From positions 26,723-90,722 of the forward strand of contig CAZGPE010000003.1 in assembly GCA_964527585.1 (NCBI GenBank): a stretch of DNA of 64,000 nt. The letters are read 5' to 3'. Under the pieces are notes generated by a model. It was not told where the DNA came from, searched no databases, and saw only the letters and a list, made by a program, of their open reading frames with translations. The translations under genes were made by a program, and so were the position numbers. Positions 1-64,000 of this stretch are shown here, one piece after another. Origin of the DNA: an uncultured Eubacteriales bacterium. Lineage in GTDB: Bacteria; Bacillota; Clostridia; Oscillospirales; Acutalibacteraceae. How positions within the stretch are numbered: the first letter of the stretch is position 1; the number at the start of each line of letters is the position of its first letter.

Positions 1-179
1 AGCGAAGAATTATCTTTGTTAATCTGTTTTGCCGATTCGATGTGAGTTTTCGGGATTACGAGGAAATGCACATCCGATTGAGGCTCAATGTCATAAAAAG
101 CATAACACTGATCGTCCTCGTAAATCTTTTTTGAGGGGATTTCTCCCGCTATGATTTTGCAGAAAATACAGTCGTTCAT
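1..179 (-). CDS. HIT-family (histidine triad) nucleotide hydrolase; N-terminal part only, as the gene runs off the left edge
   Basis: Reverse-strand translation from the ATG ending at 179 gives MNDCIFCKIIAGEIPSKKIYEDDQCYAFYDIEPQSDVHFLVIPKTH..., a typical HIT/Hint N-terminus. It starts 10 nt after the alaS stop. Confidence 0.8.
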   Translation of the reverse strand, partial: MNDCIFCKIIAGEIPSKKIYEDDQCYAFYDIEPQSDVHFLVIPKTHIESAKQINKDNSS

Positions 180-188
180 ATTTTCACC

Positions 189-2828
189 TCATTTAAGCAT
201 TGATTTAACGATTTCTTCAACTGAATTAAGGGCTTCTCCGATTTTGGAAATATCTTTTGCACCGGCCATAGCACTGTCGGGTTTTCCGCCGCCGGAACCA
301 CCTGCTATCATTGCAACCTGACGGACGATATTGCCTGCATGAGCGCCGGCAGCGATTGCATCTTTACCTACATAGCAAGCAAAAGAACCTGTTGCTTTTT
401 CATCGTTAATTCCTGCGAAAACGGCAACGGCATTTCCGCTTTGTTCTTTAACTTTATCACATACGGAACGAAGTTCGTTAGCGGTAGCCGAGCCTAAATC
501 GGCAGTTATTATTTTAATTCCGTTAACCTCTTTTGCGTTGTTATAAAATTCCGCAACGGTTAAGGAAGCGAGATGAGCGTTGAGATCGTCGAATTCTTTT
601 TGTACGCTCTTGAGTTCCGCTACTGTTGATTTCGCTTTTGAAACGATGTCCGAGACATTTGCCGTCTTGAGAGCGGCAGCAGTATCGAGAATTACTTTTT
701 CGTTTTTCTCAATGTATTTCAATGTGTTAAATCCGGTAACGGCAACGATTCTTCTTACACCCGAAGCGACAGAAGATTCGGATATGATTTTGAACAGACC
801 GAGATTTCCCGTGTTTTCGGCGTGTGTACCGCCGCAGAGTTCCGTTGAAAATTCACCGGCTTTTACAACCCTTACAATGTCGTCGTATTTTTCTCCGAAA
901 AGAGCCATTGCGCCGAGTTTTTTCGCTTCTTCAATCGGCATTTCTTTTGTTTCGACTTTTGCCGCAGCCATTATCGAAGAGTTGACTTCATCTTCAACAG
1001 CCTTGAGTTCTTCTTCGGTTAAAGCGGAGAAATGAGTGAAGTCAAAACGGACTTCATCCGCATTTACAAGCTGTCCGGCCTGTTCGACATGACTGCCGAG
1101 AACTTTTCTCAATGCTGCTTGGAGAAGGTGGGCTGCCGTATGGTTTCTCATTGTTGCTTCTCTTACCGCTTTATCTACGCAAGCGGTAACTTTATCGCCG
1201 ATTTTAAGAGTTTCGCCTTCAATAAGAGAACCGTGGTGAAGAATTACGCCTTCATGATTCTTAGCCGTAGAGGAAACTTCAAAGACGAAATTATCTCCCT
1301 TGATAAGTCCGCAGTCTCCGACTTGACCGCCGCTTTCGGCATAAAATGAAGTTTTATCAAGTATTAAGGTTATATCATCATCGGAAGAAGCGTATTCTTT
1401 TCTCTGTGCGTCGACAATAATCGCTTTGATCTGTGCCTCGCTTACGAGAGCGGTATAGCCGACAAATTCGGTTTTTTCAATATCTTTTGTCGCATTGCCG
1501 CTTCCTTCCCATGCTTCAGCGCCGGCACCTTTATGAGCCGCTCTGGCACGGAGCTTTTGCTCTTTTACAAGTTGAGCCCATTTTTCTTCATCAACCGTAA
1601 GACCTTTTTCTTCGAGAAGTTCTTTGGTTAAATCAATGGGGAAGCCGTATGTGTCGGAAAGTTTGAAAGCATCTTCACCGCTTAAAACGGTTCCGTCAAG
1701 GTTTTCGACCATCTGATTGAAAATCATGAGACCGGTGTCAATGGTTTTCGCAAAACTTTCTTCTTCGGCTTTAATAACATTTATAATGAAATCGTGCTTT
1801 TCAACAAGGTTGGGATATGCGAGTTTGTTTTCGTTGATAACGGTTTCGGCAACTTCGGAAAGGAAGGTTCCTTGGATACCGAGAAGCCGTCCGTGTCTTG
1901 CGGCTCTTCTCAAAAGTCTGCGAAGAACATATCCTCTTCCTTCGTTTGAAGGCATTACGCCGTCTCCGATCATCATTGTCGTACTTCTGATGTGGTCGGT
2001 GATTACACGGAGGGAAACATCGTTTTTTGCATCTTTGTGATATTCGATGTCTGCGATTTTCATTATGTGTTTCATAATGTTTTGAACGGTATCGACTTCA
2101 AAGAGGTTATCGACATCCTGAGAAATGCAGGCAAGCCTTTCAAGACCCATACCGGTATCAATGTTGGGATGAGCGAGTTTTGTGTAATTGTTGTTGCCGT
2201 CGTTTTCAAACTGAGTGAAAACGAGATTCCAGAATTCGATATATCTGTCGCATTCGCAACCGACTTTACAGTCGGGCTTGCCGCAACCGTACTTTTCGCC
2301 ACGGTCATAGTATATTTCCGAACACGGACCGCAAGGGCCTGCGCCGTGTTCCCAGAAGTTATCTTCTTTTCCGAAACGAACCATATGATCGGGAGAAACT
2401 CCGATTTTTTCGGTCCAAATACCGTATGCTTCGTCATCGTCTTCATAGACGCTGATATAGAGCTTTTCGGGATCCATTTCCATTACTTTTGTGCAGAATT
2501 CCCACGCCCACGGAATAACTTCCTCTTTGAAATAATCTCCGAAAGAGAAGTTGCCGAGCATTTCAAAGAAAGTACCGTGTCTTGCCGTTTTGCCGACATT
2601 TTCGATATCGGGTGTACGGATACATTTTTGGCAGGTTGTAACTCTTTTTCTCGGCGGAGTTATTTCACCCGTGAAATACTTCTTCATAGGAGCCATGCCG
2701 GAATTTATTAAAAGCAGGCTTTTGTCGTTATTGGGAATAAGAGAAAAACTGTCAAGTCTTAAATGACCTTTTGACTCAAAGAATTCAAGATATTTTTCCC
2801 TTAATTCATTAAGTGATGTCCATTCCAT
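189..2828 (-). CDS. alaS: Alanine--tRNA ligase
   Basis: 879-aa ORF with a class II AlaRS catalytic core (FFEMLGNFSFGDYFK). It also has an editing domain with HTAAHLL and CGGTH zinc motifs and a C-terminal DHHA1-like tail (GGSGGGKPDSAMAG). Confidence 0.97.
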   Translation of the reverse strand: MEWTSLNELREKYLEFFESKGHLRLDSFSLIPNNDKSLLLINSGMAPMKKYFTGEITPPRKRVTTCQKCIRTPDIENVGKTARHGTFFEMLGNFSFGDYFKEEVIPWAWEFCTKVMEMDPEKLYISVYEDDDEAYGIWTEKIGVSPDHMVRFGKEDNFWEHGAGPCGPCSEIYYDRGEKYGCGKPDCKVGCECDRYIEFWNLVFTQFENDGNNNYTKLAHPNIDTGMGLERLACISQDVDNLFEVDTVQNIMKHIMKIADIEYHKDAKNDVSLRVITDHIRSTTMMIGDGVMPSNEGRGYVLRRLLRRAARHGRLLGIQGTFLSEVAETVINENKLAYPNLVEKHDFIINVIKAEEESFAKTIDTGLMIFNQMVENLDGTVLSGEDAFKLSDTYGFPIDLTKELLEEKGLTVDEEKWAQLVKEQKLRARAAHKGAGAEAWEGSGNATKDIEKTEFVGYTALVSEAQIKAIIVDAQRKEYASSDDDITLILDKTSFYAESGGQVGDCGLIKGDNFVFEVSSTAKNHEGVILHHGSLIEGETLKIGDKVTACVDKAVREATMRNHTAAHLLQAALRKVLGSHVEQAGQLVNADEVRFDFTHFSALTEEELKAVEDEVNSSIMAAAKVETKEMPIEEAKKLGAMALFGEKYDDIVRVVKAGEFSTELCGGTHAENTGNLGLFKIISESSVASGVRRIVAVTGFNTLKYIEKNEKVILDTAAALKTANVSDIVSKAKSTVAELKSVQKEFDDLNAHLASLTVAEFYNNAKEVNGIKIITADLGSATANELRSVCDKVKEQSGNAVAVFAGINDEKATGSFACYVGKDAIAAGAHAGNIVRQVAMIAGGSGGGKPDSAMAGAKDISKIGEALNSVEEIVKSMLK

Positions 2829-2867
2829 TTGTATTATCTCCTTGCGGAAAAGTTTGAAAACACTTTT

Positions 2868-2903
2868 CCTTTATAATCTTAAAAATTATACCTTTATAAT
2901 CTT
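2868..2903. repeat. Two copies of a 13-bp direct repeat CCTTTATAATCTT, 23 bp apart
   Basis: Exact copies at 2868..2880 and 2891..2903 in the alaS / sensor-kinase divergent intergenic region. They flank the alaS -10 box. Confidence 0.9.
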
Positions 2904-2913
2904 TTGTTGTCAA
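2885..2913 (-). promoter_or_regulatory. Consensus sigma-A promoter for alaS
   Basis: The reverse strand reads TTGACA (2913..2908), a 17-nt spacer, then TATAAT (2890..2885). This is about 55 nt upstream of the alaS ATG. Confidence 0.7.
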
Positions 2914-2932
2914 CCGAGATTGAATAAAATGC

Positions 2933-2961
2933 TTGTTTTATTTAAGATGGTATAGTATAAT
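2933..2961 (+). promoter_or_regulatory. Putative promoter of the sensor kinase operon
   Basis: TTGTTT (2933..2938), a 17-nt spacer, then TATAAT (2956..2961). Confidence 0.4.
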
Positions 2962-2993
2962 TACAGTAAATTTAAGCGGGAGCGTGAATAGGA

Positions 2994-4964
2994 TTGAAAA
3001 CCGTTGCGGATAAAAATAAATTCAAATCCAATATCATGCTTGTTACGATAGTTTTGCTTATCTTTTTAATGATAGTCGGAACTGTCTTTTTTTGCAATTT
3101 ATATGCGGAAAAGAAGAGCGGCGCTCTTGAACTCGATTCCGCTCATTACGACCTTTCCGAAATTGATTTCGATTCCGACGGCAGTGCATATCTGTCTGGA
3201 GAGTGGGAACTTTATTACGGGAAGTTTTTAATTACCGACGGCGAAAAAACAAACGGTGCTCCCGAAAGAATAAATGTTCCGTCGTCTTGGTCCGGGATTG
3301 TTGCAACCGGAAGGCACGATGCAGGCGGGTATGCTACATACAGATGTTATGTTTCTTCGGTTAACAGCGAAAGTTATCTCACTGTGTATATTCCGAATGT
3401 TGCCTGCGCATATAAAATTTATATTAACGGCACTCCGGTTACGGTAAGCGGTACGCTTAGCAAAACTTACAACAAAACATTTACAAGTGCAAGCCACTAT
3501 TCTTTGCCTTATAAGTTCGACAGCGGAAAAGAATATGAAATTACGGTTGAGATTTCATCGGATCATTATTCGGGAATTTATATGCCCGTTTTGATGACAA
3601 AGTATACTTATGACAATTCGGCTTTGAGTTCGCTGATTGCGTTTAGGTTTGTGCTTTGCGGAATAGTTTTCCTTTGCGGACTTATTTTTATCATCTTCAG
3701 AAGGTTTGTCAGCAAAAAACTTTATTCCGTATGGCTTCCCGTTCTCTCGTTCTTTCTTTTGCTGAGAATGTTGATAACGACTGAAGCGTATACGGTAATT
3801 CAGCCGTTACTGTTTAATATCGGTTATGAAGAAATAAACATATTTGTTTTCGTTTCGACATTTATTATCAAACTTGTCGCTCTTATATATATTGTCAAAA
3901 GTTTGAATATTAAAGCGGCGGACAGTACATTCGTAACTTTCGGAGCGATTTTCCTTACACTTGCAATCGGTATAAACTTTTTGCCGAATTCGATTTTCGA
4001 TACTTATTATTTTGTAAGTTTGCAAATTTTATCTTCGATAATAGATTTGTACATAATAAATAAACTCTGTATCGAAATCGTAAATAAAACTCAATATGCC
4101 GTGCTGTATCTTATTTCCTATCTTTTCTTGGTTTACGGTATATTTATGGATGTAATTTATACGAACGGAATGATAGGTATTAACTGTTCTTCCGTAATGC
4201 CGGCGTGCTTCTTCGCTTTTACGGTAATAACGCTTATTATTCACGCTTTGCGAATTAAACAGATGTATAACACCGCTTTGCGTGTACGCAGTCTGGAAGC
4301 CGATCTCGAAAGAGCAAATACTGCGGTTATGATTTCTCAAATTCAGCCGCATTTTCTTTATAATGCTCTTAACACCATAAAATCACTGATTAAAAGAGAT
4401 CCTAAAACTGCGGAAAAAGCGGTAATTGATTTTTCGCTGTATCTAAGAGGGAATATGGACAGCCTTACGCAAAAAGATATGATTTTATTCAGTGAGGAAC
4501 TCGACCATATCAAATATTATTGCAATATCGAAAAATTGCGTTTTCAGGATAAACTGGAAGTTGTCTATAAAATCGAAACCGACAACTTCTTTGTTCCGAC
4601 GCTGAGCGTTCAGCCGATTGTCGAAAATGCCATAAAACACGGGGTTACCAAAACCGCAGAAGGCGGAACCGTTATTGTTTCTTCATACGAAGATGACAGC
4701 AGTTACTATATTAAAGTCGAAGATAACGGCAAGGGCTTTGATGTTGAAAAAATCGCAGCGGACAGCGGCAGATCCCATATCGGTATTTCCAATATGAAAA
4801 AACGATTTGAAACTCTTGCGGGAGCGGATATTTCGATTGAAAGCGAAATAGACAAAGGAACCGTTGTTACGGTTAAACTTCCGAAAAACAGAAATGTCCG
4901 AACTTTGCAGGAAAGTCTTCGTTTAAGTGAAGATTACGGTCTTTTCGGGGAGATGAATATATGA
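2994..4964 (+). CDS. Sensor histidine kinase with an extracellular 7TMR-DISMED2-like beta-sandwich, 7 TM helices, a LytS/YehU-type His_kinase domain and an HATPase domain
   Basis: 656-aa ORF with a TTG start. It has an N-terminal TM helix, a roughly 175-aa exo-domain (GEWELYYGKF...GYATYR...YINGTPV) and seven predicted TM helices. The LytS-type phosphoacceptor region (ISQIQPHFLYNALNTI) is followed by an ATPase (QPIVENAIKHG, DNGKGF). Confidence 0.9.
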   Translation: MKTVADKNKFKSNIMLVTIVLLIFLMIVGTVFFCNLYAEKKSGALELDSAHYDLSEIDFDSDGSAYLSGEWELYYGKFLITDGEKTNGAPERINVPSSWSGIVATGRHDAGGYATYRCYVSSVNSESYLTVYIPNVACAYKIYINGTPVTVSGTLSKTYNKTFTSASHYSLPYKFDSGKEYEITVEISSDHYSGIYMPVLMTKYTYDNSALSSLIAFRFVLCGIVFLCGLIFIIFRRFVSKKLYSVWLPVLSFFLLLRMLITTEAYTVIQPLLFNIGYEEINIFVFVSTFIIKLVALIYIVKSLNIKAADSTFVTFGAIFLTLAIGINFLPNSIFDTYYFVSLQILSSIIDLYIINKLCIEIVNKTQYAVLYLISYLFLVYGIFMDVIYTNGMIGINCSSVMPACFFAFTVITLIIHALRIKQMYNTALRVRSLEADLERANTAVMISQIQPHFLYNALNTIKSLIKRDPKTAEKAVIDFSLYLRGNMDSLTQKDMILFSEELDHIKYYCNIEKLRFQDKLEVVYKIETDNFFVPTLSVQPIVENAIKHGVTKTAEGGTVIVSSYEDDSSYYIKVEDNGKGFDVEKIAADSGRSHIGISNMKKRFETLAGADISIESEIDKGTVVTVKLPKNRNVRTLQESLRLSEDYGLFGEMNI

Positions 4965-5761
4965 GAGTGATTGCGGTAGACGACGAAAAACTCGTGCTTG
5001 AAGATATACGGGATATATGCGAAAATATCGAATTTGTCGAAAGCGTCGAACTGTTTTCAAATCCTGCACAGGCTATCGAATACACTGAAAATAACAGAGT
5101 CGATGTCGCTTTTCTTGATATTGAGATGCCGATTATGTCGGGACTGGAACTTGCAGAAAAACTTAATGAGATAAACAGTGCCGTCAAAATAATTTTTGTT
5201 ACAGGATTTAAGAATTATGCTTATGAAGCGTTCGGAGTAAATGCCGTAGGATATGTTCTCAAGCCTTTTTCCGACGATATGATTTTACAGCAACTCGAAA
5301 AACTGAAAAGGGACGGTAGATCGGATTGCGAAAAAACGGTTTTTATTAAAACTTTCGGATACTTCGATGTGTTTGTTAACGGAAAATCGGTTGCTTTTTC
5401 GTCAACTAAAGCAAAAGAACTTTTGGCTTTGCTTGTTGACCGAAGAGGAGGTTCGGTAAGTACGGAAAATGCCGTGTCTTTGCTTTGGCCGGGCAGGAAA
5501 TACGACGAAGCGGTTCAAAGCCTTTTCAGAAAGGTTTTAAGAAATCTTCGCAGTGTTCTTTCGCAGGCGGGTATAAGCGAAATCCTCGTTGATGCGAGAA
5601 ATCAGCGAAGCGTTGATATGTCGAAGTTTGATTGCGATTTGTATTCTCTGATTAAATCCGACACGCAAGCGCTTACGCAGTACACCGGCGAATATATGAA
5701 CGGCTATGCTTGGGCAGAGCCGACAAAGGAATATATTGATAATTTAATTGGGAGGAATTGA
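4961..5761 (+). CDS. Response regulator: REC plus a SARP/OmpR-type winged helix with a short BTAD-like tail (COG3947-like)
   Basis: The start overlaps the kinase stop (ATGA). The REC domain is visible (VDDE...FLDIEMP...KP). The C-terminal part, [46 protein letters not shown]...LRNLRSVL, is typical of SARP-type DNA-binding domains. Confidence 0.85.
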
Positions 5762-5762
5762 A

Positions 5763-7433
5763 ATGTTGACAGATATTGAAATTGCGCAGAATGCAAAATG
5801 TTTACCGATTAAGGAAATCGCAAAAACGCTTGCAATCGAAGAGGATGATCTTGAACTTTACGGAAAATACAAAGCGAAACTTCCTCTTTCTCTTATGGAT
5901 AAATATTCATCTCGCCCCGACGGAAAACTTATCCTTGTTACCGCTATAAATCCGACTCCGGCAGGCGAAGGAAAAACAACCGTTACAGTCGGCTTGGGCG
6001 AAGCTATGAACAAAATCGGAAAGAATACCGTTATTGCACTTCGTGAACCTTCGATGGGTCCCGTTTTCGGTATGAAAGGCGGTGCGGCAGGCGGCGGATA
6101 TGCTCAGGTTATCCCGATGGAAGACATTAACCTTCATTTTACGGGCGATATGCATGCGATAACAGCTGCCAACAATCTCCTTTGTGCAATTATTGATAAC
6201 CATATTCAGCAGGGAAACGAACTTGGTATTGATCCGAGAAGAATTCTTTTTAAGCGCTGTCTTGATATGAATGACAGAGTGCTTAGAAATGTGGTTGTCG
6301 GTCTCGGCGGAAAAGTTAACGGTATTCCGAGAGAAGACGGATTTATGATTACGGTCGCATCCGAAATAATGGCAATTCTTTGCCTTGCGAGTGATATTGA
6401 CGATTTGAAAATAAGACTCGGAAAAATTTTAATCGGATATACCTATGACGGCAGAGCGGTTTACGCAAAAGAATTAAAAGCTGTCGGTGCGATGGCCGCT
6501 CTTTTGAAAGATGCGATTAAACCCAACCTTATTCAAACTCTCGAAAACACTCCTGCGATTATGCACGGCGGACCTTTTGCAAATATAGCACACGGCTGCA
6601 ATTCCGTAACCGCAACGAAATTAGGTCTTAAATTAGCGGATTACTGCATTACCGAAGCCGGATTCGGAGCGGATCTCGGTGCCGAAAAATTCCTTGATAT
6701 TAAATGCAGATATGCCGGAATTGAACCCTCTTGTGTTGTTCTTGTTGCAACAATAAGAGCGCTCAAGTATAACGGCGGAGTCGCAAAAAGCGATTTGAAA
6801 TACGAAAATACAGTAGCGCTTGAAAAGGGAATCGTAAATCTCGGAACACATATTGAAAATATGAAAAAATTCGGATTGCCCGTTGTTGTGGCAATTAACC
6901 GCTTTGTTACGGATACCGATGCCGAAATTAAAATTATCGAAGATTACTGTGCCGAGCACGGAGTTGAAGTTTCGCTTGCCGAAGTTTTCGCAAACGGCGG
7001 CGAAGGGGGAATCGACCTTGCGCAAAAAGTCGTTAAGACAATTGAAACTCAGCCTTCGAACTTTAAGCCGATTTACGATACCGAACTTTCAATAAAAGAT
7101 AAACTTGATAAAATCGCCCGTGAAATATACAGAGCCGACGGCGTTATATATACGGCGGAAGCGGAAAAAATGATTAAGGAAATCGAGTCTTTGGGAAAAG
7201 ATAAACTTCCGATTTGCGTTGCAAAGACACAGTTCTCTCTTTCGGACGATCCGACAAAACTCGGTAAGCCAGAAAATTTCAAAATTACAGTCAGAGAAGT
7301 AAAACTTTCCGCAGGTGCGGGCTTCATAGTTGCTCTTACGGGAAATATAATGACAATGCCCGGACTTCCCAAACAGCCGGCGGCATACAGTATTGATGTC
7401 GATACGGCGGGAAACATTCAAGGTTTGTTCTGA
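5763..7433 (+). CDS. fhs: Formate--tetrahydrofolate ligase
   Basis: [12 protein letters not shown]... and the [11 protein letters not shown]-loop show full-length FTHFS similarity. I chose the ATG at 5763 (GGGAGG 7 nt upstream) over the ORF-track start at 5748. Confidence 0.95.
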
Positions 7434-7444
7434 TAAATAACAAT

Positions 7445-7480
7445 AAAAACAGCGGAGATGAAAATCTCCGCTGTTTTCTT
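7445..7480. terminator. Bidirectional rho-independent terminator between convergent fhs and metK
   Basis: Perfect 11-bp stem ACAGCGGAGAT / ATCTCCGCTGT with a GAAA loop, flanked by A-run and T-run. Confidence 0.85.
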
Positions 7481-7493
7481 ATGTAAGTAATAT

Positions 7494-8681
7494 TTATATT
7501 CCCGCTTTTTGACGGAGAATATCTTTTTTGTCGGTTAATTCCCACTTAACACCGAGTTCTTCTCTGCCGAGATGACCGTAAGAAGCGAGATTTCTGTAAA
7601 TCGGCTTTCTCAAGTCAAGATAGTCGATAATAGCGGCAGGACGAAGATCGAATGTCTCCGTTACGATTTCTTCGAGAACATCGTCGGCAAGAACGCCTGT
7701 TCCGAAGGTTTCAACCATTACCGATACGGGATGTGCAACACCGATAGCATAAGCAAGCTGAACTTCGCATTTTTTAGCAAGTCCGGCAGCAACGATGTTT
7801 TTGGCAACATATCTTGCCGCATAAGCAGCGGAACGGTCAACTTTTGTCGGGTCTTTTCCGGAGAAACATCCGCCGCCGTGTCTTCCGATTCCGCCGTATG
7901 TATCGACGATGATTTTTCTTCCGGTAAGTCCGCTGTCGCCGGCAGGGCCGCCTGTAACGAATCTACCTGTCGGATTGACATAGATTATTGTGTCGTCATC
8001 GAAAAGTTCCTGAGGAATAATCGGCTTAATAACATTTTCGAGAATATCGAGTCTGATTTGATCAAGTTCGACATCGGCGCTGTGCTGTGAAGAAATAACA
8101 ACCGTATCGACACGGATCGGAACATTGTTGTTATCGTATTCGATAGTAACCTGAGTTTTTCCGTCGGCACGAAGATAGGGGAGTGTTCCGTCTTTTCTTA
8201 CTTTTGTTAACTGCTTTGCGAGTTTATGAGCAAGCGAGATGGGAAGGGGCATAAGTTCGGGTGTTTCATCGCAAGCGTAACCGAACATCATACCTTGGTC
8301 TCCCGCACCGTGAAGATTATAGTCTTCTTTCTGACCTTCTTTTAATTCGAAAGATTTATCGACACCCAATGCAATATCGCTTGACTGCTTATCAATAAAA
8401 GTAAGCACATTGCAGGTATGACCGTTAAAGCCTTTTTCGTCGCTGTCGTATCCGATTTCGCATACAACATCTCTTGCGATTTTTTCAATGTCGATTTTAG
8501 CGGTTGTTGTAATTTCGCCCATTACGGTGATTTGGTTTGTAATACAAGTAGATTCGCAAGCAACTCTGCCGTTGGGATCCTGTTCGAGAATAGCGTCAAG
8601 TACGGCATCCGATATATTGTCGCAGATTTTGTCGGGATGGCCTTCGGTAACCGATTCCGATGTAAAAAGATGTTTTGCCAT
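7494..8681 (-). CDS. metK: S-adenosylmethionine synthetase
   Basis: [18 protein letters not shown]..., [12 protein letters not shown] and the [16 protein letters not shown] motifs are present. The start was trimmed to the ATG ending at 8681, because the upstream extension would run into the riboswitch terminator. Confidence 0.96.
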
Positions 8682-8711
8682 TTTTGGTACTCCTAAAAAA
8701 ATATTAACATA

Positions 8712-8845
8712 AAAATAAGCACCCCGAAAGGTGCTTGAAAACACCTTATCTTTCGGTTGAATAAACCGCAGGAATTAGCACCTTGCATAAGCAGGTTGCC
8801 GTGGCATCATAGGGCCTGTCCCTCCGCCACTCTCTATAAGGAGAT
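8712..8845 (-). promoter_or_regulatory. SAM-I (S-box) riboswitch with intrinsic terminator, leader of metK
   Basis: The reverse strand reads TTATAGAGAGTGGCGGAGGGACAGGCCCTATGATGCCACGGCAACC...GCAAGGTGCTAATTCCTGCGG...GAAAGATAAGG, matching the conserved S-box core. It is followed by AAGCACCTTTCGGGGTGCTTATTTTT. Confidence 0.93.
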
Positions 8846-8913
8846 GATTATTTATCTGTCAACTGAGATTTTACTACTATATTGTTGCTTTGTCAACACA
8901 ATTCAAATTTTGT

Positions 8914-9516
8914 TTACACATTTTTGCCTTTTATTACAGGTGAAAGCGGTTTGTAAATCAAAAAGCATATAACCGCATCCGCAACACCTTTTAAGAAAGT
9001 AAAAGGCAAATTGAAAATACATAAAGCCTTAACGAGAGTATCCGTTCCCGAAAGAATATCGTTATACATACCGATGATTGCTTCAAGAGGCAATCCGTAA
9101 ATCACAACATAAGCCGGATAAATAATGAAATAGTTAAGCGGAACACAGACAATCGCCATTAAAAGCGCACCGGTAACAGAACCGATAATAGCACCTTTGC
9201 GTGTTTTTTTCTTTTGGTAAACGATTCCCGCAGTAAAACAAAAAACCGCACCTAAAAAGAAATTGGAAATTTCACCGACTGCGGCGCTTGACCCGAAAGG
9301 AAGGTGAAGAATGTTTTTAATCAGTTCAACCGCAACGCTGTATACGGGCCCGATTGCAAAAGAAGTTATAAGTGCCGGTAAGTCGCTGAAATCAAGTTTC
9401 ACAAAACTCGGAATGATCGGAATCGAAATTTCAATAAATTGCAGAATGGCTGCAATCGCACTCATAATTGCCGTAACGGTAAGTTTTCTTAAATCCTGTT
9501 TTGATGCTTTTTTCAT
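8914..9516 (-). CDS. ribU: ECF transporter S-component, riboflavin-type (RibU/FmnP-like)
   Basis: 200-aa, 5-6 TM protein (LRKLTVTAIMSAIAAILQFIEI...DFSDLPALI). It lies directly behind an FMN riboswitch. Confidence 0.8.
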   Translation of the reverse strand: MKKASKQDLRKLTVTAIMSAIAAILQFIEISIPIIPSFVKLDFSDLPALITSFAIGPVYSVAVELIKNILHLPFGSSAAVGEISNFFLGAVFCFTAGIVYQKKKTRKGAIIGSVTGALLMAIVCVPLNYFIIYPAYVVIYGLPLEAIIGMYNDILSGTDTLVKALCIFNLPFTFLKGVADAVICFLIYKPLSPVIKGKNV

Positions 9517-9550
9517 AAAACGGTCTCCTTAATTAAAGTTGCCATAGAAA

Positions 9551-9702
9551 AACCCCGAAGATAAAACTTCGAGGCGGAAAAACAGAATAATACATCTTCT
9601 TCCATCCGGACTTTAACCGTCGGTTTCGGAATTTCACCGAATCAGCAAAACGCTCGCAGACTGTACTGCCGGTGGGGAATTTCGCCCCGCCCCGAAGACA
9701 AC
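9551..9702 (-). promoter_or_regulatory. FMN (RFN) riboswitch plus terminator, leader of the ribU-like gene
   Basis: The reverse strand reads GTCTTCGGGGCGGGGCGAAATTCCCCACCGGCAGTACAGTCTGCGAGC...GATTCGGTGAAATTCCGAAACCGACGGTTAAAGTCCGGATGGAAGAAG, matching the RFN consensus. A hairpin CCTCGAAG/CTTCGGGG plus a T-run follows at 9551..9577. Confidence 0.93.
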
Positions 9703-9924
9703 TTTTTTGATTTTTTTTATTATTATATTCCCGAAATTTATATATGTCAATATAAACAAAACAAAATCTAAAACAATGTAACATATTAACAAAATTTAAT
9801 TTATATTAAAAAAACATTACAATTAAAATAAATTTATTATTATTAAGATGAAAAACAAAGTAAGAGGTGATTTAAGATGGTTTAATCGGCAGATAAATTT
9901 ATTTTATTATTATGAGGTGATATT

Positions 9925-10224
9925 ATGATTTTAGTAATGGTAATAATTTTGTTAGCGTATGCATATATAGGTATGTCTGAGTTCGGTTCGTTGCTTTTAG
10001 CACCTGTATTTATCTATATGGTATGTATGCTGTTTACTATAAGAGATGATCAAAAACAGCAGATGAAAGAAACCGAAAAAATCAAAAGGATGTTAAAATC
10101 TTTAGGCGGTGATGAAAATTACGGCATAAATACACCTTTGAAAACCGATGAAACGGTTGAACAAAACACTTCCGAAATTCACGAAAATGTCGATATCAAA
10201 CACGACAACAACGGTATAAAATAA
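9925..10224 (+). CDS. Small hypothetical membrane protein (2 TM helices plus an acidic tail)
   Basis: 99-aa ORF with GAGGTG 6 nt before the ATG and a terminator immediately after the stop. I recognise no family. Confidence 0.5.
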   Translation: MILVMVIILLAYAYIGMSEFGSLLLAPVFIYMVCMLFTIRDDQKQQMKETEKIKRMLKSLGGDENYGINTPLKTDETVEQNTSEIHENVDIKHDNNGIK

Positions 10225-10228
10225 AAAA

Positions 10229-10260
10229 TATCCCCGACGGTTTTGTAACTGTCGGGGATT
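10229..10260. terminator. Bidirectional terminator
   Basis: TCCCCGACGGTT / AACTGTCGGGGA stem (one mismatch) with a TTGT loop. An A-run lies upstream and a T-run downstream. Confidence 0.8.
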
Positions 10261-10262
10261 TC

Positions 10263-11486
10263 TTATATTTGTTTTTGAGATTTCTTTTCGTCTTTTTTCA
10301 GAATAATAAGACCGATTAGCAGAACAGTGGGGAAAATACAGCCGAACGAAAGCCCGGATTTTAATGCCTGACCTTCTGTTAACAGAGGATTGTTTGATTT
10401 GAAAGCGGTGCTTATAAAACTGATAAGCCAAGGACCTGTTCCGCAGCCGATGTCTCCGAGAAGTGCGAGTATTCCGAAAAGTCCGCCTGCGCCGTTCGGG
10501 AATTTCTTTGCGGTAAGTGAGAATGTTCCCGGCCAGAAAAGACTTATCGAAAGACCGGTTAAAGCACATGCCAAAAGCGAAATAATACTGTTTTCGCAAA
10601 ATGATGCGGTAAGATAACAGATTATGCAAAGCACTGAAAAACAGGACATTATTTTTATAAGATTGATTTTTTCGCCGTAAAGACCGTAAAAAAGCCTTCC
10701 GAACCCCATAAACATTCCGAACAGGCAAGGACCTAAAAGATCGCCGGTGAATTTAGATACATTAAGTCCTTCTTCCGCAAAGAAAGATGACCATTGCGAC
10801 ATTGCGAGTTCACTCGCTCCCGCACAGAACATTATTACCATTGCGACAATAAAAGTTTTTGAACGGAGAAGTTTTTTTACCGAAGTGATTTTTTCTTCTT
10901 CAACGGGCGGCATAAACGGTACGCTCATAAAGTTGAACATATTTATAAGCGGAATAACAGCCCATATAATCGGAAGAATATTCCAATTATCGCTTCCGCA
11001 TAATTTTATAAACACTGTCGATAGGGCAACAACTACCATTTGTCCCCAGCAGTAAAACGAATGTAGAAGACTCATATCGGCGGCTTTTTTATCACTCGGA
11101 ATGGATTCGACAATCGGACTTATCGTAACTTCTATCATACCGCTTCCGATTGCCGAAATAACAAGCGAAAATGCAATCGCAAGAAATTTGTGCGATGTGA
11201 TTTCCGGTAAAATACCGAGCATAAGCAATCCGATAAAGGCGAACAGATGCGAGCAGACAACGATTTTTTTGAATCCGATTTTGTCTACGATTTTAACCGA
11301 AAGCAAATCAACTGCCATTTGAGTGGCGAAATTTATAAGAATAAGACTTCCGATGGTGCCGACACCGATGCTGTATCTTTCCGAAAATATGACAAACAGC
11401 AACGGGGCAAGATTATTGATTATCGCCTGAACAAAATATCCGGTGTAGCAGGCGATTTTAGTTGATTTGAATGTTCTTTTTGACAT
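10263..11486 (-). CDS. MFS transporter
   Basis: 407-aa, 12-TM-type protein with an MFS-like loop (DKIGFKK). It lies 9 nt downstream of manA on the same strand. Confidence 0.85.
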   Translation of the reverse strand: MSKRTFKSTKIACYTGYFVQAIINNLAPLLFVIFSERYSIGVGTIGSLILINFATQMAVDLLSVKIVDKIGFKKIVVCSHLFAFIGLLMLGILPEITSHKFLAIAFSLVISAIGSGMIEVTISPIVESIPSDKKAADMSLLHSFYCWGQMVVVALSTVFIKLCGSDNWNILPIIWAVIPLINMFNFMSVPFMPPVEEEKITSVKKLLRSKTFIVAMVIMFCAGASELAMSQWSSFFAEEGLNVSKFTGDLLGPCLFGMFMGFGRLFYGLYGEKINLIKIMSCFSVLCIICYLTASFCENSIISLLACALTGLSISLFWPGTFSLTAKKFPNGAGGLFGILALLGDIGCGTGPWLISFISTAFKSNNPLLTEGQALKSGLSFGCIFPTVLLIGLIILKKDEKKSQKQI

Positions 11487-11495
11487 TTTTACCTC

Positions 11496-12455
11496 TTATA
11501 CAGTCGTAACTATTATATTTATATTTCCGTCAAATTCGATTTTTCCCGAATTCGCACCTACAAAAAGGCTGTCGCCTTTCTTAATTTCGAGTTCTTCTCC
11601 GGAGTTTTTGATTTTACCGTTTCCTTCGGTAACGATAACCGAAACAAAAGAATTTTCATCTGCGAAAAGATCTTCTTTACCGTTGATTTTATATTCGCTT
11701 ACCGTGAAAAGTTCACATTCGGTCAAAAGTTGCGATGTTCCGGATTTTGTTTGCTTTATTTGACCGATGGGTTCGGTTGAATGTGAAGGCGGTTCGCATT
11801 TTGTTACATCAACGGCCTTGTCAATATGTAAGGGGCGGAGATTTCCGTCCTTGTCCTTTCTCGCATAATCGTATACACGGTAGGTTGTGTTTGAGTTTTG
11901 CTGAATTTCCGCAAGAAGTATTCCCGAACCTATTGCATGAAGAGTTCCGGCTTGAATAAAGAACATATCTCCCTTATGAACTTTGACTTTATTCACAACA
12001 TCGAGAAATGTATTGTCGTTAATTCTTTTTTTGAATTCTTCGGAAGAAATTTCTCGATTAAATCCGTAAATCAATTCGGCGTTTTCGTCGCAGTCCAAAA
12101 TGTACCAACACTCAGTTTTTCCGTATTCGCCTTCAACCCGTAATGCGTATTCGTTGTCGGGATGAACCTGTACCGAAAGATCTTTTTTTGCGTCTATAAG
12201 TTTGATCAGTATCGGAAAAAAATCAAATTTTTCGGAGTTGTGTCCGAGAATTTTTTCGGGACACAAGTCAATAACTTCCGAGAGTGTTTTTCCTTTATAT
12301 TCGCCGTTTTCGATTATGTTTTCTCCGTCTTTATGACAAGAAAGCATCCAGCCTTCCGCAACCTTTTCCATATTGCTTTCGAATCCGAAGTCGGTTTTTA
12401 ATTTTGTTCCGCCCCACAAGTAGTCTTTAAGAGCGGGTTTAAGTTTAAGAAGCAT
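11496..12455 (-). CDS. manA: Mannose-6-phosphate isomerase, class I
   Basis: MLLKLKPALKDYLWGGTKL..., LSVQVHPD and AGTLHAIG are type I PMI cupin motifs. Confidence 0.9.
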   Translation of the reverse strand: MLLKLKPALKDYLWGGTKLKTDFGFESNMEKVAEGWMLSCHKDGENIIENGEYKGKTLSEVIDLCPEKILGHNSEKFDFFPILIKLIDAKKDLSVQVHPDNEYALRVEGEYGKTECWYILDCDENAELIYGFNREISSEEFKKRINDNTFLDVVNKVKVHKGDMFFIQAGTLHAIGSGILLAEIQQNSNTTYRVYDYARKDKDGNLRPLHIDKAVDVTKCEPPSHSTEPIGQIKQTKSGTSQLLTECELFTVSEYKINGKEDLFADENSFVSVIVTEGNGKIKNSGEELEIKKGDSLFVGANSGKIEFDGNINIIVTTV

Positions 12456-12534
12456 TGTGTTATCTCCCCGGTTTTATATGATTTTATATCTTAGCAAATT
12501 TGAACGATTACTTCAAGCGGATAATAAAATATTG

Positions 12535-12563
12535 TTGTATAAAAATCAATTATGTGATAAAAT
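12535..12563 (+). promoter_or_regulatory. Putative promoter of the tauE-sulfatase-symporter operon
   Basis: TTGTAT (12535..12540), a 17-nt spacer ending in TGA, then TAAAAT (12558..12563), an extended -10 type. Confidence 0.5.
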
Positions 12564-12581
12564 ACTTTTTGGTGATTTTTC

Positions 12582-13364
12582 GTGTATTTTATTATTTACG
12601 GTATTGTAATATTGATTGCCACTACGCTCGGTGCGTTTGTCGGGCTTGGCGGCGGAGTTATAATTAAGCCTGTTCTCGATGTTATAGATTTTCATTCGTT
12701 GAGCCAGGTTGCGTTTTTTTCTTCGTGTGCGGTATTTTCGATGTCCGTAACTTCAACGGTAAAACATATAAGAAATAAAACTTCGATAAATATGAAATTC
12801 GTTTTGCTTTTCGCACTCGGTTCGGTTGTCGGCGGTTTTGCGGGTAACAGGATATTTAATCTCGCTTTAAGCAAAAGTTCATCTCCCGATGTTGTAAAAG
12901 GCGTGCAATCGCTTCTGCTATTTATTCTTCTTGTTGCTGTTATAGTTTCCGTAAATGTAAAATTAAAGAAATTTAATATTAAAAAGCCGGTTTTTATAAC
13001 TCTTACCGGACTTTTACTCGGAATGACGGCGGCTTTTTTGGGGATCGGCGGCGGGCCTATAAATGTCGCAGTGCTTACGGTTTTATTTTCCTTTACCATG
13101 AGGGATGCGGCGGTGTATTCCGTTGCGATTATTTTCTTTTCGCAGTTGTCCAATCTGATAACGACTTATGTCAATGTCGGTTTTGCTGACTTTGATTTGA
13201 AATACTTGCTTGTGATAATACCCGCAGCGATATTTGGCGGATTTATCGGGGCTAAACTTAACAGAAAATGTAACGAAAAAACAATCAGAACCGTTTTTAC
13301 GGTTGCTGTTTCCGCTGTGGCGGCACTGTCTTTGTATAATGCCGTTACCGCTTTTATAAACTGA
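12582..13364 (+). CDS. TauE/SafE-family anion (sulfite/sulfonate-type) exporter
   Basis: 260-aa, 8-TM protein with two internal halves and GLGGG / GIGGGPI motifs typical of TauE/SafE (DUF81). GTG start with GGTGA upstream. Confidence 0.8.
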   Translation: MYFIIYGIVILIATTLGAFVGLGGGVIIKPVLDVIDFHSLSQVAFFSSCAVFSMSVTSTVKHIRNKTSINMKFVLLFALGSVVGGFAGNRIFNLALSKSSSPDVVKGVQSLLLFILLVAVIVSVNVKLKKFNIKKPVFITLTGLLLGMTAAFLGIGGGPINVAVLTVLFSFTMRDAAVYSVAIIFFSQLSNLITTYVNVGFADFDLKYLLVIIPAAIFGGFIGAKLNRKCNEKTIRTVFTVAVSAVAALSLYNAVTAFIN

Positions 13365-13380
13365 AGAAAGAGGTGCAGTT

Positions 13381-14700
13381 TTGAGACCGAATATTATTTT
13401 TTATTTCAGCGACCAACAGCGTTGGGATACAGTCAACGAAACCGCAACGCCGAATCTTATGCAGTTGAGCAGAGAGGGAATTAAGTTTGATAATTCCTAC
13501 ACCTGCCAGCCGGTATGCGGTCCGGCAAGAGCGTGCTTGCAAACGGGACTGTATGCTACGCAAAACAAGTGCTATTGGAACGGAATACCCCTTCCGAGAG
13601 ATGTTAAGCCCCTTGCCGAATATTTTAACGAAGCGGGATACGAAACCGCTTATGTCGGAAAATGGCACTTGGCATCCGACAGATTGCCTCACGGATTTCA
13701 CTGTGAAAAAACTGCGGTGCCGGAAGAATTACAGGGCGGATACAAAGACTGGTGGCGTGGTGCCGATGTCCTTGAGTTTACATCACACGGATATGACGGA
13801 TATGTGTTTGACAAAGCCGGAAATAAAATTGATTTCAAAGGTTACCGTGCGGACTGTATTAACGATTTTGCACTTGAATACCTTGATCAAAAGACTTCGG
13901 ATAAACCGTTCTTTATGTTTGTTTCGCATATCGAACCTCATCATCAAAATGACCGACACTGTTATGAAGGTCCTAAAGATACGGTTGAAAACTTCAGAGA
14001 TTATCCTCTTCCCGACGATTTGACCTTTCTTAAAGGCGATTACGAAAAAATGTATCCCGATTATATGGCTGCGATAAACAGCCTTGATAAAAATGTCGGA
14101 AAACTTGTAGATAAACTTAAAGAAAAAGGTCTTTATGATAATACCGTAATCATTTATACCAGTGATCACGGATCTCATTTTAAGACGAGAAACCTCGAAT
14201 ATAAGCGTTCTTGCCATGACAGTGCGACACATACGCCTTTGATTATAAAAGGCGGTATGTTTGAAGGCGGAAAATGCGATGACAGACTTGTAAGTTTAAT
14301 TGACCTTCCGGCGACTTTGCTTGATATTGCGGGAATTGAAATCCCCGAGAGTTATATGGGCCGTTCGCTTGTAAAAGAACTTGAAACCGGCGAAGAAAGA
14401 GACTGTGTATTTATTCAAATCAGCGAAAGTCAATGCGGCAGGGCGATCAGAACCAAAAAGTACAAATATTCCGTAAGAGCCTTAACCGCTACGGGTTATG
14501 TTATGCACAGTTCACCGGTATATTTTGAAGATTATCTTTACGATCTTGAAAAAGATCCGATTGAAAAGAATAATCTCATTAAATCGCCGGAGTATAAACA
14601 AGTCAGAAAAGAACTTAAACAAATGCTTATCAGGGAAATGACGGCTGCGGGGGAGAAAAAGCCTGTTATTTTACCTGCTTTATATGCAAAAAAGAAATAA
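13381..14700 (+). CDS. Sulfatase (S1 family, Cys-type); no signal peptide
   Basis: TTG start behind AGAGGTG. It has an N-terminal FSDQQRWD metal site, a CxPxR formylglycine motif (CGPAR in YTCQPVCGPARACLQTG), GKWH and YTSDHG motifs. Confidence 0.9.
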   Translation: MRPNIIFYFSDQQRWDTVNETATPNLMQLSREGIKFDNSYTCQPVCGPARACLQTGLYATQNKCYWNGIPLPRDVKPLAEYFNEAGYETAYVGKWHLASDRLPHGFHCEKTAVPEELQGGYKDWWRGADVLEFTSHGYDGYVFDKAGNKIDFKGYRADCINDFALEYLDQKTSDKPFFMFVSHIEPHHQNDRHCYEGPKDTVENFRDYPLPDDLTFLKGDYEKMYPDYMAAINSLDKNVGKLVDKLKEKGLYDNTVIIYTSDHGSHFKTRNLEYKRSCHDSATHTPLIIKGGMFEGGKCDDRLVSLIDLPATLLDIAGIEIPESYMGRSLVKELETGEERDCVFIQISESQCGRAIRTKKYKYSVRALTATGYVMHSSPVYFEDYLYDLEKDPIEKNNLIKSPEYKQVRKELKQMLIREMTAAGEKKPVILPALYAKKK

Positions 14701-14725
14701 TAAAAAAAGGAAATAGGAGTCTGTA

Positions 14726-16123
14726 ATGGAAAAGAAATACTTAACTCTTAAAGAGAAAGTTACATTTCCGATGGCGTCTTTCGGACGAAGCGGAGTGTAT
14801 ACGATTATGTCGATGTTCCTGCTTATTTTCTACACCGATGCGGCAGGACTTGATCCGATTCATGCCGGAAACATTATTCTTGCGGGAAGAGTTTTCGATG
14901 CTTTGAACGATCCCATAATGGGAATGATTGTTGACCGTACACATACGAAATGGGGTAAAATGAGACCTTATCTTCTCTTTTCCCCGATACCGATTGCCGT
15001 GTCGACAATTCTTTTGTTTTTCGCACCTCAGTTTTCGTCATATTGGGCAAAGGTAGCCTATGCCGCAGTTACATATATCCTTTGGGGCGTTATGTTTACG
15101 ATTCAGGATGTTCCTTTCTGGGGATTGAGTTCTGTTATTACCCCGAACGAAGCGGAACGCACAAGATTTATTTCAAACGGAAGACTCGGCAGTACCGCAG
15201 GCGGAATTTTACCGACCGTACTTATTCCCGTGCTTGTTGCCGAAAACGCTCTCGGACTGAGAAAAGGATATTTCGTTTCGGCGGTAATATTTGCCGTGAT
15301 TGCCGCTGTATTTTCTATTCTTCCTTTCTTTACCGCTAAGGAAAGAGTTGTCGAGGAAAGAAAAGATACAAGAACCTTCAAAGAGAATTTCCGTCTCATC
15401 GCAAAGAATAAAGTTTTGCTCATCGTTATTATTTCCGCTGTTCTCGGCTCAACAATGGTAATGGCCAATGTTTGCGCAACATATATCCATTATTATTTAA
15501 TCGGCGTTGACAATTACGGAATAATTCCGGACGGATTTAAGATGACCTCTCTTACGGTGGCTGTCGGTGTGGGTATGGTACCCGCAATGGTAATTATGCC
15601 TGCTTTAAGAAAGAGATTTTCTCTTAAAGCCATATATATCGGTTCTTCGGTATTCGGAATAATATCCCACCTTGCGTTTTGGTTCATAGGTTATGATAAC
15701 ATTTATCTCGTATTGCTCTGTCTTGTGTTTATGGGCGTACCGCTTGGAATTTACAATGTTATAACCTATGCTCTTATTGCCGACAGCGTCGATTATATCG
15801 AATGGAAAACAGGAGAGAGAGCCGACGGAGTTTGCTTTGCTTTCCAGACTCTTTTAAGCAAAATTTCGGCCGGACTTGCCACTTATGCGGTAAGTATCGT
15901 GCTTAAAGTATGTCAGTTCCAGGCTCCGATTGACGGCGTTATTCAGGTTCAGTCCGAACAGACAAAGACAGGATTGTTCTTTATGATTACGATTTTGCCC
16001 GCAATCGGCTTTGCTCTTACGATGATTCCGATGTTCTTTAATGATTATACAGGCAAGAAAAAAGCCGAAATTCAAAAAGAACTTGAACTCAGAAGAGCAA
16101 AGGCAAATGCCGAAAGTATATAA
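14726..16123 (+). CDS. Glycoside-pentoside-hexuronide (GPH):cation symporter family transporter
   Basis: 465-aa, 12-TM protein with a MelB/YicJ-like signature (RVFDALNDPIMGMIVDRT..KWGKMRPY). Confidence 0.88.
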   Translation: MEKKYLTLKEKVTFPMASFGRSGVYTIMSMFLLIFYTDAAGLDPIHAGNIILAGRVFDALNDPIMGMIVDRTHTKWGKMRPYLLFSPIPIAVSTILLFFAPQFSSYWAKVAYAAVTYILWGVMFTIQDVPFWGLSSVITPNEAERTRFISNGRLGSTAGGILPTVLIPVLVAENALGLRKGYFVSAVIFAVIAAVFSILPFFTAKERVVEERKDTRTFKENFRLIAKNKVLLIVIISAVLGSTMVMANVCATYIHYYLIGVDNYGIIPDGFKMTSLTVAVGVGMVPAMVIMPALRKRFSLKAIYIGSSVFGIISHLAFWFIGYDNIYLVLLCLVFMGVPLGIYNVITYALIADSVDYIEWKTGERADGVCFAFQTLLSKISAGLATYAVSIVLKVCQFQAPIDGVIQVQSEQTKTGLFFMITILPAIGFALTMIPMFFNDYTGKKKAEIQKELELRRAKANAESI

Positions 16124-16145
16124 AACTTTATATATATTGCACTAA

Positions 16146-16180
16146 AAGACAGGCAACTTTAACGGTTGCTTGTCTTTTTT
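16146..16180 (+). terminator. Terminator of the sulfatase operon
   Basis: AAGACAGGCAAC / GTTGCTTGTCTT stem followed by T6. Confidence 0.8.
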
Positions 16181-16284
16181 ATAGAATTTTTGCAAGAAGG
16201 GTAATCTGATATTGCAAAATCGAGTAAAATATATTAAAATCTAAAGTGATTTAATACGAATAATAAATATTGAGGTGTGAAATT

Positions 16285-17547
16285 ATGCAATTTTCTCAGA
16301 TGAGCAAGCCCGAATTGGCTGCATCGTATAATGAATTGAAAAAAGAATACGAAGCATTGAAATCACAGGAACTGAAACTCGATATGTCAAGAGGTAAACC
16401 GGCGGGAGACCAGTTGGATCTTTCAATGGATATGCTCAAAGAAGTTATCGGAGTATGTGATTGCAAAAACGAAAACGGACTTGATTGCCGAAATTACGGT
16501 GTGCTTGACGGTATCCCGGAGTGTAAAAGACTTTTTGCCGAGATTTTAGAGGTTGAAAGTGATAATATTCTTCTCGGCGGTACATCAAGCCTTACTCTTA
16601 TGTTTGACTATATCACTCAGTGTATGATAAGCGGAGCGGGTGATAAGCCGTGGAGTCAGCAGGGAGAAATTAAATTTATTTGCAATGTTCCCGGATATGA
16701 CAGACATTTCGGAATTTGCGAGTATTACGGAATAAAAATGATAAATGTTCCGATGCTTAATGACGGACCCGATGTTGATAAAATTAAAGAACTTATTAAG
16801 GACAAGAGCGTAAAAGGAATGTTCTGTGTTCCGAAATATTCCAATCCTACGGGAATTACTTATTCCGATGAAAAAGTTCGTGCGTTAGCGGCGTTAAAAC
16901 CCGCTGCAAAAGATTTCAGAGTAATTTGGGACAATGCTTATGTCGTTCATGATCTTTCATCAACTCCCGATCATCTTCTTAACATTTTCGAAGCGTGTAA
17001 AGAATACGGTACCGAAGATTATTTTGTTGAATTTACTTCAACTTCGAAAATCAGTTTCCCCGGCGGCGGTGTTTCCTGTATAGCCGCTTCCGAAAACAAT
17101 ATTAAGGCGATTAAAAAGAGATTTAATGCTCAACTTATCGGCCATGATAAACTCAATCAGCTCAGACACGCAAAGTTCTTCAAAAATGCCGACGGAATCA
17201 GAGCGCAGATGAAAAAGCATGCGGCACTTATCGAGCCTAAATTTAAGGTCGTTCTCGATGCTTTCGAAAGTGAACTTTCCGACGGACTCGCTTCATGGAC
17301 TTGCCCCAACGGCGGATATTTCATCAGCCTTGATACGACGAATTGCAGCGCTAAGCGTGTAGGTGAACTTTGTAAATCACTCGGCGTTGTGCTTACAAAT
17401 GTCGGCGCAACTTATCCTTACGGAATCGACCCCGAAGACAAAAACATCAGAATCGCACCCACTTTCCCGACTGTTGCCGAGATGAAAAAAGCGGCTGAGG
17501 TGCTTTGCCTTTGCGTAAAACTTGCAACAATTGAGAATTTGATGTAA
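16285..17547 (+). CDS. PLP-dependent aminotransferase (fold type I)
   Basis: ATG at 16285 sits behind GAGGTG. The sequence is class I/II aminotransferase-like, with a candidate PLP lysine in TSTSKISFPGGG. Confidence 0.8.
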   Translation: MQFSQMSKPELAASYNELKKEYEALKSQELKLDMSRGKPAGDQLDLSMDMLKEVIGVCDCKNENGLDCRNYGVLDGIPECKRLFAEILEVESDNILLGGTSSLTLMFDYITQCMISGAGDKPWSQQGEIKFICNVPGYDRHFGICEYYGIKMINVPMLNDGPDVDKIKELIKDKSVKGMFCVPKYSNPTGITYSDEKVRALAALKPAAKDFRVIWDNAYVVHDLSSTPDHLLNIFEACKEYGTEDYFVEFTSTSKISFPGGGVSCIAASENNIKAIKKRFNAQLIGHDKLNQLRHAKFFKNADGIRAQMKKHAALIEPKFKVVLDAFESELSDGLASWTCPNGGYFISLDTTNCSAKRVGELCKSLGVVLTNVGATYPYGIDPEDKNIRIAPTFPTVAEMKKAAEVLCLCVKLATIENLM

Positions 17548-17594
17548 AATATCATTGTAAACGATAATTGTTCATATAATTACACGGTGATACA

Positions 17595-18317
17595 ATGAAT
17601 TTCTTAAAACAAAACAGTGAAACTTCCTGCGCTATGCCGTATGTTTCGGCAATTATAGTAGCGGCAGGCAATTCAACAAGAATGGGCGGCGTCAATAAGC
17701 AATTTTTGCTTATTGACGGCGTCCCTGTGCTTATTAGGACTTTACAGGCTTTTGAGGATTGCGGTGCGGTTAACGAAATTGTGGTTGCCGCCCGTGAGGA
17801 AGATATTCCGAGAATGTTTTCTATGATTAAGGAATACGCTTTGACAAAAGTCGTTGACATTGTCAAAGGCGGAGCGACCCGTCAGGAAAGTGTTTTTAAT
17901 GCGATTAAACACACTTCTCCCATGAGCGAGTATTTTGCGATTCATGACGGCGCAAGACCTCTTGTAAGCGAAAAAATAATCACAGATACGGTTAACGCCG
18001 CTTTTGAAACCGGAGCGGCGGCAACCGGAGTTCGTGTTAAAGATACGATTAAGGTAGTTGATGACAGCGGTGTAATAACTTCGACTCCGGACAGGAATTA
18101 TCTTTGGGCGGTGCACACGCCTCAGGTGTTTGAGAGAAAACTTTATTTGTCGGCAATGGAAAATGTTGAAAATTCCGCCGATTTTACCGATGACTGCCGT
18201 CTTGTCGAAGAATACGGAGTAAAAGTTAAAATGACAGAGGGCAGTTATGAAAATATAAAAATAACAACACCCGAAGATACTCTTATCGCACAGGCGGTTT
18301 TATCGGGAAGGGAGTGA
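17595..18317 (+). CDS. ispD: 2-C-methyl-D-erythritol 4-phosphate cytidylyltransferase
   Basis: IIVAAGNSTRMG nucleotide-binding motif, IHDGARP and an ENIKITTPEDL-like C-terminus. The start could instead be the internal ATG at 17634. Confidence 0.92.
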   Translation: MNFLKQNSETSCAMPYVSAIIVAAGNSTRMGGVNKQFLLIDGVPVLIRTLQAFEDCGAVNEIVVAAREEDIPRMFSMIKEYALTKVVDIVKGGATRQESVFNAIKHTSPMSEYFAIHDGARPLVSEKIITDTVNAAFETGAAATGVRVKDTIKVVDDSGVITSTPDRNYLWAVHTPQVFERKLYLSAMENVENSADFTDDCRLVEEYGVKVKMTEGSYENIKITTPEDTLIAQAVLSGRE

Positions 18318-18323
18318 AATTAA

Positions 18324-18800
18324 ATGATGAGAATAGGCCACGGATATGATGTTCATAAACTTGTTTCGGGTAGGAAACTTATACTCGGCGGTGTTGAAAT
18401 CGAAAACGGCGGAGTCGGACTTTTGGGACATTCCGATGCCGATGTGCTTTTACACGCAATAAGCGATTCCCTTTTGGGCGCTGCCGCTTTGGGCGACATC
18501 GGAAAGCATTTCCCCGATACCGACGAGAGATATAAAGGCGCTGACAGTCTTGTTCTTTTGAAAAATGTCGGAGAACTCATAAAAGAAAAAGGATATAATA
18601 CAGTAAATATTGATGCGACTGTTCTCGCTCAGGCGCCAAAACTCGCACCGTTTATTTACCGGATGCGTAAAAATATTGCCGATGCTTTGGCGATTGATGT
18701 CGATTTTGTCAGCGTTAAAGCGACAACCGAAGAAGGTTTGGGCTTTACAGGAACTAAAGAGGGAATATCGGCACACTGTGTTTGTCTTATTGAAAAATAA
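18324..18800 (+). CDS. ispF: 2-C-methyl-D-erythritol 2,4-cyclodiphosphate synthase
   Basis: [23 protein letters not shown] and ATTTEGLGFTG are canonical IspF motifs. Confidence 0.95.
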
Positions 18801-18902
18801 GTGAAAGAGATGATGAAAATCATCTCTTTTTTCTTTCTTGAGATTGACTATGTTATCAACTTTTGGTATTATATTTCTATAATAAAAACAACGGAGGATA
18901 AG

Positions 18903-19700
18903 ATGGAAAAGTATTATGATTATTGCGACCATATCGAGAATACGCTAAGCGCTTTTTCCGATAATAAAACGAATTACATCTTCAAAAAAAGAACACTTGA
19001 CGAGATGGAAGTCCGTACCGGAGAAGTTATTAAAAGAGGATTGAAAGATAAAAAAGTTGCTCACGATTTAATTCTCGATGAATATAATTCCGACAGAATA
19101 TTAAGAGATTACAAACAGTATCTCGAAGTTCTTAAAGAAAAAAGAATGGTTAAACTTGTTCCGCTTGTTTCTCTGATTTGTGTGCTTGCGGCAGTGCTTG
19201 TTTATTTGTGCATAGGTTTTATTTTTGATGTTTGGCATCCGACTTGGCTTCTTATCGAGGGTACGGCAACTGCCGGCGTAATGGCAATAATGCTTACTGC
19301 CGTTACAGTGCTTCGTCGCCGCAAAAAATTCTATGCTTTAATGAGGGTTATCGTTGCGGGTTCGATAATGGTCGGAACGCAGTTTTTGTTCCTGTTTATC
19401 AGAATACTTTTCGATAATGAAAACGCATATCTTATTTTCCTTTTTGCGCTCGCAATGATGTTTATCGGAGATTTAATTCTCGCAACCGTTACCAAACAGA
19501 GACTCGTATTTGTAAATTATCTTATAACAATACCCGTTGTGTTTATTTTCGCATTTGTTATTTTCGGGCTTGTTACTAAACTTTGGAGTATCGGAAGAAT
19601 AATAATTATTGTCGGCTTTGTTTTGGATCTCGGGGTAATAGCCGCAATGATAATTCGCAATAAAAAACTTGCATATAATCCTGAGGAGGACGACAGATGA
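18903..19700 (+). CDS. Hypothetical polytopic membrane protein (cytoplasmic helical N-domain plus about 5 TM helices)
   Basis: ATG at 18903 sits behind GGAGGA. The 265-aa product begins MEKYYDYCDHIEN.... Its stop overlaps the start of the next gene (ATGA). Confidence 0.65.
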   Translation: MEKYYDYCDHIENTLSAFSDNKTNYIFKKRTLDEMEVRTGEVIKRGLKDKKVAHDLILDEYNSDRILRDYKQYLEVLKEKRMVKLVPLVSLICVLAAVLVYLCIGFIFDVWHPTWLLIEGTATAGVMAIMLTAVTVLRRRKKFYALMRVIVAGSIMVGTQFLFLFIRILFDNENAYLIFLFALAMMFIGDLILATVTKQRLVFVNYLITIPVVFIFAFVIFGLVTKLWSIGRIIIIVGFVLDLGVIAAMIIRNKKLAYNPEEDDR

Positions 19701-20977
19701 AGAAAAAATTAAATGCGGAACTTTGGGATAAAATGCATTATCTTTTCCGTGATTTCAATGACCGAATGGTTCATGTCGAATTGCATTATGATTTTGAAAT
19801 AGATATTGAAGTGCTTAAAACCGTTCTTATTTGTTTCCTTGAAAAAGCACCGGTTCTTCACTCTTCGTTTGTCGATAACAAGGTTAAACCTTACTGGAAA
19901 ATCAACGATTACGATATAGACGAAGTGCTTCATGTTTCCCGTCCCGAAAATCTTGATGAAGCAATAAACGATTTTCTCACTCAGTATATTCCGCCGGAAA
20001 ATAAACTTCAAATTCAGGTTGCGGTATTTTTCAGCGAAGGCAAATCAGTGCTTTGTATAGTCGAAAACCATATGTGTATGGACGGCGGAGACTTTAAGTA
20101 TTTTATGAAAGCGCTTTGTAAGAACTATAACGATTATCTCGAAAACAAGATAAGTCCGATTGATTTGAAGTCGGGTTCCCGTTCTTTTGAGGAAGTTTAC
20201 AGCGATTTTTCAAGTACCGAAAAGAAAATGGCTGAAAATCTTTATAAAAATGTTTGCGCAAAAGATGACCACAAATTCCCTCTTACTCCCGACAGTATCA
20301 GGGACCGCTCTTTTATCGCCCGCAGGAAATTCGACAAAGAAAAGTTTTCCCGCTTAAGAGCATCTGGTAAAAATCTCGGCGCTACGGTTAACGATATGCT
20401 TGTTGCCGCTTATTTTTACAGCCTTTACGAGCTTGCCGGATTTAAGCGTGATGAAAGCGTTACGATTTCGTGTGCGATTGACTTGCGCCGTCATATGAAA
20501 GATACAAGCGAAACCGGAATCACAAATCAAACCGCATTTATGCAGTGTAATATCAGCGAGTTGGGAGAAGACATATTCCAAACTCTCGAATATACCAAAC
20601 AAAGTGTCAGCAAGTTCAAAAACGATAAGTTTATGGGACTTTACGGCTTACCTCTTTTGAAACTCGGATACAGCATAATGCCGCAAATGGCTTCCGAAGA
20701 AGTTATCAAAGTCGGATATTCAAATCCGCTTATCGCAATGAGTAATATAGGTGTTCTTGAGACGGATAAACTTTCTTTGGACGGTCATCCGCCGATCGAC
20801 GGATTTATGACGGGCGCTGTTAAATATAAGCCTTATGTACTTTTGTCCGCAACATCTATCAATTCGGAACTTACACTTTCGATGTGTGTTCGTGGTAACG
20901 AAGAAGATGAAAAGACAGTCGAAAGATTTTTCGACCTTATGGAAGAAAATATCGAAACTCTTTCATCGAAAGCATAA
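19697..20977 (+). CDS. Stand-alone condensation-domain-like (HxxxD) acyltransferase
   Basis: 426-aa soluble protein with NHMCMDGGD (codons around 20069..20092). This is the HHxxxDG-type catalytic motif of NRPS C-domains, PapA5, WS/DGAT and alcohol acetyltransferases. It is translationally coupled to the preceding membrane protein. Confidence 0.7.
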   Translation: MKKKLNAELWDKMHYLFRDFNDRMVHVELHYDFEIDIEVLKTVLICFLEKAPVLHSSFVDNKVKPYWKINDYDIDEVLHVSRPENLDEAINDFLTQYIPPENKLQIQVAVFFSEGKSVLCIVENHMCMDGGDFKYFMKALCKNYNDYLENKISPIDLKSGSRSFEEVYSDFSSTEKKMAENLYKNVCAKDDHKFPLTPDSIRDRSFIARRKFDKEKFSRLRASGKNLGATVNDMLVAAYFYSLYELAGFKRDESVTISCAIDLRRHMKDTSETGITNQTAFMQCNISELGEDIFQTLEYTKQSVSKFKNDKFMGLYGLPLLKLGYSIMPQMASEEVIKVGYSNPLIAMSNIGVLETDKLSLDGHPPIDGFMTGAVKYKPYVLLSATSINSELTLSMCVRGNEEDEKTVERFFDLMEENIETLSSKA

Positions 20978-21066
20978 AATTATTAAACAGGCGACCGACA
21001 AGTGTTTTATTAAACGCTTTAAGTTGCCTGCTTTTTTATATTTTGTACTGTGAAGGGAACAGATTG

Positions 21067-21996
21067 ATGAATATACTTCATATCAGATATGCCGTTGAAG
21101 TTGCAAAATACGGTTCGATAAACAAAGCAAGTGAAAAACTCCTTATCGCCCAGCCGAATCTCAGCCGTTCGATAAAAGAACTCGAAGCGGAATTGGGAAT
21201 AACGATTTTTGACAGAAGTTCAAAAGGTATGGTTTTAACCGTTGAAGGCGAGCGTTTTATAGGATATGCGAAAAATATATTAAAACAAATCGACGATGTC
21301 GAAAAACTATATAAAGAAAATGCCGGTGTCGAACGCAAAAATTTTTCCGTTTCCGTTCCGAGAGCAACATATATTTCGGATGCTTTTGCCGCATTTTCGA
21401 AAATGATAGGCGATAAACCCGTAGATGTTTTTTACAAAGAGACAAATTCTTCGAGAACGATAACAAATGTTGTTTCCGATAATTATAAACTCGGTATTGT
21501 GCGTTATGCTCAGAATTACGAAAAGTATTTTACGGCTTTGTTTGAAGAGAAGAATTTGAAATACGAAGATATTTCGAATTTTAATTATGTTCTTGTTATG
21601 AGTAAAAACAGCCCTCTCGCTGATTGCGAAGAAATACATTTCGAAGATTTAAGACCGTTTATCGAACTCGGCCACGCAGACCCTTATGTTCCGTCGCTTT
21701 CGCTTGCGGAAGTTAAAAAAGAAGAACTTCCGGATGATGTGGAGAGACGAATATTCGTTTTTGAACGGGCGAGTCAGTTTACCGTGCTTTCGAAAAACGA
21801 AGAGACATTTATGTGGGTATCTCCGATGCCCGAAGAGATACTTTGCCGCTACGGTTTGGTTCAAAAAATTTGTCCGGACAATAAAAAAATATATAAAGAT
21901 GTTTTGATTTATCATAAAAACTATAAGTTAACGGATCTTGATAAAAAATTCATCTCTCAAGTTCATATTGCAAAAGAAAAGCACATTGTATTATAA
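21067..21996 (+). CDS. LysR-family transcriptional regulator
   Basis: MNILHIRYAVEVAKYGSINKASEKLLIAQPNLSRSIKELE is an LTTR HTH, followed by a substrate-binding-like C-terminal domain. The start was trimmed to the ATG at 21067. Confidence 0.9.
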   Translation: MNILHIRYAVEVAKYGSINKASEKLLIAQPNLSRSIKELEAELGITIFDRSSKGMVLTVEGERFIGYAKNILKQIDDVEKLYKENAGVERKNFSVSVPRATYISDAFAAFSKMIGDKPVDVFYKETNSSRTITNVVSDNYKLGIVRYAQNYEKYFTALFEEKNLKYEDISNFNYVLVMSKNSPLADCEEIHFEDLRPFIELGHADPYVPSLSLAEVKKEELPDDVERRIFVFERASQFTVLSKNEETFMWVSPMPEEILCRYGLVQKICPDNKKIYKDVLIYHKNYKLTDLDKKFISQVHIAKEKHIVL

Positions 21997-22043
21997 ACAC
22001 GGTGCCGTCAATAATAAAAAGGTGTGAAATAAGTAAAATACAC

Positions 22044-22067
22044 CGTTATATCAAAAATGATATAACG
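22044..22067. promoter_or_regulatory. Perfect palindrome CGTTATATCA-N4-TGATATAACG (candidate operator)
   Basis: 10-bp perfect inverted arms between the LysR gene and adhE. Confidence 0.5.
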
Positions 22068-22084
22068 ATATACTTATTTAATTA

Positions 22085-22113
22085 TTCACAGGGACTCAAT
22101 TCATTGTTAAAAT
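22085..22113 (+). promoter_or_regulatory. Putative adhE promoter
   Basis: TTCACA (22085..22090), a 17-nt spacer, then TAAAAT (22108..22113). The GGAGG RBS is at 22131. Confidence 0.5.
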
Positions 22114-22121
22114 ATTAACAA
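22104..22121. promoter_or_regulatory. Rex (redox-sensing repressor) operator, Clostridial type
   Basis: TTGTTAA-AATA-TTAACAA is an exact match to the TTGTTAANNNNTTAACAA Rex box. It overlaps the putative -10 of adhE. Confidence 0.7.
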
Positions 22122-22142
22122 TGAAATTTTGGAGGATTGACT

Positions 22143-24800
22143 ATGAGCACTAAAGAATACAAAATCGTAGACAGTGTTGAAGGACTCGAAGAGGCTATTG
22201 TCCGTGTAAGAGCGGCGCAAAAAGAGTATTCGACCTTTACACAGGAACAGGTTGATAAAATTTTCTTGGCAGCGGCTACCGCAGCTAACCAGCAGAGAAT
22301 TCCTCTTGCGAAGTTGGCTGTTGAAGAAACAGGTATGGGTGTTGTCGAAGATAAGGTTATCAAAAACCATTTTGCTTCCGAGTATATTTACAATGCATAT
22401 AAAAACACAAAAACCTGCGGTGTTATCGAAGAGGATAAGGCTTACGGAATGAAAAAAATCGCCGAGCCGATCGGTCTTGTTGCTGCGGTTATTCCCACAA
22501 CAAACCCCACATCTACCGCAATCTTTAAGACTCTTCTTGCTCTTAAGACAAGAAACGGTATTATTATCAGCCCTCATCCCAGAGCAAAAGGTTCAACAAT
22601 CGCAGCTGCAAAGGTTGTTCTTGAAGCGGCCGTAAAAGCAGGTGCACCGGAAGGAATTATTTCTTGGATTGATGTTCCGAGCCTTGAAATGACCAATATG
22701 ATTATGAAAGAGGCTGACATTATCCTTGCAACAGGCGGACCCGGAATGGTTAAAGCCGCTTATTCTTCGGGCAAGCCGGCTCTCGGTGTCGGTGCAGGTA
22801 ACACTCCCGCAATTATCGACGATACAGCGGATATTCTTCTTGCCGTAAACTCGATTATTCACTCAAAAACATTTGATAACGGTATGATTTGTGCTTCGGA
22901 GCAGTCTGTAATCGTACTTGATAAAGTATATAATGAAGTTAAGAAGGAATTTGCGGCAAGAGGATGTTATTTCCTTAATGCCGACGAAACCGAAAAAGTA
23001 AGAAAGACAATTCTTATCAACGGCGCTCTTAACGCTAAAATTGTCGGGCAGAAAGCGGCTACAATCGCAGAACTTGCAGGCGTTACCGTTCCTGCCGGAA
23101 CAAAAATTCTTATCGGTGAAGTTGAAAGCGTAGATCTTGCCGAAGAATTCGCACACGAAAAACTTTCTCCCGTTCTTGCTATGTATAGAGCAAAAGACAT
23201 TCAGGACGCTTTCTCTAAGGCAGAAACACTTGTTGCCGACGGCGGATACGGTCATACTTCGTCAATTTATCTTGACGAAATTACTCAGAAAGACAAATTG
23301 GAAGAATTCGCATCCCGTATGAAAACTTGCCGAATTCTTGTAAATACACCTTCTTCTCAGGGTGGTATCGGTGATTTGTATAACTTCAAACTCGCACCTT
23401 CGCTTACTCTCGGCTGCGGTTCTTGGGGCGGTAACTCCGTAAGCGAAAATGTCGGAGTTAAACATCTTATCAATATCAAGACTGTTGCAGAAAGAAGGGA
23501 AAATATGCTTTGGTTCAGAGCTCCTGAAAAAGTATATCTCAAAAAGGGTTGTTTGCCCGTTGCTCTTGACGAACTTAAAACCGTTATGGGCAAGAAAAAA
23601 GCATTTATCGTAACCGACAGCTTCCTTTATAATAACGGTTATACAAAACCGATTACCGATAAACTCGATGAAATGGGAATTCAGCATACAACTTTCTTCG
23701 AGGTTGCTCCCGATCCGACACTTGCTTGTGCTAAGAAGGGTGCCGAGCAAATGAAAGCATTCCAGCCGGATGTTATTATCGCACTCGGCGGCGGTTCCGC
23801 AATGGACGCAGGAAAAATTATGTGGGTTCTTTACGAGCATCCCGAAGCTGACTTTATGGATATGGCAATGCGCTTCCAGGATATCCGTAAGCGTATTTAC
23901 ACTTTCCCGCATATGGGCGATAAAGCATATTTCGTAGCGATCCCGACTTCAGCGGGTACCGGTTCGGAAGTTACTCCTTTTGCAGTAATCACCGACGAAG
24001 AGACAGGCGTTAAATATCCGCTTGCCGACTATGAACTTCTTCCCAAAATGGCTATTATCGACGCAGATTTCCATATGTCCGCACCTAAGGGACTTACTTC
24101 TGCATCAGGTATTGACGCTGTAACACACGCACTTGAGGCTTATGCTTCGATTATGGCAACCGATTATACAGACGGCCTTGCTCTTAAAGCTCTCAAGATT
24201 ATTTTCGAATATCTTCCCAGAGCATACGATAACGGTCCTAACGATCCCGAAGCCCGTGAAAAGATGGCTAATGCCGCAACAATGGCAGGTATGGCATTTG
24301 CCAACGCCTTCCTCGGTGTATGTCATTCAATGGCTCATAAACTCGGTGCGTTCCACCATATCCCTCACGGTGTTGCAAATGCACTTATGATTGATGAGGT
24401 TCTTCGTTTTAATGCTGCCGAAGCACCCACAAAGATGGGTACTTTCTCTCAGTACGATCATCCTCATACTCTTGCAAGATATGCTGAGGTTGCCGATTAT
24501 CTCGGAATTAAGGGCAAAAACGATTCCGAAAAACTCGAAAATCTCATTAAGGCAATTGACGAACTTAAAGAAAGAGTCGGCATTAAACCCACAATCAAAG
24601 ATTATGTTGCCGACGAAAAAGATTTCCTTGACCGTCTTGATGCTATGTGCGAGCAGGCGTTCGACGATCAGTGCACAGGTGCAAATCCGAGATATCCGTT
24701 GATCAGCGAAATTAAGCAGATGTATCTCAACGCATATTACGGAAAGACATTTGTCGAAACGGAAATGCCTGACGAGAAACAGTTAAAAAGCAAAAAATAA
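22143..24800 (+). CDS. adhE: Bifunctional acetaldehyde-CoA / alcohol dehydrogenase
   Basis: About 885 aa. The N-terminal ALDH domain has a catalytic Cys (GMICASEQS). The C-terminal iron-ADH domain has GGGSAMDAGK and the His cluster HSMAHKLGAFHHIPHG. Confidence 0.96.
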   Translation: MSTKEYKIVDSVEGLEEAIVRVRAAQKEYSTFTQEQVDKIFLAAATAANQQRIPLAKLAVEETGMGVVEDKVIKNHFASEYIYNAYKNTKTCGVIEEDKAYGMKKIAEPIGLVAAVIPTTNPTSTAIFKTLLALKTRNGIIISPHPRAKGSTIAAAKVVLEAAVKAGAPEGIISWIDVPSLEMTNMIMKEADIILATGGPGMVKAAYSSGKPALGVGAGNTPAIIDDTADILLAVNSIIHSKTFDNGMICASEQSVIVLDKVYNEVKKEFAARGCYFLNADETEKVRKTILINGALNAKIVGQKAATIAELAGVTVPAGTKILIGEVESVDLAEEFAHEKLSPVLAMYRAKDIQDAFSKAETLVADGGYGHTSSIYLDEITQKDKLEEFASRMKTCRILVNTPSSQGGIGDLYNFKLAPSLTLGCGSWGGNSVSENVGVKHLINIKTVAERRENMLWFRAPEKVYLKKGCLPVALDELKTVMGKKKAFIVTDSFLYNNGYTKPITDKLDEMGIQHTTFFEVAPDPTLACAKKGAEQMKAFQPDVIIALGGGSAMDAGKIMWVLYEHPEADFMDMAMRFQDIRKRIYTFPHMGDKAYFVAIPTSAGTGSEVTPFAVITDEETGVKYPLADYELLPKMAIIDADFHMSAPKGLTSASGIDAVTHALEAYASIMATDYTDGLALKALKIIFEYLPRAYDNGPNDPEAREKMANAATMAGMAFANAFLGVCHSMAHKLGAFHHIPHGVANALMIDEVLRFNAAEAPTKMGTFSQYDHPHTLARYAEVADYLGIKGKNDSEKLENLIKAIDELKERVGIKPTIKDYVADEKDFLDRLDAMCEQAFDDQCTGANPRYPLISEIKQMYLNAYYGKTFVETEMPDEKQLKSKK

Positions 24801-24826
24801 ACTTTGAATTTACGGAGGTTTGTTTT

Positions 24827-25576
24827 ATGAAATTAGATAATGTTATCGCAACAAGAAAAGCAAAAAAGGTTTACAGAGACGGGGATAAGTGCATAAAAGT
24901 CTTTGATAAGGATTATTCAAAGGCCGATGTTCTTAACGAAGCTCTTAACCAGGCAAGAATCGAAGAAACGGGACTTAATATTCCGAAAATCTTCGAGGTT
25001 ACGACAATTGACGGAAAATGGGCAATTGTTTCCGAGTTTATCGAAGGTGAAACTTTGGCTGAACTTATGGAAAAAAATCCCGATAAAAAAGATGAGTATC
25101 TCAATACGCTTGTTGATGTTCAACTTGAAATTCAGTCAAAGACCTGTCCTTTGCTTAATAAGTTAAAGGATAAAATGAACTCAAAAATATCTCAGGCTGA
25201 TCTTGATGCAACTACAAGATACGAACTTCATACCCGACTTGAAGGTATGCCCAAGCATAAAAAAGTATGCCACGGGGATCTTAATCCTTCAAATATTGTT
25301 GTTACGGAAAACGGCGAATGTTATGTAATCGACTGGTCTCACGCAACACAGGGTAACGCTTCTGCGGATGCGGCAAGAACTTATCTTCTTTTCTGCCTTA
25401 AAGGTGAAGAAGAAACCGCTAAAAAGTATCTTGATATTTTCTGCAAAAAGAGTGATACGGCAAAACAGTATGTTGAAAAATGGCTTCCCATCGTAGCGGC
25501 TTCTCAATCTGTTAAAGGCAACGAAGAAGAGCGTAAACTCTTACTCAGTTGGACCGATGTTGTTGAATACGAATAA
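24827..25576 (+). CDS. Protein-kinase-like fold phosphotransferase (APH/choline-kinase-like)
   Basis: 249 aa with GGAGG 8 nt upstream. It has the catalytic loop CHGDLNPSNIVV and the metal-binding IDWS motif. The N-lobe lysine context is CIKVF. Confidence 0.8.
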   Translation: MKLDNVIATRKAKKVYRDGDKCIKVFDKDYSKADVLNEALNQARIEETGLNIPKIFEVTTIDGKWAIVSEFIEGETLAELMEKNPDKKDEYLNTLVDVQLEIQSKTCPLLNKLKDKMNSKISQADLDATTRYELHTRLEGMPKHKKVCHGDLNPSNIVVTENGECYVIDWSHATQGNASADAARTYLLFCLKGEEETAKKYLDIFCKKSDTAKQYVEKWLPIVAASQSVKGNEEERKLLLSWTDVVEYE

Positions 25577-25606
25577 ACTTAACCTGTTGTTTAAGAAGGG
25601 ATAAAT

Positions 25607-27034
25607 TTGAGAAAATTCGATACGAAAGTTCAATATCTTAAATATAAGGTCTTGCGTGAAGTTGCCAAACAGGCTTGGAACGGCACTTTGCTTCAAAATC
25701 TTCTTGATATACCTATGATTGTCGTTCCCGGCGATGAGCCGACAATGAGATGCTGTGTATATAAAGAAAGAGCAATTTTGACAGAGCGTGTAAAACTCGC
25801 AATGGGAGGAAACAAAGAAAATCCCAATGTGATTGAAGTAATTGATATAGCTTGCGACGAGTGTCCCGCCGCAGGCTATGAGGTTACCGATTCCTGCCGA
25901 GGCTGTCTTGCACACCGATGCGAAGATGTTTGTAAAAAAGGTGCTATTTCTTTTGACCAGAACCATGTTGCGCATATTGATAAGTCAAAATGTGTAAACT
26001 GCGGACATTGTGCCAAGGTTTGCCCGTATTCTGCGATAGCGAACCGTAAAAGGCCGTGTCAAAACGCTTGTAAGGTTAAAGCAATTACAATCAACGAGAA
26101 AAATGCGGCTTCGATAAAAAACGAAAAATGTATATCGTGCGGAGCGTGTGTTTATCAGTGTCCGTTCGGTGCGATAAGCGATAAATCGTTTATTGTAAAT
26201 GTTGTCGAGATGCTTAAAGATAAGATAAGCGGAAAACATAAGGGTAATCTTTATGCGGTTGTCGCTCCTTCTGTCGCAAGTCAGTTTACTTATGCCAAAC
26301 TCGGTCAGGTTATAACCGGTATTAAATCACTCGGTTTTTCAAAAGTTATTGAAGCGGCTCTCGGTGCCGATATTGTCGCACAGTCCGAAGCTGCCGAACT
26401 TGCCGAAAAAGGCTTTTTGACGAGTTCCTGCTGTCCTGCATTTGTATCGTATATAAAATCGGCATATCCGGACCTTGTTCCTCTTATTTCACACAATCTT
26501 TCTCCTATGGCGGCGATTTCAAAATACATAAAAGAAAAAGAGCCTGATGCGAAAATTGTGTTTATCGGACCTTGTACTTCAAAAAAGAAAGAGTTTCAAC
26601 TCGATACTGTCAGAGAATATGTTGACAGCGTTTTGACTTTTGAGGAACTTCAGGCTTTACTTGACAGCCGTGAAATCGAAATAACCGAATTGGAAGAAAG
26701 CGTTCTTGATGACGCTTCGTATTTCGGAAGAATTTTTGCTCACAGCGGCGGACTTTCTCAGGCTGCGGCTGAGGCACTCAAAGAGCAGGGGAATACCGAT
26801 TTCGAACTCAAACCGATTGTTTGCGACGGAATTGAGCAATGTAAAATCGCTTTGCTGAAAAAAAGCAAAGGTGTACTTGATGCCAATTTTATCGAGGGTA
26901 TGGCTTGTGCCGGCGGTTGTATAAACGGAGCCGGATGCCTGACCCACGGCGATGAAAAAAACAAAATGCTTGTTGAAAAGTACGGCAAACAGGCAGGGGA
27001 TAAGACGATTTCGGATTCGGTTAACTCACTTTGA
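25607..27034 (+). CDS. Monomeric [FeFe]-hydrogenase-type protein with an N-terminal ferredoxin-like cluster domain
   Basis: H-cluster motifs are TSSCCP (L1), GPCTSKKKE (L2) and EGMACAGGCINGAG (L3). There are two Cx2Cx2Cx3CP motifs plus extra N-terminal cysteines. TTG start. Confidence 0.88.
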   Translation: MRKFDTKVQYLKYKVLREVAKQAWNGTLLQNLLDIPMIVVPGDEPTMRCCVYKERAILTERVKLAMGGNKENPNVIEVIDIACDECPAAGYEVTDSCRGCLAHRCEDVCKKGAISFDQNHVAHIDKSKCVNCGHCAKVCPYSAIANRKRPCQNACKVKAITINEKNAASIKNEKCISCGACVYQCPFGAISDKSFIVNVVEMLKDKISGKHKGNLYAVVAPSVASQFTYAKLGQVITGIKSLGFSKVIEAALGADIVAQSEAAELAEKGFLTSSCCPAFVSYIKSAYPDLVPLISHNLSPMAAISKYIKEKEPDAKIVFIGPCTSKKKEFQLDTVREYVDSVLTFEELQALLDSREIEITELEESVLDDASYFGRIFAHSGGLSQAAAEALKEQGNTDFELKPIVCDGIEQCKIALLKKSKGVLDANFIEGMACAGGCINGAGCLTHGDEKNKMLVEKYGKQAGDKTISDSVNSL

Positions 27035-27052
27035 TAAAACAAAGCATAAATA

Positions 27053-27084
27053 AAAGGTTCGGTATTTTTACCGAACCTTTTTTG
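27053..27084. terminator. Bidirectional terminator (hydrogenase operon / ABC operon)
   Basis: AAAGGTTCGGTA / TACCGAACCTTT perfect 12-bp stem with a TTTT loop and flanking A/T runs. Confidence 0.9.
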
Positions 27085-27094
27085 TTACCCGTTA

Positions 27095-27889
27095 TTATGC
27101 AAGCATCATTCTGTCGTTTGCGAATTCTCCGTTACTTGCTTTTGCAAACAAGTCAAGTAAATCCTGAACTTTAAGATTTTTCTTTTCTTCGCCTGAAACA
27201 TCATAAATGATTTTACCGTCATACATCATTATAAGTCTGTTGCCGAGTCTTATGGCATCTTTCATATTATGAGTTATCATAACGGTTGTAATATTGTTTT
27301 CCGTAACGATTTCATTGGTAATTTTAAGGACTTTTGCGGCGGTTGCCGGGTCCAAAGCTGCAGTGTGTTCATCAAGAAGTAAAAGTTTCGGATTCATCAA
27401 AGAAGCCATAAGAAGTGTTATTGCCTGCCTTTGACCGCCCGAAAGAAGACCGACTTTGGAAGTTAATCTGTCTTCAAGACCTAAATCAAGGCGTTTAAGA
27501 AGTTCACGGTAAACTTCTCTTTCTTTTTTTGTAACACCTTTTTTAAGCGTTCTGGCTTTGCCTCTTCTTGCGGCAATTGAAAGGTTTTCTTCAATTTGCA
27601 TATCGGCTGCAGTTCCGGTCATAGGGTCTTGGAAAACACGGCTCATATATTTAGCACGCTTATATTCGGGAAGTTTTGTTATGTCTTCTCCGTCGACTTT
27701 AATTGTTCCGCAGTCAACGGGATAAACTCCCGCAATCATATTGAAAAGAGTGGATTTTCCGGCACCGTTTCCGCCGATGACCGTAACAAAATCTCCTTCG
27801 TTGAGTGTTAAATCAATGCCTTTAAGGGCTTTCTTTTCATTTATGGTGTTAGGGTTGAATGTTTTGTATACGCCTTTAATTTCAAGCAT
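27095..27889 (-). CDS. ABC transporter ATP-binding protein
   Basis: Walker A GGNGAGKST, signature LSGGQRQ, Walker B LLLLDEHT. The start was trimmed to MLEIKGVYK (ATG ending at 27889), which has an AGGCAGGTG SD-like sequence. Confidence 0.93.
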   Translation of the reverse strand: MLEIKGVYKTFNPNTINEKKALKGIDLTLNEGDFVTVIGGNGAGKSTLFNMIAGVYPVDCGTIKVDGEDITKLPEYKRAKYMSRVFQDPMTGTAADMQIEENLSIAARRGKARTLKKGVTKKEREVYRELLKRLDLGLEDRLTSKVGLLSGGQRQAITLLMASLMNPKLLLLDEHTAALDPATAAKVLKITNEIVTENNITTVMITHNMKDAIRLGNRLIMMYDGKIIYDVSGEEKKNLKVQDLLDLFAKASNGEFANDRMMLA

Positions 27890-28808
27890 TTTCAGCACCT
27901 GCCTTATCATTTTTTATACGCTTTGAGGAGAATTTCGATTTCCAATAGGGAATTCCGAGGAAAATCGCAACAACGCAGGCTGAAAGAAGTTTAAGGTCGT
28001 TGGCGTTCAAACCGAGTTTAAGAACAACCGCTATAACGATATAGTAAATAACACCGCCGATAACCGCTCCGAGAAGTCTGAGTGCGAAATTTTTGAATAT
28101 TTTTCCGAAAACAACTTCACCGATAATAACTGCGGCAAGACCTATAACAATTGCGCCTCTGCCCATATTTATGTCGGCACAGCCGTTAAACTGTGCAAGA
28201 AGACCGCCGGAAAGAGCGACGATACCGTTTGAAAGAACAAGACCGATTATTTTTCTTGAATCGGTGTTGATGCCGTTTGCTCTTGCCATTGCCTGATTGC
28301 ATCCCGTCGCTCTGATAGAACTTCCGAGTTCCGTTCCGAAGAACCAGTAGAGAATTGCAATAAGAACGGCAACGAAACAAGCACAGATAAGAATTGTTTT
28401 TCCGAGTTCGTTTGAACTTGAAGTGATTATTAAATCGTAGTTTCTTTTGCTGATAGGGGTGTTTGCTTTACCGCTCATAATTCTGAGGTTTACCGAATAA
28501 AGAGCCAACTGAGTTAAAATTCCGGAAAGAATTGCGGGAATTCCGAATTTTGTGTGTAAAATTCCGGTAACCAAACCTGCGATACAACCTGCTGCGAAAG
28601 CGACGATAAGCGCAATTCTGACATCAATGCCGTTTACGGTTAAAACAACGAGAACCGCACCGCCCGTACCGAATGAACCGTCAACTGTCAAATCGGCAAG
28701 ATCGAGGATTCTGTATGTAATATATACGCCGATAGCCATAATACCCCATATCAGTCCTTGTGCTATCGGGGAAGGAAGAGACTGAATAAACTGTAAAATC
28801 TGTGTCAT
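27882..28808 (-). CDS. ABC transporter permease (BPD_transp_2-like, partner of a PF04392-type binding protein)
   Basis: 308-aa, roughly 9-TM protein placed between the binding protein and the ATPase. Confidence 0.88.
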   Translation of the reverse strand: MTQILQFIQSLPSPIAQGLIWGIMAIGVYITYRILDLADLTVDGSFGTGGAVLVVLTVNGIDVRIALIVAFAAGCIAGLVTGILHTKFGIPAILSGILTQLALYSVNLRIMSGKANTPISKRNYDLIITSSSNELGKTILICACFVAVLIAILYWFFGTELGSSIRATGCNQAMARANGINTDSRKIIGLVLSNGIVALSGGLLAQFNGCADINMGRGAIVIGLAAVIIGEVVFGKIFKNFALRLLGAVIGGVIYYIVIAVVLKLGLNANDLKLLSACVVAIFLGIPYWKSKFSSKRIKNDKAGAENA

Positions 28809-28828
28809 AAAAACTCCTTAAAACAAAG

Positions 28829-28860
28829 GTTAAAGCGATAAGGTGTCTTATCGCTTTAAC
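28829..28860 (-). promoter_or_regulatory. Intercistronic 14-bp perfect hairpin between the binding-protein and permease genes
   Basis: GTTAAAGCGATAAG-ACAC-CTTATCGCTTTAAC followed by CTTTGTTTT on the coding strand. It is a likely partial terminator or mRNA stabiliser. Confidence 0.7.
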
Positions 28861-28878
28861 AAATATTATGTTAATTGA

Positions 28879-29865
28879 TTATTCGGCACTGATTACGATT
28901 TCTTCGTATGTGTCCGGAATTGAAACACCGATTGCATCGGCACGGGATTTAAGATATTTTTTAGTTGTTGTCTGAGCATAAGCAATATCCATCTCTGCGG
29001 GATTTGCACCGTTTACGAGGATTTCGTATGCCATCAAACCTGCTTTATATCCTATATCGTAGTAACTGATGGAAAGAGTTGCCACACCGCATCCCTTACA
29101 AATTCCTTCTTCACCTGCGATGATCGGAACTTTTGCCGGCTCAGTAACCGAATTGATAAGTTCGGAGTTTGAAGCCGCTGTGTTATCAGTGGGAATATAA
29201 ATTGCACCGCATTCCGAAACCGCTGTTGTAGCGACCGAGAGAACATCGTTGGTATCGGTAAAAGTATATGCTTTTACTTCATATCCGAGATTTTTAAGTT
29301 CGGCTTCAACAATATCAGACTGGTATTTTGAGTTCGGTTCTGCGGAGCAGTAGAGAATACCGACTTTTTTTGCATCGGGAGCGATTTCTTTTATCATAGC
29401 GGCTTGCTCGGTAAGGGGAGCGAGGTCTGCCGTACCGGTGATATTGATACCGGTTTTTCCGTTCCAGTCTTTAATTCCCAAAGCGGTAGCATAATCTGTG
29501 ATTGATGTGCCGATTATCGGAATTGTGTCGGTTGCTTCGGCTGCGGCGGTAAGAGCACCGGTTGCGTTAGCGAGAATAAGGTCAACATCATCGCTTACAA
29601 ATTTAGAAACGATTGTTGTGCAGTTTGTAGCTTCGCCGGAAGCATTTTGCTCATCAAATTCAACTTTATCACCGAGTTTTTCGGTAAGAGCATCCTTAAA
29701 GCCTTTTGTTGCGGCATCGAGTGCATCGTGCTGAACAAGTTGGCATATACCGACTTTGTATACTTTAGCATCGCTTGAAGTGTCGTTGGTACAAGCGGTA
29801 AAGCAAGCAACAACAAGAACTGCAACAAGCAAAACGCTGATTACTGATTTCATTGTCTTTTTCAT
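28879..29865 (-). CDS. ABC transporter substrate-binding lipoprotein (ABC_sub_bind / PF04392-like)
   Basis: MKKTMKSVISVLLVAVLVVACFTAC is a lipoprotein signal with a lipobox Cys, followed by a periplasmic-binding fold (KVGICQLVQHDALD). The start was trimmed to the ATG ending at 29865. Confidence 0.85.
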   Translation of the reverse strand: MKKTMKSVISVLLVAVLVVACFTACTNDTSSDAKVYKVGICQLVQHDALDAATKGFKDALTEKLGDKVEFDEQNASGEATNCTTIVSKFVSDDVDLILANATGALTAAAEATDTIPIIGTSITDYATALGIKDWNGKTGINITGTADLAPLTEQAAMIKEIAPDAKKVGILYCSAEPNSKYQSDIVEAELKNLGYEVKAYTFTDTNDVLSVATTAVSECGAIYIPTDNTAASNSELINSVTEPAKVPIIAGEEGICKGCGVATLSISYYDIGYKAGLMAYEILVNGANPAEMDIAYAQTTTKKYLKSRADAIGVSIPDTYEEIVISAE

Positions 29866-30008
29866 AATGGTCTTTCCCTTCACGGTTTATTTGATTTAGC
29901 GATTTTAACCGCTAAAGCGTGATTTAATTATATTCATATATTCGGCGCTTGTCAATAGTTTTTTGAATAAAAATACATAAAAATGTAAATTTATTCTTTC
30001 CGTGAAAA

Positions 30009-30038
30009 AAGGATATACGGCAATTTGCGTATATCCTT
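30009..30038 (-). terminator. Terminator of the ArsR-nitroreductase operon
   Basis: AAGGATATACG / CGTATATCCTT stem followed by a T-run on the minus strand. Confidence 0.8.
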
Positions 30039-30047
30039 TGGCAATGT

Positions 30048-30701
30048 TTATTTAACTTTTTTGTTAACCGCTGTTTCGAAATGATATTTTGCAATACCGA
30101 GATCGACTTTTGTATAGAAACCTTTTCCGGCTTTTGCTTTAACCGAACCGTCGGGGAGAAGTTCAAAGTAGAATTTCTGCTGGTTCATTGCGGTAGGTGC
30201 GAGTAAAGCCGCTTCAACGCCTTTTTTGAACCATTCGGGACTTGTTGAGGAATAGTTGCTTACTTCGGACAAATTTTTGCTTTTGTGAGCAACGCCTTCA
30301 ACTTGAGCATATCCGATCGGAATTATGCATCCGGCTTTTTCTCCTTTTTCAACAATTGCCTTGCTTTTTCCGTGAGTCATCGCAACCCAGCAGGTATTCA
30401 AGCCCATTTCTTCGGCTTTCAAAATAAGCATTTCTCCGTAATAACCGAGAAGTTCATCGAGATTATCCGATTTCTTTCCTACAAGTGTGATATAGTTGTT
30501 AACACCGCTGAATTTTCCGTAGTGTGCCATAAAAGAGTCAAAACATTTCGGTTCATTGTAAAAAATCTGTATGTGCAATCCGGCTTTTTCGTTTATTTGA
30601 GAAATGAGCGAATTAAGTATATTTCGCTTTTCTTCTTCAATAGGCTCTTGAGTGTATTGGCGGACGCTGTGTCTTGATTCGATAATTTTGTTAAAGTCCA
30701 T
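30048..30701 (-). CDS. Nitroreductase-family flavoprotein
   Basis: MDFNKIIESRHSVRQY is the signature nitroreductase N-terminus. 217 aa. Confidence 0.88.
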   Translation of the reverse strand: MDFNKIIESRHSVRQYTQEPIEEEKRNILNSLISQINEKAGLHIQIFYNEPKCFDSFMAHYGKFSGVNNYITLVGKKSDNLDELLGYYGEMLILKAEEMGLNTCWVAMTHGKSKAIVEKGEKAGCIIPIGYAQVEGVAHKSKNLSEVSNYSSTSPEWFKKGVEAALLAPTAMNQQKFYFELLPDGSVKAKAGKGFYTKVDLGIAKYHFETAVNKKVK

Positions 30702-30703
30702 AT

Positions 30704-31078
30704 TTATTCTCCGTTTCTTTCGTTTGTGTTTTGACTCGGCAATGTTTTTGAAATTTCCATTGCAAGCAAAAGTGTGCCGTTAAGCCGTTCGAACGCTTCC
30801 ATTTTCGGATCGAAGAAGTAATAATTTTTAGTCCCTTCTTTTCGGACTTTCAATATTCCGGCATCTTTCAGAATTTGTAAATGATGCGATACCGCAGGGC
30901 GAGACAGATTTGTTTTTTCGGTTATTTTTCCGACACGCACTCCGTTACATTCTCCCATTTGCATCATTTCCAAAATCAAATGCTGTCTTGTTTCGTCTCC
31001 GATTGCCGTGAGAATTTTTGAGCAGTCAGAAAAACTTTTTGCAAGTTGGGGAATTTTGTTGTTTGTTTGCATAATCAT
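30704..31078 (-). CDS. ArsR/SmtB-family transcriptional regulator
   Basis: ILTAIGDETRQHLILEMMQ...LSRPAVSHHLQILKDAGIL is an ArsR-type wHTH. Confidence 0.9.
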   Translation of the reverse strand: MIMQTNNKIPQLAKSFSDCSKILTAIGDETRQHLILEMMQMGECNGVRVGKITEKTNLSRPAVSHHLQILKDAGILKVRKEGTKNYYFFDPKMEAFERLNGTLLLAMEISKTLPSQNTNERNGE

Positions 31079-31180
31079 TCCTCTCTTTCGTCTAAACGGA
31101 TTAACCGTAAACAGTATAGCACAAATTTTTTATAAAAGTTTATCGGTAAAGAAAATCGAGACGGATATTTTTTCAAAGAA

Positions 31181-31207
31181 AAACCACCGGCATCAAGCCG
31201 GTGGTTT
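31181..31207 (-). terminator. Terminator after the LUD-domain gene
   Basis: AAACCACCGGC / GCCGGTGGTTT stem followed by a T-run on the minus strand. Confidence 0.85.
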
Positions 31208-31209
31208 GA

Positions 31210-31839
31210 TTAGAAACCGATTTCATCGTTTACCAATATAATATGTATTCTGTCTTTGTGCCTTGAAGCTCTTGTGATAAGGAACTGACAGCATATTGTG
31301 TCGGGAGATTTACAGTTTAAGCAAGAACCTGTTTTCGAACACGGAGTGTCGAGATTAAAACGCTGAGCGTTTATCGGTGCGGCAATGTTTCTCGCTCTTT
31401 TAATTGCCGAATCGACATCTTTTGCGACTTTGTTCATTCCTACGATAAGTACGACTTTTTTCGGGCCGTAGGCATAAGCTGATATACGGTTGGAATTGCC
31501 GTCGATATTTATAAGTATTCCGTCTTCGGTAATAGCGTTAACACTTCCGAAAAAAACATCGCTGTCATATGCTTCGAGTTCTGCTTTTCGTTTGTCGTCG
31601 GCGGCGTTTCTGTCAATATAATTGTATTTTCCGCTTTTGATTTCGGGCATAAGTCCTATTTCTTCAATTGAAACAGAACCGCCGTGTGCGATTTTACATC
31701 CGTCAAAAAGCATCGAAACGGCAATTTCTTTTGCTGTTTCTTTATCGGGAGCATAATATCCCGTCATATTTCTCGATTGCAGACCTTTAATTACGGTTTG
31801 TGCAAGTAACTCGTTCCTTTTGAATTTGTTTTCGTTCAT
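31210..31839 (-). CDS. LUD-domain (DUF162, LutC/YkgG-like) protein with a C-terminal Cys cluster
   Basis: 209 aa with GSVSIEEIG, NAITEDGILINIDGNGNR-like and IVGMNKV motifs, and a CSKTGSCLNCKSPDTICC tail. Confidence 0.75.
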   Translation of the reverse strand: MNENKFKRNELLAQTVIKGLQSRNMTGYYAPDKETAKEIAVSMLFDGCKIAHGGSVSIEEIGLMPEIKSGKYNYIDRNAADDKRKAELEAYDSDVFFGSVNAITEDGILINIDGNSNRISAYAYGPKKVVLIVGMNKVAKDVDSAIKRARNIAAPINAQRFNLDTPCSKTGSCLNCKSPDTICCQFLITRASRHKDRIHIILVNDEIGF

Positions 31840-31861
31840 TAAAATCGCTCCTTATATAAAA

Positions 31862-33025
31862 TTACATTGTTTTTATGATTTCGTCGGCAAGTTCTTCAAG
31901 TTCGCTCATTGTCGAGTCGGTAAGTCTTGTTTTTATTGATACTGTTTTTTCGATATTCTTAATATTTTGCATTTTTTCGAATTCGCTTTTCATAGTACGG
32001 ATTGCCGACGGAGCCCAACTTGAGTTTTCGATGAAAGCGACGGTTCTGTTTTGAAAAGACTTTGACTGAAGATGGTGAATATAATCACTCATCGGTGCGA
32101 ATACTCCGGCATCGTAACTTGAAGCCATACACACAAGATGGCTGTAACGAAAAGCGTCGGAAACGCATTTCGAAAGCGGAGTTTTTGTAAGGTCGTCTAA
32201 AAGAATGTTTTCAACGCCCTTTTCTTTTAGTATTTGCTTTAATTTTTCGGCGGCGTAAAGAGTGTTGCCGTGGATGGATGCACAACAAATTAAAACACCG
32301 TTTGTTTCGGGTGTATAGGAAGACCATTTGTCATATAAATCCAATACCTGAGGGATGCTTTCGGTTAATATCGGACCGTGAAGCGAGCAGATTGTTTTGA
32401 TTTCGAGAGTTGCGGCTTTTTTCAAAAGAGACTGTACCTGCTTACCGTATTTTCCGACAATATTTATATAGTATCTTCTTGCTTCGTCAACCCAGTTTTC
32501 GTCGGCATCAACTGTTCCGAATTTTCCGAAACCGTCTGCCGAAAATAAAACTTTATCATTGCTTTCGTAACTTACCATAACTTCGGGCCAGTGAACCATA
32601 GGCGCCATAACGAAGGTAAGCGTATGTTTTCCGAGACAAAGGGTGTCGTTTTCTTTAACGGATATTACTCTGTCTGATGAAACATCGCAAAAATTAGGCA
32701 GCATTTTTAATGCGGAAGCAGAGCATACGATTTTCATTTGCGGAAATTTATCCGCAAGTGTGTTTATTCCGGCGCTGTGATCGGGTTCAAGATGATGAAC
32801 AATCAAATAGTCGGGGATAACCGAGCCTAATTCGTTATCAATGTTTTCAATCCATCTTTCAACGGCGATTTTATCCACCGTATCCATAATTGCGGTTTTT
32901 TCGTCAAAAATAATATAAGAGTTATATGCCATACCGTTTTCGAGTTTGTATTGGCCTTCGAAAAGAGAGATTTCGTAATCGTTTACGCCGATATATTTAA
33001 TATCATCGCTAATATATGTGTTCAT
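31862..33025 (-). CDS. Flavodiiron protein (FprA-type; metallo-beta-lactamase plus flavodoxin)
   Basis: HLEPDHSAG di-iron motif and a C-terminal flavodoxin-like domain (VLICCASIHGNT). 387 aa. Confidence 0.88.
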   Translation of the reverse strand: MNTYISDDIKYIGVNDYEISLFEGQYKLENGMAYNSYIIFDEKTAIMDTVDKIAVERWIENIDNELGSVIPDYLIVHHLEPDHSAGINTLADKFPQMKIVCSASALKMLPNFCDVSSDRVISVKENDTLCLGKHTLTFVMAPMVHWPEVMVSYESNDKVLFSADGFGKFGTVDADENWVDEARRYYINIVGKYGKQVQSLLKKAATLEIKTICSLHGPILTESIPQVLDLYDKWSSYTPETNGVLICCASIHGNTLYAAEKLKQILKEKGVENILLDDLTKTPLSKCVSDAFRYSHLVCMASSYDAGVFAPMSDYIHHLQSKSFQNRTVAFIENSSWAPSAIRTMKSEFEKMQNIKNIEKTVSIKTRLTDSTMSELEELADEIIKTM

Positions 33026-33141
33026 ATTTTTTCTCCTTAAAAATAACTTACTATATTATAATGTTTTTTGGAAAAGCCGTCAATATTCTCCGCACCTTGA
33101 TTAAATTTACATATCGGTAACAAAATATATTCGCTGAAAAG

Positions 33142-33170
33142 TTGAGCGCTTTTTAATTTTGTGTTATACT
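33142..33170 (+). promoter_or_regulatory. Promoter of the GH2 operon
   Basis: TTGAGC, a 17-nt spacer ending in TGTG, then TATACT. Its position excludes the ORF-track ATG at 33161 as the start codon. Confidence 0.55.
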
Positions 33171-33202
33171 TTAATATAAATACTTTTGAGAGGTGTTGTA
33201 CC

Positions 33203-35392
33203 GTGAGAAATATTAAAACAATAAATTCATTATGGAATTTTACAAAAAACGGCGAAACCGTAACTGTTGATTTGCCTCATACTTGGAACGGAGACGACGG
33301 TCAGGACGGCGGAAACGATTATTTTCGTGGGACCTGTATATACGAAAAAACTCTTTCAAAAGACGAATTGCCTCAGGGCGATGAGATTTATCTTCAGTTT
33401 GATGGGGTAAATTCAACGGCAAATGTGTTTTTTAACGGAGAAAAACTTATAACGCATAACGGCGGATATTCTACATTCAGAGTCCGTCTCGATAATATCA
33501 AAGAAACTAATACAATAAAAGTCGAAGCCGATAATTCACCGAGCGATACGGTTTATCCTCAACACGCAGACTTTACTTTTTACGGCGGAATATACAGAAG
33601 CGTATCTCTTATCGGAGTGCCGAAAAATCATTTTGACCTTGACTATTACGGCTCGCCGGCAATTGCGGTTACTTCCGAAATCAAACAGAACAAAGCAACG
33701 GTTAATGTGAAAACATTCGTACACGGCAACGGTGAAGTTTATGTAAGCGTTGACGGAAAAGAACTTGTCGGTACCGATGTTACATTTGAAATCGAAAATC
33801 CGCATTTGTGGAACGGAACCGAAGATCCGTATTTGTATCAGGCGAATGCACGACTTGTTGTTGATGGGGAAACCGCCGATGAAATTTCAACAAAATTCGG
33901 TATTCGTTCATATAAGATAGATGCTGAAAAAGGATTTATTCTTAACGGGAAAGAATATGCTTTAAGAGGCGTTTCACGGCATCAGGATCGTCCGCATATA
34001 GGAAACGCATTGACTTTTGAGCATCACAAAGAAGATATTGACCTCATTTGCGAAATGGGGGCTAATACGGTAAGACTTGCACATTATCAGCATTCTCAGG
34101 ATTTTTACAATCTTTGCGATGAAAAAGGTCTTGTTGTATGGGCTGAAATTCCGTATATTTCACAGCACCTCGAAAACGGTGTTGATAATACGAAATCGCA
34201 GATGACAGAACTTATAATTCAGAATTATAACCATCCTTGTATAGTTGTATGGGGGCTTTCCAACGAAATCACGATGAGCGGAAGCAGTAAAGCCATTGTC
34301 GATAACCATAAAATATTAAATGATTTGGCACATTCTCTCGATAAAACACGCCCTACTTGTGTAGCGGTTGTTACAACTTGCGCAATCGAAGATGAGTATG
34401 TTCATATAAGCGATGTCGTTTCATATAACCATTATTTCGGATGGTACGGCGGAAATGTCGATATGTATGGCCCGTGGTTCGATAAATTCCATAAAAAATA
34501 TCCGAATACTCCGATCGGAATAAGCGAATACGGTTGCGAAGCTCTTAATTGGCATACAAGCAATCCCGAACAGGGCGATTATACCGAAGAATATCAGGCT
34601 TATTATCATGAAGAGGTAATTAAACAGATAATCGACCGTCCGTATCTTTGGGCAACTCATGTATGGAATATGTTCGATTTCGCAGCCGATGCAAGAGCCG
34701 AAGGCGGAGAAAACGGAATGAACCATAAAGGTCTTGTTACATTTGACCGAAAATACAAAAAAGACAGTTTCTATGCTTATCAGGCTTGGCTGAGCGATAA
34801 ACCGATGCTTCATATTTGCGGAAAACGCTATACGGACAGGGTTGAGGATAAGACAAGCGTAACCGTTTATTCGAATATGGACGAAGTTGAACTTTTTGTC
34901 AATTCAAAGAGTGTAGAAAAGCAGAAAAAAGGAAAATATCCGTTTTTCAAATTCGAAGTTGACAATATCGGAGAAAGCATAATTACCGCAAAGGCGGGGG
35001 ATCTCACCGATGAAACGGTAATAAGAAAAACCGAAACTTTCAATGAAGCGTACCGAATGAAAGAAGAAGGAGCGGTAATAAATTGGTTTGAAATCAATAC
35101 TCCTACGGGGTACTGTTCCGTAAACGATACGGTAGGCGATATAATGTCTACCTTTACGGGAAAAATCGCAATGCTTCGTGTTGCGAAAATAATGCTCGAC
35201 GCTTTGAAGGATAAATCTTCTTCCGGCAAAAAGAAAGAAAAAAGCGTTGCCGGATTCAGCATAAGTAAAGGTATGATTAAACTTGCCTACGGATTTACCG
35301 TCAAGAGAGCAATTTCTATGCTCGGTGGTAAATTTACCAAAGAACAAATCCTTAAAATCAACGATATACTCAATAAAGTAAAGAAGAAATAA
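33203..35392 (+). CDS. Glycoside hydrolase family 2 (beta-galactosidase/beta-glucuronidase-like), cytoplasmic
   Basis: GTG start behind GAGAGGTG. It has a GH2 sugar-binding N-domain, the acid/base WGLSNE and the nucleophile ISEYGCE. There is no signal peptide, and the last roughly 95 aa form a Lys-rich C-terminal extension. Confidence 0.88.
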   Translation: MRNIKTINSLWNFTKNGETVTVDLPHTWNGDDGQDGGNDYFRGTCIYEKTLSKDELPQGDEIYLQFDGVNSTANVFFNGEKLITHNGGYSTFRVRLDNIKETNTIKVEADNSPSDTVYPQHADFTFYGGIYRSVSLIGVPKNHFDLDYYGSPAIAVTSEIKQNKATVNVKTFVHGNGEVYVSVDGKELVGTDVTFEIENPHLWNGTEDPYLYQANARLVVDGETADEISTKFGIRSYKIDAEKGFILNGKEYALRGVSRHQDRPHIGNALTFEHHKEDIDLICEMGANTVRLAHYQHSQDFYNLCDEKGLVVWAEIPYISQHLENGVDNTKSQMTELIIQNYNHPCIVVWGLSNEITMSGSSKAIVDNHKILNDLAHSLDKTRPTCVAVVTTCAIEDEYVHISDVVSYNHYFGWYGGNVDMYGPWFDKFHKKYPNTPIGISEYGCEALNWHTSNPEQGDYTEEYQAYYHEEVIKQIIDRPYLWATHVWNMFDFAADARAEGGENGMNHKGLVTFDRKYKKDSFYAYQAWLSDKPMLHICGKRYTDRVEDKTSVTVYSNMDEVELFVNSKSVEKQKKGKYPFFKFEVDNIGESIITAKAGDLTDETVIRKTETFNEAYRMKEEGAVINWFEINTPTGYCSVNDTVGDIMSTFTGKIAMLRVAKIMLDALKDKSSSGKKKEKSVAGFSISKGMIKLAYGFTVKRAISMLGGKFTKEQILKINDILNKVKKK

Positions 35393-35407
35393 ACTGCGGA
35401 GAGAATT

Positions 35408-35611
35408 ATGGCGAAAATAAGATTGAATACAGATGAAGAAATCGTAAACACTGTAAAGCAAGGCTTGAAAATGCGTGGCGGTTACTGTCCTTGCAGGATT
35501 GAGAAAAAGGAAGAATACAGATGTATTTGCGAAGAATTCAAACAGCAGATAGCCGATCCCGATTTTGAGGGATACTGCCATTGTAAACTTTATTATAAAG
35601 AAAAAGACTGA
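35408..35611 (+). CDS. Mini ferredoxin:thioredoxin-reductase catalytic-subunit-like protein
   Basis: 67 aa with GGAGAG RBS. YCPCR-x10-CIC-x16-CHC resembles the CPC...CPC...CHC cluster/disulfide motif of the FTR beta chain. Confidence 0.6.
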   Translation: MAKIRLNTDEEIVNTVKQGLKMRGGYCPCRIEKKEEYRCICEEFKQQIADPDFEGYCHCKLYYKEKD

Positions 35612-35623
35612 TAGGAGATAAAA

Positions 35624-38506
35624 ATGAAACACGGTTTCGAACAGTTGAGAGAAATACATTTGGATGAACTCGGTGCGCAAATGCATGAAATGGTTCATCA
35701 AAAAACGGGCCTGAAACTTTTATGGCTTGAAAGGGAAGAGGTAAATAAAACATTCGGTATTGCTTTTCCGACCTTTCCAAATGATGATACGGGCGTTTTT
35801 CATATAATTGAACATTCCGTTTTGTGCGGTTCGAAGAACTATCCCGTTAAAGATCCGTTTGTCGAACTCTTGAAAAGTTCAATGAACACTTTTCTTAATG
35901 CAATGACTTTTTCGGATAAGACTTTTTATCCGATAAGCAGTAAAAACGACAAAGACTTTATCAATCTTATGAGAGTTTATCTCGACGCCGTCTTTTATCC
36001 GTCTATTTATTCCAATCCCGAATGTTTTATGCAGGAGGGCTGGCATTATGAAAAATCGGAAGACGGTTCATTGATATATAAGGGTGTAGTGTTCAATGAA
36101 ATGAAAGGCGTATATGCCGATCCCGATGCTAAACTCGAAACGGAACTCTCAAGAGCGCTGTATCCGGATAATGCTTACGGATATGTTTCCGGCGGCGATC
36201 CGAAAAGTATACCTCAACTGACATACGAACAGTTTGTTTCAACCCATAAAAAGCATTATTCACCCGCAAATGCATTTGTTATTTTAGACGGTAAACTTGA
36301 CATTGATAAAGTGCTTGAAATTATAGATGCGGAGTATCTTTGTGATATTCCCGCAGGCGAAGCGGTAAAACTTCCGGATTTGCAAAAACCCGTTGATGCA
36401 GGTAATATTGAAGTGGAATATGAAATTTCTCCCGAAGAAGAAGCCGAAAACAGATATATTACAGCATGGGGCAGGGTAATAGGAAAATTTGACGAGACGG
36501 AAAAGATAATCGCTCTTCGCACGCTTTCCGATGTTCTTTGCGGAAGTATTCAGGATCCGTTGAGCGCTTGTGTTGTCAATGAAGGCTTGGCTGAATCGGT
36601 TAGTTTTGAACTTTCGGATGTTGTTTTACAGCCTCAGTTGACGATTAAGGCTCAAAATGTAAAAAAAGAAGATTTAGACGAAGTCGAGAACAGAATATTC
36701 AAAACACTTTCCGATTTATCCGAAAACGGAATAGATAAAGAACAACTCGAAGCGGCACTTACCCATCTTGAATTCCAAATGCGTGAAAACGATTTCGGAA
36801 GTTATCCTCAGGGGTTGATTTTCGGTATGGATATTCTTGACAGTTGGCTTTACGGCGGCGAACCCGAAAAAAATCTTGAAGTCGGTAAATATTTTTCTGA
36901 AATCAGAAATAAAATGGATAGCGGATATTTTGAGAATTTAATAAGAGAAGCCGTTCTTGATAATCCGCATCGCTGTAAAGTAACGATGATTCCTTCGAAA
37001 ACCGTCGGAGAAGAGATAAGACGGGAAGAAACAAAAAAACTTTCCGAAATTTCAACTTCATTGAGTAAAGAAGATTGGGATAAAATCGAAAACAACTGCC
37101 GAAGTCTTTCCGAATGGCAAGACACTCCCGACAGTGAAGAAGCGGTGGCTACTCTTCCGAAATTAACGCTTGATGACATAAATATAACTCCGGAAAAGCT
37201 TCCTACAAAGAATTGCGAAATTAACGGAATAAATACACTGGTTCATACTCTTAACAGCAATTCGATTGCTTATGTTAATCTCTATTTTGATGTTGACGGC
37301 TGTACTCAGGAAGAACTTTCGGCATTATCTTTTGCTTCTGCTCTTCTCGGAGAAATCGCTACCGAGCATCACGGCGCACAGGAATTGATGAACTTAAAGA
37401 GACTGCTTTGCGGTAATATCGGATGTACGGTTTCTACCGTTGAAAAAGATAATTCGAAAAAATGCAGAACATTTCTTCATATGGGATTTTCCGCGCTTTC
37501 GAAAAATGTCGAAAAAGCAACTTCTCTTGCTTGTGAAATGATTAATTCAACGGATTTTTCAAATACCGAAGACATTTATTCGATTCTTTGCCAAAGCAGG
37601 ATGGAATTGCTTCAGAATATTCTTGTCAGCGGTTCTCAGGTTGCAATGGGTCGTACTGCGGCTCAACTTTCGCCGGCAGGTGTTTGTAACGAATGCACAT
37701 ACGGTTTTGAATATTACCGTTGGCTTAAATCGACTCAGGAAAACTGGAATCCCGACGAATTTGTAACCGAAGTGAAAGATTTACTCTCGGATATAATATC
37801 GAAAGACAGACTTACTTTAAGTGTTACCGCAGATGAAAGTACGGATTGCGAAAAAATCGCAAAAATTATTTCGCAGTCAATTCCGAATAACCGAAAAGAA
37901 AGTAAAGATAAAAAATCTCTTATCAGAGAATGGGGAACTGCCCGTGAGGGAATTGCAATTCCCGCCGAAGTTTCTTTTGCGGTTATGACAGGCGATATGC
38001 GAAATACCGAGTCGGGACTTAACGGACATACTTCCGTTGCGGCGAAAATCGTAAGCCTCGATTATCTGTGGACTGTTATCAGAATGCAGGGCGGAGCATA
38101 CGGCACGGGAATGGTTGTTCGGCCGAATTCAACGGTTTCATGTTATTCTTACCGTGATCCGTCTGCGGACAGATCGTTATCCTGCTTTAAGGAGTGTTCG
38201 GCACATTTGAGAGCGCTTTGCGATAACAATACCGATATTACCGGATTTATAATCGGAACCGTAGCCGACGCTTCACCGGTTATGACTCCCAGAGCAAAAG
38301 GCAGCCTTGCCGACAGACTTTATTTCAGAGGTGTCGGTGATGAGGACAGAGAAAGAAAAATGAAAGAAATTGTTTCCACAACTCTCAAAGACTTATCTGA
38401 TACAGCCGATTTGCTTGATGAAATTTATAATTCTCCGGCGGTTTGCGTGGTCGGAAATAAGGAACATCTTGATAAATGCGGACTTGATACGGTATTAACC
38501 GTGTAA
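35624..38506 (+). CDS. M16-family (pitrilysin/PreP-like, M16C) zinc metallopeptidase
   Basis: 960 aa with the inverted zinc motif HIIEH, a downstream FNEMKG glutamate region, and a four-domain PreP-like length. Confidence 0.9.
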   Translation: MKHGFEQLREIHLDELGAQMHEMVHQKTGLKLLWLEREEVNKTFGIAFPTFPNDDTGVFHIIEHSVLCGSKNYPVKDPFVELLKSSMNTFLNAMTFSDKTFYPISSKNDKDFINLMRVYLDAVFYPSIYSNPECFMQEGWHYEKSEDGSLIYKGVVFNEMKGVYADPDAKLETELSRALYPDNAYGYVSGGDPKSIPQLTYEQFVSTHKKHYSPANAFVILDGKLDIDKVLEIIDAEYLCDIPAGEAVKLPDLQKPVDAGNIEVEYEISPEEEAENRYITAWGRVIGKFDETEKIIALRTLSDVLCGSIQDPLSACVVNEGLAESVSFELSDVVLQPQLTIKAQNVKKEDLDEVENRIFKTLSDLSENGIDKEQLEAALTHLEFQMRENDFGSYPQGLIFGMDILDSWLYGGEPEKNLEVGKYFSEIRNKMDSGYFENLIREAVLDNPHRCKVTMIPSKTVGEEIRREETKKLSEISTSLSKEDWDKIENNCRSLSEWQDTPDSEEAVATLPKLTLDDINITPEKLPTKNCEINGINTLVHTLNSNSIAYVNLYFDVDGCTQEELSALSFASALLGEIATEHHGAQELMNLKRLLCGNIGCTVSTVEKDNSKKCRTFLHMGFSALSKNVEKATSLACEMINSTDFSNTEDIYSILCQSRMELLQNILVSGSQVAMGRTAAQLSPAGVCNECTYGFEYYRWLKSTQENWNPDEFVTEVKDLLSDIISKDRLTLSVTADESTDCEKIAKIISQSIPNNRKESKDKKSLIREWGTAREGIAIPAEVSFAVMTGDMRNTESGLNGHTSVAAKIVSLDYLWTVIRMQGGAYGTGMVVRPNSTVSCYSYRDPSADRSLSCFKECSAHLRALCDNNTDITGFIIGTVADASPVMTPRAKGSLADRLYFRGVGDEDRERKMKEIVSTTLKDLSDTADLLDEIYNSPAVCVVGNKEHLDKCGLDTVLTV

Positions 38507-38520
38507 TAATCTTAAATCAA

Positions 38521-38550
38521 AAGCGGACGGTTTCACCGTCCGCTTTTTTT
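38521..38550 (+). terminator. Terminator of the GH2-FTR-M16 operon
   Basis: GCGGACGG / CCGTCCGC stem followed by T7. Confidence 0.85.
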
Positions 38551-38592
38551 GAAATATAAAAAAAATCCCGCTCTTATTTAAGAACGGGATTT

Positions 38593-38679
38593 TGGTGCCG
38601 GTGGCCGGGGTCGAACCGGCACGGTATCGCTACCACTGGATTTTGAGTCCAGCACGTCTGCCAATTCCATCACACCGGC
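38593..38679 (-). tRNA. tRNA-Leu (anticodon CAA), class II with a long variable arm and encoded CCA
   Basis: The reverse strand reads GCCGGTGTGATGGAATTGGCAGACGTGCTGGACTCAAAATCCAGTGGTAGCGATACCGTGCCGGTTCGACCCCGGCCACCGGCACCA. The cloverleaf has acceptor GCCGGTG/CACCGGC, anticodon loop CTCAAAA and T-loop GGTTCGA. Confidence 0.93.
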
Positions 38680-38706
38680 AAGTGCATTGCTTTGGCAACG
38701 AAAAAT

Positions 38707-38735
38707 ATTATACACAAATGATCTGCATTTGTCAA
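38707..38735 (-). promoter_or_regulatory. Consensus promoter of tRNA-Leu
   Basis: The reverse strand reads TTGACA, a 17-nt spacer ending in TGTG, then TATAAT, about 25 nt upstream of the tRNA 5' end. A hairpin plus T-run at 38557..38592 terminates it. Confidence 0.7.
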
Positions 38736-38770
38736 CCGAAAAAAGAAACGAAAAAGATATGCGATTTTTG

Positions 38771-38799
38771 TTGATTAAATCTATAAATAATGTTATAAT
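38771..38799 (+). promoter_or_regulatory. Promoter of the giant surface-protein gene
   Basis: TTGATT, a 17-nt spacer ending in TGT, then TATAAT (extended -10). GGAGG is at 38823. Confidence 0.65.
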
Positions 38800-38838
38800 T
38801 ACATAAATTTTGATTTCTCGGCGGAGGCCTGATATTTT

Positions 38839-41800
38839 ATGAACAGAAATTTCAAAAAAATCGAGAGTGTGGTATTAAGCGTAATACTTATAATGCTTAT
38901 GCTTACACCCGGATTCAGTGTAGTTGCCACTGATCCGACAATTACGATTACCGATGAAGACGGTGCGGAAATCACCGAGGCGGTAACCGTAAAAGAATAC
39001 GGAAATGTCAAACTCAAATATGTTCTTTCCGAAGATGTTCCCGAAGACGCAACAGTCGAATGGGAAAGTAACCTTCCTTTGCTCGCCGGAGTAGACGAAA
39101 ACGGAAAGGTAACGGGTTATGACTATTCGAAAGCCGCAATAATACAGCTTTGGCTTGACGAAGAAGTCAGACCTATTCCGATTGTCGGTCCGACTACGGC
39201 GGCTGCGATTGAAAAAGCAATTGAAAACAGTGGATATGATCTTGAAACCGTTAATACCGATTTGCTTGTTGCACTTGTTAGGGGTGTTGCCGGTGATTCG
39301 ATTGCGGACAGTCTTAAAGAATACCTTGATAATATGAATGTTGAGGTAACCGCTACCGTTTACGATGCCGACGGAAACGCTCTTTGCAGCGATACGGTTG
39401 AAATACTCGTTACACAAAGTACCGTTGCTTCCGTTGCACCGACCGGTGTTCATATTACAAACAAGAAAAAAGTTCCGCTTAAAGTCGCTTTGGGCGCAAC
39501 AGTTCAGCTTTACGGTGCCGTAACTCCCGTAAGACTTAAGCAAGGTGTTAAGTGGAGCGTTGACACAAGCATTTTTTCGGGTTCGACAAAAAATGCGACG
39601 GTTACCGATGACGGACTTGTAACTTTCACGGGTATCGGTGAAGCGAAAATTAAAGTTCAGCCCGAAAGCACGCTTTATGCCGCTTTTTCGGACAGCATAA
39701 CATTTGAAGTCGTAGATCCTTCCGAACTTCCCGTAACCGATTTTGATATTACCGGTACATTGAGTGTAAACGAAGGCGAGACAACTCAGCTTTCAATAGA
39801 AAATCTCGATCCTGCCGGTGCATACACGGGAGATATTGTTTGGACAACTTCGGATCCGTTGATTGCGGTAGTTGACGCAACAGGCCTTGTAACCGGACTT
39901 GACGGCGGTTCGATCAGTAAAAGCGTTGACATTACGGCAACACTCGGAGAGGTTACGAAAACAGTAAGCGTAACCGTTAAAAGAAGCGGAATAACCGGTT
40001 CACTCTCGGGAATTGAAATCGAGGGCGAAACCGTAATCGCAAACGATGCAACTTCACAGTATTCTTCGACTCTTTTTCCGTCCCGACTCAACAGTAATAA
40101 GTCAGTTGTAAGAGAATGGGGACTTGTCGATAAGGAAAATGCCGACAACATCGTTTGGGCAACAAGTGAAACTCCCGCAGAAATCTCAATCGCAAGTGTT
40201 GACTGCAACGGTCTTTTAACACCGAAATCAAGCGGTGTTATCACCCTTGTTGCAAAAGCGACATATAACGATTCTTCTGTTCAGACTTCGATAGAAATTA
40301 CGGCGGGAAACGCCGTTACCGATTTTACGATAACCGGTAAAACAAGTGTAACCGAAAACTCGACAATTCAGTTGAGTATCGAAAATATCGCACCGGATGA
40401 TTATGACGAGGCGTTACTTTCGACTGTTAAATGGTCAAGTGCCGATCCGTTAATAGCAAGTGTTGACGAAAACGGTGTCGTAAAAGGTCTTGATGCAGGC
40501 GGATACGGTACTTTCAACAGTTCCAAAACCACAATTTACGCAACTATAAGCGGTGTTACACGCTCTTTTGAAATAACCGTTAAAGGTGCGTTTATAAACT
40601 ATGTAACATCTGCGAGAATTGAAGGCTTTGATTATGTAATTAAAGATTTTCCCGTTCAGTATCAGGGAAAATTCACTCCGGAAAGACTTGATATAACCAC
40701 AACTCTCTGGGGCCTTCCGACCGACGAAGGCGAAGCGCCTTGGGAAGCATCAAATTCATTAAGTAAAGCCGATAACACCGAAAACAGTATTGCAAGCGTT
40801 TCTTCTTCGGGCGTTGTAACCGGTAAAACAGCAGGCGAGACAACTCTTCATCTTTTCGGAAGAAGATTGCTCACTTCTCATAACGAAACGACCAAAGATA
40901 TAACGGTAGTTGAAATTGAACCGAAAAGTATTACCGTTACTCCGCCTACGGCGACCGAATATGTCGAAGGGGACACACAGCTTGATCTTACAAATCTCAA
41001 AGTCGAACTCACTTATGACAGAGCGGACATTGAGCAGTATTACGGTGATACATCGGAACTTTATACCGATGAACAGTTAAGAGTTGAAGTAACCGATTAC
41101 ACCGTCAGCGAAATAAATCAGAAAATTCTCGATACGGAACAGTATATAGTTATTTCGGTGGTAAGAGCGGGAAAAACTTTCCGTGGCGTTTTTGCGATTA
41201 CTCTTGCTTCTAAAGATCTAACAAGCATTGAATTGACCAATCCTCAGTACAGATATTTGGAAGGTGCGACAAAACTTGATTTGAGTGAACTTAAAGTTTT
41301 GGCGAATTACAGCAATGCCGAAAGCGAATATGTAACGGATTATGATGTTGATAAGGATTTGTTTGATCCCACTCTTTATAATGAAGAACAGCAAATAACC
41401 GTCAGTTATTCCCATGCGGATAAAACCGCAACCGCAACCTTCCCCGTTATAGTTTACGGTATACCGGTTGTCAGTGTTGACGAAAACGGATATGGCGGCG
41501 AGTGGACAGATAAAGATGTTACATTTACTCTTTCTTCCACAAACGAACTCGAAGGAGTAACTTACTATTTCCGTAATTCCGAAGATGCCGATTGGATTGC
41601 GGTTTTGGATAACACGGTAACCGTTAATAAAAATGTCAATGAAACTTATTATTTCAAAGCGGTAAACAGCGCAAATGTCGAAAGCGAATCGACTAAGGGC
41701 TATGTTGTAAAAAGAGACGATGTTACACCTTCATTTACGCTCGAAAAAGAAAACGAAGCCTTAACCAATCAGTCATATAACATAAATATTAAAGATTTAA

Positions 41801-44601
41801 CTGTCGGTATATCCGGTGTTAAGTCGATTACTCTCAACGGAAGCGATATAACTTCAAATGATAGTTTTACCGTTGAAGAAAACGGAGAATATACCGTAAC
41901 GGTAACTGCGAATAACGCTTTGAGTTCAAGTGTAATCGTAAAAGTCGAGAATATTGATAAAGATGCTCCGATTGTAAATTCGGTTTCGTTTGAACATAAG
42001 GTTAAGGGCGGAATTGCGAGAATTATCAACACTTTAACTTTCGGAAAATTCTTCAATGAAGATGTTGAGGTAACTATTGACTGCGAAGATGTCGGAGTCG
42101 CCGGTATAGATAGGGTTGAATACAGACTTCTTGATGAAAACGCTCAGCCTGTCGGTGAAGGATGGAACCTTTATTCCGAATCCGATAAACCGACGGTAAC
42201 TTCGACTTTCAGAGGATATATTCAGGCAAGAGCAATTGACAAAGCGGGAAATACTTCTTCTTATCTTCGTTCCGACGGAATTGTGATTGATGCCGATATA
42301 CCTACGGATGTAACGGTCAGCGCAACCTTTAACGGCGAAGAGTATACCGACGGAAAATGGGTATCGGACAATGTTAAAATCATCCTTTCGTCAACCTCAT
42401 TTTCCGGAATTTACGAATATCTTTACCGTGTTGACGGGGGAGAATGGGAAACTGCCGAAAACGGAAAAGTAACCGCCGACCTAATAGGCGAACATAAATA
42501 TGAGTTTAAGGCTGTTTCGAATTCCGATCTTGAAAGTAATATTACGGAATTTAATGTAAAAATAGATAAACAACTTCCCGTAATCCGTGTTGATTTCAAA
42601 GGCACTTTCGGAAGATGGACGAGCGATGATGTTATCTTTACGCTTTCGACAATGGAAGAGTCGCTTTCCGGAATAACTTATTATTACACCGACGGCAGCG
42701 GAGAATGGATTGAAATTCAAACAGGCGAAGAAATTGCACTTAAAGAGAACGCAAAAGCGAATTATTCCTTTAAGGCGGTTAACGCAGCCGGAACGGAAAG
42801 TCCTCCGTCAGACGCTTATTATGTAATGATAGATAATGTCGTTCCGACCTTGGAATATACAAAATCTCAGATTTCAAATGATGAATTGTCGCTTACCGTA
42901 AATCTTACAGCTACAACAGGTGAATCCGGAATTAAAAAGATTACCGTTGACGGAAGAGATATAACCGAAGATAAATCGTTTAAGGTAACGGCTAACGGAA
43001 CTTATAATGTTAAAGTTTTTTCCAACAGCGGACTTTTCTGTGAGGAAAACATTGTAATTGACGATTTTGATACCGTTAAACCCGAAATTAACGCAGTAAC
43101 ATTCAAACAGCTTGAAGGTAATTCGGTAATAAGAGTGGTGAATTCTTCCGAATTTGCCGTATTTATGAATAATAAAACCGAAATTACCGTTGATGCCTCG
43201 GATGATAATTCAGGAATTGAAAAAATCGAGTATAGATTTGTCGGAAACGACGGAAATACCGTCGGAGACTGGACTGAATACAATAATCTTTCCAAGCCGT
43301 CAATCGAATCGTGCTTCAGCGGGAAAATCGAAGCGAGAGCAACCGATAAGGCAGGAAATATTTCTTCGGTTTATACTTCGGAAAAAATAACCGTAGATGT
43401 TTCGGCTCCGAGTAAGGTTGATATTAACGCTTATACATCGGATGGCGTTTATAACGGAGGTTATACCGATAAATCGGTTAAAATCGAACTTTCATCTACT
43501 GCATTTTCGGGCATTTATCAGTATGAATACAGAGTTGACGGCGGAGAATGGTCGGTTCTTAAATCGAATTCACTCACTGCGCTTGACGGAGTTCATACTT
43601 ATGATTTCAAATCTGTTTCTTATTCGGGACTTGAAAGTGAAATTTCTTCGCTTACCGTAAAAACAGATAAATCAAAACCGATTTTGAGCGTTACCGTAAT
43701 CGGAGAACTCGATTCTTCGAAAAACGATGAAGCGACATTTGTCCTTTCAGTGTCAAACTGTAATTCTCAAGTAACTTATTACTATAATGACGGTTCGGGA
43801 TTTAAGGCGCTTAAGACCAATATTTTGACAGTTGAACTTTGCTATGCGAGAACATATACTTTCAAAGCGGTAACTTCAGCGGGACTTCAAAGTGATGTTT
43901 CGAAAGAATATACTTGTGTAATCAGCAAAAATGCGCTTGAAAAAATAATCGAAAAAGCGGAACTTATTTCACTTACCGATGCAACCGAAACTTCGTCGGA
44001 AAATTTACTTAAAGCCGTTGCCGACGGAAAATCCGTTCTTGAAAACGATGATGCGACATCTGTGCAGGTAAGTCAGGCGATCGAAAAAATTGCCGATGCA
44101 ATTGATAAAGTAGAATTGAAAAAAATTATTACCGCTTCTCAGTCTCAAATCGTTATCGACCGCTTGCAAAACGAGGTAGCCTCATATATGATAGGTTTAA
44201 CCTTGGGTGAAAACTCAGTCGATGAAATTAAAGACAGCCTCGAAAACAAAAGTGTTCAGATAATTATCGAAAAAGACGGCAGTGTTCTTGCCGACAGTGA
44301 ACTTGTCGGAACCGGATGTGTTGTTAAATGCGTATCGTCAGCGGATCCTTCTGTTGTTTACGAAACCGCAACTGTGATTTTATACGGCGATGTTAACGGC
44401 GACGGAAAAGTTGATGAGACTGATACGGATATTCTTATGTCAAATGTTTTCGGAATGAACGGAATTGATAAAGATTCGGTTTATTTCATTGCCGGCGATT
44501 TGTCCAAAGACGGCGTAATAGATATGTTCGATTTGTTCTATGCCGACGGTATTTCATCGGGTGAGAGATGTTTCGATCAAACTAAAACGCTTTATAAATA
44601 A
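38839..44601 (+). CDS. Giant secreted non-catalytic Ig-like repeat protein with a C-terminal type I dockerin
   Basis: 1920 aa with the signal peptide MNRNFKKIESVVLSVILIMLMLTPGFSVVA. It has Big_2-like and Big_3-like domains, a duplicated roughly 370-aa supermodule and a FIVAR-like helical segment. The dockerin reads GDVNGDGKVDETDTDILMSNV...GDLSKDGVIDMFDLFYADGI. Confidence 0.9.
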   Translation: MNRNFKKIESVVLSVILIMLMLTPGFSVVATDPTITITDEDGAEITEAVTVKEYGNVKLKYVLSEDVPEDATVEWESNLPLLAGVDENGKVTGYDYSKAAIIQLWLDEEVRPIPIVGPTTAAAIEKAIENSGYDLETVNTDLLVALVRGVAGDSIADSLKEYLDNMNVEVTATVYDADGNALCSDTVEILVTQSTVASVAPTGVHITNKKKVPLKVALGATVQLYGAVTPVRLKQGVKWSVDTSIFSGSTKNATVTDDGLVTFTGIGEAKIKVQPESTLYAAFSDSITFEVVDPSELPVTDFDITGTLSVNEGETTQLSIENLDPAGAYTGDIVWTTSDPLIAVVDATGLVTGLDGGSISKSVDITATLGEVTKTVSVTVKRSGITGSLSGIEIEGETVIANDATSQYSSTLFPSRLNSNKSVVREWGLVDKENADNIVWATSETPAEISIASVDCNGLLTPKSSGVITLVAKATYNDSSVQTSIEITAGNAVTDFTITGKTSVTENSTIQLSIENIAPDDYDEALLSTVKWSSADPLIASVDENGVVKGLDAGGYGTFNSSKTTIYATISGVTRSFEITVKGAFINYVTSARIEGFDYVIKDFPVQYQGKFTPERLDITTTLWGLPTDEGEAPWEASNSLSKADNTENSIASVSSSGVVTGKTAGETTLHLFGRRLLTSHNETTKDITVVEIEPKSITVTPPTATEYVEGDTQLDLTNLKVELTYDRADIEQYYGDTSELYTDEQLRVEVTDYTVSEINQKILDTEQYIVISVVRAGKTFRGVFAITLASKDLTSIELTNPQYRYLEGATKLDLSELKVLANYSNAESEYVTDYDVDKDLFDPTLYNEEQQITVSYSHADKTATATFPVIVYGIPVVSVDENGYGGEWTDKDVTFTLSSTNELEGVTYYFRNSEDADWIAVLDNTVTVNKNVNETYYFKAVNSANVESESTKGYVVKRDDVTPSFTLEKENEALTNQSYNINIKDLTVGISGVKSITLNGSDITSNDSFTVEENGEYTVTVTANNALSSSVIVKVENIDKDAPIVNSVSFEHKVKGGIARIINTLTFGKFFNEDVEVTIDCEDVGVAGIDRVEYRLLDENAQPVGEGWNLYSESDKPTVTSTFRGYIQARAIDKAGNTSSYLRSDGIVIDADIPTDVTVSATFNGEEYTDGKWVSDNVKIILSSTSFSGIYEYLYRVDGGEWETAENGKVTADLIGEHKYEFKAVSNSDLESNITEFNVKIDKQLPVIRVDFKGTFGRWTSDDVIFTLSTMEESLSGITYYYTDGSGEWIEIQTGEEIALKENAKANYSFKAVNAAGTESPPSDAYYVMIDNVVPTLEYTKSQISNDELSLTVNLTATTGESGIKKITVDGRDITEDKSFKVTANGTYNVKVFSNSGLFCEENIVIDDFDTVKPEINAVTFKQLEGNSVIRVVNSSEFAVFMNNKTEITVDASDDNSGIEKIEYRFVGNDGNTVGDWTEYNNLSKPSIESCFSGKIEARATDKAGNISSVYTSEKITVDVSAPSKVDINAYTSDGVYNGGYTDKSVKIELSSTAFSGIYQYEYRVDGGEWSVLKSNSLTALDGVHTYDFKSVSYSGLESEISSLTVKTDKSKPILSVTVIGELDSSKNDEATFVLSVSNCNSQVTYYYNDGSGFKALKTNILTVELCYARTYTFKAVTSAGLQSDVSKEYTCVISKNALEKIIEKAELISLTDATETSSENLLKAVADGKSVLENDDATSVQVSQAIEKIADAIDKVELKKIITASQSQIVIDRLQNEVASYMIGLTLGENSVDEIKDSLENKSVQIIIEKDGSVLADSELVGTGCVVKCVSSADPSVVYETATVILYGDVNGDGKVDETDTDILMSNVFGMNGIDKDSVYFIAGDLSKDGVIDMFDLFYADGISSGERCFDQTKTLYK
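41466..43928 (+). repeat. Protein-level tandem duplication inside the giant gene: supermodule copy 1 (41466..42590), copy 2 (42591..43692) and a partial third copy (43693..43928)
   Basis: Collinear similarity is visible, e.g. GEWTDKDVTFTLSS/GRWTSDDVIFTLST, GISGVKSITLNGSDIT/GESGIKKITVDGRDIT, GIDRVEYRLLDENAQPVGEGW/GIEKIEYRFVGNDGNTVGDW, ARAIDKAGNTSS/ARATDKAGNISS and YRVDGGEWE/YRVDGGEWS. Confidence 0.85.
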
Positions 44602-44616
44602 ACATACAGGCAAAAT

Positions 44617-44648
44617 AAAACTCTGACTTTAACAAGTCAGAGTTTTTT
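44617..44648. terminator. Bidirectional terminator (giant gene / ligA)
   Basis: AAAACTCTGACTT / AAGTCAGAGTTTT perfect 13-bp stem with a TAAC loop. Confidence 0.9.
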
Positions 44649-44653
44649 ATTTG

Positions 44654-46678
<2,025 letters not shown>

Positions 46679-46762
46679 TTATTAAGAATATTATACCATA
46701 AAATATCATTTTTACAATGCGAAAGCTCATACATATTTAATAAGAAAATGCGGAGGTGTGAT

Positions 46763-47914
46763 ATGAAAAAAATATGCAGTGTTATGTTATCTGCTCTTTT
46801 CCTTTTCTGTTTGCTGAATTTGAATGTTACCGCACAAACACAGCAAATGCAGGTGGAAGTTAAAGCAAAATCGGCGGTTTTGATGGAAGCGACAACGGGG
46901 GAAGTGCTTATGAGTATGAATGAGCACGAAAAAGTTTATCCCGCATCCGTAACGAAAATTATGTCGCTTTTGCTGATAACCGAAGCGATTGATCAGGGAA
47001 AGATCGCATTAACCGATGTTGTTACCGCTTCAAAAGAAGCTTCGCAAAAAGGCGGATCTCAGATATGGCTTAAAGAAGGAGAACAGATGACCGTCGACGA
47101 TTTGCTTAAAGCAACCGCTGTGGCAAGCGCCAATGATGCCTGTACTGCGTTGGGAGAATTTGTGGCGGGCAGTGAAACGGCTTTTGTAAAAATGATGAAT
47201 GACAGGGCAAAAGAACTCGGAATGAACGATACTGTTTTTGAAAACTGTACCGGTCTTGACGATACGGCTGAAAATCATACAACAAGCGCTTATGATGTTG
47301 CGTTAATGTCCGCAGAATTGATTAAACACGACAGAATACGCAACTATACTACAATCTGGATGGATACTTTGAGAGGTGGAGAAACTCAACTGGTTAATAC
47401 CAATAAACTTATCCGCTTTTATGAAGGCGCAACGGGACTGAAAACGGGAACAACATCAAAAGCAGGCTGCTGTGTAAGTGCAACTGCTCAAAGAGACGGA
47501 ATTTCTTTGATTGCGGTTGTAATGGGAAGCGAATCGAGTAATGACAGATTTGACGGTGCAAAAGCCATGCTTGATTGGGGATTTGCGAATTATTCCGCTG
47601 TTGAATTAAGCGTTGATCCTTCGTTGATTGCCGATGTAACGGTTATAGGAGGCGATGTTGAAAAAATTACTCCGGTTGCGCAAAATACATTTACCGCAAT
47701 TGTGAAAAAAGGCTGTGAAGATAAAATTACCGTTAAGACCGATTTGGCTCTCGATGTTCAGGCACCTGTAGAAAACAATCAGGTTCTCGGAACGGTCGAA
47801 TTCTTTTCCGACGGAAAATCAATCGGAAAAATAAATCTTTGCAGTCAACGGGAAATAGAAAAAATGAATTTTATTGATTATTTGAGCCGTTTTATGCTTT
47901 GCTTATGTACTTGA
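46763..47914 (+). CDS. D-alanyl-D-alanine carboxypeptidase (S11, PBP5/DacF-like)
   Basis: ATG at 46763 sits behind GGAGGTG. It has a signal peptide and the SxxK (ASVTKIM), SxN (SAND) and KTG (KTGTT) motifs. The ORF-track N-terminal extension overlaps ligA and is rejected. Confidence 0.9.
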   Translation: MKKICSVMLSALFLFCLLNLNVTAQTQQMQVEVKAKSAVLMEATTGEVLMSMNEHEKVYPASVTKIMSLLLITEAIDQGKIALTDVVTASKEASQKGGSQIWLKEGEQMTVDDLLKATAVASANDACTALGEFVAGSETAFVKMMNDRAKELGMNDTVFENCTGLDDTAENHTTSAYDVALMSAELIKHDRIRNYTTIWMDTLRGGETQLVNTNKLIRFYEGATGLKTGTTSKAGCCVSATAQRDGISLIAVVMGSESSNDRFDGAKAMLDWGFANYSAVELSVDPSLIADVTVIGGDVEKITPVAQNTFTAIVKKGCEDKITVKTDLALDVQAPVENNQVLGTVEFFSDGKSIGKINLCSQREIEKMNFIDYLSRFMLCLCT

Positions 47915-48054
47915 AAATCAGATATTGCGCAATTTTGATATTATTTTTGAAAAATTCACAAAATGTTGTTGAAATGGAAACGGATTTAGAGTAAAATATA
48001 GTCATAAATCAGTTTTATAACTCGGATGGGTTGTTGAAGGAGAATTTTTCAGTA

Positions 48055-49395
48055 ATGTCAGTAAAATTAAACACAAAGTATCTTAACGGATTTGTCAGCG
48101 CAGACGACTTCAGCGCAATTGCAGGCGAAATTGCCGCAGCGGACAGAACTCTCAAAGAAAGAAACGGAGAGGGAAACGATTTCTTAGGTTGGATTGATCT
48201 TCCCGTTGATTATGATAAAGAAGAATTTGCGAGGATAAAAAAAGCCGCAGAAAAAATCCGTTCGGATTCTCAGGTGCTTGTTGTTATCGGCATTGGCGGA
48301 AGTTATCTCGGAGCAAGAGCCGCAATTGAATTTTGCAAATCTCAGAATTATAATTCAACCGTAAAAGACGGTCCGCAGATTTTCTTCAGCGGAAACAGTA
48401 TAAGTTCATCTTCTCTTTATGAACTTGTTGAAATTTGTAAAGATAAAGATTTTTCAGTAAATGTAATCTCGAAATCCGGAACGACAACCGAACCCGCTGT
48501 CGCTTTCAGAATTTTTAAGAAAATGCTTGAAGAAAAATACGGAAAAGAAGAAGCGGCTAAACGAATTTATGTTACAACAGATAAGGCAAAAGGTACATTA
48601 AAAGAAGTTTCCGATAAAGAAGGTTATGAAACCTTTACAGTGCCGGATGATGTTGGCGGAAGATATTCTGTTTTGACTGCGGTCGGACTTCTTCCGATTG
48701 CTGCGGCAGGCTGCGATATTGACAAAATGATGCAGGGTGCTGCCGATGCGAGAGAAGCATATACCGACAGCGACATTGAAAAGAACGATTGCTATAAATA
48801 TGCTGCGGCACGCAACATCCTTTACAGAAAAGGTAAATCCGTAGAGATGATGGTTGCTTATGAGCCGGATTACACAATGATGAACGAATGGTTTAAGCAG
48901 CTTTTCGGTGAATCCGAAGGTAAAGACGGAAAAGGTATTTTCCCCGCTTCAGCGGTATTCTCAACCGACCTTCATTCTATGGGACAGTATATTCAGCAAG
49001 GCGAAAGGCTTCTTTTCGAGACTGCGGTTGTATTCTCGAAACCGAAACATACAGTTAATATCGAAGAAGATGTTGAAAATGCCGACGGACTTAATTTCCT
49101 TGCCGGAAAGACAATGGATTTCGTAAACGAAAAGGCGTTTCAGGGAACTCTTCTCGCACATTATGACGGCGGAGTACCCAATATAGTTCTCGAACTTCCC
49201 GAAATGAACGAATACGAATTCGGTTATCTTGTTTATTTCCTCGAAAAAGCGTGTGCTGTATCCGGATATACTCTCGGAGTTAATCCTTTCAATCAGCCGG
49301 GCGTTGAGAGTTATAAAAAGAATATGTTCGCTCTTCTCGGAAAAGCCGGTTATGAAGAACGCAAAGCAGAACTTGAAAAAAGACTTTCGGAATAA
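48055..49395 (+). CDS. pgi: Glucose-6-phosphate isomerase
   Basis: Firmicute-type PGI of about 446 aa with [24 protein letters not shown] and ESEGK motifs. Confidence 0.94.
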
Positions 49396-49448
49396 GGTAA
49401 TTTACCTCAATTGAGGTTTTTTATAAATAATATACAGGAGGAGATAAT

Positions 49449-49868
49449 ATGGTATCTCTTATTATTGGGCACAAAGGCTCAGGAAAAACAAAAATCTTAG
49501 TAGACAAGGTTAACGAAGCAGTTGAAAAATCAAACGGCAATGTTATCTGCGTTGAAAAGGAAACAAAACTTACATACGATGTAAGCCACCGTGCAAGACT
49601 TGTTTCGACAGATAGCTTTTCGGTAAGCGGATTTGATGCTTTTTACGGCTTTTTGAGTGGACTTTGCGCAGGAGATCATGATATTACCGACATCCTTGTT
49701 GATGCAACTTTCAGAATCGGATCAAGAGATTACGAAGCTCTTGCGGATTTTCTTAAAAAAGTTGATGAACTCTCTAAGATCACAGATACAGAGTTCACTT
49801 TCACAATCTCGACAGATCTTGAGAACCTTCCCGAGAGAATGTTTGAGTATTGCACAAAAATCAACTGA
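49449..49868 (+). CDS. Mini P-loop NTPase-like protein of unknown function
   Basis: 139 aa with a strong RBS (AGGAGGAG). Walker A is GHKGSGKT and the Walker-B-like motif is ILVDAT. It has its own terminator. Confidence 0.65.
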   Translation: MVSLIIGHKGSGKTKILVDKVNEAVEKSNGNVICVEKETKLTYDVSHRARLVSTDSFSVSGFDAFYGFLSGLCAGDHDITDILVDATFRIGSRDYEALADFLKKVDELSKITDTEFTFTISTDLENLPERMFEYCTKIN

Positions 49869-49885
49869 TTTTTGAATGAATTTAG

Positions 49886-49925
49886 CTGCCGCTGTGAAAC
49901 TCATAGCGGCAGTTGATTTGTATTT
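49886..49925 (+). terminator. Terminator after the P-loop gene
   Basis: CTGCCGCT / AGCGGCAG stem followed by T-rich sequence. Confidence 0.7.
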
Positions 49926-49955
49926 TAGATTTTCTTCGAAAATGAAATTTAACAG

Positions 49956-49984
49956 TTGACAAAATCCTATAATCTGTATATAAT
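49956..49984 (+). promoter_or_regulatory. Consensus promoter of the yceD-rpmF operon
   Basis: TTGACA, a 17-nt spacer, then TATAAT. Confidence 0.7.
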
Positions 49985-50011
49985 ATTTGTGCTACTTTGA
50001 CGAGGTGTAGT

Positions 50012-50485
50012 ATGTTTATAGAACTTGAACCGATTTTTAATCTTGACGGTGCTTCAAAAGAATTTGATTATGAATTTCAGCCGGACGGTTGTGATTTTTT
50101 CAATGTCGTGAAAGCCGTCGGTTGTGTTAAAAACCGTGCAGGAATCGTTTCGTTGGAAGCAAATGTAAAGTTTACGATTGACACTTTGTGCGACCGCTGT
50201 GCCGCTCCCGTTAAAAAAGAAATGAATTTATGCTTTGAGCATACTCTTGTTTCAAAACTTAACGATGATGACAATTGCGAACTTTATCTTGTAGAAGATA
50301 TGCATTTTAATCTTGACGAACTTATCAGGGAAGACATACTGTTATCTTTGCCGACTAAAATTTTGTGCCGTGAGGACTGTAAGGGCCTTTGTTTATATTG
50401 CGGCGCTAATTTGAATGAGGAAAAATGCGATTGCAAAAAGCCGATTGACCCAAGGCTTGAAGCGTTAAAGCAGTTCCTTGAATAA
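50012..50485 (+). CDS. yceD: YceD/DUF177 family protein (large ribosomal subunit accumulation protein)
   Basis: ATG at 50012 sits behind GAGGTG. It has a C-terminal CxxC...CxxC-type motif ([23 protein letters not shown]) and lies immediately upstream of rpmF, the conserved arrangement. Confidence 0.85.
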
Positions 50486-50519
50486 TAAGTATATTAAGCG
50501 ACTAAAGGAGATATTAAAA

Positions 50520-50705
50520 ATGGCAGTACCGAAGAGAAGAGTTTCAAAAGCAAGAAGAGATAAGAGACGCTCAAGCGTTTGGAAGATGAGCGCTCCCGAA
50601 CTCCAGAAGTGCCCCAACTGTGGCGAATACAAGAGAACTCACAGAGTTTGTGCTGTATGTGGCCACTACAACGGCAGACAGGTTGTAATTAAAGAAGAGG
50701 CATAA
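50520..50705 (+). CDS. rpmF: 50S ribosomal protein L32
   Basis: [18 protein letters not shown]... with a CPNCG...CAVCG zinc ribbon. AAAGGAG RBS. Confidence 0.95.
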
Positions 50706-50796
50706 GTTTCTTTCTTTTACTTTTACAAGGTTGGACAAGAGGTGGAGAAGAATTATCTTCCCCGCCTTTTTATCGTGGAGAAAAAGAGGTGAGTGT

Positions 50797-52113
50797 GTGG
50801 CGGTAACAGTCAATGAAGTAAAGACCTTTTCAAAATGTTGGTTTTTCGGCATAAGAGCAGGGGATAAACTTGTTAAAATCAATTCCAAAGAAATAATAGA
50901 TGTATTGGATTATGACTTTTATATGAGTTTTTTACCTGCCGAAATGGAATTCCTTACCGCAAAAGGAAAAACGGTAAAAATCAAGGTGAACGATGAAAAT
51001 ACGGGAATTAAGTTTGAAACATTTTTAATGGACAAACAACACAGTTGCCGTAATAAGTGTATTTTTTGTTTTGTCGATCAGTTGCCTAAGGGAATGAGAG
51101 AAAGTCTTTATTTTAAGGATGACGATTCACGCCTTTCATTTCTTTTCGGAAATTATGTAACACTTACTAATTTGACCGAGCACGAAATCGAGCGAATTAT
51201 CGCAATGCATATAAGCCCCGTAAACATTTCCGTTCATACGATGAACCCTGAATTAAGAGTTAAAATGATGAACAATAAAAATGCGGGGAAATGTCTCTCG
51301 ATAATTAAAAGGTTTGCCGATGCGGGAATAAAAATCAATGCTCAGCTTGTTTTATGTCCCGAAATCAATGATGCAGACGAACTTCGTTTCAGTCTTAACG
51401 AACTTGCGAAAATGTATCCGTCTGTTCAAAGCATAGCTGCCGTTCCCGTCGGATTGACAAAATACCGTGAAGGATTGTTCGAACTTAAACCTTATACCAA
51501 AGAGCGTGCCGGGGAAACGATTGATATAATCGAAGAGTTTTCATCGGAATTCAAGAAAAAGAACGGAATACGCCTTGCATATCCGTCGGATGAATTCTTT
51601 ATAATCGCTCAAAGGAAAATGCCCGATGAAGAATATTATGATGAATATCCTCAAATAGATAACGGTGTCGGACTTTGGACCTCGCTGCGTGATGAGTTTT
51701 TTGCGGCTGTCGAAGATATGAAAGATGTTAAGGCGCAAAACAGAGAAATCACTCTTGCAACAGGTGTAGCGGCTTATCCGCTTATGAAAGAACTTTCACA
51801 GACCGCACAGGAAAAATTCGGAGTGAAAGTAAATGTTGCAAAAATAATAAACGAATTTTTCGGTGAGGATATTACGGTTTCCGGCTTGCTTACGGGAAAA
51901 GACTTAATATCTCAGCTTAAAGGTCGAGACCTCGGAGAAAAACTTTTAATCCCGCTTGTTATGACGATTGATTATACATCGCACTCAACCGAAAACAATA
52001 AGTTCCTTGACGATATTACGCTTAAACAGGCGGAAAAAGAATTGAATATACCAATCGTTCCGACATCCAATAACGGAACCGAACTGTTAAAAAATATTTT
52101 GGGGGTGGACTGA
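50797..52113 (+). CDS. DUF512-type radical SAM protein with an N-terminal PDZ-like domain
   Basis: CRNKCIFCF is a CxxxCxxC motif. GTG at 50797 behind GAGGTG is preferred over the TTG at 50731. Confidence 0.8.
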   Translation: MAVTVNEVKTFSKCWFFGIRAGDKLVKINSKEIIDVLDYDFYMSFLPAEMEFLTAKGKTVKIKVNDENTGIKFETFLMDKQHSCRNKCIFCFVDQLPKGMRESLYFKDDDSRLSFLFGNYVTLTNLTEHEIERIIAMHISPVNISVHTMNPELRVKMMNNKNAGKCLSIIKRFADAGIKINAQLVLCPEINDADELRFSLNELAKMYPSVQSIAAVPVGLTKYREGLFELKPYTKERAGETIDIIEEFSSEFKKKNGIRLAYPSDEFFIIAQRKMPDEEYYDEYPQIDNGVGLWTSLRDEFFAAVEDMKDVKAQNREITLATGVAAYPLMKELSQTAQEKFGVKVNVAKIINEFFGEDITVSGLLTGKDLISQLKGRDLGEKLLIPLVMTIDYTSHSTENNKFLDDITLKQAEKELNIPIVPTSNNGTELLKNILGVD

Positions 52114-53453
52114 TGTCAAAACCGGTAGTTGCAATTGTCGGCAGACCTAATGTCGGCAAAAGTACACTTTTTAACAAACTTATCGGACAAAGACTTTCAA
52201 TAGTCGACGATACGCCCGGTGTAACAAGAGACCGGATTTACGGGGATTGCGAATGGCTCGGCAGAAATATGCTTTTAGTCGATACCGGCGGTATTGAGCC
52301 TTATTCCGATGATGTAATTCTTTCGCAGATGCGCCGTCAGGCACAACTTGCAATTGAGAGCGCAGATGTAATAATTCTTGTTACCGATTTGCGTTCCGGT
52401 GTAGTAGCCACAGATACCGAAGTTGCTCAAATGCTTCAAAAAAGCGGAAAACCTATTGTTTTGTGCGTAAATAAATGCGATACGATAGGTGAGGTACCGC
52501 CTGATTTTTACGAATTTTACAATTTGGGACTCGGAGATCCGATTGCCGTTTCTTCGGTTCACGGACACGGAACCGGTGATTTGCTTGATGAGGTAATTAA
52601 ATTTTTGCCGGATGAAAACGAAAACGAAGATGAAGACGATAAAATCAAAGTTGCTCTTATCGGAAAACCGAATGTAGGCAAGTCATCTCTTATAAACGCA
52701 GTTTCCGGAGAAGAGAGGGCAATTGTTTCCGATATTGCCGGCACGACAAGAGACTCAACGGATACTTTGATAAGCAATGAATTCGGAGAATTTGTCTTTA
52801 TAGATACAGCGGGACTTCGAAGAAAAAGCAAGGTTGAAGATCAAATTGAAAAATATTCGGTAATCCGTGCGAGAATGGCTGTCGAAAGAGCGGATGTTTG
52901 CGTAATTATGATTGATGCGACGGAAGGATTTACCGAGCAGGATTCAAAAGTTGCCGGAATTGCACACGATCTCGGAAAAGCCTGCATTATTGCGGTTAAT
53001 AAATGGGATGCCGTAGCGAAAGACGGAAGAACAATGGATAAAGAGCGTAAAAAACTTATGAACGATTTTTCGTTTATGAGTTATGCTCCGATAATTTTTA
53101 TTTCGGCGAAAACAGGTCAACGGCTTGACAGGATGTTTGAGTTGATTAAATTTGTAAACGAGCAAAACTCAATGAGAATTTCGACGGGTAAACTCAATGA
53201 GGTGCTTTCCGCAGCGACAACAAGAGTTCAACCGCCTACCGATAAAGGCAAACGCTTAAAGATTTACTATATGACTCAGGCTTCCACAAGACCGCCTACA
53301 TTTGTATGTTTTGTTAACAGTAAGGATCTTTTCCATTACAGTTATCAGCGTTATCTCGACAACCAAATCCGTGAAGTTTTCGGACTTGAAGGAACGCCGA
53401 CAAGGTTCGTTATCAGGGAAAGAGAAAAGAACGGAAAAAAAGACTACAAATAA
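52113..53453 (+). CDS. der: Ribosome biogenesis GTPase Der (EngA)
   Basis: Two tandem GTPase domains (GRPNVGKST, DTGG; GKPNVGKSS, DTAG, NKWD) plus a KH-like C-terminus. Confidence 0.96.
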   Translation: MSKPVVAIVGRPNVGKSTLFNKLIGQRLSIVDDTPGVTRDRIYGDCEWLGRNMLLVDTGGIEPYSDDVILSQMRRQAQLAIESADVIILVTDLRSGVVATDTEVAQMLQKSGKPIVLCVNKCDTIGEVPPDFYEFYNLGLGDPIAVSSVHGHGTGDLLDEVIKFLPDENENEDEDDKIKVALIGKPNVGKSSLINAVSGEERAIVSDIAGTTRDSTDTLISNEFGEFVFIDTAGLRRKSKVEDQIEKYSVIRARMAVERADVCVIMIDATEGFTEQDSKVAGIAHDLGKACIIAVNKWDAVAKDGRTMDKERKKLMNDFSFMSYAPIIFISAKTGQRLDRMFELIKFVNEQNSMRISTGKLNEVLSAATTRVQPPTDKGKRLKIYYMTQASTRPPTFVCFVNSKDLFHYSYQRYLDNQIREVFGLEGTPTRFVIREREKNGKKDYK

Positions 53454-53457
53454 TGTT

Positions 53458-53486
53458 AAAAGGAGTGAATTTTTCACTCCTTTTTT
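53458..53486 (+). terminator. Terminator after der
   Basis: AAAGGAGTGAA / TTCACTCCTTT stem followed by T-run. Confidence 0.85.
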
Positions 53487-53487
53487 C

Positions 53488-53516
53488 TTGCTATAAAAAA
53501 TGAATTGTAGTATAAT
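53488..53516 (+). promoter_or_regulatory. Promoter of the ruvCAB-glmM-ecf-truA gene string
   Basis: TTGCTA, a 17-nt spacer, then TATAAT. Confidence 0.6.
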
Positions 53517-53552
53517 TTTATAAATATAGTTACTATGGGGTATTGTGTAAAA

Positions 53553-54053
53553 ATGATAATTTTGGGAATAGATCCCGGCTATGCGATTGTCGGCTACGGA
53601 GTTATAAATTACGAAGCTAATAAATTTAAGGTTCTTGATTACGGAGCGATTACAACTCCCGCCGGAATGCCTTTCGTTCAGAGACTTGATGTTATATACA
53701 ATGACCTTAATATGCTTTTTGAAAAGTATCATCCCGAAGCGATGGCGATAGAAAAACTTTTTTACAATACCAATGCGAAAACCGTTATTGATGTTGCTCA
53801 GGCGAGAGGAGTAACCGTTCTTGCGGCACATCAGCATAAAGCGGAAATATTCGAATACACTCCGTTACAGGTTAAGCAAAGTGTTGTCGGATACGGAAGA
53901 GCGGAAAAAAAGCAGGTTCAGGAAATGACGAGGGTTATTCTCAATCTTGAAAAAATACCCAAGCCCGATGATACCGCAGATGCTCTTGCAATGGCGATTT
54001 GCCACGCTCATTCAAGCGGTTCGCTTATGGGAAAACTTAAAAACTTAAAGTGA
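53553..54053 (+). CDS. ruvC: Crossover junction endodeoxyribonuclease RuvC
   Basis: [16 protein letters not shown] is the catalytic Asp motif, with a C-terminal [12 protein letters not shown]. The start could be the upstream ATG at 53535. Confidence 0.9.
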
Positions 54054-54062
54054 GGAAACAGG

Positions 54063-54668
54063 ATGTTTTATTCGATAACGGGAAATGTTGTTTATTACGA
54101 TGCCCAATGCGTTGCGATTGACTGCAACGGGGTGGCGTTCAAATGTTTTGCGACAACAAACACTTTGAAAAATGTTGCTCAAATCGGCGAAAAAATAACA
54201 TTGTTTACATATTTGAATGTTAAGGAAGACGCTTTGGATTTATACGGATTTTACACTCAGCAGGAACTTGAGTGTTATAAAATACTTATTTCCGTATCCG
54301 GAGTAGGAGCGAAAATGGCACTTTCCGTTCTTTCGGAAATGACACCCGATCAACTTGCTTTAAGTATTGCCGCAGGCGACTCAAAAGCGATAACGAAGGC
54401 AAACGGTGTAGGAAATAAAATCGCTCAGAGGATTGTTCTCGAACTTAAAGATAAATTGGCAAAAGGTCTTGATTTAAGCAATTCAAATGATGATATTTCG
54501 GCTGTAAACTCGGCTGTTTCGAACGGGAATTCAAGTGAAGCGGTTTCGGCACTTACAATGCTCGGTTATTCTCAGTCCGAAGCAGCGATAGCAGTCGGAA
54601 AATTAAGCCCCGAACTCAGCGTTGAAGATATGATAAAGCAAGCATTAAAACAGCTTTCTGCAATATAG
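54063..54668 (+). CDS. ruvA: Holliday junction branch migration complex subunit RuvA
   Basis: OB fold at the N-terminus, HhH motifs (VSGVGAKMALSVLS, ANGVGNKIAQRIVLEL) and a C-terminal domain III. Confidence 0.94.
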   Translation: MFYSITGNVVYYDAQCVAIDCNGVAFKCFATTNTLKNVAQIGEKITLFTYLNVKEDALDLYGFYTQQELECYKILISVSGVGAKMALSVLSEMTPDQLALSIAAGDSKAITKANGVGNKIAQRIVLELKDKLAKGLDLSNSNDDISAVNSAVSNGNSSEAVSALTMLGYSQSEAAIAVGKLSPELSVEDMIKQALKQLSAI

Positions 54669-54677
54669 GAGTAAAAT

Positions 54678-55724
54678 ATGGATTTTGATAACGAAAACAG
54701 AATTGTTTCTCCCGACTTAAATGAGATAGACAACGATATCGAAACATCGTTAAGACCGAAAACATTTAACGAATATATAGGTCAGGAAAAAGCAAAAGAA
54801 AATTTGAAAATATATATTGATGCGGCAAAGGCGAGAGACGATGTTCTCGACCATGTTTTGCTTTACGGCCCGCCCGGATTGGGAAAAACAACCCTTTCCG
54901 GAATAATCGCCAATGAGATGGGCGTACAAATCAGAGTAACATCGGGACCTGCGATTGAAAAACAAGGAGATTTGGCGGCACTTTTAACAAATCTCAATGA
55001 CGGAGATGTTCTTTTCATTGACGAAATACACCGCCTTTCCCGAAGCGTCGAAGAAGTATTATATCCTGCAATGGAAGATAATGCACTTGATATAATTATC
55101 GGAAAAGGTCCGTCGGCAAGAAGTATAAGACTCGATTTACCGAGATTTACTCTTGTCGGAGCGACAACAAGGGCAGGACAGTTATCGGCGCCTTTGAGAG
55201 ACCGTTTCGGAGTTATTTGCCGTCTTGAAATGTATACACCCGAAGAACTTTCGTTTATAGTCAAACGAAGTGCGGGAATTTTGGGGATTGCGATTGATGA
55301 CGACGGTGCGCTTGAAATCGCCTCACGCTCAAGAGGTACGCCGAGAATCGCAAACCGACTTCTTAAAAGAGCAAGGGATTTTGCTCAGGTTATAGGTAAC
55401 GGAACAATAACCTGCGATACAGCGAAAATCGCACTCGGAAGAATGGAAATCGACGAACTCGGACTTGACCTTATCGACAGATTGCTTTTAACTTCGATGA
55501 TTAAAAACTATAAAGGCGGTCCGGTCGGACTTGAAACAATTGCCGCAACAATCGGAGAAGAAGCGGTAACGATTGAAGATGTTTACGAACCGTATCTTAT
55601 GCAGATAGGTTTTCTTTCAAAAACTCCGAGAGGCAGGGTAGTTACTCCGTTAGCATACGAGCATCTCGGTATTCCTTTCGAAAACGCAAATTCCGTAACA
55701 GGTCAGCAAAAATTAGATTTATAA
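54678..55724 (+). CDS. ruvB: Holliday junction DNA helicase RuvB
   Basis: [12 protein letters not shown], Walker [10 protein letters not shown], Walker B FIDEIHR and [11 protein letters not shown]. Confidence 0.97.
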
Positions 55725-55748
55725 AAAATTTTTTCAGGAGATTTCATT

Positions 55749-57098
55749 ATGGGAAGATTGTTCGGAACAGACGGCGCAAGAGGTGTCGCAAACAGTGAAT
55801 TAACTTGTGAACTTGCAATGAAAATCGGCCGTGCGGCTGCAATGGTGCTTACCGAAAGCTGTGCTCATAAACCGAAAGTTTTAATCGGTATGGATACAAG
55901 AGCTTCGTCTCATATGCTTGCTTCGGCAATTTCGGCGGGACTTTGTTCAGTCGGAGCGGATGTTCTTATAATTGATGTTGTACCCACTCCGGCGGTTGCT
56001 TTTTTGGTTAAAGAGTACGAATATGATGCCGGTATTATGATTTCTGCATCTCATAATCCGTGTGAATATAACGGAATTAAGATTTTTCAGTACAACGGAT
56101 ATAAGTTGCCCGATGAACTTGAAGATGAAATTGAACAGATTATTCTCGATGATGTAAAAGTTCCTCCGGTAATGCTCGGCGGTGATGTCGGCAGAATTGA
56201 TTTTTCAAGTAAAGCCGTTGACGATTATATTTTCCATTTGGCAATGACAGCAGACGGAAATTTCAAAGGAATGAAAATCGCTCTGGACTGTGCAAACGGT
56301 TCCGCAAGCGTAAGTGCAAGGGCATTATTTACCCGATTGGGTGCGCAGTGCTTCATAATTAACGACAAACCTAACGGAACCAATATTAACGAAAATTGCG
56401 GTTCTACACATCTTGAACAGCTTAGACAATATGTTGTCGAAAACGGATGTGATATAGGTTTTGCTTTTGACGGTGATGCCGACAGAATGCTTATTGTCGA
56501 TGAAAACGGAAATGTCGTTGACGGAGACAAGGTAATTGCCGTTTGCGCAAAATATATGAAAGATAACAATAAACTTAAAAACAATACGGCAGTTGTTACC
56601 GTGATGAGCAATATGGGATTTTTCAAGTTTTGCGAAAAGAACGGAATCAACTGTGCTAAAACCAAAGTCGGAGACAGGTATGTCCTCGAAGAAATGGTGA
56701 AAAACGGTTATATAATCGGCGGTGAGCAGTCTGGACACATTATTTTCCTTGAACACGCAACGACGGGCGACGGTCAAATGTCTGCAATACAAGTGCTTAA
56801 TGTTTTGAAAAATACAGGTAAAAAGATTTCCCAACTTGCCGAAGAAATGCAGGTTTATCCGCAAGTTCTTATCAATGTAAGAGTTTCCAATTTCGGTAAG
56901 ACAAGATTAAATCAAGACGAAGAAGTGCAGCTTGCAATTAAACACGCTTCCGATGAACTTGGAGAAACAGGCAGAGTGCTTGTGCGTGTTTCGGGAACGG
57001 AGCCGCTTGTCCGTGTAATGCTTGAAGGCGAAGATTACGATAAAATCAAATCGCTTGCCGAAAGTATCGCAAAGGTAATTGAAGAAAGGTTAGTTTAA
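55749..57098 (+). CDS. glmM: Phosphoglucosamine mutase
   Basis: LFGTDGARG, the phosphoserine loop SASHNP, FDGDADR and GEQSGH. Confidence 0.96.
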   Translation: MGRLFGTDGARGVANSELTCELAMKIGRAAAMVLTESCAHKPKVLIGMDTRASSHMLASAISAGLCSVGADVLIIDVVPTPAVAFLVKEYEYDAGIMISASHNPCEYNGIKIFQYNGYKLPDELEDEIEQIILDDVKVPPVMLGGDVGRIDFSSKAVDDYIFHLAMTADGNFKGMKIALDCANGSASVSARALFTRLGAQCFIINDKPNGTNINENCGSTHLEQLRQYVVENGCDIGFAFDGDADRMLIVDENGNVVDGDKVIAVCAKYMKDNNKLKNNTAVVTVMSNMGFFKFCEKNGINCAKTKVGDRYVLEEMVKNGYIIGGEQSGHIIFLEHATTGDGQMSAIQVLNVLKNTGKKISQLAEEMQVYPQVLINVRVSNFGKTRLNQDEEVQLAIKHASDELGETGRVLVRVSGTEPLVRVMLEGEDYDKIKSLAESIAKVIEERLV

Positions 57099-57101
57099 TA
57101 A

Positions 57102-57965
57102 ATGCGTTATACAAAATCGTGGAAAGATTATGAATTGCTTGACTGTTCAAGCGGAGAAAGACTTGAAAGATGGGGTAATGTTACTTTAATTCGACCCGAT
57201 CCTCAGGTAATTTGGAAGACACCGAAAAACCATCCGATGTGGAAAAAGGCGGATGCGGTATATCACCGTTCGTCTTCCGGCGGAGGTAATTGGGAAGTAA
57301 AAAACAAAATACCTGCTTTTTGGAATATTAACTACAACGGTTTATCGTTTAATGTCAAAACAATGGGCTTTAAGCATACGGGAATTTTTCCCGAACAGGC
57401 TGTAAACTGGGATTATACCGCATCTTTGATAAAAAATGCCGGCAGACCCGTTAAAGTGCTTAATCTTTTCGCATATACCGGTGCCGCAACGGTTTCCTGC
57501 CTTAAAGCCGGTGCAGAAGTTGTTCATGTCGATGCCTCTAAAGGTATGGTTCAATGGGCAAAAGAAAATGCGGCCGTTTCAAATGTTGCTGACAGAAAAG
57601 TCCGTTGGATAGTTGATGATTGCGTAAAATTTGTAACCCGTGAAATCAGAAGGGGAAACAAATACGATATAATTATTATGGATCCGCCTTCATACGGAAG
57701 AGGTCCCGGCGGTGAGATATGGAAACTTGAAAATGAAGTTTATTCGTTTGTTGAGTTGTGTTCACAGGTTTTAAGCGATGATCCGATAATGGTTCTCATA
57801 AACTCATACACAACCGGTCTTTCTCCGGCTGTTATGCAATATATTCTCGGCTCGTTGATTAAGACAAAATTTGGCGGTACGGTAGAAAGCGATGAAATCG
57901 GTCTTCCGGTAACGCAAACGGGTATGATACTCCCTTGCGGAGCGTCTGCGATTTGGCATAGGTAA
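57102..57965 (+). CDS. Class I SAM-dependent (RlmI/YwbD-like) methyltransferase
   Basis: [13 protein letters not shown]-binding motif I and the IIMDPPSYG motif IV. Confidence 0.8.
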
Positions 57966-57976
57966 AGGACAGTTTA

Positions 57977-58840
57977 ATGGATAAGAACAATATTGTTGAA
58001 TTTCATAATGTAACTTTTTCGTATTCGGCTGATGAGGGTGAAGAACAGCTTGAACCTGCAATAAACGGATTTTCGCTTAATATTAAGTGTGGAGAATTTA
58101 TTGCGATTCTCGGTCATAACGGATCGGGAAAATCAACTCTCGCAAAACTCAGCAATTCCATCCTTGTTCCTACGGACGGAAAAGTTTTAGTTGACGGGAT
58201 GGATACCGCCGACGAAGAAAAAGTATACGATATAAGAAAAACCGTCGGCGTAGTTTTTCAAAATCCCGACAATCAGATAGTTGCTTCCATTGTTGAGGAA
58301 GATGTTGCGTTCGGCCCGGAAAATCTCGGATTACCACGAGAGGAAATCAGGAAACGGGTTGACAGTTCTTTGAAAGCGGTCGGAATGTACGAATACCGCA
58401 ATCATGAGCCTCATAAACTTTCGGGAGGACAGAAACAGAGGGTTGCAATAGCGGGAATAATCGCAATGCGTCCTAAATGCATTTTTCTTGATGAACCTAC
58501 CGCTATGCTTGACCCTAAAGGCCGCCGTGAAGTTCTTGATACAATAAAAAAGCTTAATGAAGAATTCGGAATATCAATTGTTTTAATAACACATTTTATG
58601 GAAGAAGCCGCTTTAGCGGATCGTGTTGTCGTTGTCGACAGTTCGAGATTGCTTCTTGAAGGAACACCGAAAGAAGTCTTTTCACAGGGAAAACTGCTTG
58701 AAAGCGTCGGGCTTGATATTCCTCAGATTACACAACTTGCAAATGCGCTGAAAGACGACGGAATCGGTCTTCCGGACAGCGTGTTAACTCTTGATGAGTT
58801 TGTTGAAAATGTTACTAATTTACTCGGAGAAAAACAATGA
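57977..58840 (+). CDS. ecfA1: ECF transporter energy-coupling ATPase A1
   Basis: [21 protein letters not shown] and IFLDEPT. It is the first of two tandem CbiO-type ATPases followed by a T component. Confidence 0.93.
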
Positions 58841-59703
58841 CGATACTCGAAACTCAAAATCTTTCTTATGTATATTCGCAGGGAACACCTTTTGAAAGAA
58901 CTGCGATTGATAACATAAATATAACCGTTGAAAAAGGCGAATTTATCGGTATAATCGGACACACGGGTTCGGGAAAAAGTACATTGGTTCAGCATCTTAA
59001 CGGATTGTTAAAGCCAACTTCGGGGAAAATCTTGCTTGACGGAAAAGATATTCATTCCGATAAAACTCTTACAAGGCAGGCGAGATTCAGAGTCGGTCTT
59101 TGTTTTCAGTATCCCGAATATCAGTTGTTTGAAAATACCGTCTACGAAGATATTGCTTTCGGTCCGAAAAATATGAAACTTTCGAAAGAAGAAATAGATT
59201 TCCGTGTTCGTGAAACGGCAGAATATGTCGGTATAAAAAAAGATATGCTTGAAAAATCTCCGTTTGATCTTTCCGGCGGCGAAAAAAGGCGTGTTGCGAT
59301 TGCCGGTGTTATGGCGATGAAGCCGGAAATTCTTATTCTCGACGAACCGACTGCGGGACTTGATCCCAAAGGAAGAAAAACAGTTTCCGAAATGATTGAC
59401 AATTATCGCAAAGATACGGGAAGTACGGTTATTGTTGTATCTCACAGTATGGAAGATGTGGCTCAGAACGCCGATAAAGTGCTTGTAATGAATAAAGGAA
59501 AAGTTGAGTATTATGCAAGTGTCGGCGAAGTCTTTTCAAATGCACAGCGCCTTGCGGAAATCGGATTGAATGTTCCCGAAATCACAAAAGTGCTTTTGAA
59601 ACTGAAAGAAAAAGGATATGATGTTAAAACCGATATTTACTCCGTTGAAAAAGCAAAAGCGGAACTTTTGCGCTTGTTTGCGGAAAGGGGTGTGCTGAAT
59701 TGA
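58837..59703 (+). CDS. ecfA2: ECF transporter energy-coupling ATPase A2
   Basis: [21 protein letters not shown] and LILDEPT. It overlaps ecfA1 by 4 nt. Confidence 0.93.
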
Positions 59704-60515
59704 TTAAAGATATTACGATCGGACAGTATTTTCCCGGAAATTCGGTTATTCATAAACTTGATCCGAGAATGAAAATAATTCTCACTTTTCTTTATATTAT
59801 TTTTATATTTATATGTAAAAACTTTGTCGCACTCGCTTCAATGGTATTGTTAATAGTTGCGGTTGTTTTTCTTTCGAAAATTTCTTTGAAACTTATCGGT
59901 AAAAGTATTAAACCGATTTTTTTAATTGTGCTTATAACTTCCGCATTGCAAATATTATATAATACCGACGGAACGGTTCTTGTTCAGTTGGGTAAATTTC
60001 ATATAACAACCGGCGGAGTATATATGGCTTTGTTTACAACAGTCCGCATTGTCGCACTTGTTGTCGCAAGTTCAATGCTCACTTACACGACTTCACCGAC
60101 GCTTTTAACCGATGCGATAGAGCGTATTTTTTCTCCGTTAAAAGTGTTGAAAATAAATGTCCATTCAATTGCTATGATGATGACAATTGCACTTAGATTT
60201 ATTCCGACGCTGATTGATGAGGTTGATAAGATAATGTCTGCGCAAAAGTCAAGAGGTGCTGATTTCGAAAACGGCGGATTACTCAGCAGAGGTAAGGCAA
60301 TGATACCGATATTTATCCCTCTTTTTATAAATTCGTTCAGACGGGCTTATGAATTGGCTTTTGCTATGGACTGTCGGTGTTATCAAGGCGGAGACGGAAG
60401 AACGAGACTTAAAATTATGAAACTGGAAGCAAGAGATTATATTGCTTTGGGAATTACGGTTTTATTTTGCATAGGTATAATTTTTTCAAATCATTATTTA
60501 ACGGCGGTAATTTGA
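59700..60515 (+). CDS. ecfT: ECF transporter transmembrane T component
   Basis: CbiQ-family membrane protein (LDPRMKII, AQKSRGADFE) with a TTG start overlapping the ecfA2 stop. Confidence 0.9.
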   Translation: MIKDITIGQYFPGNSVIHKLDPRMKIILTFLYIIFIFICKNFVALASMVLLIVAVVFLSKISLKLIGKSIKPIFLIVLITSALQILYNTDGTVLVQLGKFHITTGGVYMALFTTVRIVALVVASSMLTYTTSPTLLTDAIERIFSPLKVLKINVHSIAMMMTIALRFIPTLIDEVDKIMSAQKSRGADFENGGLLSRGKAMIPIFIPLFINSFRRAYELAFAMDCRCYQGGDGRTRLKIMKLEARDYIALGITVLFCIGIIFSNHYLTAVI

Positions 60516-61255
60516 TGAAAAATTATTTGTTGACTTTAATGTATGACGGAACACGCTATCACGGTTGGCAGGTTCAAAATAATGCTTCGAGTGTTCAGCA
60601 GGTCTTACAGGATGCGATACAGACTATACTCGGTGTCCGTGAAAATGTAGTCGGATGCAGCAGAACTGACAGCGGTGTTCATGCGAATATGTTTTGTTGT
60701 AATATGAGAACGGAAAAAGAGCTTTCTGCGGAAAAATTTGTTAAATCGTTAAATGCGGTGTTGCCGAGAGATGTAGTGGTGATCGAAGTTGCGGAAGTTC
60801 CGTTTGAATTTCATGCACGCTATGACTGTATTTCAAAGCAGTATAAATATCTTATACTTAACAGTAAAAGCAGAAATCCTTTTTATGAAAACAGGGCTTT
60901 ACACTATCCGTTTGAGATTGATACCGAACTTCTTGCCCAAGAGGCGAAAGCGTTTATCGGAACTCATGATTTTTCGGCATTTTGTTCGGCAAACTCAAGT
61001 GTTGACAGTAAAATCAGAACGGTAAAATCAATTGATATAATCCGTAACGGAGATTTTGTTGAATTTTATATTGAAGCCGACGGATTTTTATATAATATGG
61101 TTCGTATAATTGTCGGGACATTGCTTGATGTAAATTCCGGAAAAATCGGGCAGGGGAAGATTAAAGAAATAATCGCAAGTAAAGACCGAAATTCAGCGGG
61201 TAAAACCGCAAGTGCTCACGGGCTTTATCTTAACAGAGTTAATTACAGTCTGTAA
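60515..61255 (+). CDS. truA: tRNA pseudouridine(38-40) synthase
   Basis: MKNYLLTLMYDGTRYHGWQVQ and the catalytic RTDSGVHA. The ATG overlaps the ecfT stop (ATGA). Confidence 0.95.
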   Translation: MKNYLLTLMYDGTRYHGWQVQNNASSVQQVLQDAIQTILGVRENVVGCSRTDSGVHANMFCCNMRTEKELSAEKFVKSLNAVLPRDVVVIEVAEVPFEFHARYDCISKQYKYLILNSKSRNPFYENRALHYPFEIDTELLAQEAKAFIGTHDFSAFCSANSSVDSKIRTVKSIDIIRNGDFVEFYIEADGFLYNMVRIIVGTLLDVNSGKIGQGKIKEIIASKDRNSAGKTASAHGLYLNRVNYSL

Positions 61256-61266
61256 CGGTGAATATT

Positions 61267-62484
61267 ATGAAAGATAAAAAAAGAAAAACAAAAAAGAAAA
61301 ACAAAAAAACGCTCGCTCACGATAAGTTTGTTAATGTGATAAAGGCTGTATGTATAATTCTTGTTGTGCTTGTTCTTTTATTTGTTGCGGCAGACAGATT
61401 CGGAAACATAACTTTTTCAAGTGTCGGTGATTATTTCGGAACTTTGGTATCGGGAGCGAAAAGCGGTGAAGGGTATCCGTATTATTTTGAATCCTCAAGC
61501 GCCGAAAGTGTAAAGAAGATAAATTCAGATTTGTTTGTGCTTACCGACAGTACAACATTTGTGCTTGACTCAACGGCAAAAAAATTCGGGGAAACTCAGC
61601 ATTCATATTCCCAGCCGCTTGTTTTAACTTCAAACGGAAGAGCGGTAATGTGTGATGTAGGCGGAACTTCTTACTGCGTTTTTTCAAAAACAAAAAAACT
61701 CTATGACAGCAATGCCGATCAGAAGATAATAACCGCTTCAATCGGTAAAGACGGAAGTGTTGCGATTGCAACCCGTGGAGATAATTCAATGTCGGAACTG
61801 ACCGTTTACAATAAGAACCGAAAAGAAGTCTTTAAGTGGGAATGTGCTAAAGAAAACATTATAGCGGTTGATGTTTCGGATAACGGAAACAAAGCCGTTG
61901 TTTCGGTAGTAGGTGCCGAAAACGGAGAACTTTATTATAAAGTAATAATCTTTGATTTCAGATACAGTGAAAAAATTTCCGAATATTCTTTCGGCTCGAA
62001 ATCGGTTTCCGCAGTTAATTTTATCGGTTCGAACAAGATTTTGGTTACGGGAAAAGAAGTTTTCAGCGTTATAGGAAAAAAAGATAAATATGACGAAGAT
62101 CTTTCGTTGAATACATTGTCAAGAGTATATACATCGGATAACAATATAACCGTTGCGGTTTTTTCTAAGTACGGAAGTTCCACTTCTAAGATAATTAAAG
62201 TTTATTCCGCAACTGCAAAAGAACTTTTTACCGTTGAACTTGACTCCGGTGTGCGCAGTGTTTCGTGCGATTCCGGATATGTATCGGTTCTTACCGACAG
62301 ACAGCTTCTCAATTATACCGTAAGGGGAAAACAGGTCGGTACTTACAATATATCAAGCGACGGCGTTTCATGTTTTTCGGACGGCGGTAACACTTATGTG
62401 CTTACGACAAGTTCGGTAGTGGCTTATAAAACTGTCGGAAGTAATTTATCGAACGCCGAAGAAACAACGCTTTTACAGGAATAA
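61267..62484 (+). CDS. Membrane-anchored hypothetical protein (polybasic N-terminus, 1 TM helix, beta-rich ectodomain; DUF5711-like)
   Basis: MKDKKRKTKKKNKKT, then the TM helix VIKAVCIILVVLVLLFVAA, then about 340 aa of beta-strand-rich repeats. GGTGA lies 5 nt before the ATG at 61267. Confidence 0.7.
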   Translation: MKDKKRKTKKKNKKTLAHDKFVNVIKAVCIILVVLVLLFVAADRFGNITFSSVGDYFGTLVSGAKSGEGYPYYFESSSAESVKKINSDLFVLTDSTTFVLDSTAKKFGETQHSYSQPLVLTSNGRAVMCDVGGTSYCVFSKTKKLYDSNADQKIITASIGKDGSVAIATRGDNSMSELTVYNKNRKEVFKWECAKENIIAVDVSDNGNKAVVSVVGAENGELYYKVIIFDFRYSEKISEYSFGSKSVSAVNFIGSNKILVTGKEVFSVIGKKDKYDEDLSLNTLSRVYTSDNNITVAVFSKYGSSTSKIIKVYSATAKELFTVELDSGVRSVSCDSGYVSVLTDRQLLNYTVRGKQVGTYNISSDGVSCFSDGGNTYVLTTSSVVAYKTVGSNLSNAEETTLLQE

Positions 62485-62559
62485 AAGTTATTAAATTTGT
62501 TGTTTAATGTTCATAATTATGATACAATTTAGCCGTAAAATTATATTGGAGGTATAGTT

Positions 62560-63300
62560 ATGGGTATAGTTCTCGATATTATTTTAGTATTAGTTCTCAT
62601 TGCGGTGATTATCGCTTCGGCGAAAAAAGGCATTTTGGTTACTGTAGTTGAACTTGCCGCTTTTGTGTTAGCGCTTATTTTGGCTTCAAATACGGCGGCT
62701 CCCGTTGCGGAAGTTACATACAAAGCACTTTTCAGTTCCCGTGTAGAGAGGAGTCTTCAGGAAGTTTTACCTGAAAATTCAAGCAAACTTACAAATTCTC
62801 AAAAAGCACAGTATGTATTTGACAATTTGCCGGATTTTGCGAAAAATCAGGCTGAAAAATGCGGTATTGATGTCTCTTCGATAGCACGGCAAATAGGAAC
62901 CGGCGGATTCGAAGACGGTGATTCGCTTTATAAATCTCTTGCGCAAGACATTGTTAAACCGATTGCGGTTACAGTGCTCAAACATATAATGTATTTTGTT
63001 CTTGCCGTTTTGTATGCGATTGTTCTCAGAGCAATATTGAAGTCTCTGTGTAAAGGAATGAAAAAGTTGCGTCTTATAGGCAGTGCCGATAAGACCGTCG
63101 GCGGAATAATAGGTATTGCGAAGGGAGTGGTAATAGTATTCTTACTCGGTTGTCTTTTGTCTTACCTTCAGCCGAGATTTGAAAACGAAAAACTTGTTCA
63201 GGCAATTACCGAGTCCTCAATAGTCGAATTGTGTGAGGAGTTTGACCCCATGGAAGCAATTTCGGCTGCGGAAGTTTTTATCAACAATAATATTAAATAA
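62560..63300 (+). CDS. CvpA-family membrane protein
   Basis: MGIVLDIILVLVLIAVIIASAKKG is the typical CvpA N-terminus. There are 4 TM helices with an inserted soluble loop. Confidence 0.8.
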   Translation: MGIVLDIILVLVLIAVIIASAKKGILVTVVELAAFVLALILASNTAAPVAEVTYKALFSSRVERSLQEVLPENSSKLTNSQKAQYVFDNLPDFAKNQAEKCGIDVSSIARQIGTGGFEDGDSLYKSLAQDIVKPIAVTVLKHIMYFVLAVLYAIVLRAILKSLCKGMKKLRLIGSADKTVGGIIGIAKGVVIVFLLGCLLSYLQPRFENEKLVQAITESSIVELCEEFDPMEAISAAEVFINNNIK

Positions 63301-63314
63301 ACGGAGTAATCTTT

Positions 63315-63938
63315 ATGAATCAAATTAAAAAACTTTTTGACGGATGTCTTACAATACCTAATTTACTTTCTTTAATAAGAATTTTACTTATTCCCGTATT
63401 CGGAGTGCTTTTTTATCAAGGTAATGTTATTTGGGCGGTTGTAGTTCTTATAATTTCCGGACTTACAGATTTCTTTGACGGAAAAATCGCAAGAAAATTT
63501 AATCAGATAAGTGAACTCGGAAAAATGCTCGATCCGATTGCCGATAAACTCACTCAAATTACAATAGCGATTATTCTTTTCCTTACTTTTAATAAGTCGA
63601 CAAATCCCGTTATGACTTGGTTTAAGTGGGTATTCCTTTTCTTTGTTTTCAAGGAATTTCTTATGGTACTTGTCGGCGGAATAATGGTGTTTATGGGACT
63701 TAAACCCAGTGCTGCGGAAATTTACGGCAAAATAGCGACTTTTGTGTATTATGCCGTAATGGCGAGCGTAATAGCATTCGGTCCGGAAGTCGGAGCGCTC
63801 AGAAATTATTTCACATTACCCGATTGGCTTATGATTGTTTTGGTAATAATTTCTGCAATACTTACTTTTGTTGCTTTGCTCAGTTACATTCCCGATACTT
63901 TCAGACAGTTTAAGGAGAAAAAGCAACAGTCCAAATAA
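63315..63938 (+). CDS. CDP-alcohol phosphatidyltransferase (PgsA-like)
   Basis: DGKIARKFNQISELGKMLDPIADK matches the D-G-x2-A-R-x8-G-x3-D-x3-D signature. About 6 TM helices. Confidence 0.88.
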   Translation: MNQIKKLFDGCLTIPNLLSLIRILLIPVFGVLFYQGNVIWAVVVLIISGLTDFFDGKIARKFNQISELGKMLDPIADKLTQITIAIILFLTFNKSTNPVMTWFKWVFLFFVFKEFLMVLVGGIMVFMGLKPSAAEIYGKIATFVYYAVMASVIAFGPEVGALRNYFTLPDWLMIVLVIISAILTFVALLSYIPDTFRQFKEKKQQSK

Positions 63939-63964
63939 TTATATACAGCGAGGAAAAACATTAA

Positions 63965-64000
63965 ATGAATAAAAATATGCTTTGTAGCAGATGCCATAAA
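63965..64000 (+). CDS. Start of an unidentified CDS (truncated by the window end)
   Basis: ATG at 63965 with GAGG upstream. Only MNKNMLCSRCHK is visible, so no assignment is possible. Confidence 0.3.
   Translation, partial: MNKNMLCSRCHK

Follow-up and report, generated by a model that had tools for sequence, protein, structure and literature searches.

Two overlapping genes form a predicted transcription unit

The window, that is, the whole 64-kb stretch of DNA analysed here, carries on its plus strand a pair of overlapping genes, ORF A and ORF B. ORF A (18903-19700) begins with ATG and encodes an integral membrane protein of 265 aa with no family assignment, and ORF B (19697-20977) encodes a soluble, stand-alone protein of 426 aa assigned to the condensation-domain superfamily. 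Directly upstream lie ispD (17595-18317) and ispF (18324-18800), and directly downstream lies the gene for a LysR-type regulator (21043-21996), in agreement with the surroundings described in an earlier sequence-only reading of this DNA. The ATGA at 19697-19700, also noticed in that reading, was confirmed to be both the stop of A and the start of B. Shine-Dalgarno sequences were found on the plus strand for A (GGAGGA, 18893-18898) and for B (GAGGAGGA, 19683-19690), the latter within the 3' end of A.

A terminator-like hairpin with a 12-bp stem and a T-run (18803-18838, plus strand) lies just past the ispF stop codon (18800), with an RNA fold of -16.1 kcal/mol (z = -3.2). It is followed by a promoter-like site (18844-18872, plus strand; TTGACT-17 nt-TATTAT with a TG extension), located 31 nt before the start codon of A and recognized solely by its match to the consensus (10/12 positions). 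In most of the related loci, too, A is preceded at a distance of 35-60 nt by an extended -10-like box. On the 3' side of B, an intrinsic terminator (20985-21040, plus strand) consists of a long hairpin and then CUUUUUUAUAUUUU; its RNA fold of -20.7 kcal/mol (z = -4.8) was matched in stability by 0/200 shuffles. With a promoter and a terminator of its own, both predicted, the pair would constitute an autonomous bicistronic module, a view that shares the roughly even odds given below to the main reading as a whole. A longer version of A starting from a GTG at 18801 was rejected as not credible, since its frame crosses the terminator hairpin and all homologs begin at the Met equivalent to the ATG.

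A palindrome (TATTATA-TTTC-TATAATA; 18867-18884, no strand assigned) overlaps the -10 box and could serve as an operator. The closest relatives (L003-L010) carry another palindrome, TATAATGACATTATA, at the same position, and as the one at 18867-18884 is not kept in the wider clade, its meaning as an operator is uncertain.

The pair is co-inherited independently of ispDF

Each of the 83 related loci in which B is complete has a homolog of A directly upstream of it; these loci include 80 Acutalibacteraceae/Ca. Fimenecus species genomes, and the two genes overlap by 1-16 nt in 82 of the 83. All Acutalibacteraceae/Ca. Fimenecus species genomes examined, which originate from human, chicken, rabbit and ruminant guts, have the pair. 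In a sister clade, whose B is about 47% identical, A is directly upstream of B in 69 loci. As both ORFs have many homologs and are paired in every related locus, the association cannot be put down to chance; by these comparisons, A and B are probably a tightly co-inherited two-gene module with translational coupling, which bears out the two-component module proposed before.

Within the 82 loci of the clade, A and B are the only conserved neighbours, all other genes around them being variable. The pair stands beside ispD and ispF in only 7 of the 82, all of them close relatives, and in the window the terminator-like hairpin and the promoter-like site intervene. The pair is independent of ispDF, and the link to isoprenoid metabolism that had been suggested did not hold; the ispDF neighbourhood is an unsuitable basis for its functional annotation. 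An MFS_2 transporter considered as a third component was discarded, being present in 22/82 loci only and with copies in the window and in L001 just 37% identical.

No AMP-binding, PP-binding or ketosynthase domain was detected in the 42 window ORFs scanned, which confirms the earlier remark that the window holds no adenylation, thiolation or PKS partner, and no ACP-like ORF of at least 50 aa was found in the window. Likewise, no recurrent adenylation, carrier or ACP gene appeared near the pair in the 82 + 69 related loci, and neither PKS nor MmpL genes were found near it. Such a neighbour was seen only in distant relatives of B in Bacteroidota, which are always followed by an adenylation-thiolation-reductase (A-T-R) megaenzyme, and this coupling raises the possibility that the B family needs a dedicated carrier protein that is not visible here.

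B is a free-standing condensation-domain enzyme

B lacks any hydrophobic segment and matched Pfam PF00668 above the cut-off (40.2 versus 30.6 bits, residues 26-266), a family also precomputed for nearly all of its 120 closest homologs. Its AlphaFold2 model, of moderate confidence (pTM 0.72, mean pLDDT 67.9, four low-confidence segments), has the two-lobed fold of paired CAT-like halves. Foldseek searches with this model gave probabilities of 1.00, E-values from 2e-16 to 1e-13 and TM scores of 0.45-0.62 against many C, E, Cy and PapA5 structures, with E about 1e-16 for AzeD, PapA5, SrfA-C C, TycA E domain and TRI3. The condensation-domain-like acyltransferase proposed for B was thus upheld by both family and fold, and a C-domain/CAT-like fold and the co-occurrence of the two genes, on which that proposal had been staked, were both found.

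The motif NHMCMDGGD, previously read as being of the HHxxxDG type, occupies residues 124-132 (N124-H125-M-C-M-D129-G130-G-D; 20066-20092, plus strand). Among 59 diverse representatives, with 23-73% identity to B, H125 and D129 never vary, and G130, N232-D233, D262 and R264 are nearly invariant among such diverse relatives. The first His of HHxxxDG is replaced by Asn (N124) throughout the closer relatives; the second His of this motif is regarded as the catalytic residue. R264 aligns with the Arg of the EGHGRE motif of E domains and is presumably the salt-bridge partner of the motif Asp. Judged from its sequence and its modelled fold, B is a free-standing enzyme of the condensation-domain/CAT-like superfamily with an intact catalytic His-Asp motif.

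B is also under strong constraint. Within the clade, sequences of B share on average 75.7% pairwise identity and those of A 36.7%, and between the window and L003 the dN values, which alone are comparable because dS is saturated, are 0.078 for B and 0.172 for A. B is far more conserved than the neighbouring genes, suggesting that it carries out an important and specific reaction at the membrane. The B family comprises about 1,200 clusters at 50% identity, with relatives in at least 483 species genomes, so that the earlier description of free-standing C domains as rare in Clostridia was overstated. Characterised examples also exist among other stand-alone C domains from gut Clostridia, e.g. OaaC (PMC13310621).

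The best matches of the B-family profile among PDB sequences were E and C domains of NRPSs, with E-values from 3e-24 to 1e-10 (bacitracin synthetase 3 E, 9rde; GrsA E, 5isw; TycA E, 2xhg; SrfA-C C, 8f7f). Unlike these, B is not embedded in a multidomain synthetase, has no carrier domain on either side, and reads DLRR in place of EGHGRE. Its closest counterparts in architecture are PapA5 of M. tuberculosis (1q9j), VibH (1l5a) and OaaC of Coprococcus eutactus (PMC13310621), which are likewise free-standing proteins of about 420 aa with the two-lobed C-domain fold and the catalytic His in a motif of the HxxxDG type. PapA5 (Foldseek E about 2e-16) and VibH matched the B-family profile at 1.7e-8 and 1.9e-6, respectively, although identity of B to these stand-alone acyltransferases is only 14-15%, OaaC being judged by its description. 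B differs from all three in having NHxxxDG where they have HHxxxDG or (D/H)HxxxDS, in the lack of PKS, NRPS or ACP genes nearby, and in its obligate partner, a HAAS-like six-TM membrane protein. It also falls below the models for the PapA5 type (NF006787, 23.8 versus a cut-off of 396; PapA_C, PF16911, 18.8 versus 30). Fatty-acid-amide C domains of the OaaC type have a (D/H)HxxxD[S/A] motif and cluster with an ACP and an acyl-ACP-forming enzyme (PMC13310621); B is set apart from them, by description rather than by sequence, by its NHxxxDG motif and by having no ACP or AMP-binding neighbour.

A combines a cytoplasmic helical head with six transmembrane helices

Hydropathy and the AlphaFold2 model agree in dividing A into a helical, soluble N-terminal part of about 60-80 aa, here called the head, and a membrane part with six TM helices; the size and the helical N-domain given in the sequence-only reading were right, and its count of about five TM helices was one short. 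The head (residues 1-62; 18903-19088, plus strand) is predicted to be cytoplasmic and, HAAS-like, consists of three helices (5-14, 22-44 and 50-60 in the model, pLDDT 75-90). Across homologs G46 is invariant in it and D49, V52, L56 and E60 are nearly so. The six-TM domain spans residues about 85-252 (19155-19658, plus strand), with modelled helices at 63-108, 116-139, 144-170, 173-196, 202-225 and 228-252. From an N-in topology and the positive-inside rule, the conserved W111, W115 and W228 would lie in loops on the outward side and the conserved R148, D190, T197 and Q199 on the cytoplasmic side.

Searches of A against Pfam, NCBIfam and PADLOC gave nothing significant, and the PADLOC defence-protein models matched neither A nor B at E <= 0.1. 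Weak matches to DUF2207_C were obtained for 11 of 33 A homologs (best E = 2e-4). Foldseek found no match in the PDB to the model of A below E = 0.8, and hence no likeness to a solved transporter, flippase or enzyme. A profile of A-family heads retrieved from PDB sequences only spurious matches to designed PPR repeats, 2O3L (DUF1048) not being among them.

Sister-clade operons connect A with PadR regulators

A PadR gene is located directly upstream of A in 49 of the 69 sister-clade loci. It lies within the operon in three sister lineages (the L088 group, L096 and L157/L158), the order in L157 and L158 being PadR-A'-A-B, and in L089 the PadR gene (Pfam, 76.6 bits) ends 2 nt before A; about five sister-clade lineages have no adjacent PadR. 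In the window's own clade, no PadR ORF was found in the 64-kb window and none adjoins the pair in the 82 loci, L078 having one PadR-like ORF on the opposite strand. The canonical PadR box ATGT-N8-ACAT was not found in the Listeria intergenic region or in front of either the window pair or the PadR-A-B operons; lineage-specific palindromes occur in its place.

The head of A aligned with a PadR-adjacent 137-aa protein of Listeria ilorinensis (hhalign probability 89%, E = 2.3e-6), which itself matches Pfam HAAS below the cut-off (E = 0.0024). At permissive E-values, the HAAS (PF22564) and DUF1700 models found no match in A, in 33 A homologs or in nine isolated A-family heads. The modelled head nevertheless conforms to the HAAS layout of three consecutive N-terminal helices followed by a multi-TM region. 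Fusions of HAAS to "uncharacterized 6TM" domains have been described (PMC11237479), and the architecture of A agrees with that description. Helix 3 ends in L-G-[DN]-F or -V in relatives from the PadR-linked clade and in Listeria, and the window's clade has S-E-F-P or D-E-Y-N-S at the same site, without the Gly of the GxP motif.

Compared with the published dyads of HAAS and PadR-like wHTH proteins (Ravi et al., mSystems 2024, PMC11237479), A shares the three-helix cytoplasmic head and the multi-TM region, and the sister-clade A directly follows PadR in the same operon. It differs in escaping the Pfam HAAS and DUF1700 models and, in the window's clade, in lacking both the adjacent PadR and the motif Gly. 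The third gene differs as well, being a C-domain enzyme here and a Toastrack/DUF4097, PspC or VanZ protein there. A further precedent is the auto-repressed LltR(PadR)-Lmo0600(DUF1700)-Lmo0601 operon, which its authors tie to envelope-acting compounds (PMC6624303). On sequence grounds, we infer that the head of A may be a divergent HAAS-type signalling domain. Together, the likeness of the head and the PadR adjacency in the sister clades suggest that A is a signalling or regulatory partner of B rather than one that presents a substrate.

A may recruit or gate an acyltransferase at the membrane

The explanation that we favour, at a probability of about 0.5, is that A-B derives from an envelope-signal module but has no PadR, A serving to recruit or gate a cytoplasmic acyltransferase at the membrane; this explanation draws on sequence comparisons and on the two structural models. 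B would be a catalytically competent cytoplasmic acyltransferase that works without an NRPS. Its acyl donor would likely be a thioester (acyl-CoA, or acyl-ACP supplied by fatty-acid synthesis), and its acceptor a hydroxyl or amine group of some molecule close to the membrane. A would be an N-in six-TM protein with its cytoplasmic head acting as a divergent HAAS-type signalling domain. In the PadR-A-B lineages, a membrane or envelope cue sensed by A would make it release PadR, with the acyltransferase as the induced effector. In the window's lineage, A may dock B at the inner face of the membrane, gate it according to the state of the bilayer, or both: the pair has no adjacent PadR and has lost the Gly, yet A and B overlap and co-occur without fail, which suggests that A now acts directly on B. 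A physical interaction between A and B and a role in envelope stress would be expected from this scheme.

A more far-reaching version, which we regard as doubtful, is that a HAAS-type sensor has been repurposed so that it no longer controls PadR and directly binds and gates a condensation-fold acyltransferase. The pair would then be a post-translational acylation switch coupled to membrane state, whose unusually constrained enzyme, about 70% identical across a bacterial family, would make a novel acylated lipid or metabolite in abundant gut Oscillospirales.

Alternative explanations

A could be instead a passive anchor, a flippase or an acceptor-presenting transporter, in a module tied to ispD-ispF whose acylation target is an envelope precursor, isoprenoid-linked or other. 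That B has the fold and motif of an acyltransferase, that A is polytopic with conserved charges (R148, D190) within or close to the membrane, that both genes are strictly co-inherited, and that the pair has its position next to ispDF in the window and its closest relatives would all fit. However, that position is confined to the 7/82 loci of close relatives, a predicted terminator and promoter separate ispF from A, and A showed no resemblance to any family in Pfam or NCBIfam or to a solved transporter or flippase, which tells against the flippase or transporter role once proposed for it. Moreover, the most distinctive feature of A, a conserved soluble head common to PadR-partner proteins, would be needless for a simple anchor. 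We therefore consider this explanation unlikely.

Slightly less likely still, B may be a condensation enzyme that depends on a carrier protein and belongs to a small-molecule pathway with dispersed genes, making for instance a fatty-acid amide or N-acyl compound as OaaC does, with its adenylation and carrier partners encoded elsewhere and A serving as exporter or immunity protein. The preference of the family profile for NRPS E and C domains and the A-T-R megaenzyme that always follows the Bacteroidota relatives are in line with such a role, as is the precedent of stand-alone C domains from gut Clostridia that make fatty-acid amides from acyl-ACP (PMC13310621). Against it, no AMP-binding, PP-binding or ACP gene is present in the window or recurs in the 82 + 69 loci, the NHxxxDG motif is not the (D/H)HxxxDS of the fatty-acid-amide C domains (PMC13310621), and A has no transporter features. 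In addition, phmmer placed B nearest to WSD among PDB sequences (E = 0.027), a result that bears on OaaC only if OaaC is in that set.

Long odds were assigned to a role for B in neutral-lipid synthesis of the WS/DGAT type, as a wax ester or triacylglycerol synthase, or in detoxification by O-acylation of exogenous compounds (alcohols, sterols, bile acids or antibiotics), with A as a mere membrane docking site. WS/DGAT enzymes (7nxg, 6chj) belong to the same superfamily and share the xxNDxxLA motif with B, the matches to WS_DGAT_C (E = 0.0065) and to the WSD structure 7nxg (E = 0.027) are weak, and NCBI names a Listeria homolog of B "WS/DGAT domain-containing protein". PadR regulons, moreover, are classically concerned with detoxification or efflux (PMC6624303, PMC3506622). 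B remained nonetheless below the thresholds of PF06974 (17.0 versus 20.7) and TIGR02946 (11.4 versus 309.95), PF03007 was not reported for it at E <= 1, and its family profile is much nearer to NRPS E/C domains (3e-24) than to WS/DGAT (2e-4).

Finally, that B is catalytically dead and a structural or regulatory partner of A, as N124 in place of the first His and the existence of non-catalytic C-like domains among its fold matches (e.g. the X domain, 6m7l) might suggest, is very improbable given the very strong constraint on B and the invariance of the second His and the Asp, together with R264, N232-D233 and other motif positions, down to 23% identity.

Significance and relatives in Listeria

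Both halves of the pair, a member of the condensation-domain acyltransferase superfamily and a HAAS-like membrane signalling protein, are of known kinds. Their obligate pairing was not found described in the literature searched, and to our knowledge the HAAS-PadR papers describe no combination of PadR/HAAS with a C-domain enzyme. If the pair does acylate a lipid or envelope component under membrane stress, it would represent a new class of effector for PadR/HAAS signalling. It would also help in approaching the stand-alone C-domain proteins of Firmicutes, one from L. monocytogenes among them.

The L. monocytogenes homolog of B, with 29% identity over 99% of B and the motif NHMLADGAGF, occupies the same place as its counterpart in Listeria sensu lato, without the PadR operon. 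The adjacency to PadR in Listeria sensu lato may therefore reflect an insertion beside a pre-existing gene, which weakens it as independent support for the PadR linkage. By its position relative to inlB and a PBP gene and by the wording of its annotation alone, this homolog corresponds to lmo0439, annotated as "weakly similar to a module of peptide synthetase". It has neither an A-type partner nor a PadR gene as a neighbour, and, in favour of a link between the family and stress, lmo0439 appears in a list of genes under joint control of SigB and PrfA (PMC2679221).

Gene layout and transcription signals

The pair consists of ORF A (18903-19700, + strand, ATG start, 265 aa) and ORF B (19697-20977, + strand, 426 aa), and the ATGA at 19697-19700 is common to the TGA stop of A and the ATG start of B. 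Strong Shine-Dalgarno sequences precede both on the + strand (GGAGGA at 18893-18898 for A, GAGGAGGA at 19683-19690 for B). The overlap of a 265-aa membrane protein with a 426-aa soluble one described in the sequence-only reading was thus borne out; its figure of about five TM helices was not, as hydropathy and the AlphaFold2 model both gave six. A GTG start of A at 18801, taken from a mechanical ORF list, was ruled out: it crosses a terminator hairpin, and every homolog starts at the Met equivalent to 18903.

Upstream lie ispD (17595-18317) and ispF (18324-18800), and downstream a LysR-type regulator (21043-21996) and adhE. Directly past the ispF stop, a 12-bp hairpin is followed by a T-run (18803-18838; -16.1 kcal/mol, z = -3.2), and between it and A there is a promoter-like site, TTGACT-17-TATTAT with a TG extension (18844-18872). 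On the 3' side of B, a strong hairpin with a U-run was located at about 20985-21040 (-20.7 kcal/mol, z = -4.8), with no shuffled sequence folding as well. Because a hairpin and a promoter-like site precede A and a strong hairpin follows B, the pair looks like a separate bicistronic unit. A palindrome at 18867-18884, TATTATATTTCTATAATA, overlaps the putative -10 box of this promoter, and another one, TATAATGACATTATA, takes its place in the closest relatives; differing palindromes at one spot suggest a putative lineage-specific operator upstream of A-B.

Conservation of the pair

We examined 84 loci of the window's clade, from four metagenome contigs and 80 GTDB species genomes in which B reaches at least 68% identity. 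An A homolog was found directly upstream of B in 83/83 loci with a complete B, supporting the expected co-occurrence of the two genes across genomes; in the locus outside this count, L066, the contig stops inside B. The A stop and the B start overlap by 16 nt in 63 loci, 13 in one, 7 in two, 4 in three and 1 in twelve, and a 3-nt gap separates them in one. The apparent exception, L015, carries two tandem A copies, the second overlapping B by 16 nt (A'-A-B, 950-3935). Mean pairwise identity within the clade is 75.7% for B and 36.7% for A, and comparing the window with its close relative L003 gave dN values of 0.078 (B) and 0.172 (A), dS being saturated. The genomes are labeled Ca. Fimenecus, Acutalibacteraceae, Oscillospiraceae or Ruminococcaceae and their gut hosts are humans, chickens, rabbits and ruminants. 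Two "cleanbin" assemblies, L005 (labeled Butyrivibrio crossotus) and L041 (labeled Bifidobacteriaceae), hold B proteins 90% and 71% identical to the Ca. Fimenecus-type B of the window, and their A-B pairs are probably mis-binned contigs or bear wrong taxon labels.

Neighbor-gene clustering left A and B as the only conserved genes. MFS_2 transporters lie near the pair in 22/82 loci, the copies beside A-B being only 37% identical, and ispD with an aminotransferase gene in 7/82, all close relatives of the window. The sequence-only reading had made A an anchor or flippase for B in a module with a possible isoprenoid link. The ispD-ispF genes do adjoin the pair in the window; nevertheless, their restriction to those seven loci and the terminator-like hairpin and promoter-like site separating ispF from A speak against that link, and we consider this model unlikely.

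B is a condensation-superfamily protein

B has no hydrophobic segment and matches Pfam PF00668 (Condensation) with 40.2 bits, above the gathering cut-off (30.6). The HHxxxDG-type motif noticed earlier is present at 20066-20092 as V-E-N124-H125-M-C-M-D129-G-G-D. A moderate-confidence structure model built from 55 homologs (pTM 0.72, pLDDT 67.9, four low-confidence segments) matched C-superfamily structures at Foldseek E values of ~1e-16 to 1e-13 (including AzeD, PapA5, the SrfA-C C domain, the TycA E domain, TRI3, CDA-C1 and SgcC5), in agreement with the anticipated C-domain/CAT-like fold. Threshold, fold and motif all place B in the condensation-domain superfamily.

As the sequence-only reading had stated, no adenylation, thiolation or PKS partner is encoded in the window: neither adenylation, thiolation nor ketosynthase domains were detected among the 42 window ORFs scanned, and a probe with an approximate ACP sequence found no ACP-like ORF in the window. 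As no dedicated carrier protein lies nearby, the acyl donor of B would most plausibly be acyl-ACP or acyl-CoA. The family does have carrier-associated members: in four of four Bacteroidota loci (B ~25-35% identical), a 1,060-1,120-aa adenylation-thiolation-reductase protein follows the C-like gene, and none of the four has an A-like gene beside it. These two genes form a conserved cassette, abutting or overlapping (L086 6001-10509; L087 1088-5807; L169 4001-8500; L170 4001-8658). That B itself works in a carrier-dependent natural-product pathway whose genes are dispersed seems to us quite improbable.

In a PDB search with a profile of 59 diverse B relatives, the best matches were NRPS epimerization domains (bacitracin synthetase 3 E, 3e-24; PvdL E2; GrsA E; TycA E), followed by C and Cy domains and then by PapA5 (1.7e-8), VibH (1.9e-6) and WS/DGAT (~2e-4). 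The sequence-nearest solved structures are E domains, not condensation domains or WS/DGAT; at the position of the E-domain EGHGRE, the stand-alone B family has DLRR. Pfam PapA_C and WS_DGAT_C were both sub-threshold on B and the NCBIfam PapA5 and WS/DGAT models far under their cut-offs. By defining models, motifs or contexts, B is outside the WS/DGAT, PapA5 and FAA-type subfamilies, and a WS/DGAT-like neutral-lipid or detoxification enzyme is a poor candidate.

The family is large (1,204 clusters at 50% identity with E ≤ 1e-3; 178 with E ≤ 1e-30), nearly all stand-alone proteins of ~420-430 aa, with relatives in at least 483 species genomes. Among 59 representatives 23-73% identical to B, W67, H125, D129 and G352 are invariant, H125 and D129 being the His and Asp of HHxxxDG, and Q105, Y144, R162, N232-D233, D262, R264, N277, K308, N350, G373, K376 and P379 nearly so. 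R264 falls at the Arg position of EGHGRE in E domains, and this Arg presumably forms a salt bridge with the Asp of HHxxxDG. This conservation pattern argues for an active enzyme, making a catalytically dead B hardly credible.

A resembles HAAS-type membrane signaling proteins

Hydropathy divides A into a hydrophilic head and six hydrophobic segments. In the AlphaFold2 model (pLDDT 76.7) the head forms three short helices (5-14, 22-44, 50-60), and a long helix, 63-108, runs into TM1, followed by helices 116-139, 144-170, 173-196, 202-225 and 228-252. The positive-inside rule would place the head, RRRKK (139-143), TKQR (197-200) and the C-terminal tail in the cytoplasm, and the conserved W111, W115 and W228 in outward-facing loops. 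Pfam, NCBIfam and PADLOC families gave no match to A, nor did solved structures to its model (best Foldseek E = 0.84), and only ~30 database homologs were detectable, due to the fast evolution of A.

[quoted passage not shown] The A-family profile aligned over 101 columns with a 137-aa protein encoded next to PadR in Listeria ilorinensis (hhalign, 89% probability, E = 2.3e-6), on which Pfam HAAS is itself sub-threshold (E = 0.0024-0.0054). A multiple alignment of the heads is coherent, with G46 invariant. On the other side, the window's clade has lost the Gly of the L-G-[DN]-F that closes helix 3 in the PadR-linked clade and Listeria. A is not recognized as HAAS by HMM, the Pfam model detecting no A-family head, and in the window's clade it also lacks the adjacent PadR. 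We propose that A works like HAAS-type membrane signaling proteins and probably derives from them. The better-kept parts of A in the PadR-less window's clade include the head, at 39.8% mean identity, and the short cytoplasmic loop 197-201, at 63.7%, so the head presumably still binds something.

PadR linkage

In a sister clade of metagenome loci (B ~47% identical), 69 loci have B directly preceded by the gene for an A-family protein (HMM E ~1e-50, ~282 aa, six TM helices). PadR in turn lies immediately 5' of A in 49/69, belonging to a widespread human-gut lineage (L088-L139) and L096; in L089, for example, PadR (2713-3099; Pfam PadR, 76.6 bits) is followed by A (3101-3949) and B (3998-5287). 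This order matches the published architecture of HAAS-PadR-like wHTH dyads (PMC11237479). Two loci, L157 and L158, carry a second A paralog, giving PadR-A'-A-B (L157 1949-5290); in these, as in L015, the copy beside B keeps close spacing or overlap. Adjacent PadR is absent from about five other sister-clade lineages and from all 82 loci of the window's clade, one of which has an opposite-strand PadR-like ORF, and no PadR is encoded within the 64 kb of the window. A palindrome, GTAT(A/C)TAA-N5-TTATATAC, lies upstream of PadR, just 3' of the -10 box of PadR-A-B operons, in two lineages (L096 ~2752-2772, L157 ~1900-1920) and is a candidate operator.

Other contexts of B homologs

Two species of Listeria sensu lato, L. 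ilorinensis and L. costaricensis, have their B homolog divergent from a PadR-HAAS-like-TM-VanZ operon, and the region between the two repeats a AATTACTCTATC motif. Two AATTACTCTATC(A/T)G copies lie inside palindromes there (L085 5863-6003, L168 3861-4003) and are candidate PadR operators that could serve transcription either way. This adjacency may be secondary, since the L. monocytogenes homolog (29% identity; L171 5977-7245, NZ_CP030101.1) stands alone in the same place without the operon. By position (PBP gene to inlB) and annotation wording, it is lmo0439. The lmo0439-lmo0440 intergenic region serves as an "inert" integration site. The gene has been listed with those of PrfA group III that SigB co-controls (PMC2679221). 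PLSDB labels NZ_CP030101.1 a plasmid, yet at 2.9 Mb and with chromosomal genes (inlB, the PBP gene) it looks like a chromosome. Stand-alone homologs (~23% identity) also occur on Bacillus cereus group megaplasmids, and some more distant metagenome relatives stand alone or are followed by the gene for an unrelated TM protein.

Proposed mechanism

The data fit a module in which a membrane-embedded signaling-type protein and a cytoplasmic acyltransferase are made and act together. For PadR-A-B organisms, the HAAS-PadR proposal and the auto-repressed LltR-Lmo0600-Lmo0601 operon, a precedent (PMC6624303), lead to a simplest scheme in which A would sense a membrane or envelope cue, PadR repression would be relieved and B would be induced as the effector. 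The window's lineage has lost PadR from the locus and its head motif is altered, yet A-B coupling is tighter, with overlapping genes, from which we infer that A may directly recruit or gate B at the cytoplasmic face of the membrane. Neither the A-B pairing nor the PadR-A-B operon was found in the literature searched; we therefore rate them as a novel combination whose halves are of known kinds, with a proposed function.

Surroundings of the pair

The remaining window is ordinary chromosome, including alaS, a histidine kinase and response regulator, formate-THF ligase, metK, a sulfatase/TauE/MFS_2 cluster, [FeFe] hydrogenase, ligA, engA, ruvB, a glmM-type mutase and ECF transporter genes. The cluster, upstream of the pair at 12582-16123, encodes a TauE/SafE sulfite-exporter-like protein, a sulfatase and an MFS_2 (GPH-family) transporter, which suggests that a sulfated glycan or a comparable compound is imported and desulfated. 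A 1,920-aa ORF (38839-44601), with Big_2 (residues 299-380) as its sole recognizable domain, is probably a large cell-surface protein. Downstream of the pair, 21043-27034 encodes, in this order, the LysR-type regulator, bifunctional adhE, an APH/RIO-like small kinase and an [FeFe]-hydrogenase-like protein, and the closest relatives (L003-L010) keep the same arrangement.

Follow-up and report, generated by a model that had tools for sequence, protein, structure and literature searches.

A Putative Rex-Controlled adhE-Kinase-Hydrogenase Operon in an Uncultured Eubacteriales Bacterium, with a Kinase Conserved Next to adhE in Related Loci

Three genes on the forward strand lie close together in the window, by which we mean the whole 64-kb stretch of DNA that was analyzed. 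The first is adhE (22143..24800), which encodes a bifunctional acetaldehyde-CoA/alcohol dehydrogenase of 885 amino acids (NCBIfam NF010378, 1404.8 bits; cut-off, 951). Its most likely start is the ATG at 22143, which is preceded by GGAGG at 22131-22135 and is also the call made in relatives. A mechanical ORF listing began the gene at a TTG (22137), which is less likely. After the TAA stop codon of adhE (24798-24800) there is a 26-nt spacer (24801-24826) with GGAGG at 24814-24818, 8 nt 5' of the ATG (24827) of the second gene. This gene (24827..25576) encodes a 249-amino-acid phosphotransferase with the APH/choline-kinase fold (Pfam APH, 55.2 bits; cut-off, 23.2), an orthologue of Rumal_3402 of Ruminococcus albus 7 that we refer to as the kinase. 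Its stop codon (25574-25576) is followed by a 30-nt spacer bearing AAGAAGGGA and then by the TTG (25607) of the third gene. The product of this last gene (25607..27034) is a 475-amino-acid monomeric group B [FeFe]-hydrogenase of the HydA2/HfsD type. Its assignment to group B is based on the family model (NCBIfam TIGR04105, 563.9 bits; cut-off, 450), the H-cluster motifs L1-L3 (TSSCCP at 272, PCTSKKKE at 322, and EGMACAGGCING at 430), and N-terminal 4Fe-4S dicluster domains. Group B [FeFe]-hydrogenases have been reported to be the principal producers of H2 in the human gut (PMC12578642).

A terminator scan found no convincing terminator between the adhE, kinase, and hydrogenase genes, and their spacers folded no better than shuffled sequence (z of -1.1 for adhE-kinase and +0.6 for kinase-hydrogenase). 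An intrinsic terminator ends the operon at 27052..27087, with a 13-bp stem and then a U-run. The hairpin itself (27052-27081) has a dG of -18.4 kcal/mol (z of -4.8; 0/200 shuffles) and is followed by UUUUUUGUU. This terminator is bidirectional and also serves convergent ABC-transporter genes. An Rfam search of the region detected neither a riboswitch nor any other RNA element.

Upstream of adhE, the top match to a sigma-70-type promoter in an 8-kb scan (10/12) was TTCACA-17-TAAAAT on the forward strand, with an extended TG before the -10 (22085..22113). The scan as a whole performed at chance level (16 found and 16.2 expected). Therefore, we base this candidate on its position and on its conservation in relatives, where both the -35 region and the block made up of the Rex box and the -10 can be aligned between species. 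A predicted Rex operator, TTGTTAAAATATTAACAA (22104..22121), covers the -10. It has the form of the clostridial Rex consensus, TTGTTAAnnnnTTAACAA, and it matches with zero mismatches. No other zero-mismatch site occurs in the 64 kb, and none was produced by any of 100 shuffles. Rex sites with two or fewer mismatches were also found in about 40 related loci, either 29 to 176 nt 5' of adhE or, where rex precedes adhE, 38 to 52 nt 5' of rex. There is no rex gene in the 64-kb window by tblastn. In fermentative Clostridia, Rex represses adhE and hydrogenase genes when the NADH/NAD+ ratio is low. Because the operator covers the -10, the unit should be de-repressed when that ratio rises.

The conserved 5' neighbor of the unit is a gene for a LysR-type transcriptional regulator (21064..21996, forward strand; Pfam HTH_1, 64 bits). 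The encoded protein is 62% identical to the LysR protein encoded 5' of rex-adhE on plasmid pRUMAL01 of R. albus 7. A LysR homologue was present in 32 of the 54 species loci that had at least 5 kb of upstream sequence, and in one locus without adhE (L084) the LysR gene adjoins the kinase gene. A palindrome, CGTTATATCA-AAAA-TGATATAACG (22044..22067), is situated about 20 nt 5' of the -35. It folds far better than shuffled sequence (z of -6.0; 0/200 shuffles as good), and its core, TTATCAAnnnTTGATAA, is kept at the same promoter position in relatives with differing flanks. The palindrome is a candidate operator (possibly a LysR site) and/or a weak lysR terminator. An earlier note on this DNA had reported the adhE stop at 24800 and the 26-nt GGAGG spacer before a 249-amino-acid kinase-fold gene, the kinase stop at 25576 and the 30 nt before the hydrogenase gene, no hairpin with a T-run before 27053..27084, a promoter overlapped by a perfect Rex box, and a LysR gene immediately 5'. 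Our analysis bore out each of these.

We extended the analysis to related loci. In 70 of 70 species-level loci adhE was immediately 5' of the kinase gene, with a median gap of 18 nt. This is the synteny check that the earlier note had proposed, and it speaks against random juxtaposition. The downstream side is more variable. A ferredoxin-HydS-PP2C-HfsD module was found 3' of the kinase gene in 38 of 62 loci. Pairs of adhE and kinase without hydrogenase genes occurred in 21 species and also in Collinsella, which is in a different phylum, and the genes downstream of these pairs included no conserved partner. Close relatives share the three-gene architecture of the window, with a full-length, 249-amino-acid kinase that is 92% identical, and a kinase gene followed directly by a hydrogenase gene was also seen in two further distant lineages. 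Other distant homologues (37 to 43% identity) lack adhE and have the order rex or LysR, kinase, and then the ferredoxin-HydS-PP2C-HfsD module. A few homologues (64 to 67% identity) stand alone amid unrelated genes. The catalytic signature was kept in 40 of the 41 loci with no hydrogenase module nearby. These scans used narrower alignments and returned mostly relatives 64 to 80% identical to the window kinase, so our view of the deep diversity comes from seven look-ups of contigs that carry distant members.

The earlier note had described the kinase as wedged between adhE and the hydrogenase. It adjoins adhE in all 70 species-level loci. Direct adjacency to the hydrogenase is a derived, reduced state; most relatives have one or more 2Fe-2S ferredoxins, HydS, and PP2C in between. 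As far as these loci indicate, the kinase is the common and the most constant element of the gene neighborhood, and this appears undescribed. The same appears to be true of its occurrence with adhE alone, with the HydS module alone, or with a hydrogenase alone, and of the persistence of its catalytic residues where there is no sensor and phosphatase nearby.

The counterpart of this locus in R. albus 7 is pRUMAL01 Rumal_3399-3407, which encodes LysR, Rex, AdhE, an "aminoglycoside phosphotransferase," two 2Fe-2S proteins, HydS, a SpoIIE/PP2C phosphatase, and HydA2. Expression of Rumal_3400-3407 declines in concert by 90- to 130-fold when R. albus 7 is grown with an H2 consumer, including a 114-fold drop for the kinase orthologue, Rumal_3402 (PMC6776011, Table S7). 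In R. albus 7, the sole organism tested, the kinase is co-expressed with AdhE and reaches its level (PMC6776011). In the 64-kb window, tblastn found no further match to HydS (the group C sensory hydrogenase with a PAS domain) and none to the SpoIIE/PP2C phosphatase or to the thioredoxin-like 2Fe-2S protein(s). Since rex, the ferredoxins, HydS, and the phosphatase are missing from the window, H2 sensing is either absent or encoded elsewhere. We also considered two ideas about the proteins of the full module. The small 2Fe-2S proteins might have been STAS-like phospho-acceptors, but all four of their Cys ligands are retained and they resemble true ferredoxins, so this had no support. The PP2C protein might have carried a kinase domain of its own, but its C-terminal 170 amino acids had no Pfam domain even at an E value of 1 or less.

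The view in the earlier note of a single Rex-controlled electron-sink operon is strengthened by the spacing, the shared terminator, the synteny, the conserved Rex box, and the expression data from R. albus 7. From the operon-like anatomy, orthology, conserved synteny, and retained active site observed here, it is likely that positions 22085-27087 form one Rex-controlled adhE-kinase-hydrogenase unit that is a reduced orthologue of the R. albus 7 cluster and encodes a competent kinase.

The kinase is the least familiar of the three products, and to our knowledge it has no previous characterization. APH (PF01636) is the Pfam match that spans its full length, and the databases name it and its homologues "aminoglycoside phosphotransferase" or "phosphotransferase." Its AF2 model has a pLDDT of 94.8, and the top Foldseek matches to it were APH(3')-Ia, APH(4)-Ia, and LicA (TM of 0.6 to 0.69; probability, 1.0). 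The best PDB sequence match was the LicA choline kinase, over the catalytic loop and the IDW...D motif. K24, E38, H149-G-D151, N156, and D169 are all present and are conserved across the family. By inspection, the C-lobe motif IDW...GNxxxDAA looks less like the activation loop of a protein kinase than like the motif of the choline-kinase/APH type. The alignment revealed no GxGxxG Gly-rich loop and no activation segment, with only about 12 residues from D169 to the next helix. The N-lobe resembles the Bud32/RIO and StkP protein kinases. The RIO1 model scored 43.2 bits (cut-off, 22) over residues 130-175 only, whereas the Bud32 models gave 43 bits against cut-offs of 125 to 246. The Hanks Ser/Thr kinase model PF00069 gave 26 bits over residues 133-181 only, below its cut-off of 31.7. 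That score, together with closest solved folds that are small-molecule kinases (APH(3'), APH(4), and LicA), counts against the protein-kinase step considered below.

We also used curated resistance models, and the kinase was below the cut-off for both APH_3p (33.7 against 205 bits) and APH(4)-Ia (17.4 against 725). At an E value below 1e-30 the kinase subfamily comprises 336 clusters. Gut and rumen metagenomes contain it extremely often, with single 90%-identity clusters on 100 to 300 contigs. Plasmid homologues at 24 to 35% identity (Niallia, C. estertheticum, and Methylorubrum) have unrelated contexts and so delimit the subfamily. The cluster context is lost in homologues of less than about 35% identity. 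Therefore, the kinase belongs to a distinct subfamily.

These data are consistent with the following scheme. Transcription would start at the promoter under the Rex operator, and the adjacent LysR regulator would probably give further input. The sensory hydrogenase and its ferredoxins, the phosphatase, and the rex gene of the cluster have probably been lost at this locus in the window lineage, which has retained the two electron-sink enzymes and the kinase. From its retained active site, the kinase is predicted to be a catalytically competent, ATP-dependent phosphotransferase with the APH/choline-kinase fold. The reading we prefer, which is plausible if somewhat short of probable, is that it is a protein kinase that tunes AdhE and/or the hydrogenase, or a regulator of them, post-translationally. 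Where PP2C is present, the phosphatase would oppose the kinase with HydS in control, whereas induction of the operon would suffice for the kinase to be active in the window lineage. The earlier note had stated that it knew of no described role for such a kinase. One had in fact been proposed: according to PMC5707799, Zheng et al. (2014) suggested that HydS signals through its PAS domain to the Ser/Thr protein kinase next to it.

Because the kinase persists where there is no phosphatase nearby, PP2C is not an obligate partner. A broader form of the protein-kinase reading would give the kinase a dedicated role, independent of HydS and conserved from Oscillospirales to Collinsella, in the post-translational regulation of AdhE and/or the group B hydrogenase. 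We propose this only tentatively, as rather unlikely in its full extent. If it were true, very abundant fermenters of the gut and rumen would use phosphorylation in addition to Rex-dependent transcription to set the partition between ethanol and H2, and H2 sensing would reverse the phosphorylation mark where HydS and PP2C occur.

Alternatively, with the same operon, the kinase might be a small-molecule kinase for a metabolite or cofactor tied to ethanol/H2 fermentation. All top structural matches, macrolide kinases included, are of that class, as are its best PDB sequence match and its full-length Pfam family. Also, the Gly-rich loop and activation segment of protein kinases are missing, and the gene is kept beside adhE or a hydrogenase with no phosphatase nearby. 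However, the neighborhood lacks transporter and biosynthetic genes and suggests no candidate substrate. The conserved partners are only redox enzymes, redox regulators, a sensor, and a protein phosphatase, and the N-lobe likeness points toward protein kinases. Protein-kinase activity has been reported for some proteins with the APH fold, so the substrate class cannot be read from the fold. On balance, we consider a small-molecule substrate possible but doubtful.

A different possibility is that the kinase served only as a partner of HydS and PP2C and became a functionless relic in the window lineage once both were lost from the locus. HydS and PP2C do accompany it in most relatives, and the published proposal ties it to HydS. 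However, the catalytic residues are all intact in the window kinase and in nearly all of the loci without the module, the three-gene form with a full-length kinase recurs in relatives, and adhE-kinase pairs without a hydrogenase recur as far away as Collinsella. Genes for HydS and PP2C may also lie at another place in the genome. A relic is improbable. Chance adjacency of three separately transcribed genes, with the kinase as an ordinary aminoglycoside-resistance enzyme, fits the database names and the best folds but is contradicted by the invariant, closely spaced synteny and the co-regulation of the orthologue with adhE and HydA2 in R. albus, and the low resistance-model scores and separate subfamily leave it extremely improbable.

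The locus matters because AdhE sets ethanol output, group B hydrogenases produce H2, and the kinase is present in hundreds of sequence clusters and is common in gut and rumen metagenomes. The three-gene operon contains the kinase without a sensor or phosphatase. Therefore, it offers a simple natural system for finding the kinase substrate.

The cluster itself is of a kind already described. By gene order and identity, the window is a reduced variant of the H2-responsive eight-gene cluster of R. albus. The two share the order LysR, adhE, kinase, and a terminal group B hydrogenase, as well as tight spacing, and Rex control of the window unit is predicted from its operator. Identity to the pRUMAL01 proteins is 62% for LysR, 77% for AdhE, 71% for the kinase (70.6% to the "phosphotransferase" Rumal_3402), and 74% for HydA2. 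In contrast, R. albus 7 has rex, two ferredoxins, HydS, and the phosphatase in its cluster, whereas the window and its close relatives lack them at this locus. The Rex box is directly 5' of adhE in the window but 5' of rex in the R. albus 7 type. Compared with the clostridial Rex regulon, a perfect operator over the -10 of an adhE promoter is nothing unusual, although here the rex gene lies outside the window. The kinase shares with the APH/choline-kinase family (PF01636) the fold, the Lys of strand 3, the Glu of helix C, HGDxxxxN, and IDW with the downstream conserved Asp. However, it belongs to a separate subfamily of about 250 amino acids with its own gene context and reaches the cut-off of no resistance-enzyme or choline-kinase model.

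The hfsABCD operon of Thermoanaerobacterium encodes a small HfsA, the PAS-domain protein HfsB, the phosphatase HfsC, and the hydrogenase HfsD (PMC11837493), and it is the described counterpart of the segment from HydS to HydA2. By the published descriptions, HfsD of T. saccharolyticum and T. thermosaccharolyticum corresponds to HydA2 and so to the window hydrogenase, and the counterparts of HfsB and HfsC in relatives are HydS and PP2C. The hfs operon, so described, has four genes with neither adhE nor a kinase gene, and the window has only the HfsD-like member. Genetic work connects hfs with the yield of ethanol and with expression of adhE (PMC11837493, PMC5707799). In hfs mutants the ADH activity of AdhE was altered but its ALDH activity was not (PMC5707799), which hints at post-transcriptional control.

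The adhE gene (22143-24800, forward strand, 885 aa) most likely starts at the ATG preceded by GGAGG at 22131-22135, and adhE of close relatives is called at the same length. It is followed after 26 nt, with GGAGG at 24814-24818, by the kinase gene (24827-25576, forward strand, 249 aa) and then, after 30 nt containing AAGAAGGGA, by the hydrogenase gene (25607-27034, forward strand, 475 aa, TTG start). In close relatives the hydrogenase gene is called three codons longer, at 478 aa; where the gene truly begins is uncertain by 9 nt (window positions 25598-25609). Neither spacer folded beyond shuffled sequence (z of -1.1 for the 26 nt and +0.6 for the 30 nt). The hairpin at 27052-27081 (dG -18.4 kcal/mol, z -4.8), with a U-run next to it, is a convincing terminator that also serves the convergent ABC-transporter genes.

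A LysR-type gene on the forward strand ends at 21996, 5' of adhE. The top promoter match within the 8 kb scanned, TTCACA-17-TAAAAT with a TG (22085-22113, forward strand), has its -10 covered by a predicted Rex operator, TTGTTAAAATATTAACAA (22104-22121), with zero mismatches. This is the only such site in the 64 kb, and none of 100 shuffles yielded any. Rex-like boxes with up to two mismatches lie 29-176 nt 5' of adhE in about 40 related loci and, where rex heads the cluster, 38-52 nt 5' of rex. When seven promoters are aligned, conservation falls into three blocks whose order does not vary: first a palindrome, next the -35 region, and last the Rex box on top of the -10. In the window the palindrome, CGTTATATCA-AAAA-TGATATAACG (22044-22067), is a perfect 10+10 between lysR and the adhE -35, and its core, TTATCAAnnnTTGATAA, occupies the same position in the promoters of other species. 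It may be a LysR operator, the lysR terminator, or both.

The gene coordinates, spacers, and Rex box of the earlier note are thus upheld. Its single electron-sink module is supported: with no hairpins in the spacers, one terminator, and a unique perfect Rex operator, the most fitting reading is that all three genes form one operon under Rex control, through which reductant would be shed as ethanol and H2. The two genes directly 5' of lysR (18801-20977) encode a polytopic membrane protein and a stand-alone Condensation-domain protein of 426 aa (PF00668); close relatives keep the pair. Elsewhere, the window has FMN (9590-9703, 113 bits) and SAM (8743-8842, 88.5 bits) riboswitches and a tRNA (38596-38679), all on the reverse strand, and a very large forward-strand open reading frame (38839-44601, 1920 aa).

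AdhE is identified unambiguously by its NF010378 match (1404.8 bits; cut-off, 951). The hydrogenase, a monomeric group B enzyme, matches TIGR04105 (563.9 bits; cut-off, 450), carries a pair of 4Fe-4S dicluster domains, and retains its H-cluster motifs intact. The kinase matches Pfam APH over its full length and gives only partial matches to the models for RIO, Bud32, and Hanks kinases, and it reached no cut-off of the curated resistance, choline-kinase, or thiamine-kinase models. Its AlphaFold model (30-sequence alignment) is confident (pLDDT 94.8), and among solved structures it comes closest to APH(3')-Ia, APH(4)-Ia, and LicA, a choline kinase (TM 0.6-0.69, 12-20% identity). By sequence, the kinase falls in a subfamily of its own, whose members are about 250 aa long and make up 336 clusters (50% identity, E<1e-30). 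It should be an active ATP-dependent phosphotransferase because the catalytic set (K24, E38, H149-G-D151, N156, and D169) is present and conserved; of 109 family representatives, 104 retain K24, 107 N156, 101 D169, and 86 D151. About 10% of the representatives have Asn at the catalytic Asp position. A distant homologue (P0172; L099, 107-859), encoded directly 5' of a group B hydrogenase gene, has N-C-N for H-G-D and may be a pseudokinase.

The earlier note had named conservation of the three-gene synteny as a check. In a species-level set of 80 loci (kinases 71-80% identical to that of the window), adhE was the gene directly 5' of the kinase in each of the 70 with at least 1 kb upstream; across 73 retrieved loci with both genes, the median gap was 18 nt. 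The direct kinase-hydrogenase junction occurred in none of the 80. Among the 62 with enough sequence, 38 had a full downstream module: one or two thioredoxin-like 2Fe-2S proteins (ferredoxins), a PAS-domain sensory hydrogenase (HydS), a SpoIIE/PP2C phosphatase, and a group B hydrogenase. It was partial in 3, and 21 had no hydrogenase genes and no conserved genes 3' of the kinase. The direct junction did occur in two distant lineages and in close relatives (kinase 92% identical; hundreds of metagenome contigs), where the LysR-adhE-kinase-hydrogenase order and flanking genes are identical to the window.

At 37-43% identity, adhE is absent and the order is rex or LysR, kinase, and ferredoxin-HydS-PP2C-hydrogenase (in full on long contigs L084, L087, and L088; short contigs L081 and L082 stop within or just past the ferredoxin genes). 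Collinsella aerofaciens (Actinomycetota) has adhE-kinase alone (kinase 47% identical). A second scan, of metagenome contigs, agreed with this and added a few kinases that stand alone; below about 35% identity the neighbourhood is lost. Because partners vary across the surveyed loci, the kinase is the common element, around which adhE, the HydS module, the hydrogenase, Rex, and LysR come and go. Three kinases (L159, L164, and L171; 64-67% identical) stand among unrelated genes, and neither adhE nor a hydrogenase gene lies within 6 kb of them; their neighbours, read by eye from N-terminal sequences, are RsgA-like, thiamine pyrophosphokinase-like, and UvrA-like. At another locus (L106), two paralogues (67-68% identical to the window kinase) flank lysR, 5' of ferredoxin-HydS.

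We tentatively favour the reading that the kinase acts on proteins, either on AdhE, on the hydrogenase, or on regulators of the two, and is opposed by PP2C where present, because these proteins are the kinase's only recurrent partners, the ancestral cluster includes a protein phosphatase, and a model of the same kind is published. The fold and the C-lobe motif point instead to a small-molecule kinase, a somewhat less probable reading and the main rival. The catalytic signature is intact in the window kinase and in 40 of 41 loci without a nearby hydrogenase module, so it would function without a sensor or phosphatase next to it; the kinase is unlikely to be a relic or, with adhE so regularly beside it, a chance neighbour.

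The earlier note knew of no described role for such a protein, but one had been proposed: a passage in Eminoglu et al. 2017 (PMC5707799) credits Zheng et al. 2014 with the proposal that HydS, by way of its PAS domain, passes its signal to the Ser/Thr protein kinase beside it. Thermoanaerobacterium hfsABCD is described as the counterpart of the HydS-to-HydA2 part of the cluster (PMC11837493, PMC5707799). There, hfsB deletion raised ethanol yield and adhE transcription and altered the ADH but not the ALDH activity of AdhE; in the authors' view, the latter effect hints at control after transcription (PMC11837493, PMC5707799).

The best annotated kinase homologue is on plasmid pRUMAL01 of Ruminococcus albus 7, in the order LysR, Rex, AdhE, "phosphotransferase," two 2Fe-2S proteins, HydS (annotated as an [FeFe]-hydrogenase-domain protein), SpoIIE phosphatase, and HydA2 (annotated as a 4Fe-4S protein). 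Greening et al. 2019 (PMC6776011) report this "putative eight-gene cluster" as the R. albus locus most strongly down-regulated alongside an H2 consumer. Fold changes in their Table S7 are -130 for Rumal_3400 (Rex), -121 for Rumal_3401 (AdhE), -114 for Rumal_3402 ("aminoglycoside phosphotransferase"), -109 and -107 for Rumal_3403 and Rumal_3404, -122 for Rumal_3405 (HydS, group C3), -101 for Rumal_3406 (SpoIIE), and -90 for Rumal_3407 (HydA2, typed group B in the supplementary file). They discuss the phosphatase but not the kinase. In that phosphatase (L089, 11944-13113) and its orthologues, about 170 C-terminal residues match nothing in Pfam, even with the threshold relaxed to E<=1; they form an uncharacterised domain that may receive the HydS signal.

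Identity between the window proteins and their pRUMAL01 counterparts is 62% for LysR, 77% for AdhE, 71% for the kinase, and 74% for the hydrogenase. Unlike the R. albus-type cluster, the window locus is without rex, ferredoxins, HydS, and PP2C, none of which was found within the 64 kb. The operon would then be a reduced derivative, with the H2-sensing part (ferredoxins, HydS, and PP2C) and rex lost from the locus and the kinase retained. It is not categorically new, because the operon type, Rex control, the ethanol/H2 logic, and a proposed kinase role are already in the literature. What is new is that a very abundant gut lineage has the operon in this reduced, three-gene form; that across the family the constant member is the kinase and not HydS; and that pairs of adhE with the kinase, and of the kinase with the hydrogenase, recur in two phyla with neither sensor nor phosphatase. 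An uncharacterised yet widespread kinase thereby becomes directly testable.

What the first reader, a model, noticed from the sequence alone, without database searches (positions are those of the whole stretch)
38839..44601. Monocistronic 1920-aa non-catalytic, dockerin-tipped array of Ig-like modules
Seen in the sequence:
- A Sec signal peptide, followed by an unassigned roughly 190-aa N-terminal region.
- At least 5 Big_2-like domains and 2 Big_3-like domains (ITVTPPTATEYVEGDTQLDLTNLKVELTY; IELTNPQYRYLEGATKLDLSELKVLANY).
- A duplicated roughly 370-aa supermodule built from four unassigned beta-sandwich-like units.
- A FIVAR-like helical segment, a small beta domain and a C-terminal type I dockerin.
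- No hydrolase, lyase, CBM or protease signature that I can recognise.
- Its own near-consensus extended -10 promoter (38771..38799) and a strong bidirectional terminator. It sits next to a self-contained tRNA-Leu unit.

From established knowledge, a dockerin implies non-covalent display on a cohesin-bearing scaffoldin (cellulosome or amylosome).

My inference is that the cargo here is a long stalk of binding-type modules. That would make it a scaffoldin-displayed adhesin or substrate/host-surface binding fibre rather than an enzyme. The four unassigned module types could be new domain families.
Basis: partly seen in the sequence, partly recalled or inferred. Interest (0 to 1): 0.72.

Follow-up and report, generated by a model that had tools for sequence, protein, structure and literature searches.

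The report
Dockerin-tipped Ig-domain surface fibre protein
This gene encodes a 1,920-residue secreted chain of about 19 immunoglobulin-like domains with no enzyme fold and a C-terminal dockerin; relatives carry the same head on other cell-surface anchors, so it is most likely a cell-surface fibre or adhesin of an uncultured gut Clostridia bacterium, a new member of a known kind of protein.

Summary
ORF 38839..44601 (+) is a real, stand-alone gene for a 1,920-aa secreted protein.

Head (M1-M8): six Big_2-type modules, the first with a four-helix insertion, then two Big_3-type modules. Stalk: a ~370-aa four-unit supermodule (A-B-C-D) present twice, plus an extra A unit. C-terminus: a three-helix FIVAR-like segment, a small beta module (X) and a type I dockerin.

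Two AlphaFold2 models (aa 31-880 and 1240-1920; pLDDT 86 and 85) are all-beta apart from those helical parts. Foldseek returns only tandem Ig arrays (NUP210, S-layer proteins, GhpA, SiiE). No catalytic fold was found; aa 881-1239 was covered by sequence evidence only.

New here: 156 retrieved homologues from gut metagenomes keep the same eight-module head, vary the supermodule number from 2 to about 5, and swap the C-terminal anchor between X-dockerin, sortase-type signals, DUF5648 and InlB B-repeat modules. That argues for a surface-displayed fibre with a functional distal head.

The supermodule units are not new families: C and D match NCBIfam's OmpL47-type domain, and A and D are one type. 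A cohesin partner could not be tested (only 64 kb available) and the ligand is unknown. Verdict: new member of a known kind; modest interest.

The parts
38771..38799 (+). Promoter-like site TTGATT-17 nt-TATAAT with TG one base upstream of the -10 (extended -10)
   Evidence: 10 of 12 matches, TG yes; consensus match only
38823..38827 (+). GGAGG ribosome-binding site, 11 nt before the ATG
   Evidence: read directly from the sequence
38839..44601 (+). ORF of 1920 aa including the stop codon
   Evidence: 363 homologues with E<=1e-5
38839..38928 (+). Sec-type signal peptide (aa 1-30), probable cleavage after VVA
   Evidence: hydrophobicity; conserved in family consensus; no dedicated predictor run
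38929..39423 (+). M1 tip module (aa 31-195): Big_2-type beta-sandwich interrupted by a four-helix insertion (aa 98-164, nt 39130-39330)
   Evidence: Big_2 17.1 bits sub-threshold; hhalign M1~M3 99%; AF2 strands-four helices-strands, pLDDT 80-92; always N-terminal in about 40 clusters of giant proteins
39424..39723 (+). M2 (aa 196-295), Big_2-like
   Evidence: Big_2 14.6 bits sub-threshold; all-beta in AF2; hhalign to M3/M4 88-90%
39724..39987 (+). M3 (aa 296-383), canonical Big_2
   Evidence: best Big_2 stretch aa 299-380; paralogue of M5
39988..40314 (+). M4 (aa 384-492), long Big_2-related module; most variable head module
   Evidence: no Pfam hit; hhalign M4~M6 99.9%, M3~M4 94%; mean identity 45%
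40315..40590 (+). M5 (aa 493-584), canonical Big_2
   Evidence: family profile hits LigB-like Big_2 structure 2mh4
40591..40914 (+). M6 (aa 585-692), long Big_2-related module, paralogue of M4
   Evidence: Big_2 16 bits sub-threshold; hhalign
40915..41208 (+). M7 (aa 693-790), Big_3-like, paralogue of M8
   Evidence: self-BLAST 31% identity; hhalign 100%; no Pfam hit of its own
41209..41460 (+). M8 (aa 791-874), Big_3
   Evidence: PF07523 22.6 bits vs cutoff 21.2
41461..42573 (+). Supermodule copy 1 (aa 875-1245): units A 875-960, B 961-1046, C 1047-1165, D 1166-1245
   Evidence: self-similarity; NF047446 hits to C 26.6, D 23.1, B 16.7 bits; A~D 100%, B~D 91%, A~B 86%, C~D 58%; not itself modelled
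42574..43677 (+). Supermodule copy 2 (aa 1246-1613): A2, B2, C2, D2
   Evidence: 34-47% identical to copy 1; all-beta in AF2; Foldseek best matches GhpA and SiiE
43678..43923 (+). Extra A-type unit A3 (aa 1614-1695)
43924..44136 (+). FIVAR-like three-helix segment (aa 1696-1766)
   Evidence: PF07554 22 bits, below cutoff 29.2; three helices aa 1698-1766; PF07554 precomputed on homologues P0002, P0003
44152..44376 (+). X module (aa 1772-1846): small beta domain with one helix, running directly into the dockerin
   Evidence: AF2; occurs only with a dockerin (119 of 119) at fixed spacing; no family hit
44377..44598 (+). Type I dockerin (aa 1847-1920), Ca loops DVNGDGKVDETD (1850-1861) and DLSKDGVIDMFD (1887-1898), plus a conserved ~20-aa tail
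   Evidence: PF00404 28.2 bits vs cutoff 22.9; aligned to 5lxv_B, 2yik, 1daq; profile hits >20 solved dockerins; invariant G/D columns
44617..44646 (.). 13-bp hairpin with T-runs on both strands; terminator-like site shared with convergent ligA

Best explanation
The gene encodes a long, non-enzymatic cell-surface fibre. The protein is exported by the Sec pathway. Its C-terminal X-dockerin dyad is inferred to bind, with calcium, a cohesin on a cell-bound scaffoldin. About 19 Ig-like domains then form an extended chain (roughly 70-80 nm at ~4 nm per domain, my estimate). The twice-repeated A-B-C-D supermodule acts as the stalk. The invariant eight-module head (M1-M8) sits at the distal end as the working part, with M1 (a Big_2 fold with a four-helix insertion) as the tip; it most likely binds a ligand on food particles, host mucus or other cells. 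Shown: the architecture, the absence of a catalytic fold in the modelled regions, the dockerin, and family-wide anchor swapping and stalk-length variation. Inferred: cohesin binding, the extended shape, ligand binding by the head.
For: Architecture and fold: Pfam/NCBIfam hits; AF2 models with pLDDT 86.1 and 84.9; Foldseek returns only tandem Ig arrays, including S-layer proteins, the GhpA filament and the SiiE giant adhesin. Dockerin; Ca-loop residues invariant across 23 homologues. Comparative: all 18 representative homologues checked keep M1-M8 in the same order, while complete A-B-C-D sets run from 2 (dockerin forms) to about 5 in forms up to 3242 aa. C-terminal anchor by motif classification of 156 retrieved, highly redundant sequences: dockerin 124; PxT[GE]-type motif plus hydrophobic segment plus K-rich tail 12; hydrophobic segment plus K-rich tail only 5; InlB B-repeat type 8 (plus P0037 on inspection); DUF5648 3. 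Pfam confirmed DUF5648 (176 bits), Flg_new_2 (42 bits) and two more dockerin forms. At species level the head is better conserved (67-91%) than B2, C2, FIVAR and X (38-52%). M1-type domains always sit directly after the signal peptide in a wider set of giant proteins. Context: stand-alone gene, in the same place next to ligA in a sister species at 66% identity. Precedent: R. flavefaciens CttA, a non-catalytic binding protein attached by an XDoc dyad to the sortase-anchored ScaE cohesin (PMC5301203).
Against: No cohesin was found: the window holds no other large secreted protein and the rest of the genome could not be searched. No ligand-binding site or CBM-like signature was identified; Ig-like folds say nothing about specificity. 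The dockerin falls just below the Pfam cutoff in the whole-protein scan (21.6 vs 22.9 bits). Similarity to S-layer proteins would fit a purely structural coat equally well. No expression or proteomic data. Sortase-type motifs in homologues were read by pattern only. aa 881-1239 was not modelled.
Confidence: 0.6

Rival explanations
1. It is a substrate-targeting component of a cellulosome- or amylosome-like complex: the Ig-like head modules act as unrecognised carbohydrate-binding modules that tether the cell or complex to dietary polysaccharide, like Sas6/Sas20 in R. bromii or CttA in R. flavefaciens. This is a sub-case of the best explanation with a specific ligand class.
For: Dockerin present. 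A GH2 gene lies 3.4 kb upstream. Non-catalytic dockerin proteins that bind substrate are established: Sas20 (PMC9112005), CttA (PMC5301203). A large share of the R. bromii amylosome is dockerin proteins of unknown function (PMC12663171).
Against: No CBM family hit. Neighbours are housekeeping genes, not a polysaccharide-utilisation or sca-type cluster. Sortase-anchored homologues show the fibre does not need a multi-enzyme complex. The organism is not identified as a starch or fibre degrader.
Confidence: 0.2
2. It is a structural surface-coat or spacer protein that forms a fibrillar layer structuring the cell envelope, without a specific ligand.
For: Several top Foldseek matches for the head are S-layer assembly domains: Sap, EA1, SbsB, SbsC. 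Rincon et al. proposed that some dockerin proteins of unknown function may structure the cell surface (PMC2930009). The family is abundant in gut metagenomes, e.g. one 90% cluster has 753 members.
Against: The head is invariant in order and better conserved than the stalk, and a specialised tip domain is always N-terminal; both fit a distal functional head better than a uniform coat. No self-assembly evidence.
Confidence: 0.12
3. The dockerin does not engage a cohesin: the organism lacks cohesins and the module serves another role (Ca-dependent stabilisation or binding to something else), so the protein is released or attached in another way.
For: No cohesin seen in the window. The dockerin is marginal in the whole-protein Pfam scan. 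From general knowledge, dockerin-like modules occur in organisms without recognisable cohesins.
Against: Ca-loop residues are invariant across diverged homologues. The dockerin occupies exactly the position that proven cell-surface anchors (sortase-type signals) occupy in homologues. X and dockerin travel as a fixed dyad, as in known cohesin-binding XDocs (PMC5301203). Ruminococcal cohesins often escape sequence searches (PMC13463774).
Confidence: 0.06
4. It is a cryptic enzyme with a catalytic domain hidden among the unassigned modules.
For: None found. aa 881-1239 was not modelled.
Against: Every unit is 80-165 aa; models are all-beta sandwiches plus short helical parts; Foldseek gives no enzyme fold among the top 50 matches of either model; no catalytic family in Pfam or NCBIfam; the unmodelled stretch is a paralogue of the modelled copy 2.
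Confidence: 0.02

Closest known systems
Ruminococcus flavefaciens CttA (X-dockerin protein bound to the sortase-anchored ScaE cohesin; PMC5301203)
   Same: Secreted, non-catalytic, binding-type cargo; C-terminal X module plus dockerin dyad; proposed role in cell adhesion and substrate targeting at the cell surface.
   Different: CttA is much shorter, carries two putative CBMs and is encoded in the sca cluster. Here the cargo is ~19 Ig-like modules, the gene stands alone among housekeeping genes, no sequence similarity of the X modules was shown, and the cohesin partner is unknown.
Dockerin proteins with Ig-like, LRR or unknown cargo in ruminococci (PMC2930009; PDB 5k39 'Ig domain protein group 2 domain protein' dockerin)
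   Same: Signal peptide, non-enzymatic cargo, C-terminal dockerin; Big_2 plus dockerin combination has a solved precedent.
   Different: Those are from R. flavefaciens; no homology beyond the generic domains was shown. This family has a fixed eight-module head and a variable supermodule stalk.
Gram-positive sortase-anchored fibre adhesins and Periscope proteins (PMC8201768, PMC9704523)
   Same: Distal N-terminal functional region, repeat stalk of variable length, C-terminal cell-surface anchor; long homologues of this family carry sortase-type signals.
   Different: This protein has no LPXTG signal. Its repeats are old and divergent (34-47% identity, no DNA tandem repeat), so length varies between lineages rather than by rapid slippage.
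Leptospira OmpL47 and other proteins with the OmpL47-type domain (NCBIfam NF047446/NF047441)
   Same: Units C and D (weakly B) match the domain model; whole protein 69.8 bits vs cutoff 40.
   Different: Far below the OmpL47 equivalog cutoff (47.4 vs 250 bits), so it shares a domain type only. Different organism, envelope and architecture.
Giant Ig-array filaments and adhesins: Aureispira GhpA, Salmonella SiiE (Foldseek)
   Same: Best structural matches of the supermodule region; extended tandem beta-sandwich arrays on cell surfaces.
   Different: 13-16% sequence identity, low TM-scores (0.17-0.44), Gram-negative secretion systems; similarity is at the level of fold and arrangement only.

Membership tests
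Dockerin type I (Pfam PF00404) | Profile match above the curated cutoff | tested here: met
   28.2 bits vs 22.9 when the C-terminal 160 aa are scanned alone; 21.6 bits, just below, in the whole-protein scan; family profile hits >20 solved dockerins
Dockerin type I (Pfam PF00404) | Two Ca-binding loop-helix repeats | tested here: met
   DVNGDGKVDETD and DLSKDGVIDMFD both align to solved dockerins; three helices predicted at aa 1860-1907; loop residues invariant in 23 homologues
Dockerin type I (Pfam PF00404) | Ca-dependent binding to a cohesin | not testable with these tools
   needs recombinant protein and a cohesin panel
Cellulosome/amylosome component | Cohesin-bearing scaffoldin encoded in the same genome | not testable with these tools
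   only 64 kb available; no other large secreted protein in the window; source contig not retrievable
Cellulosome/amylosome component | Association with polysaccharide-degrading enzymes or a sca-type cluster | tested here: not met
   neighbours are housekeeping genes in the window and in three related loci; one GH2 gene 3.4 kb upstream without dockerin hit
X-dockerin (XDoc) dyad | A module immediately upstream of the dockerin that always accompanies it | tested here: met
   X found only with a dockerin, 119 of 119, fixed spacing in 113
X-dockerin (XDoc) dyad | Homology or structural buttressing as in CipA/CttA X modules | not tested
Big_2 (PF02368) | Profile match above the curated cutoff | tested here: met
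   60.8 bits, 3 stretches; M1, M2, M6 sub-threshold; M4 only by hhalign
Big_3 (PF07523) | Profile match above the curated cutoff | tested here: met
   M8 22.6 vs 21.2 bits; M7 only as paralogue of M8
FIVAR (PF07554) | Profile match above the curated cutoff | tested here: not met
   22 bits vs 29.2; a three-helix segment is predicted, so 'FIVAR-like' only
OmpL47-type beta-barrel domain (NCBIfam NF047446) | Profile match above the curated cutoff | tested here: met
   69.8 bits vs 40, 5 stretches, for the whole protein; single units 16.7-26.6 bits
Leptospira OmpL47 protein (NF047441 equivalog) | Equivalog score cutoff | tested here: not met
   47.4 bits vs 250
Sortase-anchored (LPXTG) surface protein | C-terminal LPXTG-type motif, hydrophobic segment, basic tail | tested here: not met
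   absent in this protein; present by pattern in 12 homologues
Periscope proteins | Near-identical DNA tandem repeats giving strain-level length variation | tested here: not met
   no tandem repeat at DNA level; copies 34-47% identical; close relatives all 1920-1926 aa

The most novel reading that the evidence does not exclude
The invariant eight-module head, capped by a Big_2 domain with a four-helix insertion, is a new ligand-binding unit of a widespread family of gut Clostridia fibre adhesins. The same fibre is mounted interchangeably by cohesin-dockerin, sortase or other anchors, which would show that in these bacteria the cohesin-dockerin system serves mainly to display adhesins rather than enzymes.
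Probability: 0.25. Interest if true: 0.55.

Novelty: new member of a known kind. Interest (0 to 1): 0.36.

Why it matters
Dockerin proteins with non-enzymatic cargo are common in ruminococci and relatives, but almost none has a known role. This family is abundant in gut metagenomes and gives a clean natural experiment: one conserved head and stalk on several different cell-surface anchors. That supports the idea that dockerins can serve as a general surface-display device, and it points to the head (aa 31-874), and M1 in particular, as the piece to express and test for binding. For annotation, it shows that the 'unassigned' repeats are OmpL47-type and Big_2-type Ig-like modules, not new folds.

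Tried and rejected
Hidden enzyme: rejected. New domain families for the four supermodule units: rejected for C and D (NF047446) and for A (same type as D); B is related at 86-91% hhalign probability. Note that the unit alignments used partly contain each other's copies, so the ~100% values for A~D, M3~M5, M4~M6 and M7~M8 are partly circular; the underlying cross-hits are independent.

Recent repeat expansion or Periscope-type variation: rejected.

Identifying the organism: the protein itself and the 100%-identical ligA product are not on record in the contig index; the genome-contig scan found only 58-59% relatives in unnamed MAGs; named relatives of ligA are only 'Clostridia/Ruminococcaceae/Oscillospiraceae bacterium'.

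Link to R. bromii amylosome proteins: searched three papers; no matching protein described, and I could not establish which species carries the 1867-aa homologues. Limousia mucinolysome paper and Fimenecus literature gave nothing relevant.

Cohesin search: not possible beyond the window; neighbours in related loci carry no cohesin annotation.

PDB sequence search finds only the dockerin and Big_2 parts. The first self-BLAST attempts failed for technical reasons. A terminator after the upstream peptidase gene (GCGGACGG-TTTCA-CCGTCCGC-T7, ~38523-38550) is visible but was not listed by the scan.
Full report
Observation. ORF 38839..44601 (+) encodes 1,920 aa. It starts 11 nt after a GGAGG, follows a promoter-like TTGATT-17-TATAAT with an upstream TG at 38771..38799, and ends 15 nt before a 13-bp hairpin at 44617..44646 that reads as a terminator on both strands. 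The upstream neighbour is tRNA-Leu(CAA) on the minus strand (38593..38679) with its own perfect promoter match and terminator. The downstream neighbour is a convergent ligA. The gene is therefore a single-gene unit by geometry. Other neighbours are housekeeping genes: GH2, M16C peptidase, PBP5-type carboxypeptidase, PGI.

Architecture. Self-comparison, Pfam, NCBIfam and profile-profile comparison give: signal peptide (1-30); M1 (31-195); M2 (196-295); M3 (296-383); M4 (384-492); M5 (493-584); M6 (585-692); M7 (693-790); M8 (791-874); supermodule A-B-C-D (875-1245) and again (1246-1613); an extra A unit (1614-1695); a FIVAR-like segment (1696-1766); module X (1772-1846); dockerin (1847-1920). 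M3 and M5 are canonical Big_2; M1, M2 and M6 are sub-threshold Big_2; M4 pairs with M6. M3-M4 and M5-M6 are a duplicated di-domain. M8 passes Big_3 and M7 is its paralogue. C and D, and weakly B, match the OmpL47-type domain NF047446 (69.8 bits vs 40 for the whole protein). A and D are one type.

Structure. AF2 on aa 31-880 with 39 aligned sequences gave mean pLDDT 86.1. Every module is all-beta except M1, which reads strands (aa 35-93), four helices (aa 98-164), strands (aa 168-192). AF2 on aa 1240-1920 with 23 sequences gave pLDDT 84.9: five beta units, three helices (1698-1766), a small beta module with one helix (1772-1846) and the dockerin helices (1860-1907). Foldseek against the PDB returned only tandem Ig-like arrays: NUP210, B. 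anthracis Sap and EA1, SbsB/SbsC, contactins, titin and cadherins for the head; Aureispira GhpA fragments, SiiE and MDGA1 for the C-terminal part. No enzyme fold appeared. aa 881-1239 was not modelled; it is the paralogue of the modelled second copy.

Dockerin. The C-terminal 160 aa score 28.2 bits on PF00404 (cutoff 22.9). Both Ca loops align to R. flavefaciens and C. thermocellum dockerin structures. A family profile hits more than 20 solved dockerins. Loop glycines and aspartates are invariant in 23 homologues.

Family. A search of 5.8 billion proteins gave 363 homologues, nearly all unnamed metagenome or MAG proteins. The nearest is 97% identical; sister-species forms of 1920-1926 aa are 66-69% identical; a large set of 1867-aa forms is 48% identical. 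In all 18 representatives checked the head M1-M8 is complete and in the same order. The stalk varies from two A-B-C-D sets in dockerin forms to about five in forms of 2,400-3,240 aa. The C-terminus varies: dockerin in 124 of 156 retrieved (redundant) sequences, a PxT[GE]-type motif plus hydrophobic segment plus K-rich tail in 12, hydrophobic segment plus K-rich tail in 5, InlB B-repeat type in 8-9, DUF5648 in 3. X occurs only with a dockerin, 119 of 119, at fixed spacing. In a sister species the gene sits in the same place next to ligA; in more distant relatives the context differs, and none shows a cohesin or sortase neighbour.

Conservation. Across 30 representatives head modules average ~60% identity, with M4 (45%) and M6 (51%) lowest. 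Against sister species the head is 67-91% identical, the second supermodule's B2 and C2 47-52%, and FIVAR and X 38-49%. The supermodule duplication is old: there is no DNA tandem repeat, and copy 2 matches copy 2 of orthologues (39-59%) better than copy 1 (36-38%).

Tip domain. A search of 1.84 billion representative proteins with M1 alone gave 593 hits at E<=1e-3, 102 at <=1e-10 and 15 at <=1e-30. Hits covering all of M1, including the helical insertion, lie at residues ~30-230 of long proteins, directly after the signal peptide. These include other architectures built from Big_2 plus FIVAR-like helices, some with an X-Doc-like C-terminus. M1 is thus a conserved N-terminal cap of a broader class of giant surface proteins.

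Organism. The ligA product is 100% identical to an unnamed NCBI protein on a 106,671-bp contig; named relatives are only 'Clostridia/Ruminococcaceae/Oscillospiraceae bacterium' MAGs. One 48% homologue is annotated 'Ig-like domain-containing protein' of Candidatus Fimenecus stercoravium.

Interpretation. A conserved distal head, a variable-length repeat stalk and interchangeable cell-surface anchors are the logic of Gram-positive fibre adhesins; here one of the anchors is a cohesin-dockerin link. The closest functional precedent is R. flavefaciens CttA, held on the sortase-anchored ScaE cohesin by an X-Doc dyad (PMC5301203). Dockerin proteins with unknown, LRR or Ig-type cargo are numerous in ruminococci (PMC2930009; PDB 5k39). 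Unlike Periscope proteins (PMC8201768), the repeats are divergent, so length varies between lineages, not by slippage.

Limits. No cohesin could be sought outside the window, which has no other large secreted protein. Ruminococcal cohesins often escape sequence searches (PMC13463774), so a negative Pfam result would not have been decisive. Ligand, expression and localisation are unknown.

Verdict. This is a new member of a known kind, of modest interest (0.36).

Noticed in passing
window 9590-9703 (-): FMN riboswitch (113 bits) upstream of a 200-aa, 5-TM ORF at 8914..9516 (-), presumably a riboflavin transporter.
   Followed up: no
window 8743-8842 (-) and ORF 7494..8744 (-): SAM riboswitch (88.5 bits) in front of an ORF with a MetK-like N-terminal motif ([21 protein letters not shown]). 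The listed GTG start overlaps the riboswitch, so the real start is probably the internal ATG about 21 codons downstream.
   Followed up: no
window 38562-38735 (-): Stand-alone tRNA-Leu(CAA) with a perfect TTGACA-17-TATAAT promoter match and its own 14-bp hairpin terminator, divergent from the fibre gene.
   Followed up: partly
window 46577..47914 (+): The PBP5/S11 carboxypeptidase ORF (445 aa) overlaps the 5' end of ligA by 63 nt; the orthologue in L006 is called at 384 aa, so the true start is probably internal.
   Followed up: partly
proteins P0290, P0294, P0296, P0298, P0304, P0308, P0314, P0319: The M1-type tip domain heads a wider class of 1,800-2,900-aa proteins built from Big_2 plus FIVAR-like helical repeats, with a second large helical insertion in the M2-equivalent module; some end in an X-Doc-like 'GTG...Y.LV.FGDVNGDG' dyad.
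   Followed up: partly
protein P0029 (homologue, 2063 aa): Carries two dockerins in tandem after the X module (PF00404 51.6 bits, 2 stretches).
   Followed up: no
window 44539-44598 (aa 1901-1920): A ~20-residue tail after the dockerin (FDQTKTLYK) is conserved in close homologues (FDQTQTLYK) and in related form (LDQTVDFYK) in 48% homologues. Role unknown.
   Followed up: no
window 61258..62484 (+): Membrane-anchored 408-aa DUF5711 protein (110 bits); apart from an ABC substrate-binding lipoprotein at 28879..29883 it is the only other ORF in the window with an N-terminal anchor and a large extracytoplasmic part.
   Followed up: partly
L003 15624-16932: In the locus of the 48% homologue P0086 the fibre gene is followed after 20 nt by a 175-aa ORF with no family hit and a CmpB-like protein on the same strand, so that homologue may not be monocistronic.
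   Followed up: no
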